NCBI GenBank assembly: GCA_965153355.1
Contig: OZ231126.1
Coordinates: 4,712,001 to 4,776,000, forward strand
DNA length: 64,000 bases
Source: Flaccisagitta enflata
Lineage: Eukaryota
Direction: 5' to 3'
Each line of letters starts with the position of its first letter. Within the stretch, counting starts at the first letter, position 1. The translations under genes were made by a program, and so were the position numbers. The notes under the pieces were generated by a model, which was not told where the DNA came from, did not search any database, and saw only the letters and a program-made list of their open reading frames with translations. This document shows positions 1-64,000 of the stretch, in pieces.

Positions 1-125
1 AGAATCAAGTGTGATTAAAAAAATGAGGTGGAAAACCAGACACGCTCATTTTTTTTTTGGGCACGCTGAAATTCTGAGGAGTGTGCCCGGCGTGCACGCT
101 CAACAGAATCACTAAATTAAGGCCT

Positions 126-133
126 GATGATGT

Positions 134-227
<94 letters not shown>

Positions 228-334
228 GATAAGGAAGTTGAAGATTGGAGGTAATTTTATAGTGATTGATGATGATGAAGTTGATAATGATGATGATGAT
301 GATGATGACGATGATGATGATGATGTTGTTGATA

Positions 335-387
<53 letters not shown>

Positions 388-388
388 A

Positions 389-428
<40 letters not shown>

Positions 429-477
429 CGAGGATGATGATGATGATGATGATTTATGATGATGATGATGATGATGA
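126..477. repeat. (GAT)n microsatellite; similar tracts at ~6763-7047, 44375-44820, 47575-48151
   Basis: Direct inspection; source of the poly-M/D/S/H/I pseudo-ORFs. Confidence 0.97.
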
Positions 478-1580
478 CACACTGCCTGGTGATGAAGGAA
501 AATAATTTTCCAGATTTTGTTAAAAATGACCGACACTTGTTGAAACTAAGCTATTCCTATGGTCTCATCCATGAGAGATGCCTTCCAGAGGTGGGGTACA
601 CCGATTTAGCCAAATCGGGATCCCGTTAAAAACCAGCCTTAGACCACTCGATTCATGACGTTATGTGGTAGATTGGGTCCCTATGCATCATGGTCACTAT
701 GGTAAAGCGCATCAAGGTCGATGGTCAAGGGGTAGCGTCAGGAAGTCAAAATTATACCTTTCAACTTTGAACGGTTTTGAAGGTCTTCGAAGGTGGGTGG
801 CAATGATGACGATGTGTTTTTCTCATACTGTTGGCTTTCAACTTCTTAGATCCGGGTGGCCGCTGGTGGCAACTCCGTAGTTTTGAAAAACGATAACTTT
901 TAATTTCTCTTGAGCTTAAGATCTTGTGCTGGCTTATCCATTCATTTTCGGGATATGTGATTTCTAACACGCTTTTCTTATAAAGGAGCGATTTTTGCAT
1001 CATTTCCATGGAGGGAGAACTATGCATTGTAAAACCAATATGTCGGCCTTTTGATTCAGTGAATAACCCATCTTATCGATCGGAATTGTTTTGATTATTG
1101 ACAGGGAATTAAAACAAGGCCGGATACACGGCAAGACAATTGCGGACAGACAATCGTTTCAAAGATATTTGAAACCTATCAACGTACCGACGTACCAACC
1201 AACCGACATGGCAAGGTGTAGAGTCGCGTGTCCGCGACTGAAAATGATATATATTTAGATTATGATTACACCTTCTTTTCCTTCCTTTTGTTTCTACTTT
1301 TTTCTTTTTTTCTTTCTTTCCTCCTTTCTTCCTTTTTCATTGCGGACACGCGGCTCTACACCTTACCGTGTCGGTCGGTCCCTCGGTTGGTTGGTCCGTC
1401 GGTCGGTCCGTCCCGTAACATTTTTGAATTCCGAGCAATTTTTGCACTACTGCTCCTGCCCAACTGTCCACGACTGTATTGCCGTGTATCCGGCCTTGTT
1501 TTTTTTTCTTTTTTTCTTTTTTCCTTTTTTCCTTTTTTCCTTTTTTCCTTTTTTCCTTTTTTCCTTTTTTTCCTTTTTTC

Positions 1581-1670
<90 letters not shown>

Positions 1671-1735
1671 TGTTTCTTTGTTTCTTTGTTTCTTTCTTTC
1701 TTTATTTCTTTATTTCTTTATTTCTTCCTTTCTTC

Positions 1736-1789
<54 letters not shown>

Positions 1790-2295
1790 GAATTTCTGAA
1801 TTTCTATTCGTAGATCCGCGACTCTATGATAGACTGAGCCCGTCAGTCTGTTTGTCCATCTATCTGTCCATGAGTGCCGCTCGAGTTGGAAAGAGTGTGA
1901 ATGCGCCTAAAGAAACTGCAGTCCGCGATGGTATTTTAACCCGACGTAAATTGTCTATCTTTTCCGACTTCATTCATTCATTCATTCATTCATTCTTTGA
2001 TTATTCATTCATATATTTGTTTGTACGTGCATCCTCTCTTTTTCGTCGCGGACACGCAACTCTATAAGCCACTGTTTTGTCCATCCGTCCATTGGTTCAT
2101 CTGTATGTCTGTATGTCCATTGGTCACAAAGTCCCTTTCCAAGGTCTTCGCTCCGGCCCACCCATAGGTGACTGATCACTGCCGTGTAAAGGGCCTTGCT
2201 AGTTGCGGGCACGCAATTCTAGAAAAGGCCTTATCTGTATGGCGGTTTGAAGGTCCATGATGCATGAGTTGAAAATTGTACAGACGTGCATTTCG

Positions 2296-2368
<73 letters not shown>

Positions 2369-2371
<3 letters not shown>

Positions 2372-3683
2372 GGACGGCGAGAGAAACGGCGGGCCCCCCC
2401 TCTAGCCTCTTTGACCGGGCCCCCCCTACCCCTCTAGCAACCCCCCCCCCATCCCTACAAGAGTGAAGTTTATCTTTTAGTTTTGGGTTATCAGATTAGA
2501 AATTTTTAGTTGCATGCTATGCGACTCTTACACCCGCTTTGTCGGTCCGTTTGTCCATCCGTTTGTCCATCACATTTTACTTTTTTTAGGTTTTTGAGGT
2601 CTTTGCCTCAGTGCTCCTGCCCAAATGATCAAGTGACCTCAAAAACAGCCCTTGCCCACCCGTACGCGACTGGGGTAGCTGTGTTTCCGACTTTGTTCCC
2701 ATGAAAATAACTCCAGGGCTCAAACTTCTACCTCCAGGACTTGTAACCTGGTATTGGTGTTTTACTGAGGTTTGTTTTTTTTTTCCTTTAATCAAAATCA
2801 ATGTGCCTCTCATTTTGTCTGAGCGAGGGATCTAAATTTGTTAGACCTTTTGACTAGATGAAATTTAGCACTGATTTTTAACCATGAGTGGAAATAGACA
2901 ATGACAATGTTATACATTACAAATTTACAATAGAATATCACAATCAATGTGCCTCTTTTCCAATCTGAATGGGGGGTCTGAAATAGACAGCCCTTCTGAT
3001 TGGAAAAAATATGGCTCTCATTTTTAACCAATACAGGCTGTACATAAAAAGAACCAAGTTAATCAATAATAGAAATTAAATCAAAATCAATGTGCCTCTT
3101 TTCCAATCTGACGGGGGGGGGGGGTCAGAATTGGTCAGCCCTTCTGACAGGAAAATATGGCTCTAATTTTTAACCAATACAGGCTTTACATAAAAAAGAC
3201 TAAGTAAATAAATAATAAAAATCAAATCAAAATCAATGTGCCTCTTTTCCAATCTAAACGGGGGGGTCTGAATTAGTCAGCCCTTCTGATTGAAAAAAAT
3301 ACAGCTCTCATTTAAAGATACACTCAATTATTCAAATAGGATCATGATAACTTCACTTTGAAATTATTTGTCACTTTTACAAGGGCCCAAATTTAACTGA
3401 AATATGGGTTCAATTGAAAGTAACATGTACTATATCTTTGAAAAGGTTGGTATTCAAGACTTTATCAATATGTTGATTTGATCTCAATGGGGCCCCCACT
3501 TGACTTCTTAAGTCCAAACATGATATAATCTGATTTTTTTTTTTTTATTTCTCCTCTTTTTTCTTTTTTCCCTTTTTTTTCTTTATTTTTTTTCTTTTTT
3601 TTTCTTTATTTTTTCCACCTCCCGGGCCCCCCTAGGGCCCGGGCCCCCCTTCTCAGAGGGGGTTGGACCCCCCTCTCGCCGGC

Positions 3684-3687
<4 letters not shown>
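2369..3687. mobile_element. Non-autonomous hAT-like DNA transposon inserted in (GT)n
   Basis: TIRs CAGGGACGGCGAGAG / CTCTCGCCGGCCCTG; flanks TGTGTGTG on both sides; contains a HINE copy (~2505-2697) and three ~145-bp tandem units (~2940-3310). Confidence 0.75.
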
Positions 3688-3719
<32 letters not shown>

Positions 3720-4250
3720 CGTGAAGGAGCAGTAGCTCAAAAAGTTCAAAAACGCCAAAAAATGAAAAAGGGGACCGACCCACCGACAGACCGACCGACT
3801 GAATGAAAAAGCGGGGTGCAGAGTAGCGTAGCACGCGACTAAAATACATGTTTATGTAGTTGACAGTCGGCTGTCTGAAAGTTAGTTTTCCATGTTTCAA
3901 TCATCCAACATTATACCATGACCTGATATTCTTCCAAACACTGTTTGCATACTGTAAAAAACTCATGAAATTACTAAAAGTGAAGTCTAGAAAAAAGACC
4001 CCATTCAAATGTATAAAAGCAAAGCTAAGTTTTACAACATAATTATCATGATTTCATCTATCGATGCTGGTCTCTGCTTGAAATGGGACCAGTTCAGTGG
4101 TTTTACTTTCAGCCAAATTGTAGAAGATATTTAAGTGGATGTATGTATCAAAATGGGAAATCTGGTGGTGGGTGGGACGGGGGCCTGTTTGCATATGATA
4201 AGTGAAGAAACCAGAGCGCCTAAAGCATGATAAAAAGAACACAAGGTATC

Positions 4251-6049
4251 AGGGGGTCGGTGACAGGCTGGTGAAATAAACTTCGTCGAGTGGCCTAAAC
4301 AAGCACTGTGTAGGTGGTTTAGGTGGATTTAGGGGGTCGGTGACAGGCTGGTGAAATAAACTTCGTCGAGTGGCCTAAACAAGCACTGTGTAGGTGGTTT
4401 AGGTGGATTTAGGGGGTCGGTGACAGGCTGGTGAAATAAACTTCGTCGAGTGGCCTAAACAAGCACTGTGTAGGTGGTTTAGGTGGATTTAGGGGGTCGG
4501 TGACAGGCTGGTGAAATAAACTTTTCGAGTGGCCAAAAGCACTGTGTAGGTGGTTTAGGTAGATTTAGTCGGTGACAGGCTGGTGAAATAAACTTCGTCG
4601 AGTGGCCTAAACAAGCACTGTGTAGGTGGTTTAGGTGGATTTAGGGGGTCGGTGACAGGCTGGTGAAATAAACTTCGTCGAGTGGCCTAAACAAGCACTG
4701 TGTAGGTGGTTTAGGTGGATTTAGGGGGTCGGTGACAGGCTGGTGAAATAAACTTCGTCGAGTGGCCTAAACAAGCACTGTGTAGGTGGTTTAGGTGGAT
4801 TTAGGGGGTCGGTGACAGGCTGGTGAAATAAAGTAGTGTCGAGTGGCATAAACAACACTGTGTAGGTGGTTTAGGTGGATTTAGGGGGTCGGTGACAGGC
4901 TGGTGAAATAAACTTCGTCGAGTGGCCTAAACAAGCACTGTGTAGGTGGTTTAGGTGGATTTAGGGGGTCGGTGACAGGCTGGTGAAATAAACTTCGTCG
5001 AGTGGCCTAAACAAGCACTGTGTAGGTGGTTTAGGTGGATTTAGGGGGTCGGTGACAGGCTGGTGAAATAAACTTCGTCGAGTGGCCTAAACAAGCACTG
5101 TGTAGGTGGTTTAGGTGGATTTAGGGGGTCGGTGACAGGCTGGTGAAATAAACTTCGTCGAGTGGCCTAAACAAGCACTGTGTAGGTGGTTTAGGTGGAT
5201 TTAGGGGGTCGGTGACAGGCTGGTGAAATAAACTTCGTCGAGTGGCCTAAACAAGCACTGTGTAGGTGGTTTAGGTGGATTTAGGGGGTCGGTGACAGGC
5301 TGGTGAAATAAACTTCGTCGAGTGGCCTAAACAAGCACTGTGTAGGTGGTTTAGGTGGATTTAGGGGGTCGGTGACAGGCTGGTGAAATAAACTTCGTCG
5401 AGTGGCCTAAACAAGCACTGTGTAGGTGGTTTAGGTGGATTTAGGGGGTCGGTGACAGGCTGGTGAAATAAACTTCAAGTGGCCTAAACAAGCACTGTGT
5501 AGGTGGTTTAGGTGGATTTAGGGGTCAGACAGGCTGGTGAAATAAACTTCTCGAGTGGCCTAAACAAGCACTGTAGGTGGTTTAGGTGGATTTAGGTCGG
5601 TGACAGGCTGGTGAAATAAACTTGTCAAGTGGCCTAAACAAGCACTGTGTAGGTGGTTTAGGTGGATTTAGGGGGTCGGTGACAGGCTGGTGAAATAAAC
5701 TTCGTCGAGTGGCCTAAACAAGCACTGTGTAGGTGGTTTAGGTGGATTTAGGGGGTCGGTGACAGGCTGGTGAAATAAACTTCGTCGAGTGGCCTAAACA
5801 AGCACTGTGTAGGTGGTTTAGGTGGATTTAGGGGGTCGGTGACAGGCTGGTGAAATAAACTTCGTCGAGTGGCCTAAACAAGCACTGTGTAGGTGGTTTA
5901 GGTGGATTTAGGGGGTCGGTGACAGGCTGGTGAAATAAACTTCGTCGAGTGGCCTAAACAAGCACTGTGTAGGTGGTTTAGGTGGATTTAGGGGGTCGGT
6001 GACAGGCTGGTGAAATAAACTTCGTCGAGTGGCCTAAACAAGCACTGTG
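4251..6049. repeat. 80-bp tandem satellite, ~22-23 near-identical copies
   Basis: Unit AGGGGGTCGGTGACAGGCTGGTGAAATAAACTTCGTCGAGTGGCCTAAACAAGCACTGTGTAGGTGGTTTAGGTGGATTT; a few units have small deletions. Confidence 0.97.
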
Positions 6050-6550
6050 GATGATGATTTATGATGGAATGATTGAAATGATAGTGATGGTCATATGATG
6101 TCAATAATGACATGATGATAGCCACGTTGATGCTGTCATTGCAGCATTCCGAGCATTCCTGGTGCGGTGGTAATTCTACCACTCTGAATACTTTCTTAAA
6201 GATAGGTCAATCTCGCGAATTGCGATTTCAAGCTATCGCACAACACATCATGCCTACGTGTGTTTTGATTTTTTGAAGAAAAAAAATGATGGCGAGGGCA
6301 TTGTGTCTTGTTTATCACACTCAACCTCGCACAGCTATAAGAAACAATCAACATCTTTGACAAAAGAGTTTATTGACAATAATATTGGTTAAATTTTTAC
6401 CACTTCTAATGCTTCCCACCTTTACAGATGAAACTTTAAGAGCTTTTCATGAAAAACTATTTAGCATCATGTGAGGGCTGCAATGTGCAAATGTAAAGCA
6501 AAATCATTTATCCACAGCTCATCTCAGGAAAAACCGGTTACTTGTTGACC

Positions 6551-6634
<84 letters not shown>

Positions 6635-6847
6635 TTGACTCTGCAACTGATCTTGTTGTGAACCGATTCTCCCCATGTAAATGAAGTTATCGAAGATCAA
6701 GAAATAGATTATGGAAATGAAAAAGTTGAAGAGGTGTGAGATATGGTGATAACAGAAGACTGGATGATGATGATGATGATTATGATGATGATGATGATTA
6801 TGATGATGGATGATGGATGATGGATTGATGGATTGATGATTGATGAT

Positions 6848-6888
<41 letters not shown>

Positions 6889-6889
6889 T

Positions 6890-6958
<69 letters not shown>

Positions 6959-6961
6959 CAT

Positions 6962-7010
<49 letters not shown>

Positions 7011-7482
7011 AATGATGATTAATGACGATGAAAATGATAATGATGATCCTCTGTAACATCCTAAAATATCTGCTTCCTAGTCATTCTAAGGATTGTTCTT
7101 AGGTAACGGTTGGTCTTTAAACAAGGCCAACAACTTACAGTCGCGTGCGGTTGTTAAGACCATAAGACCAAAAGACTAGGAGACAAAAAGACTAAAAGAT
7201 CAAAATACCAAAAGACTAAATGTTAACTGTCTTGTAATAACCCAAGATGACTTAAAATTACTTTAAATGAGATAAAATGACAAAAAAAAGCTAAGTGGGA
7301 CCAACCGACTGACCGACCAACCGACCGACCGACCGACAGACAGACAGAGCGGGTCACCTAGTCGCGTGCACGCGACTAAAAAGTAGCTTTAAATCTTTTT
7401 AGTATCACTTTTCAAATTTCCCTTAAAGAATATTCATTGAGTTATGTAGATACGATCACGGCCTACATGGTTCATTATGACG

Positions 7483-8083
7483 CACTGAAAATTAACCCGG
7501 AAGAACTTACCCAGAGGACATAGTTACCATTTCCACCATGGATTTTGCCTCCGTCAATATCTCTATCATTTTTTCCAACCTTGAAATGCTAAGTTATGAA
7601 GGATCTCCATACTGTAATCGCCAAATGAGATAAATGCAAAATGATTGAGAGAAATTCGATGATAAAGCACCAAAAAAGTGAAGAAATTATTTACAATCAT
7701 CTCATTTATGCTTAGACAGAATTACAAATTTGCACAGAAAATCAAAATATCAACAAAGTAAGAACATAGCGCGCTCAGTACATGATTTAGGGATTGCACT
7801 ATGTTCTTATTTTATTGATATTTTGATTTTATATGCAAATTTGTAACTCTGTGTAAGTCATGGTACAATAACAAATTGAATTTTTCCATGTTTTTTGCTT
7901 ATTTTTCAACCATAAAATGAGAAGTTTAGAGGTTAAAACTGGCATGTGAAAGATTATCCATGCAAAATGTATCGATTCACATCTTTATTGTTAACACCCC
8001 AGAAAAAAATTTCAGCTTATTTCATTTTATAAAAATCATAATTCATTGGGCATGGGTAGCAAATTCTATGCTAATTTTCAGTG
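7483..8083. mobile_element. CACTG-ended (CMC/EnSpm-like) MITE with central palindrome
   Basis: CACTGAAAATTA / TAATTTTCAGTG, CG on both flanks; long imperfect hairpin ~7712-7857. Confidence 0.65.
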
Positions 8084-8917
8084 CGACTTATCAGCCCTTT
8101 TTATGACGATCAATATTTTTCAAGTTATGTTTAAGATACTGTATTGAATTATGGTCCAAATAAAGAATTCTCTTTAAATTTGACTAAAGAGCGATGATTT
8201 CCACAAAGTTACTTTTTAATGAGGGAAGTTGAATAAGAGTAGGTCTTGGAAAAGTATAAAAACCAAGAATTTCAAATTAAAAGACCAAATATACACCCAA
8301 AACAATTATCACTATTGATTAAAAACAGGCAACAATGCTAAAAAAATGATTTCAGTTGATTGCACACAATTTGAACATGTATGTTGAAGTCATATGTACA
8401 AACAATAAGAGGCACTATCTTATATGGTCAATAAATGAGCAATTAAAGGCAGCTTTTACATTAGAGCTACCTTTTTAGTCGCATGCTACGCGACTCAACA
8501 CCCCGCTTTGTTGGTCCCTCCATCGGTCCGTCCGTCACACTTTACTTTTTTGGAAGTTTTTGCAGTCTTTGGCCTTACTGCTCCTGCCCAAGTGATCAAG
8601 TGACCTCAAATATGGCCCCTGCCCACCTGCACGCAACTTGGGTAGCCGTGTATCTGGCCTTGTTAGATGCGTCCGACAGGAACGCATCTCAATAAGAGGG
8701 TCCGTGTGTCCGTCTGTCGGTCCGTCCGTCTCTCCATCCATCTGTCCATCCGTCCATCCGTCCATGCATCCGTCCATCTGTCCGTCTGTCAGTCCGTCCG
8801 TCCGTCCGTCGATCCGTTGCGCCTGTGCAAAGACCTCGTTTCTCGGCTGTTTTTAGCCGCGATGAGATCCTATATTGAAACAAAAGATCGACAAACATGT
8901 TTTGAGAGCCTCCTGAA

Positions 8918-9644
8918 TAGAGTTTACCTATACGCTTTTTTATACGCCACCTCTACCGGAAGTGGCAGATAACACGTAAAAACGTATTTGGCGCCAAAAT
9001 GAGTTTACGGTTTGAGTTTTTCAGGTTTTTCACTTTGCAATGAAGGAGTAGTAAGATTTGGGGAATTCATGGTGGATTTTCTGTGATCATTCTTAAAATT
9101 TAGTAAAAATCTCTAGAGTTTTTTTTACTAGCATCAAAAGATTATTTTTATTTCCTATTTCTATTCATTTTTTTCATTTTTATCAGTTTTCATATTTCAT
9201 GATTCACATTTAACTTATCACTTGTCACTTTTTTTTTCATTTTTTTTTTACATTTCTTTTTTCATTTTTCACTTTACATTTATTTTTTTCATTTATCATT
9301 TCTCACTTTTTCATTTCTATATTTTATTTATTACTTTTTACTATGTTTTTCTTTTCAATGTACTATACTTTTAATAATTCTGTTGTCACTTTTTTCATCT
9401 TTTTCATTTATATTTAATATGTTTTACTTATATTTTGTCAATCAAATTCTTTGTAATTATTTTATTTATCATATTTCATGGTTATATATATTTCATCATA
9501 TGATTTGTTTTGATAAAACAGAAAATAAAGTAGAATAAATGATCGATGATTCTCCCTCATGCTTATATCAAGATTGTATCATCCCAAAAGAAATGCTGAA
9601 ATGAGTCCAGAATCAAGTTCTTCTTGTCTATTCCTGTTTGTGAG

Positions 9645-9707
<63 letters not shown>

Positions 9708-9788
9708 TTGAACCTGCCATAATGCCAATTCCAATTTTTGTGGACCATATGTTTTGGTTAAATCGATCCTCTGGTTACATGAAGTGAC

Positions 9789-9828
<40 letters not shown>

Positions 9829-10353
9829 ACAACAAAGAAAAAATATCAAAGGACCCATAGATGAGACTGAGTGGCAAGAAAAAATCAAATGGCCAATCAT
9901 ATTTTCATGAATTGTCCTTTATTCTGCTCAAGTCTCGATCGTGGTCTGGGTCTCTCTGTCTCTCTATTTCTGTCTCTGTCTCTCTCAACAAAACGCAGAT
10001 ATCACGTCGATGGTTATGCTATTAATAATCTTAATCCATACCTAGAAAATAGTAACAGAATTTCTATTTTCTTTTATAATATTGACGATAAGCAAATGAG
10101 AACATTTGAATGAAAAAAACACCACCATGCTTTGCTCAAGTATTTTCCAAAAGAGTCAACGATGCATCACAGGCACTGGGAAACTCATTTTGTCTCTAAA
10201 AGATAGTAGAAATTGTAATACTACTTAAAAAAAACGTTAAAAAGCGTTTTTTAGGCTAAAAACTCCACTTATACGCAACCTACTATGCATATAATCTCAA
10301 TTATACTTCCGTTATATGCCACTAGATGATTTTGTATGAAACTCCAAACTCTA
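8918..10353. mobile_element. Non-autonomous hAT-like element inserted into a HINE copy
   Basis: Termini TAGAGTTT / AAACTCTA; 8-bp TSD CTCCTGAA (8910-8917 / 10354-10361). Confidence 0.82.
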
Positions 10354-10550
10354 CTCCTGAACTACTCTTCTCGTTTCATCTGCCCGGACACATCGTTGCC
10401 TAGTCGGGCTTGTTTATGTCCACCCGGTATGTTTATGTCCCAAGATCTTTGATGAGACTGCACACTGTATAGCTTATAGGTGGGTATGCCGGTACTGTTT
10501 TCGAATTCGGTGATGTCTTTTGTTTTACTGACTTTCAAAGCGGGTTTTTA

Positions 10551-10617
10551 TTTAGGGTTAGGGGTAGGGTTAGGGTTAAGGTTGGGGTTGGGGGTGGTTT
10601 TAGGGTTAGGGTTAAGG
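10551..10617 (+). repeat. Degenerate interstitial (TTAGGG)n-like tract
   Basis: About 11 imperfect hexamers (TTAGGG/TTAAGG/TTGGGG). Confidence 0.7.
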
Positions 10618-10833
10618 TCAGAGCAAGCCTTAGGGCTAGGTGAGAGCTGGGTTAAACACAGCTCAACCCGAATCTACTCGAATTAAAGCTTCGCCCAAAC
10701 GGGAAAACCTGATAAAAACAAAAGATCAGTATCGTCTTCGAAATTTCTTCTGGTATGCCTTATAAGCAGGTGCGCTCTAGTGGTGCTCCACTACCCCCCA
10801 ACCAACCTTCCTTTTCAATTACCCTGGGCTTGG

Positions 10834-11034
10834 TTTTAGATGCGTCCACGCATCTCTATAAGAGGCTTTGTCCGTCCGTTGGTCCGTTGGTCCATTGGTC
10901 CGTTGGTCCGTCGGTGAGCACGAGTTATATATGGTTAAAACTCTAGGAAATCACCCAAAATAACAGATCATTACATCATTCTCAACAAGCTAAGTAGCAT
11001 GTGGACGCATCGTTGTACCCCCGGGGTACTTGTT
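10834..11034 (+). mobile_element. HINE-like family 2, representative copy (also 8663-10414 interrupted, ~43198-44175 with internal 9-bp repeats, ~13117-13290)
   Basis: TTTTAGATGCGTCCACGCATCTCTATAAGAGG-(GTCC)n...GGACGCATCGTTG-hairpin-CTTGTT. Confidence 0.7.
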
Positions 11035-11526
11035 TTTCTCTGCACAATATTGCTTGCTTAACTCAGTTTGATTCGTTTTTAAAGAATTGGGTGCACGCCC
11101 TCGAATCATGCATATATTTCGTTGTAGGCAAAGAAGATACGTAGAAAACAAGTAAATCACTTTGTGGGGAAAACAGATGTTGAGAGTGATTAAGATGAAT
11201 TATCAATCAATTGTGAAGTTGAGCACAAAATCGATGTCTTGATTTTGGTGTTGAATCCAAAGGAGAATGAACAATATATTATAAAGATATAACTAAAATC
11301 GGATAATTTTGAGGCATTTCCAAGATAAAAAGTACTTTAAGGAAATCAATCCATGAGATACATTGATAATCAATTATAAACAGTTATGACATAACAACGA
11401 TATCACCGATCGTGACATGACAACCTACACACACAACCTCTGACTGACACCTCAGCCCTTCGAGTTTTGTAGCTATTTTCATAATTCAAATCAAAGCCTG
11501 CCATTTCCCTGCTTCCATCCATTCTC

Positions 11527-12402
11527 TCACTCTTGATGTTGTTGTCCAGCTTTTTCCTCTTCCATCTCCTTCCTTATTTTCCGCCTTTGCTCCTTGTGAA
11601 ATTCTTTATGCTGATAATTCCAGTCCGCTTTTTGGCAATCTTCGCTGCAGTAAAAGTGTTTCTGGACTTTGTTGGGAAATCTTTTCGCATCCGATTTGCA
11701 GGCTGCGCATACGTCGAATTCGTAGATGAGCTTTTCCACTCGTTGACACTCTTCAAAGCTGCAGCGGCGATAGCGTGACAGCAATCGGCGGTCATAAACG
11801 GAAGCGGCTTCTGCCTTTGCTGAATCAACAGCATCAGCCGACAAATCGATCGCTTGAAGGCCCTGATTGAGGCTACAAGGGCCGTATGGAGGGATGTGGT
11901 CTTTTGGGCCTAATCCGAGGTCTTGAGCGCTGGAAGACATTGCATTCGCAATACCGATAAACGCAGCTGCCGAAGCCATCTCTTCCTCGGACTTCGTTAC
12001 AGAATCCAAAAGTGCTTTCTTTTCAGTTTCAGCTTGAAAATCACTCGCCCCAGCATCAGTTGCAGTTTCTCTCATTGCCATGGCTGCGAAGAAACGTTGG
12101 ACATCATCAGCCATAGACATGGCGCAGCGGTTCATTATCTCATGAGCAATCAAGATCTCCCTATTTCTATCCACTTGTTTGAAAAGCTCCTTTTGCTTAT
12201 CAAATTGGAAGCAGTGGGACGACACCGTAATGCCATTTTTGGCTGCGGTTTCTGAAAACCAAGCATCTCTGAGCACTGGCAAAGCCGTTTTGCAACAAGT
12301 TAGGTACAATAGCCATTCCACCTCAAACCGCTTCATGTGGCTCCGGATTCTCGCGTGAGTATCCGTTCCCTCGTCGTCTTTGCAACATTCCATCATTTTC
12401 AC
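11527..12402 (-). CDS. Terminal exon of the MYND zinc-finger protein gene (total ~618 aa)
   Basis: Acceptor TTCAG| after a (CT)n tract, phase 0; CSFEEC..CAAC..YCSEDCQKADW..HKEFH MYND signature, then a short coiled coil and stop. Confidence 0.88.
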   Translation of the reverse strand: MKMMECCKDDEGTDTHARIRSHMKRFEVEWLLYLTCCKTALPVLRDAWFSETAAKNGITVSSHCFQFDKQKELFKQVDRNREILIAHEIMNRCAMSMADDVQRFFAAMAMRETATDAGASDFQAETEKKALLDSVTKSEEEMASAAAFIGIANAMSSSAQDLGLGPKDHIPPYGPCSLNQGLQAIDLSADAVDSAKAEAASVYDRRLLSRYRRCSFEECQRVEKLIYEFDVCAACKSDAKRFPNKVQKHFYCSEDCQKADWNYQHKEFHKEQRRKIRKEMEEEKAGQQHQE

Positions 12403-12429
12403 CTGAATTTCGGGGGAATTTCAGGGAAA

Positions 12430-12493
<64 letters not shown>

Positions 12494-12716
12494 AAAATTT
12501 AAGGAAAGCAATACTTTTGGCGGTATAAAAACCTAAAATATGATTAGTACAACACAATTTCACAATATTTGAACCAAAAATCTTCAATGTCTTCAATGTC
12601 TTCAGGGCAAGGGAATCGTAGAGTTGGTAGTGCGTTGCGACGCGTCGCGGGGGCAGACAAATAAAGTAGGGGAGGGGGGAATCAAAAGCAACTCAATTCC
12701 ATACACCCTCGTTCAC

Positions 12717-12931
12717 CTTGGCAATGGTGAGCTTTGCCTTCATTTGGGGATTTTTCAGCGATCCAATTGCGGCTTCGGCGTCAATCTTCTGCTGCGGTGA
12801 CAGTTCCCGTTTGGCGGCGTCAATTCTGCGAGCGAGGATTTTGTAGCGGCCATTCCACTCATTTCTCCAGAGATTAACGAGGTCCTCGGGAGGGATGAGT
12901 TCAAAGACTTCCAAGTTGGAGACTCTTCTAC
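12717..12931 (-). CDS. Exon 2 of the MYND zinc-finger protein gene
   Basis: Acceptor CTCAG|GT, open frame GRRVSNLEVF...KLTIAK, donor AAG|GTGAA in phase 0. Confidence 0.8.
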
Positions 12932-13574
12932 CTGAGTATGAACAAATTATGAAAAGGTGTTTTGGTTGCTGGTAGATAGAGTTTGAACGCATTGTTATTA
13001 TCGATCAATCAATTATACGTTTGTTCATCCATTTGTCATTACATTCATCCATTCATTAATTCTTTTATTCATTCATTTATTCATTTCTTCATATCTATTC
13101 ATTCAACTGTGCATTTGCCAAGAGATGTCCGATAGATGCGTCCTCTCTTGATACAGGATGATATAAGTAATAAGAGATCAATAAATCAAGAGAAAAGCCT
13201 CAATTCCTGCCAAGGAATTCTCGCGTTACGGATCTTCCAACCTTCCTACGTACACAGCTTCTTAAAGAGATGCGAGGACGCATCTAAAAAGGCCGGATAC
13301 ACGGCTACCTCAGTATCATGAAGGTGGTCTGGGGCTGTAGAGGTGGGGGTAATGCACCGGATCAAGTTGCAGGTGAAGGATATGTGCTAATATGATGAGA
13401 ATAGATGGTATACCAAGTTTCAGGGCCTTTGGAACAGTTTCAGCATAGCCCTCCACCCCCCCCCCCCCTGCCCCCAGAGCTTCAAAACCCAGAAAAAACG
13501 ATTTGTTTTTGCTATTTTAAGCATGTTTTGCTTTCAAAATGTGTTAAGAAATGATAAGAAATACTAAAACACAT

Positions 13575-13987
13575 AGTAATGGTATATATATAGCAGAATA
13601 AAGTTCCATTTTAAATTCCATTCTCATGAATCAGAATATCTCATCATGCATATAGATTCAATATTCATTTAATCTGATCTTGGAATTTGATAAACAAACT
13701 TGCCATATATAAGGAAGGGAATTTGAACAATCAGCAGGATCGTCTTAAAAAATCTATGCTTTTCTTAATATAACATCGTGGATGAATTGAAATGGTCTGA
13801 TATAGTCCGTTGTAAGTGTGTACGTGGCATGATGCCATAGTTAGTTTGTAGGCAGATTTACTATGTCTAGGAGTTACAAGGTAAGTAGGCTTTTTAAGGA
13901 CCGTCTTTATAACAAGACCCTACTGTACAGACTCCTTCGTAGAAGTCTAACATCCTACTAACTGACAGACCGGCATTTTGCATTACT
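13575..13987 (+). repeat. 5' LTR of the outer element (TATATAA 13706-13712, splice donor AAG|GTAAGT ~13878-13886)
   Basis: Matches 18660-18671 + 32063-32463 with about 7 substitutions by eye. Confidence 0.92.
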
Positions 13988-14006
13988 TGGTATGGCAGCC
14001 GTGGGG
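13988..14006 (+). other. Primer-binding site of the outer element, tRNA-Leu-like
   Basis: TGGTATGGCAGCCGTGGGG immediately after the LTR; resembles the complement of a tRNA-Leu 3' end (TGGTGGCAGCGGTGGG) with a 2-nt insertion and a mismatch. Confidence 0.6.
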
Positions 14007-15574
14007 TAAATGTTTGTTCGAACTTGTCTCTGTTGTGCGTCTGTGTAATCCCGGGATCAGACCATTTCCAATTCTAGGTCAACCACGATGTGTTGTCTTT
14101 CCTAGTTTTTCTTTTCTTACCTTTTCTGCCCTCTAAAAATAATCATTTATTTTGCTTCAAGGATTTTGTGACTTTTGGTTTTAATGTTTTTCTTGTCTTT
14201 CGTGTTTTTCCTGTTAATCGACTGAGCTTGGTAAGTGTTTATGATTGGACATTGGAGTGCTTTGTGATGGTGTGGGTGATGTCTTGTTTGTCCGATTGGC
14301 ATGGTGTGTCGAACGAATGATGGATTGATTGTGTCGCTTTTACTATGTGTCTCGAGAATTTGATGCACATTTTTCATTTTTACAGTTTTGTGTTTTTTTC
14401 TAAAAAATTGATGGAATAGATTTTAATTTAGATTGCTTGGCTAATTCATAGGTTTTTTTGTTATACGTTTATTTTTTGGCAAATTGTTGATAATAATTTC
14501 TTGTCACATTAATTAGGTTAACTTTCATCTTTCCTCTGACTATGAGATGTCAAATTTTTTTGGTGGGAAAGCAGCTATATTTTCAAAGACTAAATGGATA
14601 CGGTTTGTGATTTAGCCAAAGATGGGTATTGATTTTCTTCAAAGTCTTTAGTCAGTTTTTGTTTTTAGACAGTGTTCTAGCCTTGATTCATATGTATAGT
14701 TACATTTTTTCAGTATTTTCATACATCTTAAAATGAGATATAGGTGACGTTTCTTTTTTGTGCATGATGGTACAGGCGTGTGTGTCTGTGGATTGGGAAT
14801 ATCTTGTTTGGTGTGTATTCATGGCTTTGACTTTTGGCTTACTGGACTTTTGCCCTCGCCTTTGTTACCATCTAAGAATATGTTCAATAATATGTTTCAA
14901 AATGTTTTCCTTGAGCCCTTTGCTTTCCGTTTTTACGCTGATTGCATTTCTATGGACCGTGTTCGCTGGTTCACCATGACCCCACAAAATTTTTGTGGTT
15001 TTCAAAGTTGTTTTTTTTTCTCAGACATATTTTTGTGGGGACATTATATAGATTTTTATCGTATTATTTTTTATATTTTTTACATTTGAATTTTTCTCTT
15101 TCTTGCTGAATTTTGTTTTTCATCTTTATTTTGTGTTTCATAGGGAAAGAAACTTTGGTTTTTCTTTTCTTGTCCCTGATTTGATCTTGAGATATTTTCT
15201 TGTTTTTTGTTTCAGTTATTTGCTTATATTTTCATATATTTGTCTTTTTGTTTTAGTTTTTTGTTAAGGGATTAAATTTGGTTCTTTATTTTTGTTCTTT
15301 TGTTGTTTTTTTTTTCATATGCATACATATAACAGGCCTAACTTGATTTTTGTTTGACCTTCATCTTTATATTCTGGTAAATATTTCTATGCCAATTCTT
15401 TTTATAAAACTACAAACTTTTATATATTGTGAATTATTATGAACTATTATGAATTATAGCTTGTATTATGATTGGCGCTTGCAGTTTACATATATAGCGA
15501 TGGCCACTGGTTCTTTCTTGCGCTTAGAATTACGTTAAATTCTGTGCCTAGAGGGAAGGGCAGGGTGACAGTAA

Positions 15575-15696
<122 letters not shown>

Positions 15697-15833
15697 AAGA
15701 GAGACAGACAGACAAACAGACAGACAGAGTATCAGACCGACAAACAGACAGACTTTTGAATGGGAGGAATAGGAATGAGTTTGACAGACTAACGGGATAT
15801 GAGCCTACGCGAGAATGTGAACGGGAAGAGAAT

Positions 15834-15928
<95 letters not shown>

Positions 15929-16021
15929 TTAGAGACAGATGGACCCCTACACAGACAGACGCGAGACTGCGAACGATCAAACAACAGACTGAAGGACGAA
16001 GAACAAGTGAACTTAGTGAAA

Positions 16022-16113
<92 letters not shown>

Positions 16114-18671
16114 TAAAGAGAGAGAGATAAAGAGAGAGAGATAGAGAGAGAGAGAGAGGCGAAGGTCAGACCCATGGTGGGATGGACAGAATGATAGACT
16201 GACAGACAGACAGATGGACAAGTGGATACAGAAATACAGATAGGCAAAAGAAATTTCAATTTGGACTGTTACGTCAGCATACATCAGAAAATATTTCAAA
16301 ATACAAAGTCTAATCTGAAGAGATTACGTTCTCCTTTTTGTAACATAAAGTCCATTTCCACGATTTCCCTGGCAAAAAGTTGACAAACAAGTGATGGAAC
16401 GAAAGGCAAAGTCGAACTTTTAGAGAATTGGTTACAGTTGGCCACGTTTTTGTCCTTGTAGTTCTTTTTGATTGTTCTAAAATAGTTTCATTAGCTTTTT
16501 GTAGGGCACTTATAGCTCCTTTTCTTCTCTTTGATATTTCACCTGTCTTTTACTATTCTTGTTATTTCCTGCTTGGATATCACGCTGAGCACTGACCATG
16601 CAAGGCTGACATTCTGGCTTTAAGGCGATCTTCCACTGTCAGCATTTGATTAAACTGAAGGCTCGGCAGTCGGGCTGTTGGAGCCCTCTTGAACCAAGAG
16701 GGTAGTCCTGAACGGTTTAGCTAAATATTGCCAGTGCAAACCCCCTGCGAGTGCGGGGATCGAGATAGCCATGCCCAGCAGTTGGGTATGCCCGGGGGAG
16801 GGCCATCTGCATCAGATAAACAGTCGTTGGTCACAGGGTTTATATGATGTACCAGTTTGATGGCCTGAAGGCTGATTGACCAAGAAGTACAGTTTGTAGA
16901 AACAAGGTTGAGTGACCTTATTTTAGTTTGTAGAGTTATAGTTTGAGTGAGGTGTGGAAAGTTTCCGCCCATAAAAAAGGAGAAATTCTGTATGCGGGAT
17001 ACAATTAGTCGATGTTGGGGGCCAACAGATCACACTACCAAATTGCAGTTGTGACAACAGGTCGGATTGGTTACTGACAGTGACGAGGACCTGGAGAGAA
17101 CACTAACAAATACACTTTTTATTTTAAAAGAGTTTTTTTTGAGGGACATGAGCATGAAATTTAAGGACAAAATGAGAGAATGCTCCAGGCTGAGATTCAG
17201 TTTTAGAAGTTTTAAGGAATTTTTTTTTCAAAAATCTATATGAGGTAATTGACATTTATACAATGCTTAGAAAGATTAGTAGTTTTTTTTAAATAGCCTC
17301 TTATATTTGAGTTACCATGTCAAATTAGGCAAGCCATTTATTATTTAGTAGCAACAAAAAGTTTTCAACTAGATATATTTGCAAAATATTACTAAATAAT
17401 GTGTTTATGTTTTTTGCATATTTAAAAAAAAAAAAAAAAAAGTGTTGGCAGTTGTTACCAAAGGTTGATTGGCGTTTATTCTTTTTATTTTTCTGCGCAT
17501 TTTTGACAACCACTCACTTATGGACAAATACTAAGATAAGCGCACACAGGCACAGATGTACGGACTATTGCTAGGGCTTGTCATTAACATGGGATCGAGA
17601 TTTTTAACATTGATCTTTGCTAATTTGTTTCATTCTCATTCATTTATTTGACATTGGCGTTTCTACTAAATTAATTATCGTAAATGATTGGACAGTCTTA
17701 AGACGTTTTTAATTGTTCGTCTTTGACAAGTGGAGACCAACTGCAAAACAAAGAAAGAAAATCCGTTCGCCTTTTCACCCCTTATCATCTCACTAATCAC
17801 TCGCGATAACATAGCATCATCCCAGCTTTTGACTAAAATTGTGCACAAACATGAACCGACTGAGAATTTTCTAAAAATTTGAGCATTTGATGATAATGAG
17901 TGTCATATGGGTGTTAATAACAGTTGTCGCCTTGAATTTGGTGCTCAGAATGGGGGCGTAGGTCCACTTTCTGATCTCCATTTTTGAAAATGGGGCGAGA
18001 AGAAAGGGAATGTGAAGTAAAGCAGAAAAAAAATGATATTTTTCAAAATGGAGATCAAAGATCTAAAGTCCATACTAGGTGACCTGAGATGCTGTGTGTC
18101 TAAAGATGGGACGGAGGTTCCAAATTTGGTCTCATAGACAACTCGGAGTTCATTGGAAGTGATTATGATATGAATGATAATGGATGAAGTCCAAAAGAAA
18201 AAAAAAGAACAATCAGAGCTGAAAATGTACATGTTGAAATAACCTTAAAGCCGTGACAACCAGTTTGGAATGAAGGTTCAAAATTTGGTAACATGGTACA
18301 ACTTAAGGCATTGTGTTGCTTGATTTAGGGTGGAGATCCTTTATTTGGCACACAATTAGACAGTAGAAGTAAATGAATTATAAGACGGTAGAAAGAAAGT
18401 ATGATGATGGTTTCTGTCGAAGTCTAAGCTTATCAATGCTCATTAAGAATTTGATCAACAAACATCACACAAGAAGCACCGCATATGATAGCACAAACAG
18501 CACTTTTTGGCACAAAACGCACTACACACAGCAAGCATTCACTAGGGTGAATGGAATGGAGAAATGCCAACATAACCAGCAAGAAGATGCGACATTTTTG
18601 TTTACTGTTAATTGTAAAAAGATCAGATTAAGAAATGTAACTTTATAGAAGGGAGGTAGAGTAATGGTATA

Positions 18672-19578
18672 TATATTCTCCCACGTGAATACTAGTTTCG
18701 ACTCTGGGTTAGCTTTGTTTGTAGAAATCTCTGACTGACTGACGATGGTAGACGCAAAGGAATTTGGGCGTAGATTGGAAAATGGCGTGACGATGGTCTC
18801 TTTGATGTGGTAAAAATTTCAACAATCTGAGATGGGGGAGAAAATAAAAGGGAAAATTGGGCATGAAAATATGGTCAACCAATGCATGAAAGTAACATGA
18901 GATCAGGATAGACATGGACAGAAACAGCCAATAACAACATGTACATCTTATGCAGAGGCCATGAAGCCAGATCCGTACACTGCCCCCGCCCTGCCCAGCC
19001 CATTAAATTCACCCATATCACCCAATAATCAGTTGACCGGACAGACGATAAAAACAGAACATAAAACGCCAAAAACAGACAATAAAACAATAAAAACCAT
19101 ACGACAAAAACAATGATAAAATACTAAAACGCTAAAATAATAAAACTTACTTTAGGCCCAATTTCCTTGGTTTCCAGCCAGCGTCGTGATCGTCAAATAA
19201 GTCAGGCGTCCGTACATAAGTCTCTGAAATAAAAGGATGAGAGACTTATGAAAGATGAGAAATTCCAAGGGCGCAAGACATGAAAATCACACAAAATATC
19301 AATCATTCCATTAAGAAGTGATGCCATAATAACGATATTTTTTCACGATACAAATGCGAAGCATAAAAAGCACGACGACGAAAAATGTAAAAGAAGAAAA
19401 TACATGATAACATGTATCTCTCAGCGAATAAAAGAACATCAAAATCTATGCGCAACCATATGGTTCATGGTTAAATTAAATGGAAACAAAAGGCATCGAA
19501 TTGGAAAAGAGAGAGAAAAAAGCATTCACGCGAAGAACATCATCATTCCCATACTTATAAATAGCACACATTTCCACA
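18672..19578 (-). repeat. BEL element 3' LTR (907 bp; lacks the terminal 8 nt seen at the 5' LTR)
   Basis: Direct repeat of 31150-32057; begins TGTGG on the minus strand immediately after the PPT; abuts TSD GTATA. Confidence 0.93.
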
Positions 19579-19593
19579 CTCTGCCCCATTTTT
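19579..19593 (-). other. Polypurine tract of the BEL element
   Basis: Minus strand AAAAATGGGGCAGAG directly precedes TGTGG of the 3' LTR. Confidence 0.8.
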
Positions 19594-20661
19594 GGAATTT
19601 CACAAATTTCAAAAATCCGACATCTAGTTTCTAGTCGCGGGAAACCATACTAAAAAACCCATCTGTCACGCTAAAAAAAATTTACAATGATCATCTACAG
19701 CCCTCGCCTCCCTCCCCCGCCTCCGCCTCTTACATCCCCACCCCTCTTGCAGAAGGAGACCGACGAGCGACATGGCGGCGAAAGATTCCCCCCCCCCGTC
19801 CGGCAAGGGGGAGGCGTCAACCAAGCGATGTGATCAATCCAGCACCCGAAGAGCGGAGACGAGACGGAGACGAGGAAGAAAAGGCACCCGTTCTGAGGAA
19901 AAATTAAAAGGGAAGGGGGGGGGGGAAAGGGGAACGGGCCTAGGAGCACCTCTAGACTGGGATTTGCCATCGAGGTGGAAAAGTATAAGTAGAGGGCATT
20001 GACTAAAATGTTATGATACGAATATCTTCGTAATTACACGCTAAAAAGACAATGTCAAATACAAACAAGAAAAAACATACATGTTCCAAAGAACAACAAA
20101 ACAAGCATAAAAATATAAATTACTACTATCCTATATTAAAACCGAATCTGAAAAATAAAAATTAGGTAAGATTCATGGGAACGACCACGTCACCTGCACC
20201 ATTTCCAAAAGGAAACATGCGGACCATATCGGAAGCTCCAACAGCTCGTCAAATCGTGGGTAAGAGACGAGAATGAAAGGCGCGAAATGGACACCGCGAA
20301 GTTGGGCAGATGGCGCCGTCGTCTGAGAAGATTTTTCTCCCCTCGCGGGGAGATGAAAGAGAAGAGAAATGGGGGTAGATGGATTAGTAAAGTTCTCATC
20401 ATATGCAGATTCAAACATAATAACGAAAAATTCACACACCATCTCTTCCATGAAACTTACGCGGGCGTTTTTTGCCAGGCCCCGGGGCGGATAAGAATCC
20501 CACGCCCCGGGTAGCGCCCCCGAACGTGCCGGCCTGTCCATCGAGGGATGAGCGTCGCGATGAAATGGTGACGACTCAGCGAAGTGGTGGCGCTCTCCAA
20601 GTCGCGTTACTTGACGGAAATTAAAAGGACGGTAACATTGGACGTGGCACCGGATGCAGCT

Positions 20662-22740
20662 TTATTGCGGCGGCTGCTGATGGTTTTGCTGCTGCTGCTG
20701 CTGGCGGCCTGGATTCCAAGGACGCCTCTTTTTCTTTGGCGCTGTCTTGGGAGCGTCTTTATCGCTTTGCGCAGTCGACGAGACGGGAGGCCGACTTTTA
20801 TTTTCTGCAGATGCAGCTGGCGATGAAGATGTCGTCACAGTCACAGGAGCTAGGATGGCGCGAGGATCTTGTTGGATGCAGACGACGTGTTTAACAGATG
20901 CTGCCGCCGACGCCGTCTGCTGAAATCCCGCCGCCTCCTTTGCCTTTGCATCCGCAACCTTTGTCGCTGTCTCCAACTGCTTCTCCAATTCCGTCACTCG
21001 CGTATCGCTCTTGACCTTCGCATCGAGCGCAATCATCGCTTGTCGTCTCGAATCGGCGATGTTTTTCTCAATTCGAGCCTTTTCCGCCATGTCTCATAGC
21101 TGACGAGCACATTCAACACGCTGAGCGTTGCTGAATGATTGGTAGTAAGTCGGCGGTAGGGACGACGCAAGTCTTTGCAACTGTCGTTTAGAGGCATTCG
21201 ACGGTGTTGTTGCACATAGGCGTAGCAGATGCTCTTCGATGCGATGTCCAGTATCGATGTCAAGAACCGTCGACGAAGGAGTTGGCGAATCCTTCCCCTG
21301 TTGCTGAGGCGCTGTCGGTCCCTTAGCTTGCTGTTTAGGCGCTGTAGAACCAGATGCACCCGCTGGAGGCTGAATGTCGCCTTTTGAATTCCCTTGCGCT
21401 GCTGCTGCTCCCGGCCGCTGTTTAAGCTCCTTTGCCTTCTTTGACGCGGACGCCGCTGAAGACGCAGTTGCTCCCCCGCTACCCGGAGCGATTGCCGCTG
21501 CGCTGGGAACCTCCTGCTGTTGAGGAGGAAGTTGTTGCTTCTTTTTGATGTTATTGTTTTTGCCTTTGCCTTTGCTTTTGTTATTGGCCGTGGCATGAAG
21601 CTGTTGTTGCTGCAGCTGCTGCTGTTGTTGTTGCCGTTGCTGCTTTTGATGTTGTTGTTGCTGCTTCGGCTGCTGTTGTTGCTGCTGCTGCTGCTGAGGA
21701 TGCGCTGGATCGATTGCCGGCGCCCTCTTCTCCTGTCGACGCCTTTTGGGATTGGGAGTTTCATCACGAGGATCCGGCCGCTGCTGATTTGGGGGATGAA
21801 CCAATGCCGGACGCGTTTGACGATCTGATGCTGCATTGGTGGAAGATATCGCCGGTGAGTTTGCGGCTGCAGCATGAGATGTTGGAGTCAAATTCTTCCT
21901 CGACGCTTGGACCACACGCCGAGCCTCTTTGAAATTCTCCCTTTTCTTTTTCTGCCTTCCTTGTCTGCGATCCAAGGTTTCAAAACCTAACTCACATTGT
22001 GTAGCCGATGATCGCAGTTCCTTCTCTGAATTGCAGCAAATGTTTAGTTTTGAGAAGGTCTTAAAGATCAACGACTCTGACTCATCTGCTGGGTCATTGC
22101 GATGGTAAAACCAGCGTGCTTGCTTCCGCTGGATTCTGACCTCAGGAGAGTCTTTGTCCACTTCCGGGTCAATGGGCGCCTCCTCCTTTTCCTCTGCCAC
22201 CACCACCACATCCATCCCCTCCTCCTCTTCTGCCGCCTCCTCCCCATCAACCTGAGAGTCATGATCTTTGCTTCCGCTGCGATGGCCTGCAGCTTTTAAT
22301 CGTTCCTGGAGAAGGGTTCTCGCCTTCGGAGAAGCCGGTCCCCCAAAACCAGGGGTGAAAATGCGACGTGGAAGCGTTTTTGGAAGGACGGACGATCCCG
22401 TCGACGAGTTGGCGATGGAGACGTCGTCGACGGGCCGCTGCAACTTCACTCTGCGTTGACTTCCTCCCGAGATGGCAATGGTGAGGGGAGGGAGAGCGGA
22501 AGTAGAAGCGTGGTCGGCCGGCTGTTGGAGATTTGCCGACTCATCGTCCATGGTGAGGTTGAGATCGCCGCTGAAGGCCGCTGTCGTAGCCGCCTCCACC
22601 TCATCCTCAAGCAACGTGACGGAATCCGTCTCGATGTCTTCATTCCGCACTGGCGACGCCATCAAACGGTCGAGATCGAAAGATCCGGCCGCCGTCGACG
22701 CGTCCATTTCGGCCTGAAGACGCTGCGCGCGCGATGGCAT
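20662..22740 (-). CDS. Extra ORF3 of the BEL element, ~692 codons with one internal in-frame TGA (21096-21094); Gln-rich, basic NLS-like motifs, coiled coil; not Env-like
   Basis: ORFs 21094..22740 and 20662..21090 share a frame (CTA TGA GAC ATG); lies between pol and the PPT; no signal peptide or hydrophobic TM run; RQKKKR, PKRRR and PKKKRR motifs. Confidence 0.75.
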
Positions 22741-23101
22741 CTTGACTCCGACGAATCGACTTCAAGATGCAGACTGACGTGATGATGGAGTTCGACGTCA
22801 GCGGAAGCTTTGAATCACGTTAGAACGAATTGACTGTGTTTGGACGAAAGCATAGAAAATAGCATGATATCTACATATATACAAAGCATTGAACCAATGT
22901 TTAATTTACATGAAAATGAACATCACAAAGTGCCAATATGAGGAAAGAGTTGAATGCATGGATGAATAGAACCAAATATGAAGACGTACATCTCTTTATG
23001 TCAGTTATGAGCAAACAGAGCAACAATCATTCACATCTATAGTTACTAATGGACAGGCCCATGCGCCTAAATCTCTCTCTCTCAAAACTTAGCGTTTTTT
23101 T

Positions 23102-26100
23102 TTATGAGTCCATCTCCAGCCGCACGATCTTCGTGCGATCCCTCGTAACAATTCTTCCGTCAGCGCGTCGCACATGCGCCCGCCGGACATGGGGCGATGT
23201 GCCTTCAACGTCGACGACCCTCCCTAGGCTCCAATCGTGTCTGGGCACAGCCTCGTCGACGATGACTACGAGATCATCAACCGCCAGGTTCCTCTCGGAT
23301 TTTGTCCATTTACTCCGCGCATGAAGAAGATTCAAGTATTCGGAACGCCATTTCTTCCAAAAGGCATCCACTTGCGATTGGGCGCGCTTCCATTGGACAC
23401 GTGTGGACTCCGCGTCGAAGTTGACGCCGTGCTGCAACAGATCCACAGGAGCGCTTCCGGAAGTGGATGGCGATAGGATATGATTTGGCGTCAGCGCCGA
23501 CGGATCACTTGGATCATCGCTCAGCGCTGTGAGGGGGCGACGGTTGAGAATACCTTCCACCGCGATGACCGCAGTGTGGAAGGTGTCGACGTGCAGCGTG
23601 GCGCCAGATGATATGGATGCAAGATGGCGCTTAAACATCGCCACAACTCGCTCCCAAACACCACCGTAGTGCGGTGTTTGGGCGGTGATAAAATCCCATT
23701 GGAGGCCTCGTCGTTGCAATTCAAGAGTTGACGAACGATTCCACTCTTCCATCTCCTTCTTGAGGATGTTGTTGGCGCCTATCAGGTTGGTTCCTCGATC
23801 AGATGTAAATCGTCTAATGCCTGGGCGCCTGGCTGCAAAGCGAATGATGGCGTTGATCATGGAATCAGCGGACATGTTGTAGAGCAGTTCCACATGAACG
23901 GCGCGGGAGACAAAGCAAGTGAAGACTGCCACCCACACCTTATGATCTGCTCTGCCATTCATTTTCACATTGAAGTGACCCATTACATCCAATCCCGTCT
24001 CCGCGAAGACAGGTGCAGGGTTTACTCGATTGGATGGTAATGGCGCCATCTGCTGATCCGCGTGCCTTTTAAAGTTCCTCTGGCATCTAAAGCACGAATG
24101 AACGACGCTTTTAACGGCCTGAAGACCTCTAGTGATCCACGCGAATTGACGCAGTTGACATAGAGTATGCTTTGCGCCAGCATGGAAGTCATTATGATGA
24201 ACATGGCGAATTAATGACTTCACATTATCGTCTTTTGGTGGAAGAATGAAGGGAAATTTGATGTCGTCTGAGATGTCGGCATTCACCAATCGGCTGCCGA
24301 CTCGAAGGATGTCATCATCGTCGACGAAAGGGTTGAGCATCCGCATCTGCTTGTTTTTGACGATGAACTCATGACGACTGTTTGGTGCATTCACCTTTCC
24401 CGCCTCCAATTGAGCTATCACCTCTCCATAATTCTGCCGCTGCACAGCCTTGACGAGCTGCTTCTGCGCTTCCTCCAGATGGACTTGCGTCACTTCCGGT
24501 TTAGGGAGGAGATCCTTTGTCGCTCTCGTTTTTGCTTTTGGGAATAATCGCCATCGCCGGACTGCAATGAAGAGCATGGCGATGACGCGGAGTTTATGCG
24601 TCCATTTTCCCCGAGATGCGGCTGCACGCAGCACCGCGTCGAATTCTTCACTCTTATCCTCGACAGCAGCGTATAGCGCCGCCACGTGGACAGAGACAGG
24701 GTACGTCGCGATGTTTGTTTGCGGCCATTGATCCTCAGGGAGACGCAAGAAGTCCGGCCCGTTGTGGAATTGACGCCACTTCTCCGCCTCGTGAGATTCG
24801 ATTCCACGAGAGCAGTGGTCGGCGGGGTTGTTGGCGGAATCAACCCACCGCCACTGCTCTGGAGTTGATCCTGCGTGGATTTTTGAGAGACGATTGGCGA
24901 AGAAGACGGGTCTTGGGCGTGATGGGTTGTATATCATCTTCAAAGCGGCCTCTGAATCTGACCATAGTCTAATGTTTTTCTCCTGCAGATTCAAAGTCTT
25001 GTTGACGAACCGCTTGAGCGGAATCGCCTTTTCCGCGGAGACGATTTCCACACGAGGAACGCTGTTGTGATGAGATGCTCTCTTTGGATTGAGAGGAACC
25101 ACGTGTGATTTTGACCCCAATATTGTCACATAGACCGAGCCGTCGGAGTTGACTTGGCGACGATATGCAACAGCACCAAATCCACCTTTCGGCGCTGCGT
25201 CGCAGAAGATCTCGATGGTGACGGAAATGACGTCGACGTTGTCAACATCACCATTCCACCACCTTTTGACCCGGTATTGCGAAAGAAGAGGCCAAGACGA
25301 AGTGTATCTGAAGAAAGACTCTTCCAACGCCTCGTCGAGAGAAGAATCCCATCCTGTTTGTTGTGGACGACAGAGTTGGAGATGACGTCGTCCTATGTAT
25401 TGGCTTGGACTCCAAAAACCAAGTGGATCGTAAAGTTTGGCTTGCATGGAGACCAATTGACGTGGTGTTTTCGCCCTCATTGTTTTAAATTCGTCATCGC
25501 AGATGAAGACAAAGGCGTCTTCAGATGGAAGCCACGAGACTCCCAACACTTTCGTCGGCTTGTCGTCGTGGTCTTGTTTATCCGCGATGGGAATAGCGAC
25601 GTTTGGATTTCCTTCCATAAGCTGATGATGATTACTTTTCCACTTCACCAAGTGGAATCCTCCATCACCCATTGCCGACTTCACTCCCACCTTCAAGTCC
25701 AGCGCCTCGTCAACTGTATCACCACCTCCACTTCCGTCGTCGACGTAAAAACCATGACGGATAAAGTCGTAAACGTTGGGAGGGTAATATGGACGAATGA
25801 CGTTGGCGTGGTGTCTGACGGTGAAGCCAGTGACAAACGAGCTGGAGAGGCTTCCAAAGACGTGGGAAAGAAATAGATTCAATATGGCGAGGCGGAGGCT
25901 TCTATCCTTGAACCAAAAGAATCTGAAGAGATCCGCATCATCAGGGTGGACTCTTATTTGGTGGAAGAACGCCTTTATGTCACACATAAAGGCGATCTTC
26001 CACTGTCGAAAGCGCATCAGGATGTCCATTAAGCTGTTCATCAAGTTTGGTCCACCTACCAACAGATCGTTTAAACATACTCCGTCGGTGGCGGCACGCG

Positions 26101-27118
26101 CATCATGACATACTCTGGTTTTGCCTCTCAACTCCACTATGTGGAGAGGGAGGTACCAGCGCGGCTTCAGGATATCCTCGTCGTCATCAATGCTGTCAAT
26201 CTCAACCGCCACGCCCGTTTCATAGAATTTCTCAACTTCTTTGAAGACACGCTCTTTGAAGGCCGGATCGCGATTGAAGCGGAAGCGTTGGTTGACGAGC
26301 CGCTTCATGGCTGTAGGCCGAGACTTCACTTTGCGTAATATCTCCATGATCTTTTCAATTTCGAATTTCCATGTCACAGGCGCAAAATACTTTTTTGTCA
26401 CATCACAGAAATAGATCTTTTTCTCCAATGTTTCACAGGCGCGTTTGTTTTCAATCGAATCGCCCATTTCTTCAGAGGAAACGACAGATCCATAGTCATG
26501 GTAGAAAATTCGGTCGAAACTTTGATGTAAGTCGCTGTTATCCACCGAAATAGCGTTAATTGATGCAACGTCTAAACCTTTTTTTCCAGTTTTTCCACTA
26601 ATCGTCCAACTGAAACTGCATCTGAAGCATGTTAAAGACCCTGGAGGACCTCGACGAAGCTCTTGAGCGATGGCTGCGTCTGAATGAGCGGCGCCAACGA
26701 TCATCTTGACGCCTCCTGTCACCTCCGGGAATCTTATGCCTCTGACGTGGGGTTGGTCGGAAAGATCTCGTAGAAATGGTGGAATATCTTTTTCACTCGT
26801 AAGTAAATTCCCCACCAGCGCATCGTTGACATCAATGATGTATTCGGAGTTGGTGGAGCGAAGAGTGAATGACGCTAAAAGACGGTTTTCAGTCACACAA
26901 TTGTCCACTGTTACTACTTTCATTTGGACCATATTTGTAGAAATGCGCAGATGTTTGATGACATCGTGGCTGATGACGTCGCGATCAGCGCCACTATCTA
27001 TCATCGCAAAGATTGTCATTTCTTCACCAGACGCACAATTTACAATCACTACAGGGACGATGGGACGGACGACGTCGTCGAAGGATGAAACGGATCGCGA
27101 CGCAGCCGTCGCCGCCAG
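23102..27118 (-). CDS. pol: BEL/Pao Pol (aspartic protease, RT, RNase H, integrase), uninterrupted and in frame with gag after one TGA
   Basis: Protease FAMIDSGAD; RT YLPLH..RVCHDA..LNDLLVGGPNL..DIKAFFHQI..FYVDD; RNase H IFCDAA..VPRVEI..WSDS..NPADHCSRG; integrase HHCC (H..HAG..CFRC), GLDVMG, SDRGTN, GGVWERVV; C-terminal FWKKWRSEYL. The frame is open from 27118. Confidence 0.97.
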   Translation of the reverse strand: MAATAASRSVSSFDDVVRPIVPVVIVNCASGEEMTIFAMIDSGADRDVISHDVIKHLRISTNMVQMKVVTVDNCVTENRLLASFTLRSTNSEYIIDVNDALVGNLLTSEKDIPPFLRDLSDQPHVRGIRFPEVTGGVKMIVGAAHSDAAIAQELRRGPPGSLTCFRCSFSWTISGKTGKKGLDVASINAISVDNSDLHQSFDRIFYHDYGSVVSSEEMGDSIENKRACETLEKKIYFCDVTKKYFAPVTWKFEIEKIMEILRKVKSRPTAMKRLVNQRFRFNRDPAFKERVFKEVEKFYETGVAVEIDSIDDDEDILKPRWYLPLHIVELRGKTRVCHDARAATDGVCLNDLLVGGPNLMNSLMDILMRFRQWKIAFMCDIKAFFHQIRVHPDDADLFRFFWFKDRSLRLAILNLFLSHVFGSLSSSFVTGFTVRHHANVIRPYYPPNVYDFIRHGFYVDDGSGGGDTVDEALDLKVGVKSAMGDGGFHLVKWKSNHHQLMEGNPNVAIPIADKQDHDDKPTKVLGVSWLPSEDAFVFICDDEFKTMRAKTPRQLVSMQAKLYDPLGFWSPSQYIGRRHLQLCRPQQTGWDSSLDEALEESFFRYTSSWPLLSQYRVKRWWNGDVDNVDVISVTIEIFCDAAPKGGFGAVAYRRQVNSDGSVYVTILGSKSHVVPLNPKRASHHNSVPRVEIVSAEKAIPLKRFVNKTLNLQEKNIRLWSDSEAALKMIYNPSRPRPVFFANRLSKIHAGSTPEQWRWVDSANNPADHCSRGIESHEAEKWRQFHNGPDFLRLPEDQWPQTNIATYPVSVHVAALYAAVEDKSEEFDAVLRAAASRGKWTHKLRVIAMLFIAVRRWRLFPKAKTRATKDLLPKPEVTQVHLEEAQKQLVKAVQRQNYGEVIAQLEAGKVNAPNSRHEFIVKNKQMRMLNPFVDDDDILRVGSRLVNADISDDIKFPFILPPKDDNVKSLIRHVHHNDFHAGAKHTLCQLRQFAWITRGLQAVKSVVHSCFRCQRNFKRHADQQMAPLPSNRVNPAPVFAETGLDVMGHFNVKMNGRADHKVWVAVFTCFVSRAVHVELLYNMSADSMINAIIRFAARRPGIRRFTSDRGTNLIGANNILKKEMEEWNRSSTLELQRRGLQWDFITAQTPHYGGVWERVVAMFKRHLASISSGATLHVDTFHTAVIAVEGILNRRPLTALSDDPSDPSALTPNHILSPSTSGSAPVDLLQHGVNFDAESTRVQWKRAQSQVDAFWKKWRSEYLNLLHARSKWTKSERNLAVDDLVVIVDEAVPRHDWSLGRVVDVEGTSPHVRRAHVRRADGRIVTRDRTKIVRLEMDS

Positions 27119-29831
27119 TCATGCCTCGACGGGAGGAGTGATGACATTGTCGTTTGAAGTGGTCGTTGTTGAAGGTGTTGAAGCAGGAGTGGTTGAAGTG
27201 GAGGAAGGTTTGTCGAAATTGGCAAATGGAATGCCATTGTTCATCTTTTCTCCTCCTTTTTTCACCTCCTTACCATCCCCTTTCTTCACCCATGTGCGTC
27301 CATGGAGAATGGTGGCGTGCTGTTTCTTGCAGGTTTGGCAGGTTGGTCTGTTGGTGCAACCCTTTGCCGAGTGACCACTGGTGAAACAGTGGAAGCAGAG
27401 TCGGCATGATGCCAACTTTTGCACGCGTGCGTCGACGTCGAGTGAAAGGAGCTGATTGCACTCTTCCGTCGGATGCATGCCGCTGCAGACGTTGCACTTG
27501 TCGGTCGACTGCAGCTTTTGCTTCCCGTTGGTCAAAACGTCGTTGTAGGTTGGTGGATTTTCACCCATTGCCACCGCTGCCACTGCTGCGGGCTTGCTTT
27601 CCACCCCTTTATTGCGTTGGATGACAGCCCATGTTTCAATCATGTTAACCAAATTGTCAAATGAAAATGGGATGCCTTGCAATTCAAATTCGTGTTGTTT
27701 TTCCCAAAACTTGTCCGCCAAATGTGGCACTCGTTTGTTAATGATTTCCTGCAATATTTCCTTCCTGTAGCACTGTGGCAATTCTCCACACGTCTGCGCA
27801 ATCTTCTTCGTCTTCAGCAATCGTGATGCGAGATGAAAATGTCTCTTATGGTCAGCGGACGAGATTTTCGATTCAGCGGCAATCTCATGGAATAGCGCTG
27901 GGATGTTGGCTCGTGAAGCCATGAAGATGACGTCCATCTTCTTGAAGGCAGCCTTCACCTCTTCCTCTGCGACCGCTTCCGTGGTGCCAATCGCCGCAGT
28001 TTCAACTATCTCTTTCGCTGGACCCGAAAACCATTTTGGTAATTCTTGAAGAATGTCCATCTCGGTCAAACCCTCATGTTTTGCAGCATCTTTAAATTTA
28101 CGCTTCCACATCATATAATCCGTCGACGAGAGCTCTTGAAGCGGCTTCTCAGGCCTAGCTTTCTCCATCGCCTTCAAGCCGACCTCTCTTGCCCGCATTC
28201 GATTGTCGTCAGAAGCTCTCTTCAAAAACATCTCCAATGCTTCACTCTGATGGAATTGTTGCACCACTTCCGGTTGACGGGCAGCTGGATGATCGTGATG
28301 CTCTTGGTATGTGGGAGGAGGAATGATGGAGACGTATTGACCTCCCACCTTCACTGGAGAATGTCTTTTTGTGGTTTTTGTGTACCACACCTCGTCATCT
28401 TGCTGTTGTTGCTGTTGCTGATGTTGCTGCTGTTGATGTTGATGACTTCTTGGTGCATCGAAGTCTTGACGGATATATTGATGTTTCTGCAATTCTGCTA
28501 TTTGAGCTTTCGCTGCCTGCAGATCAAATTGATTCTGTTGAAGAAGTTGTTGTTGTGCCGCATTCGCTTGTTTTAGGTTTGCAGCATCCTTCTTAAGACG
28601 ATCCATTTGACGGTCTACTTCGGGAAGACGATGAGCTGGAGCTGCAGCTGGAGTCTGGGACTTTCTTTTCTCCTCCTCTTGCATTCGTCGCGCAAACTCC
28701 TCGTCCGCTGCTTCCTGCTCCCTCTTCCTTCTCCTCACGCCTTCTGCATCGTCTATCAACAGTTGATCGAGCTTCAACATATCCGCCGCCGTCAATGAAG
28801 GGTTTGGCGCCGTCGTTGTGAATTCTCTTTCGAAGATCACTTCCGGCGCCGATGGAGGAATGACGGCAGACGGCGGTTGTTGATGATGAGGAACGGATTG
28901 AGGCTGAGGTGGAGATTGAGTCTTTCCTCTTTCTCTCTTTCCTTCCCCAGTCTTCACACTCGATATACGCTGCTTCACATGAGTTTGCGTTGGTTGTTGA
29001 TGTTGAGGTTTGGACGCTATCTGAGGATGATGACGCGTGACAGGGATATGCTGTGGCTGCTTCTTCGGCGCCAGGGGCGGATGCACCGGCGCCACATTCT
29101 GCAACTTCACTGCATCACCTGCCTGTATTTCACCCTTAAATTGCTCGGAAGAAACCCATTTGAAGTGAGTTGTTCTTGCCGCCTCTTCCTCTTTCAACTG
29201 GTTGAGTCGCAGACACATCTGTTGATATTGCTGCTCTTCTTCCGGTGACTTGTTGCTTTGCTGACATCTAATAGGCACTGCGCTAATCATTTCTGACGTA
29301 TCCGTTGCAGTGACCATCGTTGTTGCTGAAGCATCTTTATCACCTCCTTCCAACATGCGGATTCTTTGCTCCGCTAATTGCTGTTGATGAAGTTGTTCAG
29401 CTTCCAATGAAACTTTGCTACCGACAGAGAGAGGATTAAAAGCAGGAGGATTGACGACTGGAGCTACACTGAAGGCAACATTCTGTTGCTGCAACTGGTG
29501 TTGGGGAACTTGCTGCTGCCGCTGAAGACTTGCTTGCTGTTGCAGCTGCCGCTGCTTCTCCTCCTCCTGTTGCTGCAACTGGGCTTCCTGCTGTTTTCTT
29601 TGTTGCTCGGCGGCTTGTTGTTGCCGCCTTTGCTCTTGTTCTTGGACCTTTTTCTGCAACATTTCTTGTTCTTTTTGCACTTGTTGCATTTCTACTCTGA
29701 CTTGTTGCAACTGTTGTTGCTGCTGTTCTTGTTGCTGCTGTTGTTGCTGCACTTTTGCTTGCTGCTGTTGCTGCTGTCGTGCTTGGTCCTGTCGTTGCTG
29801 TTGTTGCAACTGTTGAAGGCATTGCTGCTCT

Positions 29832-29872
<41 letters not shown>

Positions 29873-31080
29873 TTGCTGCCGAATCCTTTCTTGTTCGAGC
29901 TGTTGCTGACGCAGTTGCTCTGCTGCAGTTGCTGTTGGCGCAACTGTTCTTGCTGTTGTTGTTGCTCTCGCAGCTGTTGTTGTTTTTGCTGCTCTGCAGC
30001 CGCCTGTTGCTGTCTCAATTGTTCTTGCTGAAGCCTTTGTTGCTCCTCAGCATCTTTCCTTTGCTGTTCTTGCTGCAATCGTCGCTGCTCTGCCTCTTGC
30101 TGTTGCTGGAGTTGTTGCTGCCGCTGCCGCTGCTGCTGCTCCTGCTGTTCGCGTTGCTGCTGTTGCTGCTGCTGCTGCTCCAACCTCCGCTGTTGCTCTC
30201 GCAGATCAGCCTGAAGAGCTTCATCTCTTTCTTTTTGCTGTTGCAGCATCCTTCCTGCCCTCTCTCTCTCTCTGCTTCTATCGGCGTCGCGACGTCTTGA
30301 TCTTTCCCTCGGCGTCAATCCGTCGGCAGGTTTTGACTTTGCCAACGTTGCCGCTTCGTCGAGATCGTCCAAATCCGCATCTCGATGAGATTGCCCGCCT
30401 GGATTGACGGGTTCGATTTCAGAAATGTATCTCTCGACGTATTCGTTCGCGTTTCTTGGAGGGAGAAGATGACCGTCTGGAGATTGGGCGCCATGGCGCG
30501 TCGGCGGTAATCCCATGTATTCTGACGATCCCGGAAGTGGCGAGGACGTTCTCATCCGCGATGGAGGAGCGCCCGCGCCGTCGCGAGCCGATTCAGTCGG
30601 TATACTATTCCACGAAAACTGATGTACGTGCCTCTTCCGTTGGCCGAAGTCGCCTTCACGCGCGTTGATGACGTCAGCATGCGCCGGAAATCCCTCGCTG
30701 TACGTTTCTCGGTCAAAGAACCTCATGGCGTCCCATTCACGTCTAATTCGACGCAAACTCGACGCCGCGTAACGCAAGGGGTCGCCGGGCATCTCGTCGA
30801 TCGCCATTTGACGAGCGAAAGCGATATAATCGTAGACGTAGTCGCGTAGACCGTTCCTGGCGCTGTCCGAGTCCAGCGACGCGTCTTCGTAATCGTTTGA
30901 GCCTTCCGTCGTCGCCAAAGCGGCGTCGAAAAGTTGACGACACCGATCCATTTCCTGTGACAATTCGCCCTTCATAACGCGGAGTTTTTCAGTTTTGGGA
31001 CATTGGTTTAACCCAAAAAAGGACACCCGAGAAGACGTAGACGCAGTCGAACGGTTATCGTCGTCGTTGAAAGCCGCCAT
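27119..31080 (-). CDS. gag: BEL/Pao Gag, ~1320 aa, long poly-Gln/coiled-coil N-terminal half; one 1-nt frameshift near 29920
   Basis: ORFs 29692..31080 and 27119..29809 join if one G is restored in CAG-(G)AG-CAA; start context AAAATG; C-terminal triple zinc knuckle CNVCSGMHPTEEC / CFHCFTSGHSAKGC / CQTCKKQHATILH typical of BEL Gag. Confidence 0.88.
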
Positions 31081-31141
31081 TTTGACCCGATATGCCCCGG
31101 GATGTCAGAAGAAAAGTTCGAGAGGAGTCGAGTTTTAAAAT

Positions 31142-32057
31142 TGTTGAAATATATTCTCCCACGTGAATACTAGTTTCGATTCTGGGTTAGCTTTGTTTGT
31201 AGAAATCTCTGACTGACTGACGATGGTAGACGCAAAGGAATTTGGGCGTAGATTGGAAAATGGCGTGACGATGGTCTCTTTGATGTGGTAAAAATTTCAA
31301 CAATCTGAGATGGGGGAGAAAATAAAAGGGAAAATTGGGCATGAAAATATGGTCAACCAATGCATGAAAGTAACATGAGATCAGGATAGACATGGACAGA
31401 AACAGCCAATAACAACATGTACATCTTATGCAGAGGCCATGAAGCCAGATCCGTACACTGCCCCCCCCCAGCCCAGCCCATTAAATTCACCCATATCACC
31501 CAATAATCAGTTGACCGGACAGACGATAAAAACAGAACATAAAACGCCAAAAACAGACAATAAAACAATAAAAACCATACGACAAAAACAATGATAAAAT
31601 ACTAAAACGCTAAAATAATAAAACTTACTTTAGGCCCAATTTCCTTGGTTTCCAGCCAGCGTCGTGATCGTCAAATAAGTCAGGCGTCCGTACATAAGTC
31701 TCTGAAATAAAAGGATGAGAGACTTATGAAAGATGAGAAATTCCAAGGGCGCAAGACATGAAAATCACACAAAATATCAATCATTCCATTAAGAAGCGAT
31801 GCCATAATAACGATATTTTTTCGAGATAAAAATGCGAAGCATAAAAAGCACGACGACGAAAAATGTAAAAGAAGAAAATACATGATAACATGTATCTCTC
31901 AGCGAATAAAAGAACATCAAAATCTATGCGCAACCATATGGTTCATGGTTAAATTAAATGGAAACAAAAGGCATCGAATTGGAAAAAGAGAGAGAAAAAA
32001 GCATTCACGCCAAGAACATCATCATTCCCATACTTATAAATAGCACACATTTCCACA
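31142..32057 (-). repeat. BEL element 5' LTR (916 bp, TG...CA, imperfect terminal inverted repeat TGTGGAAAT/ATTTCAACA)
   Basis: Matches 18672-19578 with about 8 substitutions and 1 indel counted by eye (~99%). The inner boundary is 31142 if canonical termini are used, or ~31150 if only sequence shared with the other LTR is counted. Confidence 0.93.
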
Positions 32058-32463
32058 GTATATATATAGCAGAACAAAGTTCCATTTTAAATTCCATTCT
32101 CACGAATCAGAATATCTCATCATGCATATAGATTCAATATTCATTTAATCTGATCTTTGAATTTGATAAACAAACTTGCCATATATAAGGAAGGGAATTT
32201 GAACAATCAGCAGGATCGTCTTAAAAAATCTATGCTTTTCTTAATATAACATCGTGGATGAATTGAAATGGTCTGATATAGTCCGTTGTAAGTGTGTACG
32301 TGGCATGACGCCATAGTTAGTTTGTAGGCAGATTTACTATGTCTAGGAGTTACAAGGTAAGTAGGCTTTTTAAGGACCGTCTTTATAACAAGACCCTACT
32401 GTACAGACTCCTTTGTAGAAGTCTAACATCCTACTAACTGACAGACCGGCATGTTACATTACT
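32058..32463 (+). repeat. Main part of the outer element's 3' LTR (its first 12 nt lie at 18660-18671, separated by the BEL insertion)
   Basis: Direct repeat of 13582-13987; ends CATTACT followed by TSD ACAT. Confidence 0.92.
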
Positions 32464-33358
32464 ACATTCTAAAATGTGTGACCTGACATGTGATTACCCA
32501 TTTGGGTTATGATACTAGGTTTTTTGCGACTATAGACTTTCCTAAATTACTGCAAAATAGTGATTTTTGCCAACTTTAGGCAATGACAGCCATTTTTATG
32601 TATAACCAGAGATGCGAGGACGCATCTAAAAAGGCCGGATACACGGCTACCTCAGTATCATGAAGGTGGGCTGGGGCAGTGAAACAGAAGCAGAGGTCTC
32701 TGATTTAATTCCTTTGGAGCTAAGATTCTTGAATCTTTTTTTTTCTTGGTGTGTCTTTCTGAGAAAAAAAATTCTTAGAATAATGCCGTTTTGAGTTGGT
32801 TGAAATCTATTTGACCTTCAGTGTCTAGGATGATAATTGAGCGTGCCAGAGTTTGAACACCAGCTTGCTGGAAGGAGCTGCTGAAAGATCTTACTAGCTA
32901 ATAAGTGCACGAAACTGGCCAATCATTTGCCAATGTGGCTGAAAATTAGCCAAACATGGAGAATGTTGAAAGCTAAAGACATCACCCAAAATATAAGGTG
33001 CAGTTTTGCTTTACTGGTTTGAATTGAGGAAAAGAGGAAAAGCCGCAAAAGTATTAGATGGACAGCAGTACACAATGCCCTTAGTGAGAGCAGGAAGGAC
33101 ATGGTTAGAGGGGCCTCAGCCCCAAAGGAACCGATTACCTATGGTTGGGATCAGCGGCGTATCTGAGCCAAGATTTTAGCAGCTGCCGCCTTCAATCTAT
33201 GTCCGACAAAGCTCCTGTCCGACCTATAGTAGTAAAAATTATTATTATATAAAACTATATATTTCTATACAAAACTATACATAAATATCTACTACTATAT
33301 AAAAATAACTAAATATGACCATAAATAACTTGTTACAGCAGTGTGTATTGTGTAACTA

Positions 33359-33784
33359 CACTTTTTTTTTATAAGAGACAGCTTTTTTTAACTTAGCCTG
33401 GGTGTTCTAAAATTTTTGTCTGTTTTCAGCCTGAAATTCTCTTAAAGTGTTCTTAATTTGTTCAATGTTCATAAATGTCTGAATTGTATAAAAATACCTT
33501 ATTTATAGCAGTTGTATCTTAAACTTGATAATTGTTATGTTTTTTTTAATATAATGCCTGATTTCATAAGCAAACTAAGAAAAAAAGTTATTTTTAAAGA
33601 TAAACAACCTATATTTCTGAAAAATTTGAATTGAATTTATTTTTTAGATAAGAAACTTGAATAAAATTGTTTAAATGGCCAAAGCTGAATCTCAGCCTGG
33701 GCATTCTCTTATTTTGTTCTTAAAATTTTGGCAAATCTCAGGCTCATGTCTCTTATAAACTGGTCTCTTATAAAAAAAAGAGTG
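33359..33784. mobile_element. TA-flanked MITE (Tc1/mariner-like)
   Basis: TA|CACTTTTTTTTTATAAGAGAC ... GTCTCTTATAAAAAAAAGAGTG|TA. Confidence 0.7.
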
Positions 33785-34090
33785 TACGTAGTACAACATT
33801 TGTCTAAATAAGTTCATAGAATTCTCATCACACTTGGAGCAATGACTGCATTTTACTTTTAAAGCGTTATTTGGGGGTAAGCTGAAATCATTTTCCATTG
33901 GACATTTTAGCAGAAATATTTTCAGCAGGAATCCAAATAAAAAAAAATAACAATGGTAAAATGATGCAGAGGGATTCCATCAGAGCGAAAAGCGCAGACC
34001 ATGGCAAAGCATGAATAATCACACGACTTATGGAGCCCGTTGTTATATACTACCAAACAACACAAGTTTCGATTTCTAAATACCGCTCTG

Positions 34091-34163
<73 letters not shown>

Positions 34164-34514
34164 TCTTCTTCTTCTTCTTCTTCTTCTTCTTCTTCTTCTT
34201 CTTCTTCTTCTTCTTCTTCTTCTTCTTCTTCTTCTTCTTTCCTTTGTCTGTCTGTCCGACATCGATCCTGTCCGACATAGAACAGCTACCGCGGCAGCTG
34301 CGGAGGCCCCTTCAAATACGCCGCTGGTTGGGATGATGGGGGGGACCATGGGAAATATCTTGGCCTTTCATTCATTCATTCATTCATTCATTCATTCATT
34401 CATTCATTTATTCATTCATTCATTCATTCATTCATTCATTCATTCATTCATTCATTCGTTTGTTTTTTATTCTTTTTTCTTCTTTTATATTTTAAGTATT
34501 ACTCATATCCTTAC

Positions 34515-35280
34515 CTTTCAAAGCGCGCATGAGGTTCTCTACTTGGTCACGTGTCCATATCTCCAAATCTTTCAAGTATTGATTCTGTTTTTCTCCTTCC
34601 TCCCTCGTTTGGAAGCCAGATTTGAAATCTAGTTTCTCAATCCATTCATCGGAAAAGTTTTTCGCTCTCTTGAGGGTCTTGCAGCCGCAAAAAGAGCGCA
34701 GCTGTCCGTAACTTTGACAAATGCAGCTCATGACTTCCTCCTCTTCCACGAGCCATTCCAGGAATCGTCGAGAGTGAATCTCGTTTCCATGAAACCGCTG
34801 AGCTATATCGATGGCCAAAAGTTCGTTTTCTAATTCGGTGATATTCGCATCCCATTCGTCGACTTCTTCCGCTGGTGTTTCCGTTGGTGAAGACGGTGAT
34901 GAAGAAGTGCAGAAAGTGGATATTTCGCGTTGCATTCCCGCGCGCAGGATACGTGCCTTGTCAAGATAATTGCTGACGACGAAGAGGTGGCCGTACAACT
35001 TCTCAGCCTTGGGGTCTCGTTTGAATATTTCTCCTCTTTCGTTTCTTTCTCTGGCTTGCATCAATTGACAGAAGAAGTCAAACTCGTCATTTTCTCTTTC
35101 GTCGTCGCCTTTAATTTTCCGCCATTTCTCTTGGACTTTTTCCAAAGAGGACTCGTCAATTTTACGGCTGGGGTCACATTTGAAGGACGATTTTTGGCCT
35201 TTTGATTGCCCCGAGTTTTTAGCGCAGTGAGCCAACACCATCATCAAACCACCTCTTAAGGCGCTATTTTCGATATCCAT
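34515..35280 (-). CDS. Exon 1 of a predicted MYND zinc-finger protein gene
   Basis: Non-repetitive 255-codon ORF, AAAATG start, donor AAAG|GTAAG in phase 1 matching the phase-1 acceptor at 12931. The linkage across 21.6 kb is inferred and extra exons cannot be excluded. Confidence 0.7.
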
Positions 35281-36953
35281 TTTGTTTTATCAATGTTGTT
35301 TGGTCAATCGGTCATTCGGTTGTTTCTTTTTGTTTGTTTGTTTGTTTGTTTTTGTTTGTTTGTTTGTTTGTTTGTTTGTTTGTTTGTTTGTTTGTTTGTT
35401 TGTTTACTTGATTGTTTATTTGGCTTGTTTTGTCTGGATTTCTCCGCTTTTCTTCGCTCCACGAGTTCCTATTGTACGATCACGAAAATGTGCATTGTAC
35501 TGCTTTTTGTAAACATGTGACATGTACAGGGTCTTTAAATTGGATTGGCTAATTGTAAACCTTTATAACTTGAAAACTACTGGGTAAATTTTCAGTGTGT
35601 CTTTGTAATACTCCATTTTGTTATGCCAAATTTCAGTATTGAGCCCTTTATTGTTGGAAGTCAGCAAAAGAGAAAATAAACTTCTGTTTTAGTCAAAGTC
35701 AAATCATTTTAGTTATTTTTGTTTCTTTATCAGCATGTAATTGGCAAACAAATTGACCAAGAACCTTGAGAATGGCCTAATTGAAAGATATGACAGACTG
35801 AACCAAATGAGAACACTTTAGTTTCATGCCATTTTTTTCTAGTTTTTTGCATCTTTTTCATTCTATTCAAATCAAAAAATCTTTTCTCAGTATGTAAAAT
35901 ACATCCCCCTTGTACCTTTTGTAGAAGTAGCATGCAGAATAGACATTAATACCAGTGATTTGATCTCAATAATACAAAGATATTGAGTAAAAATTGGATG
36001 TTGGAAGACCAAAGATTTTAAACACCAATTTTTCCCAACTATTACTGGCTAGGTAGGGGCGATTTGACCCAGTTTTTCACCAACATCTACTTAAACTAAT
36101 CACAAAGTAACATCAGTTTTTTTGCCACCGTAATCGGGCCGTTTTTGGAGTCTAAAATCGCTATCCTATAAAAAATATCAATTGACAAAGAAAACATAAA
36201 AAAAATGACGAAAAATCTATCTATTTTTTTTTAAGGCACTTCCCGTTGGAGTAAAAGGTTAAAATTTTTACCGTAGTTGAGGGGGACACCCAACTACCTA
36301 CATATCAAATTTCATAACATTTGGTCAATGTTAAGTATGGTTTTTACTGATTTTTCTACTTTACAGGCTAATTTCATATTTTGAAAAAAAAACATTTTAA
36401 AAACGGTGAATAACAAATCTTAATCATGGATGAAAATTTTGCATTTTCAAAAACATCAGACCTTAGAAAAAATATTTTAGGAAGGTCTGATTTTTTTTGT
36501 TTTCCTGATTTTTCACTTTCCATGCAAATTTGTTTTTCACCGTTTCGCTATGTCTTATCAATTTTCAACCATAGTTAAGAAGCTTCACAGCAGGAACTGA
36601 GATATAGGTCCAAAATCATCAAAAACTATTTGAGTTTCATTTTTTTGATTATTTTTTTGTGCTGAACACAAATCTGACCCTCATTTTTAAACAATCTTTT
36701 AGCAACTTTTTTAAAAGTTTTTTTGTTTTTTTTTCTTTTATAGGTTAGCTTTTTTTGACTATTTTTAATAAACATCATGTCCCGGTATAGTTTTTCACTT
36801 GACCCCAGAGTAGAGTTGGGAGAACTTATGTCGTGACTGTCGGAATCGACAGTCACACCCCATGGTGTCGGTCACTCGACATCATGGTCAAAAGCCGTCA
36901 CGACCTACTGATTGACAGACAAAGGAAAAGGTGAAGAAAAAGAGAGAGAGACA

Positions 36954-37018
<65 letters not shown>

Positions 37019-39201
37019 AATCTTGGATCACCTATGATTGTTTTCTTGCTCACTGACAAGATTCTCCCCAAGTCCGTTTGTTTCTATCCTTGTTTACAAC
37101 GAGTCCAAATTATGTTTTTTTCTACGCACATAAGCACGTCTTTAAAAGGTTATGTCTGTTGGTTGTTTAGTTGGTTGGTTGGTCAGTCGGAAACACTTTC
37201 GTTCTACTATCTGAACAGCGCCTATGATAGCCTACTTTGCCTTGTTTTCTTTTGTTGGACATAATCCTTTCATGAGGATTTTAAACAAGGCAGGATTCAC
37301 GGCCAATTAGTAGTCACTTGCTTGTGGGCAGAGGGAATTATGAGGGTGGATAAAAGCTGTACATGGTAGAGCAGGGGCTGTGATGTGGCTAGCCAGGGGC
37401 AGTGATGCATAGAAATTTCTTGACTAAAAAGAGGAAGAAAACCACCGGTTCTCACTAACTTGTTTCTTACAAAAAGGAAAAGTGTTACAAGCATATCATT
37501 CTTTTATTCACTTATTTACCCATTTACTCATTCACTCATTCATTTATTCATTCACTCATCAATTCATTCATTCCTTCATACATCCTTTGTTAATACGGGA
37601 AGCATATATCAGTAACATATGTAGACTGAGACGGAGAGGGAACCAAATTTTTAAGACCACGTCTTACAGTCTGCTGCATACTGTAGAAACGAAACGGAAA
37701 TGGCATGACGGCAACAACATCTAGCAGTGACGATGTCGGAACTTATAAGAAGACATTCAAGGGAAACGAAACTTTTGATGACCAATTGGTTTTTAGATAG
37801 TGTCGATGATCTCTACCCCAGAGAGAACTGAGGTGAAACCACTCTCAATAAAAATTTCATGGTTTTACTTAGGTCATTGACGACAAAAACAGGCTAAAAA
37901 TGGGTCAAAATGGCCAAAAATGATGTTGTTTTTTTGAAGCGTCATAGTGATTCAGATTTTTTTCACAAATCATACTCAATCTAATTAGTACAGGAATGAA
38001 TGTGCTTATCAAGAGCACACCGGTTTTTCAAACTGGCTAAAAACAGGCCATAAATGGGCCAAAAATCTGTATCTTTGTTTGATAATTTATAGTTATTTAG
38101 AATTTTTTTACTATTCTCACTTTTTTTACACAGAACTAGGACAAAAATACTCATTAGGAGCTTTTGACATTATTATCAATGACCTAACTGGCCAATAACA
38201 GGCAAAAGATGGGGCAAAATAGCCAAAATCTGCGTTTTCATCTTTCACTTCCCAATTATTTAGAATTTTCTTGTTATTCTTAAGAAATCCAATCAGAATA
38301 AAGAGCTTGTTACACAAACACTAGAACCATTTCCAGTAAACTAGGCCGGATACTCGGCTACCCCAGTTACTTGCGGATGGGCAGGGGCTGTATTTGAGGT
38401 CACTTGATCTTTTGGGCAGGAGCAGTGAGGCCAAAGATGAGCCAATTTTGGCCTCTCTAGGCATTCTGACAGACATACTGTTTATCTAAAAAAACCAACT
38501 ATATTTCCTGTTTATTGTTAGTTTTATGCCTTTATCTGATTTAAAAACTCTTAAAGCTGTTATTAATTGTAAAAACCAAGAAACTTTAATTTTATAAATC
38601 TTTAGTCACGTGCTACGCGACTCTACACCCCTATATGTCGGTCCGTCGGTTGGTTGGTTGGTCCTCTTTTTACTTTTTTTGCGTTTTTGAACTTTTCAAG
38701 CATACGGCTCCTGCCTAGATGCCCTAGTGACCTTCTCAAGCACTGCTCCTGCCTACCTGCACTCGACTAGGGTAGTTATGTATCCAGCCTTGTTTTTTAT
38801 TCTAGAACTTTTGTAGGCTGCAATATTATCAAAAATTAGAAAAAAATGTAAAAAAGTGTTTAAAAGTATAAAATAAATTGTTTTATTTTATTCTTCTATT
38901 GATTTGAATATTGTTGAACTGTTGTTTCAGGGTTTTAGCAAGATTTGTTTTTGATTGTTCATTAAAAAAATCAAAATCAGTGAAAAAGGAAATCAATAAT
39001 TTTTTAATCAAAAATAGCCATAACTTTTTTATTTGATGAGATTTTGCATTGATTTTTTCTATTAATTACCTAGTTTAGCATGTAGTATCAGGTGAATCAT
39101 GTATTTTTAGGAAACATAATGATGGATTTTTTACCCCTGGTGAAATTGAAGTGTCACGATAACTTTCATCATGTCATATGTAGATTTTTGGGTGTGTAAA
39201 C

Positions 39202-39325
39202 TAGGGATGTGGAAGCGATTGACCGCTTCCGTTTTGGTGGGTGGTAAAGCTACTAGTATTTGTACTACAAAATGGAAGCAGAAGCGGTGGAAGCGGCATG
39301 AAAATCGACCGCTTCCAGATCCCTA
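39202..39325. mobile_element. 124-bp hAT-type MITE
   Basis: TIR TAGGGATGTGGAAGCG / CGCTTCCAGATCCCTA; 8-bp TSD GTGTAAAC; internal GGAAGCG motifs. Confidence 0.88.
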
Positions 39326-39639
39326 GTGTAAACAATGATCTTTCATTTGAGACTAATCAATACATTCTAACTCCAAGTCAAAAACTTTGAAAATGGCTAG
39401 CTGACAAAAACAGTCTTTCCAAAGAAATACCACTAAGAAATGATCTGGCCTCTGATAGCTTTATTCAAAGTGATGCTGACTTTCAATTATCAATTGCTTG
39501 ATATTTAGATTTTGCAAAATAAAAAATTAGCATATTACCAACATACACTAAGAAATTGATGACTTTATGCTATGTATTTTTCAAGCTATAAAGGTTTACA
39601 ATAGGTCAATCCGATTTAAAGATCCCGCAGATGTGATTC

Positions 39640-39832
<193 letters not shown>

Positions 39833-40218
39833 CAGACCAAGACCGAGACAGACAGACAGACAGACTGACAGACAGGGACAGAGAGAAAAGGAAAGCCCTG
39901 AAAATTCGACGGAATTCTGAGCCGCAATACAAAGATAGACAGATAAGGAGACAAAGTGCTTGGCATATTTTGCGTTGCGTGTACCCGTGGCCTGTCAATC
40001 TATAAGTTGGTCAATTCGACTGTCACCTTCAACATTTGCGGCCCCTGCCCATGTGAAATTGTTTTTAGTCGCCGACACTCAACTCTATAAGCCGTCGGTC
40101 CGTCGGTCCGTTGGTCACAAAACTGTTTTTCGAGGTTTCCGCTCCTGCCTACCTGCGACTAATGATGCCGTGTAAACGGCCTTGTTTAAGTTGATCAGGT
40201 TAACTCTTATTAAAGATA

Positions 40219-40781
40219 CAGTAGATCTCCTCTAGACTTGAGATGACGGGGGCACGCATTGTGGAAAGACAATTGAAGGCAGGGGAGCAATATTTGGATC
40301 ATGGACTAATCAAAGGGTGCTTTATTCCCCATGATAGCTTGTTGCCATGGAAACACATTTCCATGTATTCTCGCTAAAATATCAATATTTTGAGAGATTT
40401 TCTTAGGGAACATTGCTTAGAATCAAATTTGCTACAACTTTCCCATGGTATGTTCTGTAAGAATGTCGCTTGTTTAGCCATTGCTAGGGAGCGTATCCAT
40501 GTGAGACAACCCCTAGCAACCGCTAAACGAGCGACATTCTTACAGAACATACTGTGGGAAAATTGTAGCAAATTTAATCTTAAAAAATGTTCCCTCAAAA
40601 AATTTCTTAAAATATTGATATTTTAGCAAAAATACATAGAAATACGTATCCATGGCAAGCAGGTATCATAGGCAATAAAGCATCCCTTCATTAGTCTATG
40701 TTTCAAATATCACTCCCCTGGCTTCATTTGTTTTTGTACAATGCTTGCCCCCGTTATCTCAAGTCTAGACGAGATCTACTG
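40219..40781. mobile_element. Fully palindromic (fold-back) Tc1/pogo-type MITE
   Basis: TA|CAGTAGATCTC...GAGATCTACTG|TA; the two ~270-bp arms are imperfect reverse complements. Confidence 0.88.
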
Positions 40782-41928
40782 TACTGCTTTGGTTTGATTT
40801 TTTGTTTGTTTGTTTGTTTGTTTGTTTGTTTGTTTGTTTGTTTGTTTGCTTGTTTGTTTGTTTGTTTCTTTGATTGTTTGTTTTATTTTTTTTTACCAAT
40901 GCTTCCAAATTCGGAATCGACCAGTGGAAGGGGACAGAGAGAGACAGAGATAGGATCTGAAGTGAAATTTAGAGACAGAGGGGAAGGAATAGAAAGAGGA
41001 GGAAAACGTGGTGTACTACCCGAATCAATAAAAGAAACGCACTTTTTGATTAGCTAATTGTAGCATTACATTTTAAAACAATAATTGAACTTCTTAAACA
41101 ATTTGCAAGATCTTGGAAAAAAAACTTTTTTTTGGCTCCAATCTGGCACTTATAGTTTTTTTGTTTTGTTTAGAAAGAGTTTGGCAATCCTATCAAAACA
41201 AGTGACGCATAGTCACAATATTGTCGCAGACAGTTGGGCAGGGACATACAACCCCTATCCACGCCCTCATTGACCCCAACAGACTCACAGATATAGACAA
41301 CAACAGTGACAGCATCAAAAATGCGCGTTTTTCGCACGTTTCAACCTGATCACCACAGATGGACCAATGTATAGACTGATGGACGTACCAATGGAGAGAC
41401 CAACCAACAGGCAGACAAACCTACTTAAAGAGTTGCATGTTGCAACAAAAAAGGCCAACACCTTACAGTTGCGTGCGGTTGTTAAGACCATAAGACTAGA
41501 AGACTTACAGACTAAAAGACCAAAAGACTAAAAGACTAAATGTAATCTTGAAATAACTTAAAATTATTTAAAATTACCTAAAATGACGTAAAACGACAAA
41601 AAAAAGCTAAGCATGACCAACGGACCGACAGACGGACCAACGGACAAAGCGGGTCATAGATTCGCGTGCACTCGACTAAAAATGGCAGTTTTGCAAAAAG
41701 ATTACTTTGACAATCTCAAAGTTCTACACTGTTTGATATACAGGTCTGGGATTTGTCTAGAATGAAAGAAAATTTCAAAAATCTTTTACTTTAACAGAAA
41801 AATGTTTCATTTTTATTAACCAAAAATGGGACGCTTTTTTTTTATTCGCGTAATAGTTTTGCACAGCAGCCGGTGAATGCCGCACTCAAAGTCGTCGTAG
41901 AGGCGGCGTCGGCAGCAGCAGCGGCGGC

Positions 41929-41959
<31 letters not shown>

Positions 41960-43010
41960 GCAGCGGCAGCGGCAGCGGCAGCGGCAGCGGCAGCGGCGGG
42001 GTATTGAAGGATTGCAGGGAGGACAAGAAAGCGGGTACTTTCACCGGAAACGTCAAGAGATCGTTTTTGGGCAGCGGCCCCAAAGGGCCGATGTCCTGTA
42101 GAACACAGGGGGGAATTTCGAGACGTCCGTCCGTCCTTCCGTCCTTCCGTCCTTCCGTCCCCCCCCCTTTGACCATCAAGGCCTCAAATTAGCCCTCCCA
42201 GGACTCAATTTAGCCCTCCAGGCCTAAAATCAGCCCTCTTGGCTTCAAATCAGCCCCCTCCCATGCCCTAAATCTGCCTCCTAGACCTCAAATCTGCCCT
42301 CCAGACCTTCAATTAGCCCTCCAAGCTTAAAACCAGCCCGCCAAGCCTCAAATCTGCTCTCCAAGCCTTAATTATGCTCTCCAACCCTCAGATATGCCTT
42401 CAGTGGCATAAATCAGCCATCTAGAGCCCCTTCAGGACGGACGGACGTCTCAAAATTCCCCCCTGTGTTCTACAGGACATCGGCCCTTTGGGGCCGCTGC
42501 CCTGCTCTCACTCCACTTCTTCACTGGATCACTCAGCAGGGCATCGGGTACCGCTGACCATGTGCGATCCTTGGATGACTAGTTATCATCATCTTGAGCG
42601 GCTTTGTTAGTCGGTCGGACGATCGGTTGGTCTGACCGTCCGGTCACATTTGACTTTTTTTGGCAGTAGCCCTAAATGACAAAAGCCCCGTAGGATATAT
42701 CACATATCTGTATGTTCACCTGTCCTTCCATCGGTCCTTCCATCAGTCCTTTCTTCCATCTTTTATGTTAATTACTTGGTCCATCCATCCGTCCATCCGT
42801 CCATCCATCTGCTGGTCCGTCAGTGACATCATGCTTTTTTGAGCAGCAGCCCCAAAGGACCAAAGTGCTGTAGAACTCGGGTGTGAATTCTAAGTTGTCC
42901 TTCCATCCCTCCATTCTGTTTATCCTTCCATCCGGCTTTGTTCTTGAATTTTTTCGATTCATCGACTGGAAACCACAACAAAAAAATTATTTCGTTTTGG
43001 TTTAGAAAGA

Positions 43011-43198
43011 AACAAGGCCGGATACACGGCTACCCCAGTCGCGTGCGGGTGGGCAGGGGCCATAATTGAGGTCACTCCATCATTTGGGCAGGAGCAGTGA
43101 GGCCAAAAACCGCAAAAACCCAAAAAAAGTAAAGTGTGACGGACGGACGGACGGACCGACAAAGCGGGGTGTAGAGTCGCGTAGCACGCGACTAAAAA
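43011..43198 (-). mobile_element. HINE/DINE-1-like (Helentron-associated) element, family 1, representative copy. Related copies at ~1114-1244, 1335-1500, 2040-2198, 2505-2697, 7120-7383, 8473-8664, 38601-38794, 40062-40185, 41452-41682, 47153-47307, 53414-53572, 54746-55014, 58887-59786
   Basis: T-run start, subterminal IR AGTCGCGTGC...GCACGCGACT, nearby partial IR, (GTCC)n microsatellite, 3' hairpin GCCG-TGTATC-CGGC and CTTGTT end: the DINE-1/HINE architecture. Confidence 0.78.
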
Positions 43199-44232
43199 CA
43201 AGGCCAAGAGATGTCCAACAGATGCGTCCTCTTTAGACATAAGATATCATCATACAAATTATTAAGATATAAAGATACTAAGATATAATAATATGAAAAT
43301 ATAATCATTCAGAGATAAAGAGAAAAATATAAACTGATTCCTCTCTCCCCCACACGCCTCTCCACCCCTACCCCCCACGCCTCCCCACTCCTCCCCACCC
43401 CTCCCCCCAAATGCCTCCCCCCCACCCCTCCCCCCCCCCCTCCCCCCCCCACGCCTCCCCACCCCTCCCCCAAACGCCTCCCCACCCCTCCCCCCACGCC
43501 TCCCCCCCTCCCCCCACGCCTCCCAACCCCTCCCCTACACCCCTCCCCCCACGCCTCCCCAAACCTCCCTCCTCTTCCTCATAAAGAGACATGAAGGGAC
43601 TTAAAGAGACATGGAGAGTTATGGAGAGACATGAAGAGACATGAGGAAACATGAGGAGACATAAGAGACATGAAGAGACATGAAGAGACATAAGAGACAT
43701 AAGAGACATAAGAGACCAAAGAGGTATAAGAGATATAAGAGACATAAGAGATATAAGAGATCTAAGAGATATGAGATATAAGAGAAATAAGAGACAAAGG
43801 AGACATCAGAGACATATGAGACATGTAGGAGACATAGGAGACTTTAGAGACATGTAGGAGACATGTAGGAGACCAAAGAGACAAAAGAGACATAAGAGAC
43901 ATAAGAGACATAAGAGACATAGGAGACCTAAGATACATAAGAGAAAAAAGAGAAAAGAGATAAAAGAGACATATAGGAGACATAAGAGACACATAGGAGA
44001 CAAAAGAGACAAAAGAGACAAAAGCGATGAAAGAGACAAATGAAATATAAGAGACAAGAAGATACATGAGGAGAAATGAAGAGAAAACCTTGAAAATCGC
44101 GTTTTGAAATTTTCGCGTGACACTCAGACCAAGGGACACACCCTCTTATAGAGATGCGAGGACGCATCTAAAAAATGGGTTCATGATTCCGATTTGGAAA
44201 AACAAAAGAGGAAGAAAAATGACGAAAAAGGC

Positions 44233-44321
<89 letters not shown>

Positions 44322-44372
44322 AGGGTGCGGGGCAGCGGGGGTTTGAAGAGCGAGAAGAAGAAGAAGAAGAAG

Positions 44373-44451
<79 letters not shown>

Positions 44452-44557
44452 CAATGGTGACAAAGGTGATGAAAGTGATGATGTTGATGATGGTGATGGT
44501 GATGATGATGAAGATGACAACGATGATGATGATGATGAAGACGATGATAATGAAGAC

Positions 44558-44622
<65 letters not shown>

Positions 44623-44635
44623 CAATGATGATGAC

Positions 44636-44668
<33 letters not shown>

Positions 44669-45189
44669 GACTATGGTGATGGTAGTGATGATGTTGATGA
44701 TGAAGATGATGATGAAGATAACGATGAGGATGATAATAATGGGGATGATAATTATAATCCTGAGGATGATGATGATGACAATTGTGATGATAGTGATGAT
44801 ATTCATGATGGTGTTGATGATCGGGAAAAAAGTCGAAGTCAGTCTTTGACTTTTTGACATATTCGGGAGAAACATGGTTACTATTTTCTTATGCGGAAGT
44901 TTTGAATCTCAATTGACCGATTGGGGCTTCCAAAGAAATTGATAAGGAAAGTAGAAATGATAATTCTCTTTCATTTAGCGCCAAGCAGAATGCTCTATGA
45001 AGATTATTTTTTGCATAATGACTTTTTAAAGATTTATTTACAAAAAATTCAAATTGATTTTTTTTCGATTTTATGTGTTTTTAATCAGGACCAATAAAAG
45101 GGTGTATTTATGTTTGTTTGAGCATGCAAATACAAGAAAACATGTCTATCAGCTGTTTATCAGCAGTTTATAAGCTGCTCATCTCATGC

Positions 45190-45798
45190 CACGGGGGAGA
45201 CTTTCATAGGTCAAGAAAAATTCTCGGTCATAATGGAGAGTGGTTTGGGCCTCAGGAAGGTTTACTTTATCACTTCATGCAAAAACGAAATTTTTTTTAC
45301 TTTAAAATTTTTGAAGAATGCCGTTAACTGCCGTAAAAAGCTGTAAAATTGACATCTATGACAGTTATTTTGGTACAGAACCGCTGCTATAGTCAAAAAA
45401 TGGGCAAATAATGATTATCTGGCACTAAGACACATTCATGCATAAATCCAGGCCCACCCGTCAACATTTAGTATCATTTTGTGCCGTAAAATACCTTAAA
45501 AAGCCGTAAAAATGGCATTTTTGATGACGGATTGGCCTGTATTTATGCATGAATGTGTCTCAGTGCCAGATAGATATTGTTTACCCATTTTTTGACCATA
45601 GCGGCGGTTTTAGACAAAAAAAACTGTCAAAAATGCCAATTTTACGGCTTTTTACAGCAATTTACGGCATTTAAAAAAAATTTTGAAAGAAAAAAATTTT
45701 CGTTTTGGTATGAAGTGATAAATAAAACCTTCCTGAGGCCCAAACCACGCTCCATTATGACCGAGAATTTTTCTTGACCTATGAAAGCCTCCCCCGTG
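45190..45798. mobile_element. Fold-back MITE with CACGG...CCGTG ends (Chapaev/CMC-like)
   Basis: Arms ~45190-45460 and ~45530-45798 are reverse complements (e.g. CATAGGTCAAGAAAAATTCTCGGTCATAATGGAG). Confidence 0.8.
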
Positions 45799-46277
45799 GC
45801 GTGATCTTTGAGGATGTTTTTGAGCATTTTATCTCATTTAGCTCATTTAGCTCAGTCTTTTTTCTGATTTCAAATGTGATAAATGAAAGCATGTCAGTCG
45901 GCAGAGCTGCTTATCTGTGAGGGTGTTTTTAAGTATTCTAGCTCATTTAGCTTATTTAGCTCGCTCTTTTTTTCTGATTTTAAATAGGATGAATGAATAA
46001 ATGTTTTGATTTGGACATGCAAATGCTGGAAAGCATGTCAGTGAGCATAGCTGGTTGTGTGGTTGAGTGATTCTGAATATTTTTGCTCATCTAGCTTATT
46101 TGGCTCAGTCCTATTTCTTCTGATTATTAGTGCCATCAATACATTTCTTGATTTGATCTTTCAAAAAAAAAAATTTCAGTAACTGCACTGAAGACCAAGG
46201 CTTGGTAAAAAGTGACCAATGCTTACGACTTTTTTCCTCACGGCGACAGCCGCCATTGCTGGTAAAGATGACGATGA

Positions 46278-46853
<576 letters not shown>

Positions 46854-47573
46854 GTAAGAAATAAAATTTGAGAAGATTTTGTAGTTTTAGCGCTTCTTAA
46901 ATATGACAGGACAATTGATCACCATTTGAACCCAGAATTGTTTATCACTCTATGGGGTGGCAAGTCAACGACATTTTGTCGATGCGAGGAAGAAAATCAA
47001 ATGATGGGGGGGAGGAGGGAGGGGGGGTGGAGAGAGGAAGAATAAGAAGAATATTATGTAAACAAGGTTTTTTTTCAGCCTCTGTCGAGTATTTCTCATT
47101 TTTCCACCCGATTCAAAATTGTGAGTGCCAAAAAAATCGCGTCGCTCTCGAGTTTTTAGTTGCGGACACGCAACTCTATAAGAGGCTTTGTCCGTCCGTC
47201 CGTCCGTCGGTCCGTCCGGGGTCATCGAGTTGAAAAGTGGGAAAACGGGCATTTCCGCCCCTGCCCACCCGTCCGCAACTGGTATTGGCCGTGTATCCGG
47301 CCTTGTTGGGTAAAATTCGTAAGCGCATTTCAAATGTTGAAATTGTCGGCCTGTATTCAAATTCGATGGTAAAAGTTGGCTGGAATTGACAGATATCGAT
47401 CAAGATTGTTATCTCTTGCAAGCAAGAAACCAACGGGCGTTGTCCGTCCGTCCGTCCGTCCGTCAGTTTGACCGCCCATCCCAACGTAGCTCCTATATAC
47501 CCCCGATGCAGACCGGGTACCAGCCAACCGCCTTGACTACCCAAAACACCATCCGTCCGTCGTGACGGTTGCA

Positions 47574-47656
<83 letters not shown>

Positions 47657-47663
47657 AAGAATA

Positions 47664-47749
<86 letters not shown>

Positions 47750-47912
47750 AATGATGATGATGATGATGATAATGATAACGATAACGATGATGATGATGAT
47801 GATGATGATAATGATGATGATGACGGTGATGATGATGATGATGATGATGATGAAGATGTTGATGATGATAATGATAACGATAACGATAACGATGACGATG
47901 ATGATGATGATA

Positions 47913-47944
<32 letters not shown>

Positions 47945-47945
47945 A

Positions 47946-48033
<88 letters not shown>

Positions 48034-48089
48034 CAATTGTAATGATAATGATGATGTTGATGATGGTAATTATGATGAACATGACAAAA

Positions 48090-48138
<49 letters not shown>

Positions 48139-48190
48139 CAATGACGATGATGCTTCGGTTCATCGGTCCCTATCTTGATTTCCAAATCAG

Positions 48191-58716
<10,526 letters not shown>

Positions 58717-59084
58717 ACATGTATGACAGAAAATCATATTCATTTGTCAAATCATCTAATCATTGACCTGAATCTTTAAATCATAATTAAAACAATAAGA
58801 GCTTGAATTGATTGATTGAATTGTAAGAGCTGTAGATTTTGTTTTTAACGATATCTCTTAGATTGAACATGAATGAGAATATCAATTTTTTAGTCGCTTG
58901 CTACGCAACTCTATACCCCGCTTAGTCCGCCGGTCACTTGGTTGGCCCCCCTTTTGGGCAGCGGCTCCAAAGGGGTCGATGACCTATGCTTTCACACATA
59001 TGGGGAAATTTCTCTTTCTCATCCATCTATCCGTCCGTCTGTCTGTCCGTCTGTCCGTCCAACTGTCCGTCCGAACGTCTGTCC

Positions 59085-59139
<55 letters not shown>

Positions 59140-60834
59140 CGTCCGTCCGTCCGTCCGTCCGTCCGTCCGTCCGTCCATCTGTCCACCCCCCCGAGCGCGA
59201 GGCTCAAATCCCAGTCCCGAGACCTAAATTCCAGCCTCATGGCCCAAATCCTAGCCTCAAGGCCTAAATCCTAGCCTGGAGGGCCAAATTCTAGCCTGGA
59301 GGCCCAAATCCTAGCCCAGAGGCCCAAATCCAAGCCTTGAGGCCAAAATCCCAGCCAAGAGACCCAGATTCCAGCCTCCAGGCTAGAATTTGGGCCTCTA
59401 GGCTAGGATTTGGGCCATGAGGCTAGGATTTGGGCCATGAGGCTGGGATTTGGGTCTTGGGACTGGGATTCAAGCCTCGAGACTGGGGAGAGGGCAAACA
59501 GACTGACGGATGAACGGATGGACGGAGGAGAAGGAGAAAATTCCCCATATGTGTGAAAGCATAGGTCATCGACCCCTTCGGGGCCGCTGCCCTGTTTCCC
59601 CTTCAACTTCTAAAACAACCTACTTAGGCAGGGCACGGGTACTGCTGACCATCTAACGCTTTTGCGACTATTATTCCTTTTGGGCGTTTTTTAGCTTTTT
59701 GAGCTCACTGCTCCTGCTCAAATGCCCAAGTAACCTTTTCTATCACTGCCCCCGCCCATCTGAATGCGACTGTATCCGGCCTTGTTGATCTGCAAATGAA
59801 TAACCAGTTGTGTGCCCTCAACTATCGGTCTGTCTGACCATTTGACGCTTTTGACATAACTTTTTTTTGATTGTGTGCAAATTTTGCATAACCTTATATT
59901 GCATGTATGAGTCAGGTTGAATCACTTTGAATCTGGTTGAATCAGGTTGAATCAGGTTAATAAGATGATGAACATTGCAACTGAATATCATCTAGCTACT
60001 GATAGAATGATTTGATGTACTGATGAAAGTCGGGCTATTGCTAATGGTGCCTGTTTACAAAAGTTAGTATGATCCTTTTATAGAAATGCTTGCACCCTCC
60101 TTTCTATAAACTTTTTACCTCATAAACAGTAATGCAAGATTACAATACTGTCGGCTTATCACCGGATTGGTGGGCAGGGGTGTATGTGTACCCCTACCCC
60201 CCTCCGTGCAAACGCAAACACAGCTTGGGCATTTGAAATGAAATTTTCACACTTTCCAACTGGGTCATCAGGGACAAATGGACCCATGTCATGGACCAAA
60301 AGACCAACCAAATGACAAAGCCTCTTATAGAATCGCGAGTCTGTGACTCAAAATGCGCAAAAAAATGGTTTTTGTTCAATGCATAATTGAAAAACAAAAG
60401 AAGGACAACTCATGAGTCAGTATTCAGGGCAAATTTGCTGATCAGAAAATTCAACTTCTTTCTATTTGTTAGACATTCAGTACCTGAGTGAAATCCACGG
60501 AACTGACAAATGATAGTATCAGAAGCATTTAGAAATGGCGGAATAGTCTATTGATGAGAAAATCAAAAGATGAGAACAGTCTTACAAATAAAAGACAATT
60601 ATAAGTATTCAATCTGATTACAACACTTCACACATACAAATTTGAGTTTTGGAAATCATCACTTTACTGATAAATATAAATGGATGGAGAGAGTCAATGT
60701 AAAAATGCTGCATGAAGGCCATTTAGCGGTGGAAATGCTTAAAGATCAATTAAAAGGTATGAAGCGCTGCTTAAATATGCATTGAGATGATAAATGGAAA
60801 AAAGATTCACATTTAAGGGAGCGCAAGATAAATC

Positions 60835-61197
60835 ATTATTATGTTTGCCAGGGTGGCTAAAAAAAGCCAAGATTTTACTCCCTCCCGCAAAAATGTTTTT
60901 TCTTTGCAAAAATGCTTTCAAATGAGCCATTTCCTGACTTTCAAATCGATTTGGAATTACGTTATCATGACCCTGAAGTTTCCATAGGTATGTAAGACTG
61001 TCAAAATTTTCATAATGAAATCAATGATTGAAATAATTATTCTAATGCAAACTTAAACCACACCCTAACAATGGTTTCTGGTCAAATTGACAGTTCTGCA
61101 ATGGATCATTTGAAAGAATTTTTGCAAAGGAAAAACATTTTTGTAGGGGGAAGTTCACTCTTGGCTTTTCTAGGCACCGTGGCAAACATAATAATTC
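60835..61197. repeat. Degenerate long inverted repeat (old fold-back MITE)
   Basis: ~60835-60931 is an imperfect reverse complement of ~61100-61197. Confidence 0.65.
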
Positions 61198-63323
61198 TTT
61201 TAAGTTCTTACATTGAAAGACAACACTATTTAATCATTTTTTCTTTTAGAAATTTAACTGCCCCTCACGAAAAATAAACAAAGCTCTAGATCAACAAAAA
61301 TTGGTATTGACAGTTTTTAACATTTTTTTCAGAACAATCAATGCTTACCTTGCAGTTTGGATTTCATCTAGTTTAACAAATCAAAAATATAATCCACTCC
61401 AGTGAACAAGTCAAACTACAACTACAACTAAATATATCAAATATTGGGGATATTTTTTGGATACTCGTACCTTATGATGTTTTATATACAAAAATATTGA
61501 AGGCCCAGATTTGTAGAATGAAGAACATTTTTAGTCAAAAATAAACTGAGGAGCATTAAACTGAAAGTTTTGATCAGATTCTTTTATCCAGATGATAACC
61601 TGCGCTTGAGTTCTTGGCAATCTATCCAATAAACAGACTACCTCCATGTACAGAAGCTGTAGCTGACCAACAATCAGTACAGTTTATTCTAAGTGAGGAC
61701 AAAGTCAATGAGGACATGAGGCTGAAATTCTGCCAATGTTTGAGGACATTTTCAGGACAAGCGCATCTCAAATTCAGGGAGAATTTGTTTCTGATTCATG
61801 ATTTTGATTATATGGATGGATATACATACATAAGTCAATCTTCAAAATAGGAAATGATGATGATTTGTTTGTACCCATCAATTATGTTCCCTATCTAAGC
61901 ATATACAAAATTACTTTATTCAAGCAAACTGATATTAGGTAAGAAACTAGTTATCATTATTCAAATTAGATTATCACATTGTCATAGTACAACCTTTCAA
62001 AACATCCAAATCACAATAAAAATATTTCAGCCTAAAATTTGTAAAAATTTCCAGCTCCAGGAAAATTTCATTTGTCCTCATAAAAAAGAATCAAGGGATT
62101 TTTTAGATGAAAGCAAAGCAGAAAAAATTTCAAGGGGCAAAATTTGAGGTAGAGAGTTTCCAATCAATTGGTGTTTTAAGATCAATTATAAAGATTTTTC
62201 ATCATACTTTATATAGTCCTCAAAAGTCCTGGGTAATACCTGATCATCTTTCGGAAACACTTGTTAGATTTATGAACACATACTTTTCAGTACTTACACC
62301 AGTTGATAAGGATATCATTAGATTTGCATTTTAAGGTGAAATGCGTGTTTGTTTCACGGCCTGTAACCACTAACCAATCAAACTTTACTGATTTTATCAT
62401 TTAACTGGTCTTGGTTTACAAAAATGTGTTGGACAATACTTTTTGAGATAGAAGTAGGCAATTATTTGTAGATATTTTTGCCATGCAATTGGAGCGAAAT
62501 AGATGGTTGCTGCATCCCTCACACTTAATTGATAAGCAGAAATGATTGAATGTTGCTAAGACTGAATTACAATGACCTTGGGCTTGATAATTCCTGATTG
62601 GAAGATGTATCTTTGTCATCAAAAGTTAGTCAAATTTGGCTTACTTTTCCTCTCTATCCAGTTTGCAACTCATTGCTTTGTTTGGGATGCAAATTGAAAA
62701 GAATGGCAGTTTACTGAAGATGATGGAAATTGAAATGCATGCAAATGAGCGGAATCATTTTTTTGAAAAAAATTTATAGGAAGTGCATCAAAATGTTTTG
62801 AGAGTTTCTACAACTCAGAATATTCCATTCCTCTTTTAGTTACTCATTCTATGTGATCTGGATTTAGATTGTTGAGTATTAACACCATCCAATTTTTAAT
62901 GTCAACCAAACAAGCTTGACAATTGAATAATCAATCAATCATAGCCTGGCATCGATGAGTTTTTAGCCTACAGTAAGTTTTGAATGAAGAATTCTTCTTT
63001 TGATTTTCTTGATTTCTTGTATGTATTCTTAAACCATGTGAACATGGATTGTCATTTATGCAGTGCTCATGAATCCATGGTGACATGCTTTGAATATTTT
63101 TCTTGTATTTTTAGCAAAATAAAAAATACTAGTTGGCTTGCATCGTTTTCATACAGCATTCACAAAGACATAGTTTGCTTGTTGTAAGTTTTATCAAGCA
63201 TCCATGAGTACATCACTGACTTGTTTTGTGATTTTTATCAAGCATCCACAAAGACGAGACTCGTTGGTTGGTTGTGTCAGTCAATCAAGCATATATGAAG
63301 AAACACTATTCTATATTCATTTA

Positions 63324-63465
63324 TCAAGCATCAATTGAGTCTCGGGTGCCGCTTGCTTTCATAGCATCCAAGACTTTAATCCTGGCCATGGCCGCCTTCA
63401 TCTTCACAACGAACAACTTTCTGTCGCGTTCAACCAACTTCGTAAAGTTCTCAACACGACAATAT
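63324..63465 (-). CDS. sid-1: Terminal exon of the SID-1/SIDT-like gene
   Basis: Acceptor ACAACAG|A in phase 2 matches the upstream donor; open to TGA (YCRVENFTKLVERDRK...DSIDA*). Confidence 0.72.
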
Positions 63466-63654
63466 CTGTTGTGGGGGGATGATAAGGTGAAGAAAGAAAA
63501 AAAGAGAGAGAAAGGGGGGGGGTTGCAAGATGGATCAGGAATGTGTCATTAAAGGGGAACTTTTTTCAAGGGAATGTGTTTATTTTGAATCTGTAGAGAA
63601 AACAGGATGAATGGATGAAGCAACACATAATTGAATGGATGAAAGAATGCATAA

Positions 63655-63879
63655 TTGAATGAATGAATGAATGAATGAATGAATGAATGAATGAATGAAT
63701 GAATGAATGAATGAATGAATCAATGAATCAATGAATATAATGAATGAATAAATGAGTGAATGAAATAATGAATGGATGAATAGATAGATGAATGAATGAA
63801 CGAATGAATGAATGAATGAATGAATGAATGAATGAATGAATGAATGAATGAATGAATGAATGAATGAATGAATGAATGA
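63655..63879. repeat. (GAAT)n microsatellite in the SID-1-like intron; also (ATTC)n ~34367-34456
   Basis: Direct inspection. Confidence 0.95.
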
Positions 63880-63885
63880 TTGTAC

Positions 63886-64000
63886 CTGCAAGGGAAGGAG
63901 AGGGCGATGGCTCTGACACCAGACAATAGTAGACCACATGAAGACAAGAAATGCCAAATGTCGTGGGAGTCGTAGAAATTCAGAAATAAGCATTCCTTGT
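63886..64000 (-). CDS. sid-1: SID-1/SIDT-family transmembrane protein, penultimate exon (runs off the window)
   Basis: Translates KECLFLNFYDSHDIWHFLSSCGLLLSG, matching the C..l.FfD.HDiWHFLS motif before the last TM of SID-1/SIDT/CHUP-1 proteins; donor CAG|GTAC. The symbol is family-level only. Confidence 0.88.

Follow-up and report, generated by a model that had tools for sequence, protein, structure and literature searches.

Third open reading frames (ORFs) reported for retrotransposons of the BEL/Pao superfamily, judging from the available portions of the sources, code for envelope-like proteins, namely F-like in roo, gB-like in Tas and Cer elements, and a Chuviridae-like glycoprotein in mosquito elements (PMC8742986, PMC13524379, PMC3118150). 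In bdelloid rotifers, ORF3s of LTR retrotransposons are assigned in the accessible part of their description to GDSL lipases, DEDDy exonucleases, and products of "CC" and "TM" types, which are transcribed and said to come from spliced messages (PMC5408684). Accessory ORFs (aORFs) of plant LTR retrotransposons (Grande GENE23, RIRE2, and Retand) are, according to the excerpts available, retained by the majority of copies within a family and resemble nothing in databases; the products of some are found in the nucleus, and a regulatory function comparable to that of accessory proteins of retroviruses was proposed (PMC7264820). Drosophila Ty3/gypsy elements of the MDG1 group, as far as the source at hand goes, carry accessory sORF1 and sORF2 and are devoid of Env (PMC11952523). 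Acquisition of foreign ORFs by LTR retrotransposons is described as well (PMC5408684; PMC7264820). No non-envelope third ORF was found for the BEL/Pao superfamily in a search of full-text literature. Here, we consider a gene of this kind, ORF3, carried by an element in the window, i.e., in the whole 64,000-nucleotide stretch of DNA that was analysed. Probably, it is a functional accessory gene of a BEL/Pao clade abundant in marine plankton samples and one organism.

Organization of the Element

The young BEL/Pao element occupies positions 18671-32057 of the window on the minus strand and comprises 13,387 bp. Its 5′ LTR (31149..32057, minus strand, 909 bp) starts with TGTGG and is flanked by ATAC at 32058-32061; the 3′ LTR (18671..19578, minus strand, 908 bp) is followed by ATAC at 18667-18670, so that the tetranucleotide found on both sides of the pair implies a 4-bp target-site duplication. 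The LTRs are 99.0% identical over 909 columns, with eight mismatches and one gap. Of the two gag frames, the upstream one (29695..31080, minus strand, 462 codons from the first ATG) has a Gln/Glu/Arg-rich end, gave no match in a Pfam search and overlaps the next frame over ~350 nt of low-complexity sequence. The latter (27122..30046, minus strand, 975 codons) has zinc knuckle(s) near the C-terminus, with one canonical CCHC, CFHCFTSGHSAKGC, at residue 884 and two more Cys/His clusters alongside; DUF1759 was not detected in gag by Pfam. An in-frame TGA (27119..27121, minus strand) stands between gag and pol. Since pol ORFs are ~1300-1340 aa long in relatives ranging from 99% to ~34% identity, interruption of the gag-pol junction by a stop or a change of frame is a feature of the clade; the 95 nt around the TGA are not structured (folding z = -0.30). 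Pol itself (23105..27118, minus strand, 1338 codons, TAA at 23104-23102) is 98.9% identical to P0188 and matches, in this order, Peptidase_A17 (4.5e-27, residues 551-722), Integrase_H2C2 (6.9e-08), rve (8.7e-05), and DUF5641 (3.3e-21), relatives having the same Pfam set plus RVT_1.

Downstream of pol, a spacer (22741..23101, minus strand, 361 nt, GC 38%) leads to ORF3 (20665..22740, minus strand, 692 codons; ATG 22740-22738, TAA 20664-20662), and a non-coding 3′ spacer (19579..20661, minus strand, 1,083 nt, GC 48.5%) separates the ORF3 stop from the 3′ LTR. The last 15 nt of the latter (19593-19579) are the purine run AAAAATGGGGCAGAG that adjoins the LTR. An earlier sequence-only reading had set ORF3 before the polypurine tract; the order is right, but the two do not adjoin, the whole 3′ spacer lying between them. 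Five ORFs found in this spacer have no Pfam match. A 162-codon run-on of the ORF3 frame past its TAA (20661-20176) was rejected as coding: RPWN is where the relatives end as well, the run-on is hit by 1-nt indels among copies, and Pfam gave no match. AATAAA overlapping the ORF3 stop was set aside as well, this hexamer occurring at chance level (3 in the element vs 4.6 expected). Scanning for Rfam families and tRNAs gave no match anywhere in the window, and no tRNA-complementary PBS was recognised in the element, in which the purine tract is present. The total length exceeds the 4.2-10 kb that the consulted part of the ICTV profile gives for BEL/Pao (PMC8742986), a range that is descriptive and no criterion of exclusion; the excess is accounted for by gag, which is very long, together with ORF3 and the 3′ spacer of 1.1 kb.

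ORF3 and Its Product

As that reading had it, a 692-codon sense ORF is found after pol in the env position, between pol and the 3′ LTR. At the local base composition, its open stretch of 555 codons would arise by chance with a probability of ~6e-13. The internal TGA at codon 549 (21094..21096, minus strand) is private to the window copy: a sense codon stands at this site in 12/12 intact 692-aa relatives, in P0003, P0021, and P0027, and in all contigs of the 4/4 runs compared. The supposed origin of the TGA by decay of CGA has to be abandoned, as the sense codon never codes for arginine in any sister copy examined. The window copy is a recent insertion with ORF3 bearing one private nonsense mutation.

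The env position, a coiled-coil-like stretch, and the envelope-like nature of the extra BEL/Pao ORFs on record, within the available portions of the sources (PMC8742986, PMC13524379, PMC3118150), would suit an envelope remnant deprived of signal peptide and membrane anchor. The properties of the product make such a descent highly improbable. The top 19-residue Kyte-Doolittle mean of ORF3 is 0.81 vs ~1.6 required for a membrane helix, and its first 25 residues are hydrophilic (mean hydropathy -0.66) and form no signal peptide, both in line with the initial proposal; Cys accounts for only 0.9%. Membrane-like segments and hydrophobic N-termini are lacking in all nine family members, their top 19-residue means being ≤1.52 in 9/9 and ≤1.28 in full-length ones, and the conserved N-terminal motif of the family alignment, M-SR-QRLEAE, is charged. 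A Pfam search with 10 members at E ≤ 5 gave no envelope family, and the membrane-less form is conserved in at least four lineages. The ORF3 product is soluble and has neither signal peptide nor membrane anchor.

Three basic clusters, RQKKKR (residues 262-267), PKRRR (331-335), and PKKKRR (668-673), and Gln runs (349-357, 370-375, and 680-685) are present, as had been pointed out. The main CAG/CAA tract (21600..21697, minus strand, poly-Gln of residues about 349-380; Tandem Repeats Finder, period 3, 32 copies) occurs only in P0002 and P0003/P0021 (70% relative) and is absent from P0023, P0052, P0062, and P0063, and functional significance of poly-Gln, which is confined to the window subfamily and its 70% relative, finds no support. 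Two segments suspected of being ordered coincide with family-conserved blocks. Block 1 (residues 170-282; 21895..22233, minus strand), delimited by the family alignment and conservation map, includes an acidic patch, DPEVD, QRKQARWYY, LFKEFxKLxxCCN, RSSATQ, and the first basic cluster; the C-terminal block (residues 488-615; 20896..21279, minus strand) includes FDPxxGHHIDExLLRE, LPxDFY, and RQRVExARQVWD and ends in a Pro-free heptad-like stretch. In that stretch, a crude heptad scan marks residues 577-616, in agreement with the coiled coil assumed before, with homologous marks in P0023 and P0062 and none in P0063. The second basic cluster belongs to the conserved block RPxxVHPPxQQ..PRDxTPNPKRRR (residues 309-340; 21721..21816, minus strand), and the third to the C-terminal motif KDAPK..KKxRxRPWN (20710..20760, minus strand) of the family alignment. 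Net charge is -29 over residues 1-80 and 161-200, in the strongly acidic N-terminal half, and above zero in each 40-residue segment from 201 to 680, save 481-520, where it is zero. We infer that the protein consists of an acidic N-terminal half, a ~110-residue conserved block, and two conserved NLS-like clusters, followed by a variable low-complexity linker, a conserved helical block of ~130 residues ending in a heptad-like stretch, and the basic C-terminal RPWN motif, the terms "helical", "coiled coil", and "disordered" resting here on composition, the crude heptad scan, and conservation.

Family of ORF3 and Its Linkage to Pol

The P0002 cluster has 92 members, at least 12 of them of 692 aa among the 15 listed; no two of these 12 intact sister proteins are the same, and each has 21-28 differences from the window (97% identity). 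Another cluster, P0023, has 81 members (at least nine of 703 aa among the 15 listed), P0023 being 44% identical to the window ORF3. The start, the end, and the conserved blocks are common to ORF3, this 703-aa relative, and three further lineages. Protein databases hold called ORFs, and broken ORF3 copies are therefore under-counted in these figures. Search by HMMER against 1.84 billion representatives gave 25 matches at E ≤ 0.001, 24 of which are plausible: every one examined is a member of the ORF3 family, and 14/14 aligned make up one family. The match to P0047 (E = 8.8e-4), a bacterial protein of 2,559 aa with Ig repeats, is spurious. Neither these representatives nor word-based searches contained a named or longer homologue; a protein search with residues 170-340 yielded no fused longer form, which is weak evidence, and scans of metagenome contigs (with an alignment and with P0023) and of viral contigs (with P0002) gave no relative. 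At E ≤ 5, no Pfam family is common to any two of 10 ORF3 members, and Lin-8, Seadorna_VP2, PrcB_C, MctB, and other matches, each met in 1/10 members and below its own cut-off, were rejected. Among PDB sequences, no match to ORF3 falls below E = 1.7; SGT2 and TAF10 (E ~2) were rejected as relatives. The expected lack of homology to envelope or host genes was thereby borne out in Pfam, PDB sequences, and the 1.84 billion representatives, and in these collections the ORF3 family matches no described family.

Contigs from 4/4 runs cover ORF3, and the sizes of clusters are alike for ORF3 (92) and pol (118). ORF3 P0005 and pol P0188 are each represented by two contigs, the longest being 11,668 bp in both cases, and ORF3-like P0051 and P0058 match pol P0202 and P0204 in contig sizes (9,828 and 8,491 bp). 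The 44% relative is tied to pol through such equal-sized contigs and not through sequence; ORF3-pol linkage itself is seen in the window. In the matched pair, identity to the window is 44% for the ORF3-like protein and 79% for pol, which implies that ORF3 evolves much faster, at ~2.6x the pace of pol.

Selection Acting on ORF3

Sister copies were compared one by one. Among 13 sequences of the window subfamily (692 aa), variants fall on 2/181 family-conserved vs 38/511 other positions (Fisher p = 0.0007), and among nine sequences of the second subfamily (703 aa) on 3/196 conserved vs 39/507 others (p = 0.001). Of the indels found among copies (12 of 24 listed), eight are situated in the 3′ spacer, three in the pol-ORF3 spacer, one in the LTR, and none in ORF3, most of those listed for the 3′ spacer being of 1 nt; for 0/11 listed indels in ORF3, which takes 2,076 of 3,523 nt, our own arithmetic gives p ~6e-5. 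The 20 listed ORF3 substitutions include nine synonymous and 11 non-synonymous ones (490 vs 1,583 sites), i.e., a ratio of ~0.38 for a count that draws on 40 of 368 rows. Overall substitution density in ORF3 is not below that of the 3′ spacer, with 11 vs 10 differences listed over 689 and 745 nt in the one contig spanning both. In GC and synonymous codon usage, ORF3 is as close to pol as gag is (RSCU r 0.47 vs 0.44), which speaks for co-evolution with the element.

A high rate of divergence relative to pol and the known ability of LTR retrotransposons to capture genes would be compatible with ORF3 being a captured host gene or a passenger having no role for the element. We regard this as improbable: apart from its own family, no homologue came to light in any of the collections named above, the protein has retained its length and both its ends in the different lineages, conserved positions are spared by the variants of two subfamilies, no listed indel affects ORF3, and codon usage is pol-like. 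Judging from the distribution of variants, ORF3 is a genuine third gene that is not evolving neutrally, its recent variation being filtered at positions conserved in the long term, and in many copies, as well as in four or more diverged lineages, its frame has stayed open at constant length. In this respect, the idea of a non-envelope third gene also present in sister copies and not neutrally evolving has stood.

Expression of ORF3

Located 9.3 kb into the genomic RNA and behind 11 ATGs, ORF3 should need a subgenomic mRNA, which may be produced by splicing or from an internal start site and would have its 5′ end or exon junction within ~95 nt of the ATG. All 11 ATGs belong to the first 266 nt of the pol-ORF3 spacer; there is none in the 93 nt from the acceptor-like AG to the ORF3 ATG, which is indeed the first ATG past this acceptor, as had been stated. 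The 96-nt leader is not structured (folding z = -1.11).

Splicing from a donor at 31629 in the LTR to the acceptor AG at 22835-22834 is a tentative possibility. Both motifs exist: donor-like AAA/GTAAGT inside the LTR (31623..31631, minus strand; last exon base 31629) has its GTAAGT at 31628, is the strongest of the two candidates scoring at least 7 of 10.5 by a simple score in the first 3.5 kb, and is preceded by one ATG in 92 nt, and acceptor-like TTTTCTATGCTTTCGTCCAAACACAG (22834..22859, minus strand) ends in the AG predicted. The tract called pyrimidine-rich turned out to be only moderately so (13/20 pyrimidines, below the 0.7 cut-off), with AAACA beside the AG. ORF3s of LTR retrotransposons are said to be typically made from spliced messages in the accessible portion of the bdelloid study (PMC5408684), and the change from 11 ATGs to none at the AG would be consistent with an exon beginning there. 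Against splicing, contigs of 3/3 RNA-library runs (metatranscriptomes, one study) cover ORF3 and pass 22834 and 31629 colinearly and unspliced, though DNA may be present in such libraries, and strand, level, RNA starts, and rare spliced forms cannot be read from contigs. The 31629-to-22833 junction is not among the 15 of 46 joints listed, none of which comes from an RNA run. Two further AGs (22811 and 22775) precede the ORF3 ATG with no ATG intervening. Besides, the ATG-free leader before gag begins only at 31305, and initiator-like TCAGTC repeats are located at 31220 and 31216; should transcription start at these points, 31629 would belong to U3 and be missing from the 5′ end of the RNA. An inverted repeat flanking the putative LTR intron (31629-31642/31332-31345; 14 nt, 86% match) is about at chance by estimate and was discarded. 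In run X14 (one study), 30395-31226 is not covered and a contig ends at 31292, which was not read as an RNA end.

Foamy viruses drive their accessory genes from an internal promoter. Initiation within the pol-ORF3 spacer, giving an unspliced mRNA with a leader of ~35-95 nt, is here possible yet doubtful as well. The octamer CGTCAGTC with initiator-like TCAGTC (22772..22779, minus strand) is placed 32 nt before the ORF3 ATG and recurs in both LTRs (31215-31222 and 18737-18744), in the former inside the ATG-free leader of gag; five matches are found in the window vs 0.95 expected, and 0/100 shuffles reach five. We take TCAGTC to resemble the arthropod initiator, a consensus that may not be that of the host. 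TATATA is present at 22881, the spacer is AT-rich like the LTR, and an ATG-free stretch equally suits a short leader. VGVK encoded just before the ATG is identical in the upstream extension of P0052 (44% relative), suggesting that the leader is constrained. These are nevertheless matches of motifs, two independent occurrences of an 8-mer weigh little, and TATATA is separated by ~46 nt from the acceptor AG and by ~105 nt from TCAGTC, the usual spacing being ~30 nt.

Possible Function of the Product

ORF3 protein is expected to act within the element-expressing cell and not in cell entry. A nuclear role is plausible, the evidence for it being two conserved NLS-like clusters: K[KR]x[KR] occurs in two of the three basic clusters at homologous places in 4/4 full-length lineages, the third cluster of P0062 fails this pattern, and the count of NLS-like motifs is not above shuffles in 2/5 proteins (P0062, p = 0.24; P0021, p = 0.30). 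There is about an even chance, as we see it from sequence features, that the protein associates with itself and serves in the nucleus as an adaptor for, or a regulator of, RNA or DNA of the element, for instance when the latter is transcribed, when its unspliced RNA is exported, or when the pre-integration complex is imported. In general, basic clusters are no less suited to binding nucleic acid than to binding importins. ORF3 may also be imagined as a cytoplasmic structural or assembly cofactor, e.g., a nucleic-acid chaperone or scaffold of virus-like particles, for which its basic, low-complexity C-terminal two thirds, the heptad-like stretch offering self-association, this property of basic clusters, and copy numbers matching those of pol may be adduced. 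Gag, however, already has zinc knuckles and a long Gln/Glu/Arg-rich region, the ORF3 profile does not resemble gag in either frame (hhalign probability 0.1-0.2%), and a strongly acidic N-terminal half is atypical of a chaperone, which renders the cytoplasmic function rather unlikely.

The nuclear reading may be extended to marine BEL/Pao "complex" retrotransposons, in which ORF3 would be a fast-evolving nuclear regulator, unrelated to known families and produced from its own subgenomic RNA. As a whole, this broad picture is unlikely to hold; if true, ORF3 would control transcription of the element, export of its unspliced RNA, or silencing by the host and would represent an independent functional counterpart of Tas, Rev, or Tax outside Retroviridae. 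Irrespective of the exact function, a clade of recently active, high-copy elements keeps a soluble protein of ~700 residues under selection, which represents a new protein family whose conserved blocks are clear and offers a tractable case for asking why a retrotransposon lacking an extracellular phase needs a third gene. Practical value is smaller: in marine metagenomes, and in the genome of the host too, gene callers will label ORF3 as a "hypothetical protein" of the host.

Comparison With Known Systems

The retroviral regulators Tas/Bel1 of foamy viruses, Rev of HIV, and Tax/Rex of HTLV are encoded 3′ of pol, have Arg/Lys-rich clusters for nuclear targeting, self-associate, and are expressed from subgenomic mRNA. 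ORF3 is like them in its place 3′ of pol and in its basic clusters, and the predicted nuclear targeting, self-association, and dependence on a subgenomic mRNA would extend this likeness; unlike them, it is two to six times longer, mostly of low complexity, and without similarity to them in Pfam at E ≤ 5. Within its own superfamily, ORF3 shares with the envelope-like BEL/Pao ORFs, as they are presented in the available portions of their descriptions, the same slot in sense orientation after pol and before the 3′ LTR, but it differs from them in the lack of signal peptide and anchor, in the scarcity of cysteines, and in having no similarity to glycoprotein families. MDG1 sORF2, according to the part of the source at hand, is a short transmembrane fusogen-like protein, whereas the window ORF3 is long and has no membrane segment (PMC11952523).

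Closer parallels are provided by the accessory genes of rotifers and plants. The bdelloid ORF3s resemble ORF3 of the window in being family-specific, non-Env, and placed behind pol, some of them having coiled-coil features only in the portion of the account available (PMC5408684); with the "CC" type, the comparison is one of descriptions alone. They belong to retrovirus-like LTR lineages (Juno, Vesta, TelKA, and Mag), and several are recognisable enzymes, in which they differ from the gene considered here. With the features of plant aORFs, as given in the excerpts consulted, the window ORF3 agrees in its location between pol and the 3′ LTR, its presence in most copies, and its conservation as coding sequence, although the plant genes reside in Ty3/gypsy elements and their nuclear examples are antisense, while ORF3 is a sense gene of an animal BEL/Pao element. 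ORF3 extends the range of accessory genes, known from plant and rotifer LTR retrotransposons, to an animal BEL/Pao element.

Organization of the element

The window carries an LTR retrotransposon of 13,387 bp on the minus strand (32057 to 18671), bounded by LTRs at 31149-32057 and 18671-19578 (minus) that are 99.0% identical (8 mismatches and 1 gap over 909 columns). ATAC flanks the element at both ends, a purine run adjoins the 3′ LTR, neither AATAAA nor ATTAAA is present in the LTR, and no second copy was found within the window. The pol frame of 1338 codons (27118-23105, minus) contains Peptidase_A17, Integrase_H2C2, rve and DUF5641, and the element therefore belongs to BEL/Pao. Upstream of pol lies a 975-codon gag frame (30046-27122, minus) that has a CCHC knuckle (residue 884). 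Taken as a whole gag is very long (31080-27122, minus): an upstream frame of 462 codons ends in a Gln/Glu/Arg-rich stretch that resumes in the next frame, the two overlapping over ~350 nt. Together they resemble a single gag of ~1,300 residues, either broken in this copy by a frame change in the low-complexity region or translated with a -1 shift. Loose ends of RNA-library contigs occur at 29920, 29921 and 29951, around the most notable part of gag (~29920-29950).

Gag and pol share one frame and are separated by a single in-frame TGA (27119-27121, minus). Relatives ranging from 99% to ~34% identity all have pol ORFs of ~1300-1340 aa, so that a stop (or frame change) at this boundary is a feature of the clade, and the arrangement suggests programmed read-through at the TGA; the folding of the 95-nt segment spanning and following it does not exceed that of shuffled sequences (z = -0.30). 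The window pol sits in a large radiation of pol-only ORFs (~45 clusters, P0067-P0113, 99% to ~34% identity), derived almost exclusively from marine assemblies, and from 33-34% identity relatives with gag fused to pol appear in sea urchins, an acorn worm, a coral, amphioxus and mosquitoes.

ORF3 and its protein family

The third gene, ORF3, comprises 692 codons on the minus strand (ATG at 22740, TAA at 20664-20662) and is interrupted by one TGA at codon 549. This codon is a sense codon in all contigs of the four sequencing runs compared (4/4) and in all aligned relatives; the stop is private to the window copy. The sequence-only reading had explained it as CGA>TGA decay, which is wrong because the sister codon does not encode arginine. 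Other parts of that description stand, namely the three basic clusters, the Gln runs and the lack of a membrane segment or signal peptide (top 19-residue hydropathy 0.81, N-terminus hydrophilic). ORF3 follows pol and precedes the purine tract, as described there, with the correction that a 1,083-nt spacer separates its stop from the tract. The long poly-Gln tract is confined to the subfamily of the window copy and a 70% relative of it. It has arisen by expansion within a variable linker and is no core feature, and the proposal of a condensate factor is weakened by its absence from the family proteins P0023, P0052, P0062 and P0063.

A word-based search returned a cluster of 92 members at 97% identity to ORF3. 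Among the 15 members listed, 12 are intact sequences of 692 aa, all distinct and unlike the window at 21-28 positions, so that sister copies keep the gene. Searching 1.84 billion representatives exhaustively with HMMER yielded 25 matches at E<=0.001, from which P0047 was dropped as a bacterial Ig-repeat protein. The other matches examined constitute a single family, including P0023 (703 aa, the length of 9 of the 15 members listed of its cluster of 81), P0062 (673 aa) and P0063 (513 aa), whose identity to the window ORF3 is 40-45%. A common start (M-SR-QRLEAE) and end (KDAPK..RPWN) unite these proteins, as do several conserved blocks whose order does not change. Nothing outside the family, and no host homologue, was retrieved from these representatives; a search for longer proteins found no fused form, and PDB contained no related sequences. 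ORF3 is filed as a new protein family.

Two other identities were rejected. For ORF3 as Env, neither membrane-like segments nor hydrophobic N-termini occur in the family and no glycoprotein family matches, which upholds the non-envelope assignment made from the sequence alone; for ORF3 as a gag duplicate, the hhalign probability is 0.1-0.2%.

Selection and rate of change

Among 13 sequences of 692 aa, amino-acid variants occupy 2 of the 181 sites conserved in the distant lineages vs 38 of the 511 other sites (p=0.0007), and the same test on nine sequences of the 703-aa subfamily gave 3/196 vs 39/507 (p=0.001). Indels among copies in the four runs (12 listed of 24) are located in the 3′ spacer (8), the pol-ORF3 spacer (3) and the LTR (1), and none of these 12 in ORF3, gag or pol. 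Both variant-position tests and the indel pattern speak for purifying selection on ORF3, contrary to neutral evolution. A weaker test is provided by 20 listed substitutions in ORF3, 9 synonymous and 11 not over 490 and 1,583 sites, with the ratio of ~0.38 drawn from 40 of 368 rows and counting the decay of the window copy itself. An opposing result is that, in the one contig spanning both, the listed substitution density in ORF3 is not below that in the 3′ spacer. ORF3 is a real, selected gene and no envelope.

The ORF3 protein P0005 and the pol protein P0188 (98.9% identical to the window pol) each list two contigs, the longest being 11,668 bp in both; the sizes for the ORF3-like proteins P0051 and P0058 (9,828 and 8,491 bp) are exactly those for pol proteins P0202 and P0204. 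If equal sizes denote the same contigs, pol 78.7% identical accompanies ORF3 44.4-44.7% identical, and ORF3 has therefore changed ~2.6 times as much as pol. In composition and synonymous codon usage ORF3 is as near to pol as gag is, which argues against recent capture.

Expression of ORF3

ORF3 begins 9.3 kb into the genomic RNA, past a spacer with 11 ATGs, and a shorter mRNA is therefore needed, which could arise with about equal likelihood by splicing or from an internal start site. The splice 31629->22833, proposed earlier, would use donor-like AAA/GTAAGT at 31629 and an acceptor-like string with AG at 22835-22834; both are in the sequence, and the ORF3 ATG is the first past that AG (0 ATGs in 93 nt vs 11 in the 266 nt before), a pattern compatible with splicing. 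The junction itself was not seen: contigs of three metatranscriptome runs (one study) are colinear across 22834 and 31629, and RNA runs account for none of the 15 joints displayed (46 in all). Moreover, 31629 would fall in U3 if the LTR start site were near 31305 or the TCAGTC repeats (31220 and 31216), and the ATG-free leader of gag starts only at 31305. Contigs drop rare forms and reveal no starts, so the splice is without support here, yet not refuted. An internal start, in turn, would be compatible with the 8-mer CGTCAGTC, which occurs at the LTR TCAGTC repeats and again 32 nt before the ORF3 ATG.

Within the LTR, the segment 31628-31306 (minus), from the donor-like GTAAGT to the strong acceptor-like TTTTATTTTCTCCCCCATCTCAG, holds 11 ATGs, and there is none in the 225 nt that run from 31305 up to the gag start codon; this distribution implies either that the leader has an intron within the LTR or that transcription starts near 31305-31216. 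P0052, from the cluster of a 44% relative, has an in-frame upstream extension (residues 1-44). In an ungapped comparison with the translated window ORF3 leader (22741-22833, minus), its final four residues (VGVK) match, and 7 of its final 31 overall, a hint of nucleotide-level conservation in the leader, unlike the indel-tolerant 3′ spacer.

Probable function

The ORF3 protein is soluble and conserved, acidic in its N-terminal half and basic in the remainder. Two K[KR]x[KR] clusters occupy homologous positions in 4/4 full-length lineages, and a Pro-free heptad-like stretch at 577-616 has counterparts in P0023 and P0062 and none in P0063. Because of these clusters and this stretch we favour an intracellular, self-associating adaptor or regulator, probably nuclear, which would act on the element's own nucleic acids.

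Spacer and flanking regions

At 48.5%, the GC content of the 1.1-kb spacer past ORF3 (19579-20661) is coding-like (LTR and flanks, 37-39%), but no frame in it is conserved and copies differ by numerous 1-nt indels; a long 3′ UTR and the remains of a decayed gene are both possible readings. An AATAAA at 20661-20666 (minus) overlaps the ORF3 stop codon and may be there by chance, the sense strand of the element having 3 such motifs vs 4.6 expected. The flanks (1-18670 and 32058-64000) are rich in simple repeats, with Ser, Asp, Met, Glu/Arg and Leu/Ser forming long runs in every frame, and have no tRNA or Rfam matches. Their only domain hints are weak: 11530-12420 resembles a MYND finger (E=5.6e-4, short of the cut-off) and 34495-35286 resembles DUF4485 (E=0.003).

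Comparison with known third ORFs

Non-envelope third ORFs are known in LTR retrotransposons of rotifers (PMC5408684) and of plants, some of them with nuclear products in the plant case (PMC7264820), and small accessory ORFs in Drosophila MDG1-group elements (PMC11952523). For BEL/Pao, full-text literature searches, supplements aside, turned up no third ORF of a non-envelope kind. As described, BEL/Pao elements have 1-3 genes, the third being envelope-like, and measure 4.2-10 kb (PMC8742986, PMC3118150, PMC13524379); the window element differs from them both in its length of 13.4 kb, above this range (PMC8742986, PMC3118150), and in a third gene that is not envelope-like (PMC8742986, PMC3118150, PMC13524379).

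What the first reader, a model, noticed from the sequence alone, without database searches (positions are those of the whole stretch)
31120..31310. No tRNA primer-binding site: an 11-nt fold-back at the U5 end, and the 3' LTR lacks exactly that segment
Seen: after the 5' LTR the sense strand reads ...GAATATATTTCAACAATTTTAAAACTCGAC with no TGG-type PBS. ATTTCAACAAT (31150-31140) is perfectly complementary to ATTGTTGAAAT (31304-31294) about 150 nt upstream inside the LTR (13 bp with a G-U and an A-U). The 3' LTR stops 8 nt short (missing TTTCAACA) yet the 5-bp TSD is perfect. Known: S. pombe Tf1 self-primes using an 11-nt duplex between its RNA 5' end and the PBS. Inference A: self-priming, with DNA synthesis starting near 31150, would produce this LTR asymmetry. 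Inference B (at least as likely): TTTCAACA is the canonical LTR end, since it matches the other terminus 8/9 as an inverted repeat, and was deleted at this junction through TATA microhomology. Under B the primer is still unexplained.
Basis: partly seen in the sequence, partly recalled or inferred. Interest (0 to 1): 0.75.

Follow-up and report, generated by a model that had tools for sequence, protein, structure and literature searches.

The report
BEL/Pao retrotransposon with possible self-primer
A long BEL/Pao-type jumping gene of a marine animal has no tRNA landing site, and a short stretch inside its terminal repeat pairs with the repeat's own end exactly where one repeat is cut short, so it may start copying itself with its own RNA, but this is not proven.

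Summary
The window holds a 13.4-kb BEL/Pao element on the minus strand. Its LTRs are 99% identical. The 5' LTR runs on through TTTCAACA (to 31142); the 3' LTR stops 7-8 nt earlier (18671). A real target-site duplication is shown by an empty allele in a public run. The 60-nt leader has no TGG. ATTGTTGAAAT (31304-31294) is the perfect complement of ATTTCAACAAT (31150-31140).

Chance estimates from dinucleotide shuffles:
- an 11-nt complement anywhere in a 35-nt zone: 30 of 2000
- one starting at the LTR breakpoint: 59 of 20000
- the 8/9 terminal inverted repeat: 143 of 20000

TTCAACA fits the published LTR-end consensus YNYAACA, and two relatives (L003, L014) have TG...CA LTRs. I therefore take TTTCAACA as the canonical LTR end.

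My best reading (0.37) is fold-back self-priming whose primer site overlaps that LTR end. The shortened 3' LTR would then be the footprint of a cDNA that lost the primer copy.

Rivals: a chance or structural duplex with a one-off loss and an unknown primer (0.30, plus 0.10 for the structural form), and pure Tf1-like priming (0.13).

No other copies of the family could be fetched, and the one PBS-less relative (L003) has no such duplex. The scan noted a PBS-less BEL group before, in another genome (e1-7468529).

The parts
31142..32057 (-). 5' LTR, 916 nt with its canonical end: TGTGGAAAT...ATTTCAACA
   Evidence: LTR pair found. The start is set by the alignment and the motif check. The end is set by TG...CA, the 8/9 inverted repeat and the fit to YNYAACA.
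18671..19578 (-). 3' LTR, 99.0% identical to 32057-31149, lacking the last 7-8 nt (TTCAACA / TTTCAACA)
31294..31306 (-). Inner arm of the fold-back, AGATTGTTGAAAT. It is att-like (TGTTGAA fits TGTTRNR) and is the candidate first 13 nt of the RNA. It sits in TCAGATT, which fits the loose initiator pattern YYANWYY.
   Evidence: The initiator pattern has 15 matches in this LTR, so it is weak evidence.
31138..31150 (-). Outer arm, ATTTCAACAATTT: the last 9 nt of the LTR plus 4 nt of leader. Candidate primer-binding site overlapping the U5 end.
   Evidence: (duplex -12.5 kcal/mol)
31081..31141 (-). Leader between the LTR and the gag ATG (31080-31078). No TGG, no tRNA-type PBS.
   Evidence: read by eye; ORF 29692-31104, M is its ninth residue.
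32058..32062 (-). Left copy of the target-site duplication (TATAC if 5 bp), at the end of a (TA)5 run
   Evidence: Empty allele.
18667..18671 (-). Right copy of the duplication. ATAC (18670-18667) is certain. The T at 18671 may belong to the TSD or to the LTR.
19579..19593 (-). Polypurine-type tract AAAAATGGGGCAGAG directly before the 3' LTR
23102..27118 (-). pol frame (1338 codons): Peptidase_A17 (Pao), integrase zinc and core domains, DUF5641
27119..31080 (-). gag region, in two overlapping frames (29692-31104 and 27119-30046) that change frame inside a CAG-rich stretch. No Pfam match.
13575..13987 (-). Paralogue of the 5' flank (98.3% to 32058-32463) that also shows the uninterrupted site ...TATATATAC|CATTACT

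Best explanation
This is a full-length copy of a very abundant BEL/Pao LTR retrotransposon family of a marine animal.

Its LTR is canonical: TG...CA, 916 nt, with TGTGGAAAT...ATTTCAACA as the integrase recognition ends. The family has no tRNA 3'-end primer site.

I think reverse transcription is most likely primed by the element's own RNA. The RNA would start at about 31306 (AGAUUGUUGAAAU). Its first 11-13 nt fold back onto AUUUCAACAAU(UU) at 31150-31138. RNase H then cuts the RNA behind the duplex, as in Tf1.

Unlike Tf1, the primer site here overlaps the last 9 nt of the LTR. DNA synthesis therefore starts opposite 31151 or 31150. The terminal TTTCAACA of the right-hand LTR can then only come from the plus strand copying the retained primer. 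Integrase would cut after that CA and remove the AT beyond it.

A cDNA whose primer copy was lost before integration ends ...GAGAATATA. That is exactly what the 3' LTR of this copy shows.

Shown: the anatomy, the duplex, the missing nucleotides, the true TSD, and the absence of TGG. Inferred: the RNA start, the cleavage, retention of the primer copy, and integration of a shortened end.
For: 1. The element is BEL/Pao, and its leader is the family's own, not a private mutation. A contig at depth 463 in an independent marine run, X3, spans 31022-31179 with 1 difference (record 26).

2. No TGG lies in the 60-nt leader. No tRNA gene was found in the window and no Rfam family. A more distant BEL/Pao relative, L014, has the ordinary arrangement: TG...CA, a 5-bp TSD, and TGGTGCTGTGAC 5 nt after the LTR. 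That site matches, by eye, 11 of 12 letters of the tRNA-His 3' end printed in the supplement of PMC13524379.

3. The 11-nt perfect duplex (13 bp with one G-U) is rare by chance: 30 of 2000 shuffles anywhere in a 35-nt zone, and 59 of 20000 when it must start at 31151-31149, where the two LTRs part.

4. The shortened 3' LTR ends at the 5' edge of the duplex, where a fold-back primer would start DNA synthesis. The TSD is genuine (empty allele).

5. The canonical end explains the 8/9 inverted repeat (143 of 20000 by chance) and the fit to YNYAACA. It also explains why the inner arm looks like a 5' LTR end: TGTTGAA fits TGTTRNR.

6. Precedents from passages I read. About 50% of Tf1 cDNA keeps a full PBS copy as single-stranded DNA at its 3' end (PMC11042837). 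In gypsy-lineage elements the first PBS base overlaps the last LTR base (PMC3286476).

7. An RNA starting at 31306 puts the 5'-end/primer-site stem in its minimum-energy fold and in its centroid.
Against: 1. No other copy, solo LTR or close relative could be read. It is therefore unknown whether shortened ends recur or whether the two arms co-vary.

2. L003 is the only other PBS-less relative with an LTR-leader junction (43% pol identity). It has no complement of 8 nt or more to its LTR end and leader other than its own terminal repeat. The clade may use some other primer.

3. With the canonical LTR end, the site fails the operational test used in print: a complement of at least 10 bp starting 0-5 bp downstream of the 5' LTR (PMC6317226 methods passage). 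Only 2 of the 11 nt lie downstream.

4. The RNA start is not known. All four runs laid were contigs. The RNA runs show the same LTR-to-internal depth ratio as the DNA runs and also hold the empty allele, so they may carry DNA. Two TCAGTC initiator-like motifs at 31220 and 31216 are rival start sites.

5. The fold is no more stable than shuffles (z = 0.33). When the gag start is included, the inner arm pairs instead with UUUCAACGA inside gag.

6. Integrase acting on an end whose last 9 nt are single-stranded or paired to RNA has no precedent that I know of.

7. The finding was picked from a very large scan, so coincidences at the 1-in-1000 level are expected now and then.
Confidence: 0.37

Rival explanations
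1. Canonical LTR, unknown primer, one-off loss. The LTR ends in TTTCAACA. The family is primed by something not testable here: a tRNA half, an internal tRNA segment or another small RNA pairing with the leader. The inner motif is complementary to the LTR end by chance. This copy lost its last 7-8 nt in one of two ways: when a cDNA end was captured at the (TA)5 target through ATATAT homology, or by a small deletion later.
For: - The TG...CA, inverted-repeat and consensus arguments hold as above.
- L003 lacks both a TGG site and a fold-back, so a non-tRNA-3'-end, non-self primer is needed somewhere in this clade anyway.
- The target is a (TA)5 run and the LTR has ATATAT just before the missing block.
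- Insertion guided by short homologies at cDNA ends is documented for Tf1 and HIV-1 (PMC11042837 passages).
- The LTRs differ at 9 of 909 aligned positions, so there was time for a deletion.
- The look-elsewhere effect of a large scan applies.
Against: - It needs two independent rarities: a loss that removes just the LTR end yet keeps a perfect duplication, and an 11-nt complement that begins at that same nucleotide (59 of 20000).
- A later deletion has only 2 nt of microhomology.
- Only one 1-nt indel separates the two LTRs over 909 nt, so indels have been rare.
- It leaves the primer unexplained.
Confidence: 0.3
2. Pure Tf1-like self-priming. The LTR really ends at ...GAGAATAT(A), near 31150. 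ATTTCAACAAT is an ordinary primer site just outside the LTR. Every 3' LTR and solo LTR of the family lacks TTTCAACA.
For: - With the LTR end set by LTR-LTR identity, the site starts 0-1 nt after the LTR and is 11 nt long. That meets the criterion of PMC6317226.
- It needs no special event for this copy.
- One contig of a diverged subfamily in X16 (record 18, 108 nt) stops aligning at 31152 with only 3 letters left. That would fit LTRs that end there, but a TA-run length variant would look the same.
Against: - The LTR would end in TA, with no inverted repeat, although nearly all LTR elements, Bel/Pao included, are said to keep such repeats (PMC3601003 conclusion passage).
- The 'primer site' would match the inverted LTR start 8/9 (143 of 20000) and the consensus YNYAACA (1159 of 20000) by accident.
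- The relatives L003 and L014 end in CA.
Confidence: 0.13
3. Structural stem, not a primer. The duplex closes the last 150 nt of the LTR into a loop next to the initiation site, like the U5-IR and U5-leader stems of retroviruses. It helps a separate primer bind. As DNA, the same fold-back at the 5' end of the minus strand could now and then stop plus-strand synthesis 8-9 nt early and so give a shortened end.
For: - The duplex is real and lies next to where initiation must occur.
- A U5-IR loop at the 5' end of retroviral genomes is mentioned in PMC3601003 (discussion passage). The details of retroviral U5-IR stems are from my own recall.
- This reading links the duplex edge to the shortened end without requiring that the RNA start at 31306.
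Against: - No primer is identified.
- The stem is AU-rich with a 143-nt loop and has a competitor in gag.
- It is absent from L003.
- Reverse transcriptases displace such short stems easily (recall).
Confidence: 0.1

Closest known systems
Tf1/Tf2 of Schizosaccharomyces pombe and the Tf1/sushi group (Ty3/gypsy chromoviruses): self-primed reverse transcription
   Same: - No tRNA primer site.
- An 11-nt perfect duplex between a site inside the LTR and the primer site.
- Tf1 cDNA often keeps the copied primer site at its 3' end, which integrase must remove (PMC11042837 passage; PMC6317226 passages).
   Different: - A different superfamily: BEL/Pao, not Ty3/gypsy.
- The site overlaps the last 9 nt of the LTR instead of lying 0-5 nt after it.
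- The RNA start is not known.
- No conservation is shown; L003 lacks the duplex.
Ordinary BEL/Pao elements with a tRNA primer site (here L014, 32% pol identity)
   Same: - Pao-type pol with Peptidase_A17, integrase and DUF5641.
- TG...CA LTRs and a 5-bp duplication.
   Different: - L014 has TGGTGCTGTGAC 5 nt after the LTR, 11 of 12 to a tRNA-His 3' end. The window's element and L003 have no TGG in the leader.
- The window's element is about twice as long (13.4 kb) and has extra frames after pol.
Gypsy-lineage elements whose primer site overlaps the LTR by one base
   Same: The last LTR base is also the first primer-site base, so it is re-made from the primer (PMC3286476 passage).
   Different: The overlap there is 1 nt and the primer is a tRNA. 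Here the overlap would be 9 nt and the primer would be the element's own RNA.
PBS-less BEL-type elements noted earlier in this scan (e1-7468529, another genome)
   Same: BEL/Pao elements without a tRNA site and with a short sequence pairing with their own RNA (unchecked note).
   Different: - That note pairs the site with the predicted poly(A) site of the RNA.
- Here the LTR holds no AATAAA or listed variant other than AATATA at 31155, so none lies just upstream of the inner arm, and the pairing would involve the RNA's 5' end.
- No sequence likeness to that finding was found.

Membership tests
BEL/Pao (Belpaoviridae, Semotivirus) LTR retrotransposons | Pao-type pol (Pfam Peptidase_A17) with integrase and the C-terminal DUF5641 | tested here: met
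   PF05380 E=4.5e-27, PF18701 E=3.3e-21, PF17921 E=6.9e-8. PF00665 scored 23.2 bits, below its cut-off of 32.6. Relatives carry the same domains.
BEL/Pao (Belpaoviridae, Semotivirus) LTR retrotransposons | LTRs with TG...CA short inverted repeats and a 4-6 bp target duplication | tested here: met
   The 5' LTR reads TGTGGAAAT...ATTTCAACA. The duplication is at least 4 bp, confirmed by the empty allele. The 3' LTR of this copy lacks the CA end. The 4-6 bp range is from recall.
BEL/Pao (Belpaoviridae, Semotivirus) LTR retrotransposons | Primer site complementary to a tRNA 3' end (TGG...) within a few nt of the 5' LTR | tested here: not met
   No TGG in 31141-31081. The species' tRNA set was not available, so half-tRNA or internal matches were not tested.
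Tf1/sushi-type self-primed elements | Complement of at least 10 bp between the 5' LTR and a region starting 0-5 bp downstream of the LTR (criterion of PMC6317226) | tested here: inconclusive
   There are 11 perfect bp. The site starts 9 nt before the canonical LTR end, so the criterion is not met. It starts 0-1 nt after the LTR-LTR identity breakpoint, so by that boundary it is met.
Tf1/sushi-type self-primed elements | [quoted passage not shown] | not testable with these tools
   All runs laid were contigs, which cannot show RNA starts. Only a loose initiator match (TCAGATT) was found at 31308.
Tf1/sushi-type self-primed elements | The arrangement is kept among relatives, with co-variation | tested here: not met
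   Only 1 relative had an LTR-leader junction and no TGG (L003), and it has no such complement. Closer relatives could not be fetched.
Tf1/sushi-type self-primed elements | Membership of the Ty3/gypsy chromovirus lineage | tested here: not met
   pol is Pao-type. No chromodomain was found.

The most novel reading that the evidence does not exclude
The element's primer-binding site is built into the integrase recognition end of its own LTR. The RNA begins with a sense copy of an LTR-end motif (TGTTGAAAT) that folds onto the U5 end. In every cycle the last 9 nt of the right-hand LTR, including the CA that integrase joins, are re-templated from the self-primer and not from U5. Copies that lose the primer tail integrate with an LTR 8 nt short. 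This would be the first self-priming BEL/Pao family and a new layout for self-priming.
Probability: 0.3. Interest if true: 0.75.

Novelty: new variant of a known kind. Interest (0 to 1): 0.5.

Why it matters
Self-primed reverse transcription has been shown by experiment only for Tf1-type Ty3/gypsy elements. It has been predicted for some plant and fungal lineages (PMC6317226 passages).

In the held library I found no paper that ascribes it to BEL/Pao. Searches gave 0, 2 and 5 papers. All 5 distinct papers only co-mention the terms (passages read).

If the reading holds, a very abundant animal retrotransposon family replicates without a host tRNA. It would also show how a primer site and an integrase site can share the same nucleotides. 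That matters for LTR-finding software, which rejects or mis-bounds such elements. It also matters for understanding how primer choice evolves.

If it does not hold, this is an ordinary copy with a nicked LTR end and an unidentified primer.

Tried and rejected
Attempts to read other copies:
- No whole genome is held for this window.
- BLAST of the element and tblastn of pol against the window found no second copy or solo LTR.
- An exact 20-nt LTR-end pattern had 0 matches in metagenome contigs.
- Protein-guided scans of viral contigs found nothing.
- A search of the protein collection with the 53-codon frame that crosses the LTR end found no candidate.
- The earlier-findings index has nothing on this genome or on a look-alike.

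Reads:
- All four runs were contigs.
- The table of loose ends showed 14 rows and withheld 103, none at 31142-31150.
- The 71-nt depth bins cannot separate 31142 from 31150.
- No RNA start, RNA level or habitat claim is made from these runs.

Relatives:
- 13 metagenome loci and 1 locus in a MAG were fetched. Only L003 and L014 gave LTR-leader junctions.
- L002 and L008 overlap (98.8% over 888 nt) but hold no LTR pair.

Other checks:
- A G-run in the LTR pairs on paper with the CU-rich leader (-14.7 kcal/mol). I rejected it as G-U-rich and non-specific.
- Poly(A)-site pairing, the idea of note e1-7468529: no AATAAA or variant lies upstream of the inner arm.
- An ancestral short LTR starting at TGTTGAAAT: no purine tract precedes it.
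- A MITE with AT duplication: considered and dropped, because its end would have to coincide with the LTR end.
- Rfam: nothing at gathering threshold in the window. One sub-threshold lncRNA match (E=0.78) in the LTR was taken as chance.

Papers not held: PMC1563812 and PMC1369541. What I say about primer retention in Tf1 rests on the citing passage in PMC11042837.

Full report
WHAT IS THERE

A direct repeat pair marks an LTR retrotransposon on the minus strand. The shared part is 909 nt at 99.0% identity: 32057-31149 (5' LTR) and 19578-18671 (3' LTR).

Between the LTRs lie:
- a 60-nt leader
- gag, in two overlapping frames that switch inside a CAG-rich stretch
- a 1338-codon pol frame
- further open frames after pol

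Pol carries Pfam Peptidase_A17 (Pao), an integrase zinc domain and DUF5641. The integrase core scores below its cut-off. The element is therefore BEL/Pao. From 32057 to 18671 it spans 13,387 nt.

A purine tract, AAAAATGGGGCAGAG, sits directly before the 3' LTR.

CHECK OF THE OBSERVATION

- After the shared GAGAATATAT, the 5' LTR continues TTCAACA and then ATTTTAAAACTCGAC. The 3' LTR continues ATAC and then CATTACT.
- ATTGTTGAAAT (31304-31294) is the perfect complement of ATTTCAACAAT (31150-31140). Two more pairs, one of them G-U, give 13 bp.
- The LTR start TGTGGAAAT and the stretch ATTTCAACA (ending at 31142) are inverted repeats at 8 of 9 positions.
- The leader has no TGG before the gag start codon (31080-31078).

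The target-site duplication is genuine. Laying public contigs on 30300-32400 gave a 494-nt contig in run X16. Its part outside the stretch is, letter for letter, the window's 3' flank, and it joins directly to 32058. The site therefore exists unoccupied as ...CTATATATATAC|CATTACTC.

A 98.3% paralogue of the 5' flank inside the window (13582-13987) shows the same uninterrupted site.

Because the target ends in a TA run, the loss can be read as 7 nt with a 4-bp duplication, 8 nt with 5 bp, or 9 nt with 6 bp. A relative, L014, has a 5-bp duplication.

IS IT MORE THAN CHANCE?

With dinucleotide-preserving shuffles of the LTR:
- A perfect complement of 11 nt or more to a 35-nt zone around the LTR end turned up in 30 of 2000 trials.
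- One that starts within a nucleotide of where the two LTRs part turned up in 59 of 20000.
- The 8/9 inverted repeat arose in 143 of 20000.
- A match to the pattern YNYAACA arose in 1159 of 20000.

Each feature alone is uncommon but not extreme. The window was picked from a very large scan, so the look-elsewhere effect is real.

WHERE DOES THE LTR END?

Three lines put it at the CA of TTTCAACA (31142).

1. A survey of LTRs gives the conserved integrase recognition ends as 5' TGTTRNR...YNYAACA 3'. It states that nearly all LTR retrotransposons, Bel/Pao included, keep such short inverted repeats (PMC3601003, abstract, Table 3 and conclusion passages). TTCAACA fits the 3' pattern exactly, and TGTGGAA fits the 5' pattern at 6 of 7 positions.

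2. L003 is a metagenome contig with a relative at 43% pol identity. It appears to run from the end of the internal region, through one collapsed LTR, into gag. A purine tract (GGGGAGGGGGAG) precedes TGATGGGA, and 1680 nt later TCCCATCA abuts the leader.

3. L014 is a complete relative at 32% identity. It has TGTCGAG...CCCCTACA LTRs, a GGTAG duplication and an ordinary primer site 5 nt after the LTR. By eye, that site matches 11 of 12 letters of the tRNA-His 3' end printed in the supplement of PMC13524379.

So the ordinary BEL/Pao layout exists among relatives, and the window's element departs from it.

THE FAMILY

The pol has relatives at 99% (a cluster of 118 sequences), 79% and 57% identity and downward, nearly all from marine assemblies. 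Of the 24 runs listed, 20 hold part of the stretch. Most are labelled as marine metagenomes or metatranscriptomes.

In run X1 the summed contig depth is about 14,000-31,000 over the internal part and 26,000-286,000 over the LTR. The family is highly repeated.

The leader is the family's own. A contig at depth 463 in run X3 spans 31022-31179 with one difference (record 26). The missing tRNA site is thus not a private defect of this copy.

WHAT PRIMES IT?

A Tf1-like fold-back of the RNA's first 11-13 nt onto 31150-31138 would start DNA synthesis opposite 31151 or 31150. In the standard scheme the right-hand LTR of the cDNA then ends at ...GAGAATAT(A). That is exactly where the 3' LTR of this copy ends.

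The two can be reconciled. For Tf1, about half of the cDNA in particles keeps the full primer-site copy as single-stranded DNA at its 3' end (PMC11042837, results passage citing Atwood-Moore et al. 2006). I could not read the original.

If the same happens here, the plus strand's 3' end reads ...GAGAATAT-ATTTCAACA-AT. Integrase cutting after CA then yields the canonical LTR. In this reading the last 9 nt of the LTR are re-made from the primer in each cycle.

It also becomes natural that the inner arm looks like a 5' LTR end (TGTTGAA fits TGTTRNR), because it must be the inverse of the 3' end. A cDNA that lost the tail would give the shortened LTR seen here.

A one-base version of such an overlap is described for gypsy-lineage elements (PMC3286476 passage).

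An RNA beginning at 31306 does place this stem in its minimum-energy and centroid folds.

WHAT SPEAKS AGAINST IT

- I could not read a single other copy. Recurrence of the shortened end and co-variation of the arms are therefore untested.
- L003 also lacks TGG in its 200-nt leader, yet has no complement of 8 nt or more to its LTR end or leader apart from its terminal repeat. At least one PBS-less member of this clade must use something else.
- With the canonical boundary, the site fails the printed operational criterion for self-primers, a complement starting 0-5 bp after the LTR (PMC6317226 methods passage).
- The RNA start is unknown. The loose initiator pattern that fits at 31308 fits 15 places in the LTR. 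Two TCAGTC motifs lie at 31220 and 31216.
- The RNA runs were contigs. They showed a DNA-like LTR-to-internal ratio (47.6 against 15.7 in X16) and the empty allele, so they cannot show transcription.
- The fold is no more stable than shuffles (z = 0.33). With the gag start included, the inner arm pairs with UUUCAACGA in gag instead.

THE RIVALS

A one-off loss remains possible.
- After insertion, the deleted block has only 2 nt of microhomology. Only one 1-nt indel separates the LTRs over 909 nt, so a later deletion landing exactly here is unlikely.
- At insertion, capture of the cDNA end at the (TA)5 target through the LTR's ATATAT is conceivable. Homology-guided insertion of cDNA ends is documented (PMC11042837 passages).
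- The duplex could also be a structural stem near the initiation site and not a primer.

I weigh the readings as follows:
- overlap self-priming: 0.37
- one-off loss with an unknown primer and a chance duplex: 0.30
- pure Tf1-like priming: 0.13
- structural stem: 0.10

COMPARISON WITH WHAT IS KNOWN, AND NOVELTY

The element is a member of BEL/Pao by its pol and its LTR ends, but it fails the tRNA-site feature. It works, at best, like Tf1. It is not a member of that lineage, and it meets the self-primer criteria only in part.

In the held library no paper ascribes self-priming to BEL/Pao. Searches gave 0, 2 and 5 papers. The 5 distinct papers only co-mention the terms (passages). Supplements of those papers were not read.

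The scan itself noted a PBS-less BEL group in another genome (e1-7468529, unchecked). Its idea, pairing with the poly(A) site, does not fit here, because no poly(A) hexamer precedes the inner arm.

I rate the finding a possible new variant of a known kind, of moderate interest. A simple census of LTR-flank junctions in the organism's own reads would decide most of it.

Noticed in passing
window 27116-27121 (-); L003 4965-4970: gag and pol are in the same frame, separated by a single UGA followed by CUG. L003 has UGA followed by CUA. UGA-CU is a context known (from recall) to favour stop-codon readthrough, so this clade may express pol by readthrough and not by a frameshift or a single frame.
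   Followed up: partly
window 29692-30046 (-): The gag region is read in two overlapping frames that change inside a long CAG/glutamine-rich stretch. It is either a frameshift in this copy or a slippery repeat. Neither half has a Pfam match.
   Followed up: no
window 19700-23100 (-); L003 9031-10560: There is about 3.5 kb between pol and the 3' LTR, with open frames of 555, 284, 162 and 143 codons. The 555-codon frame has no Pfam match. L003 also has an open frame overlapping the end of pol. These are unusually long BEL/Pao elements (13.4 kb) with an unexplained third region.
   Followed up: no
window 13582-13987 and 32058-32463; also 13266-13338 and 32608-32680: The DNA upstream of the element is duplicated 18 kb away at 98.3% identity. 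The likeness ends 7 nt past the insertion point. This is a local segmental duplication or another repeat family into which the element inserted.
   Followed up: partly
X16 record 23 (laid on 32058-32178): The insertion is polymorphic. A public run holds the unoccupied allele of exactly this site, so this copy is not fixed in the population.
   Followed up: yes
L014 (contig of 2.57 Mb labelled as a Candidatus Poribacteria MAG), element about 7738-13932: This is a complete BEL/Pao element with 207-nt LTRs, a 5-bp duplication and a tRNA-His-type primer site, in a contig filed as bacterial. BEL/Pao elements are known only from animals. The contig is more likely host (sponge-like) DNA that was binned or labelled wrongly than a transfer into a bacterium.
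   Followed up: partly
window 31152-32057, depth profile: In run X1 the 3' 640 nt of the LTR (31152-31790) have about 3 times or more the summed depth of the first 270 nt (31791-32057). Many copies or subfamilies apparently share only the 3' part of the LTR. Several contigs show diverged LTR variants joined to the same LTR end and leader.
   Followed up: no
window 15494-16023, 39552-39820 and 21572-21717, 29472-30213: There are short-period tandem arrays. One has units of 8-12 nt at two places 24 kb apart. The other consists of the CAG-type repeats inside the element's coding regions.
   Followed up: no
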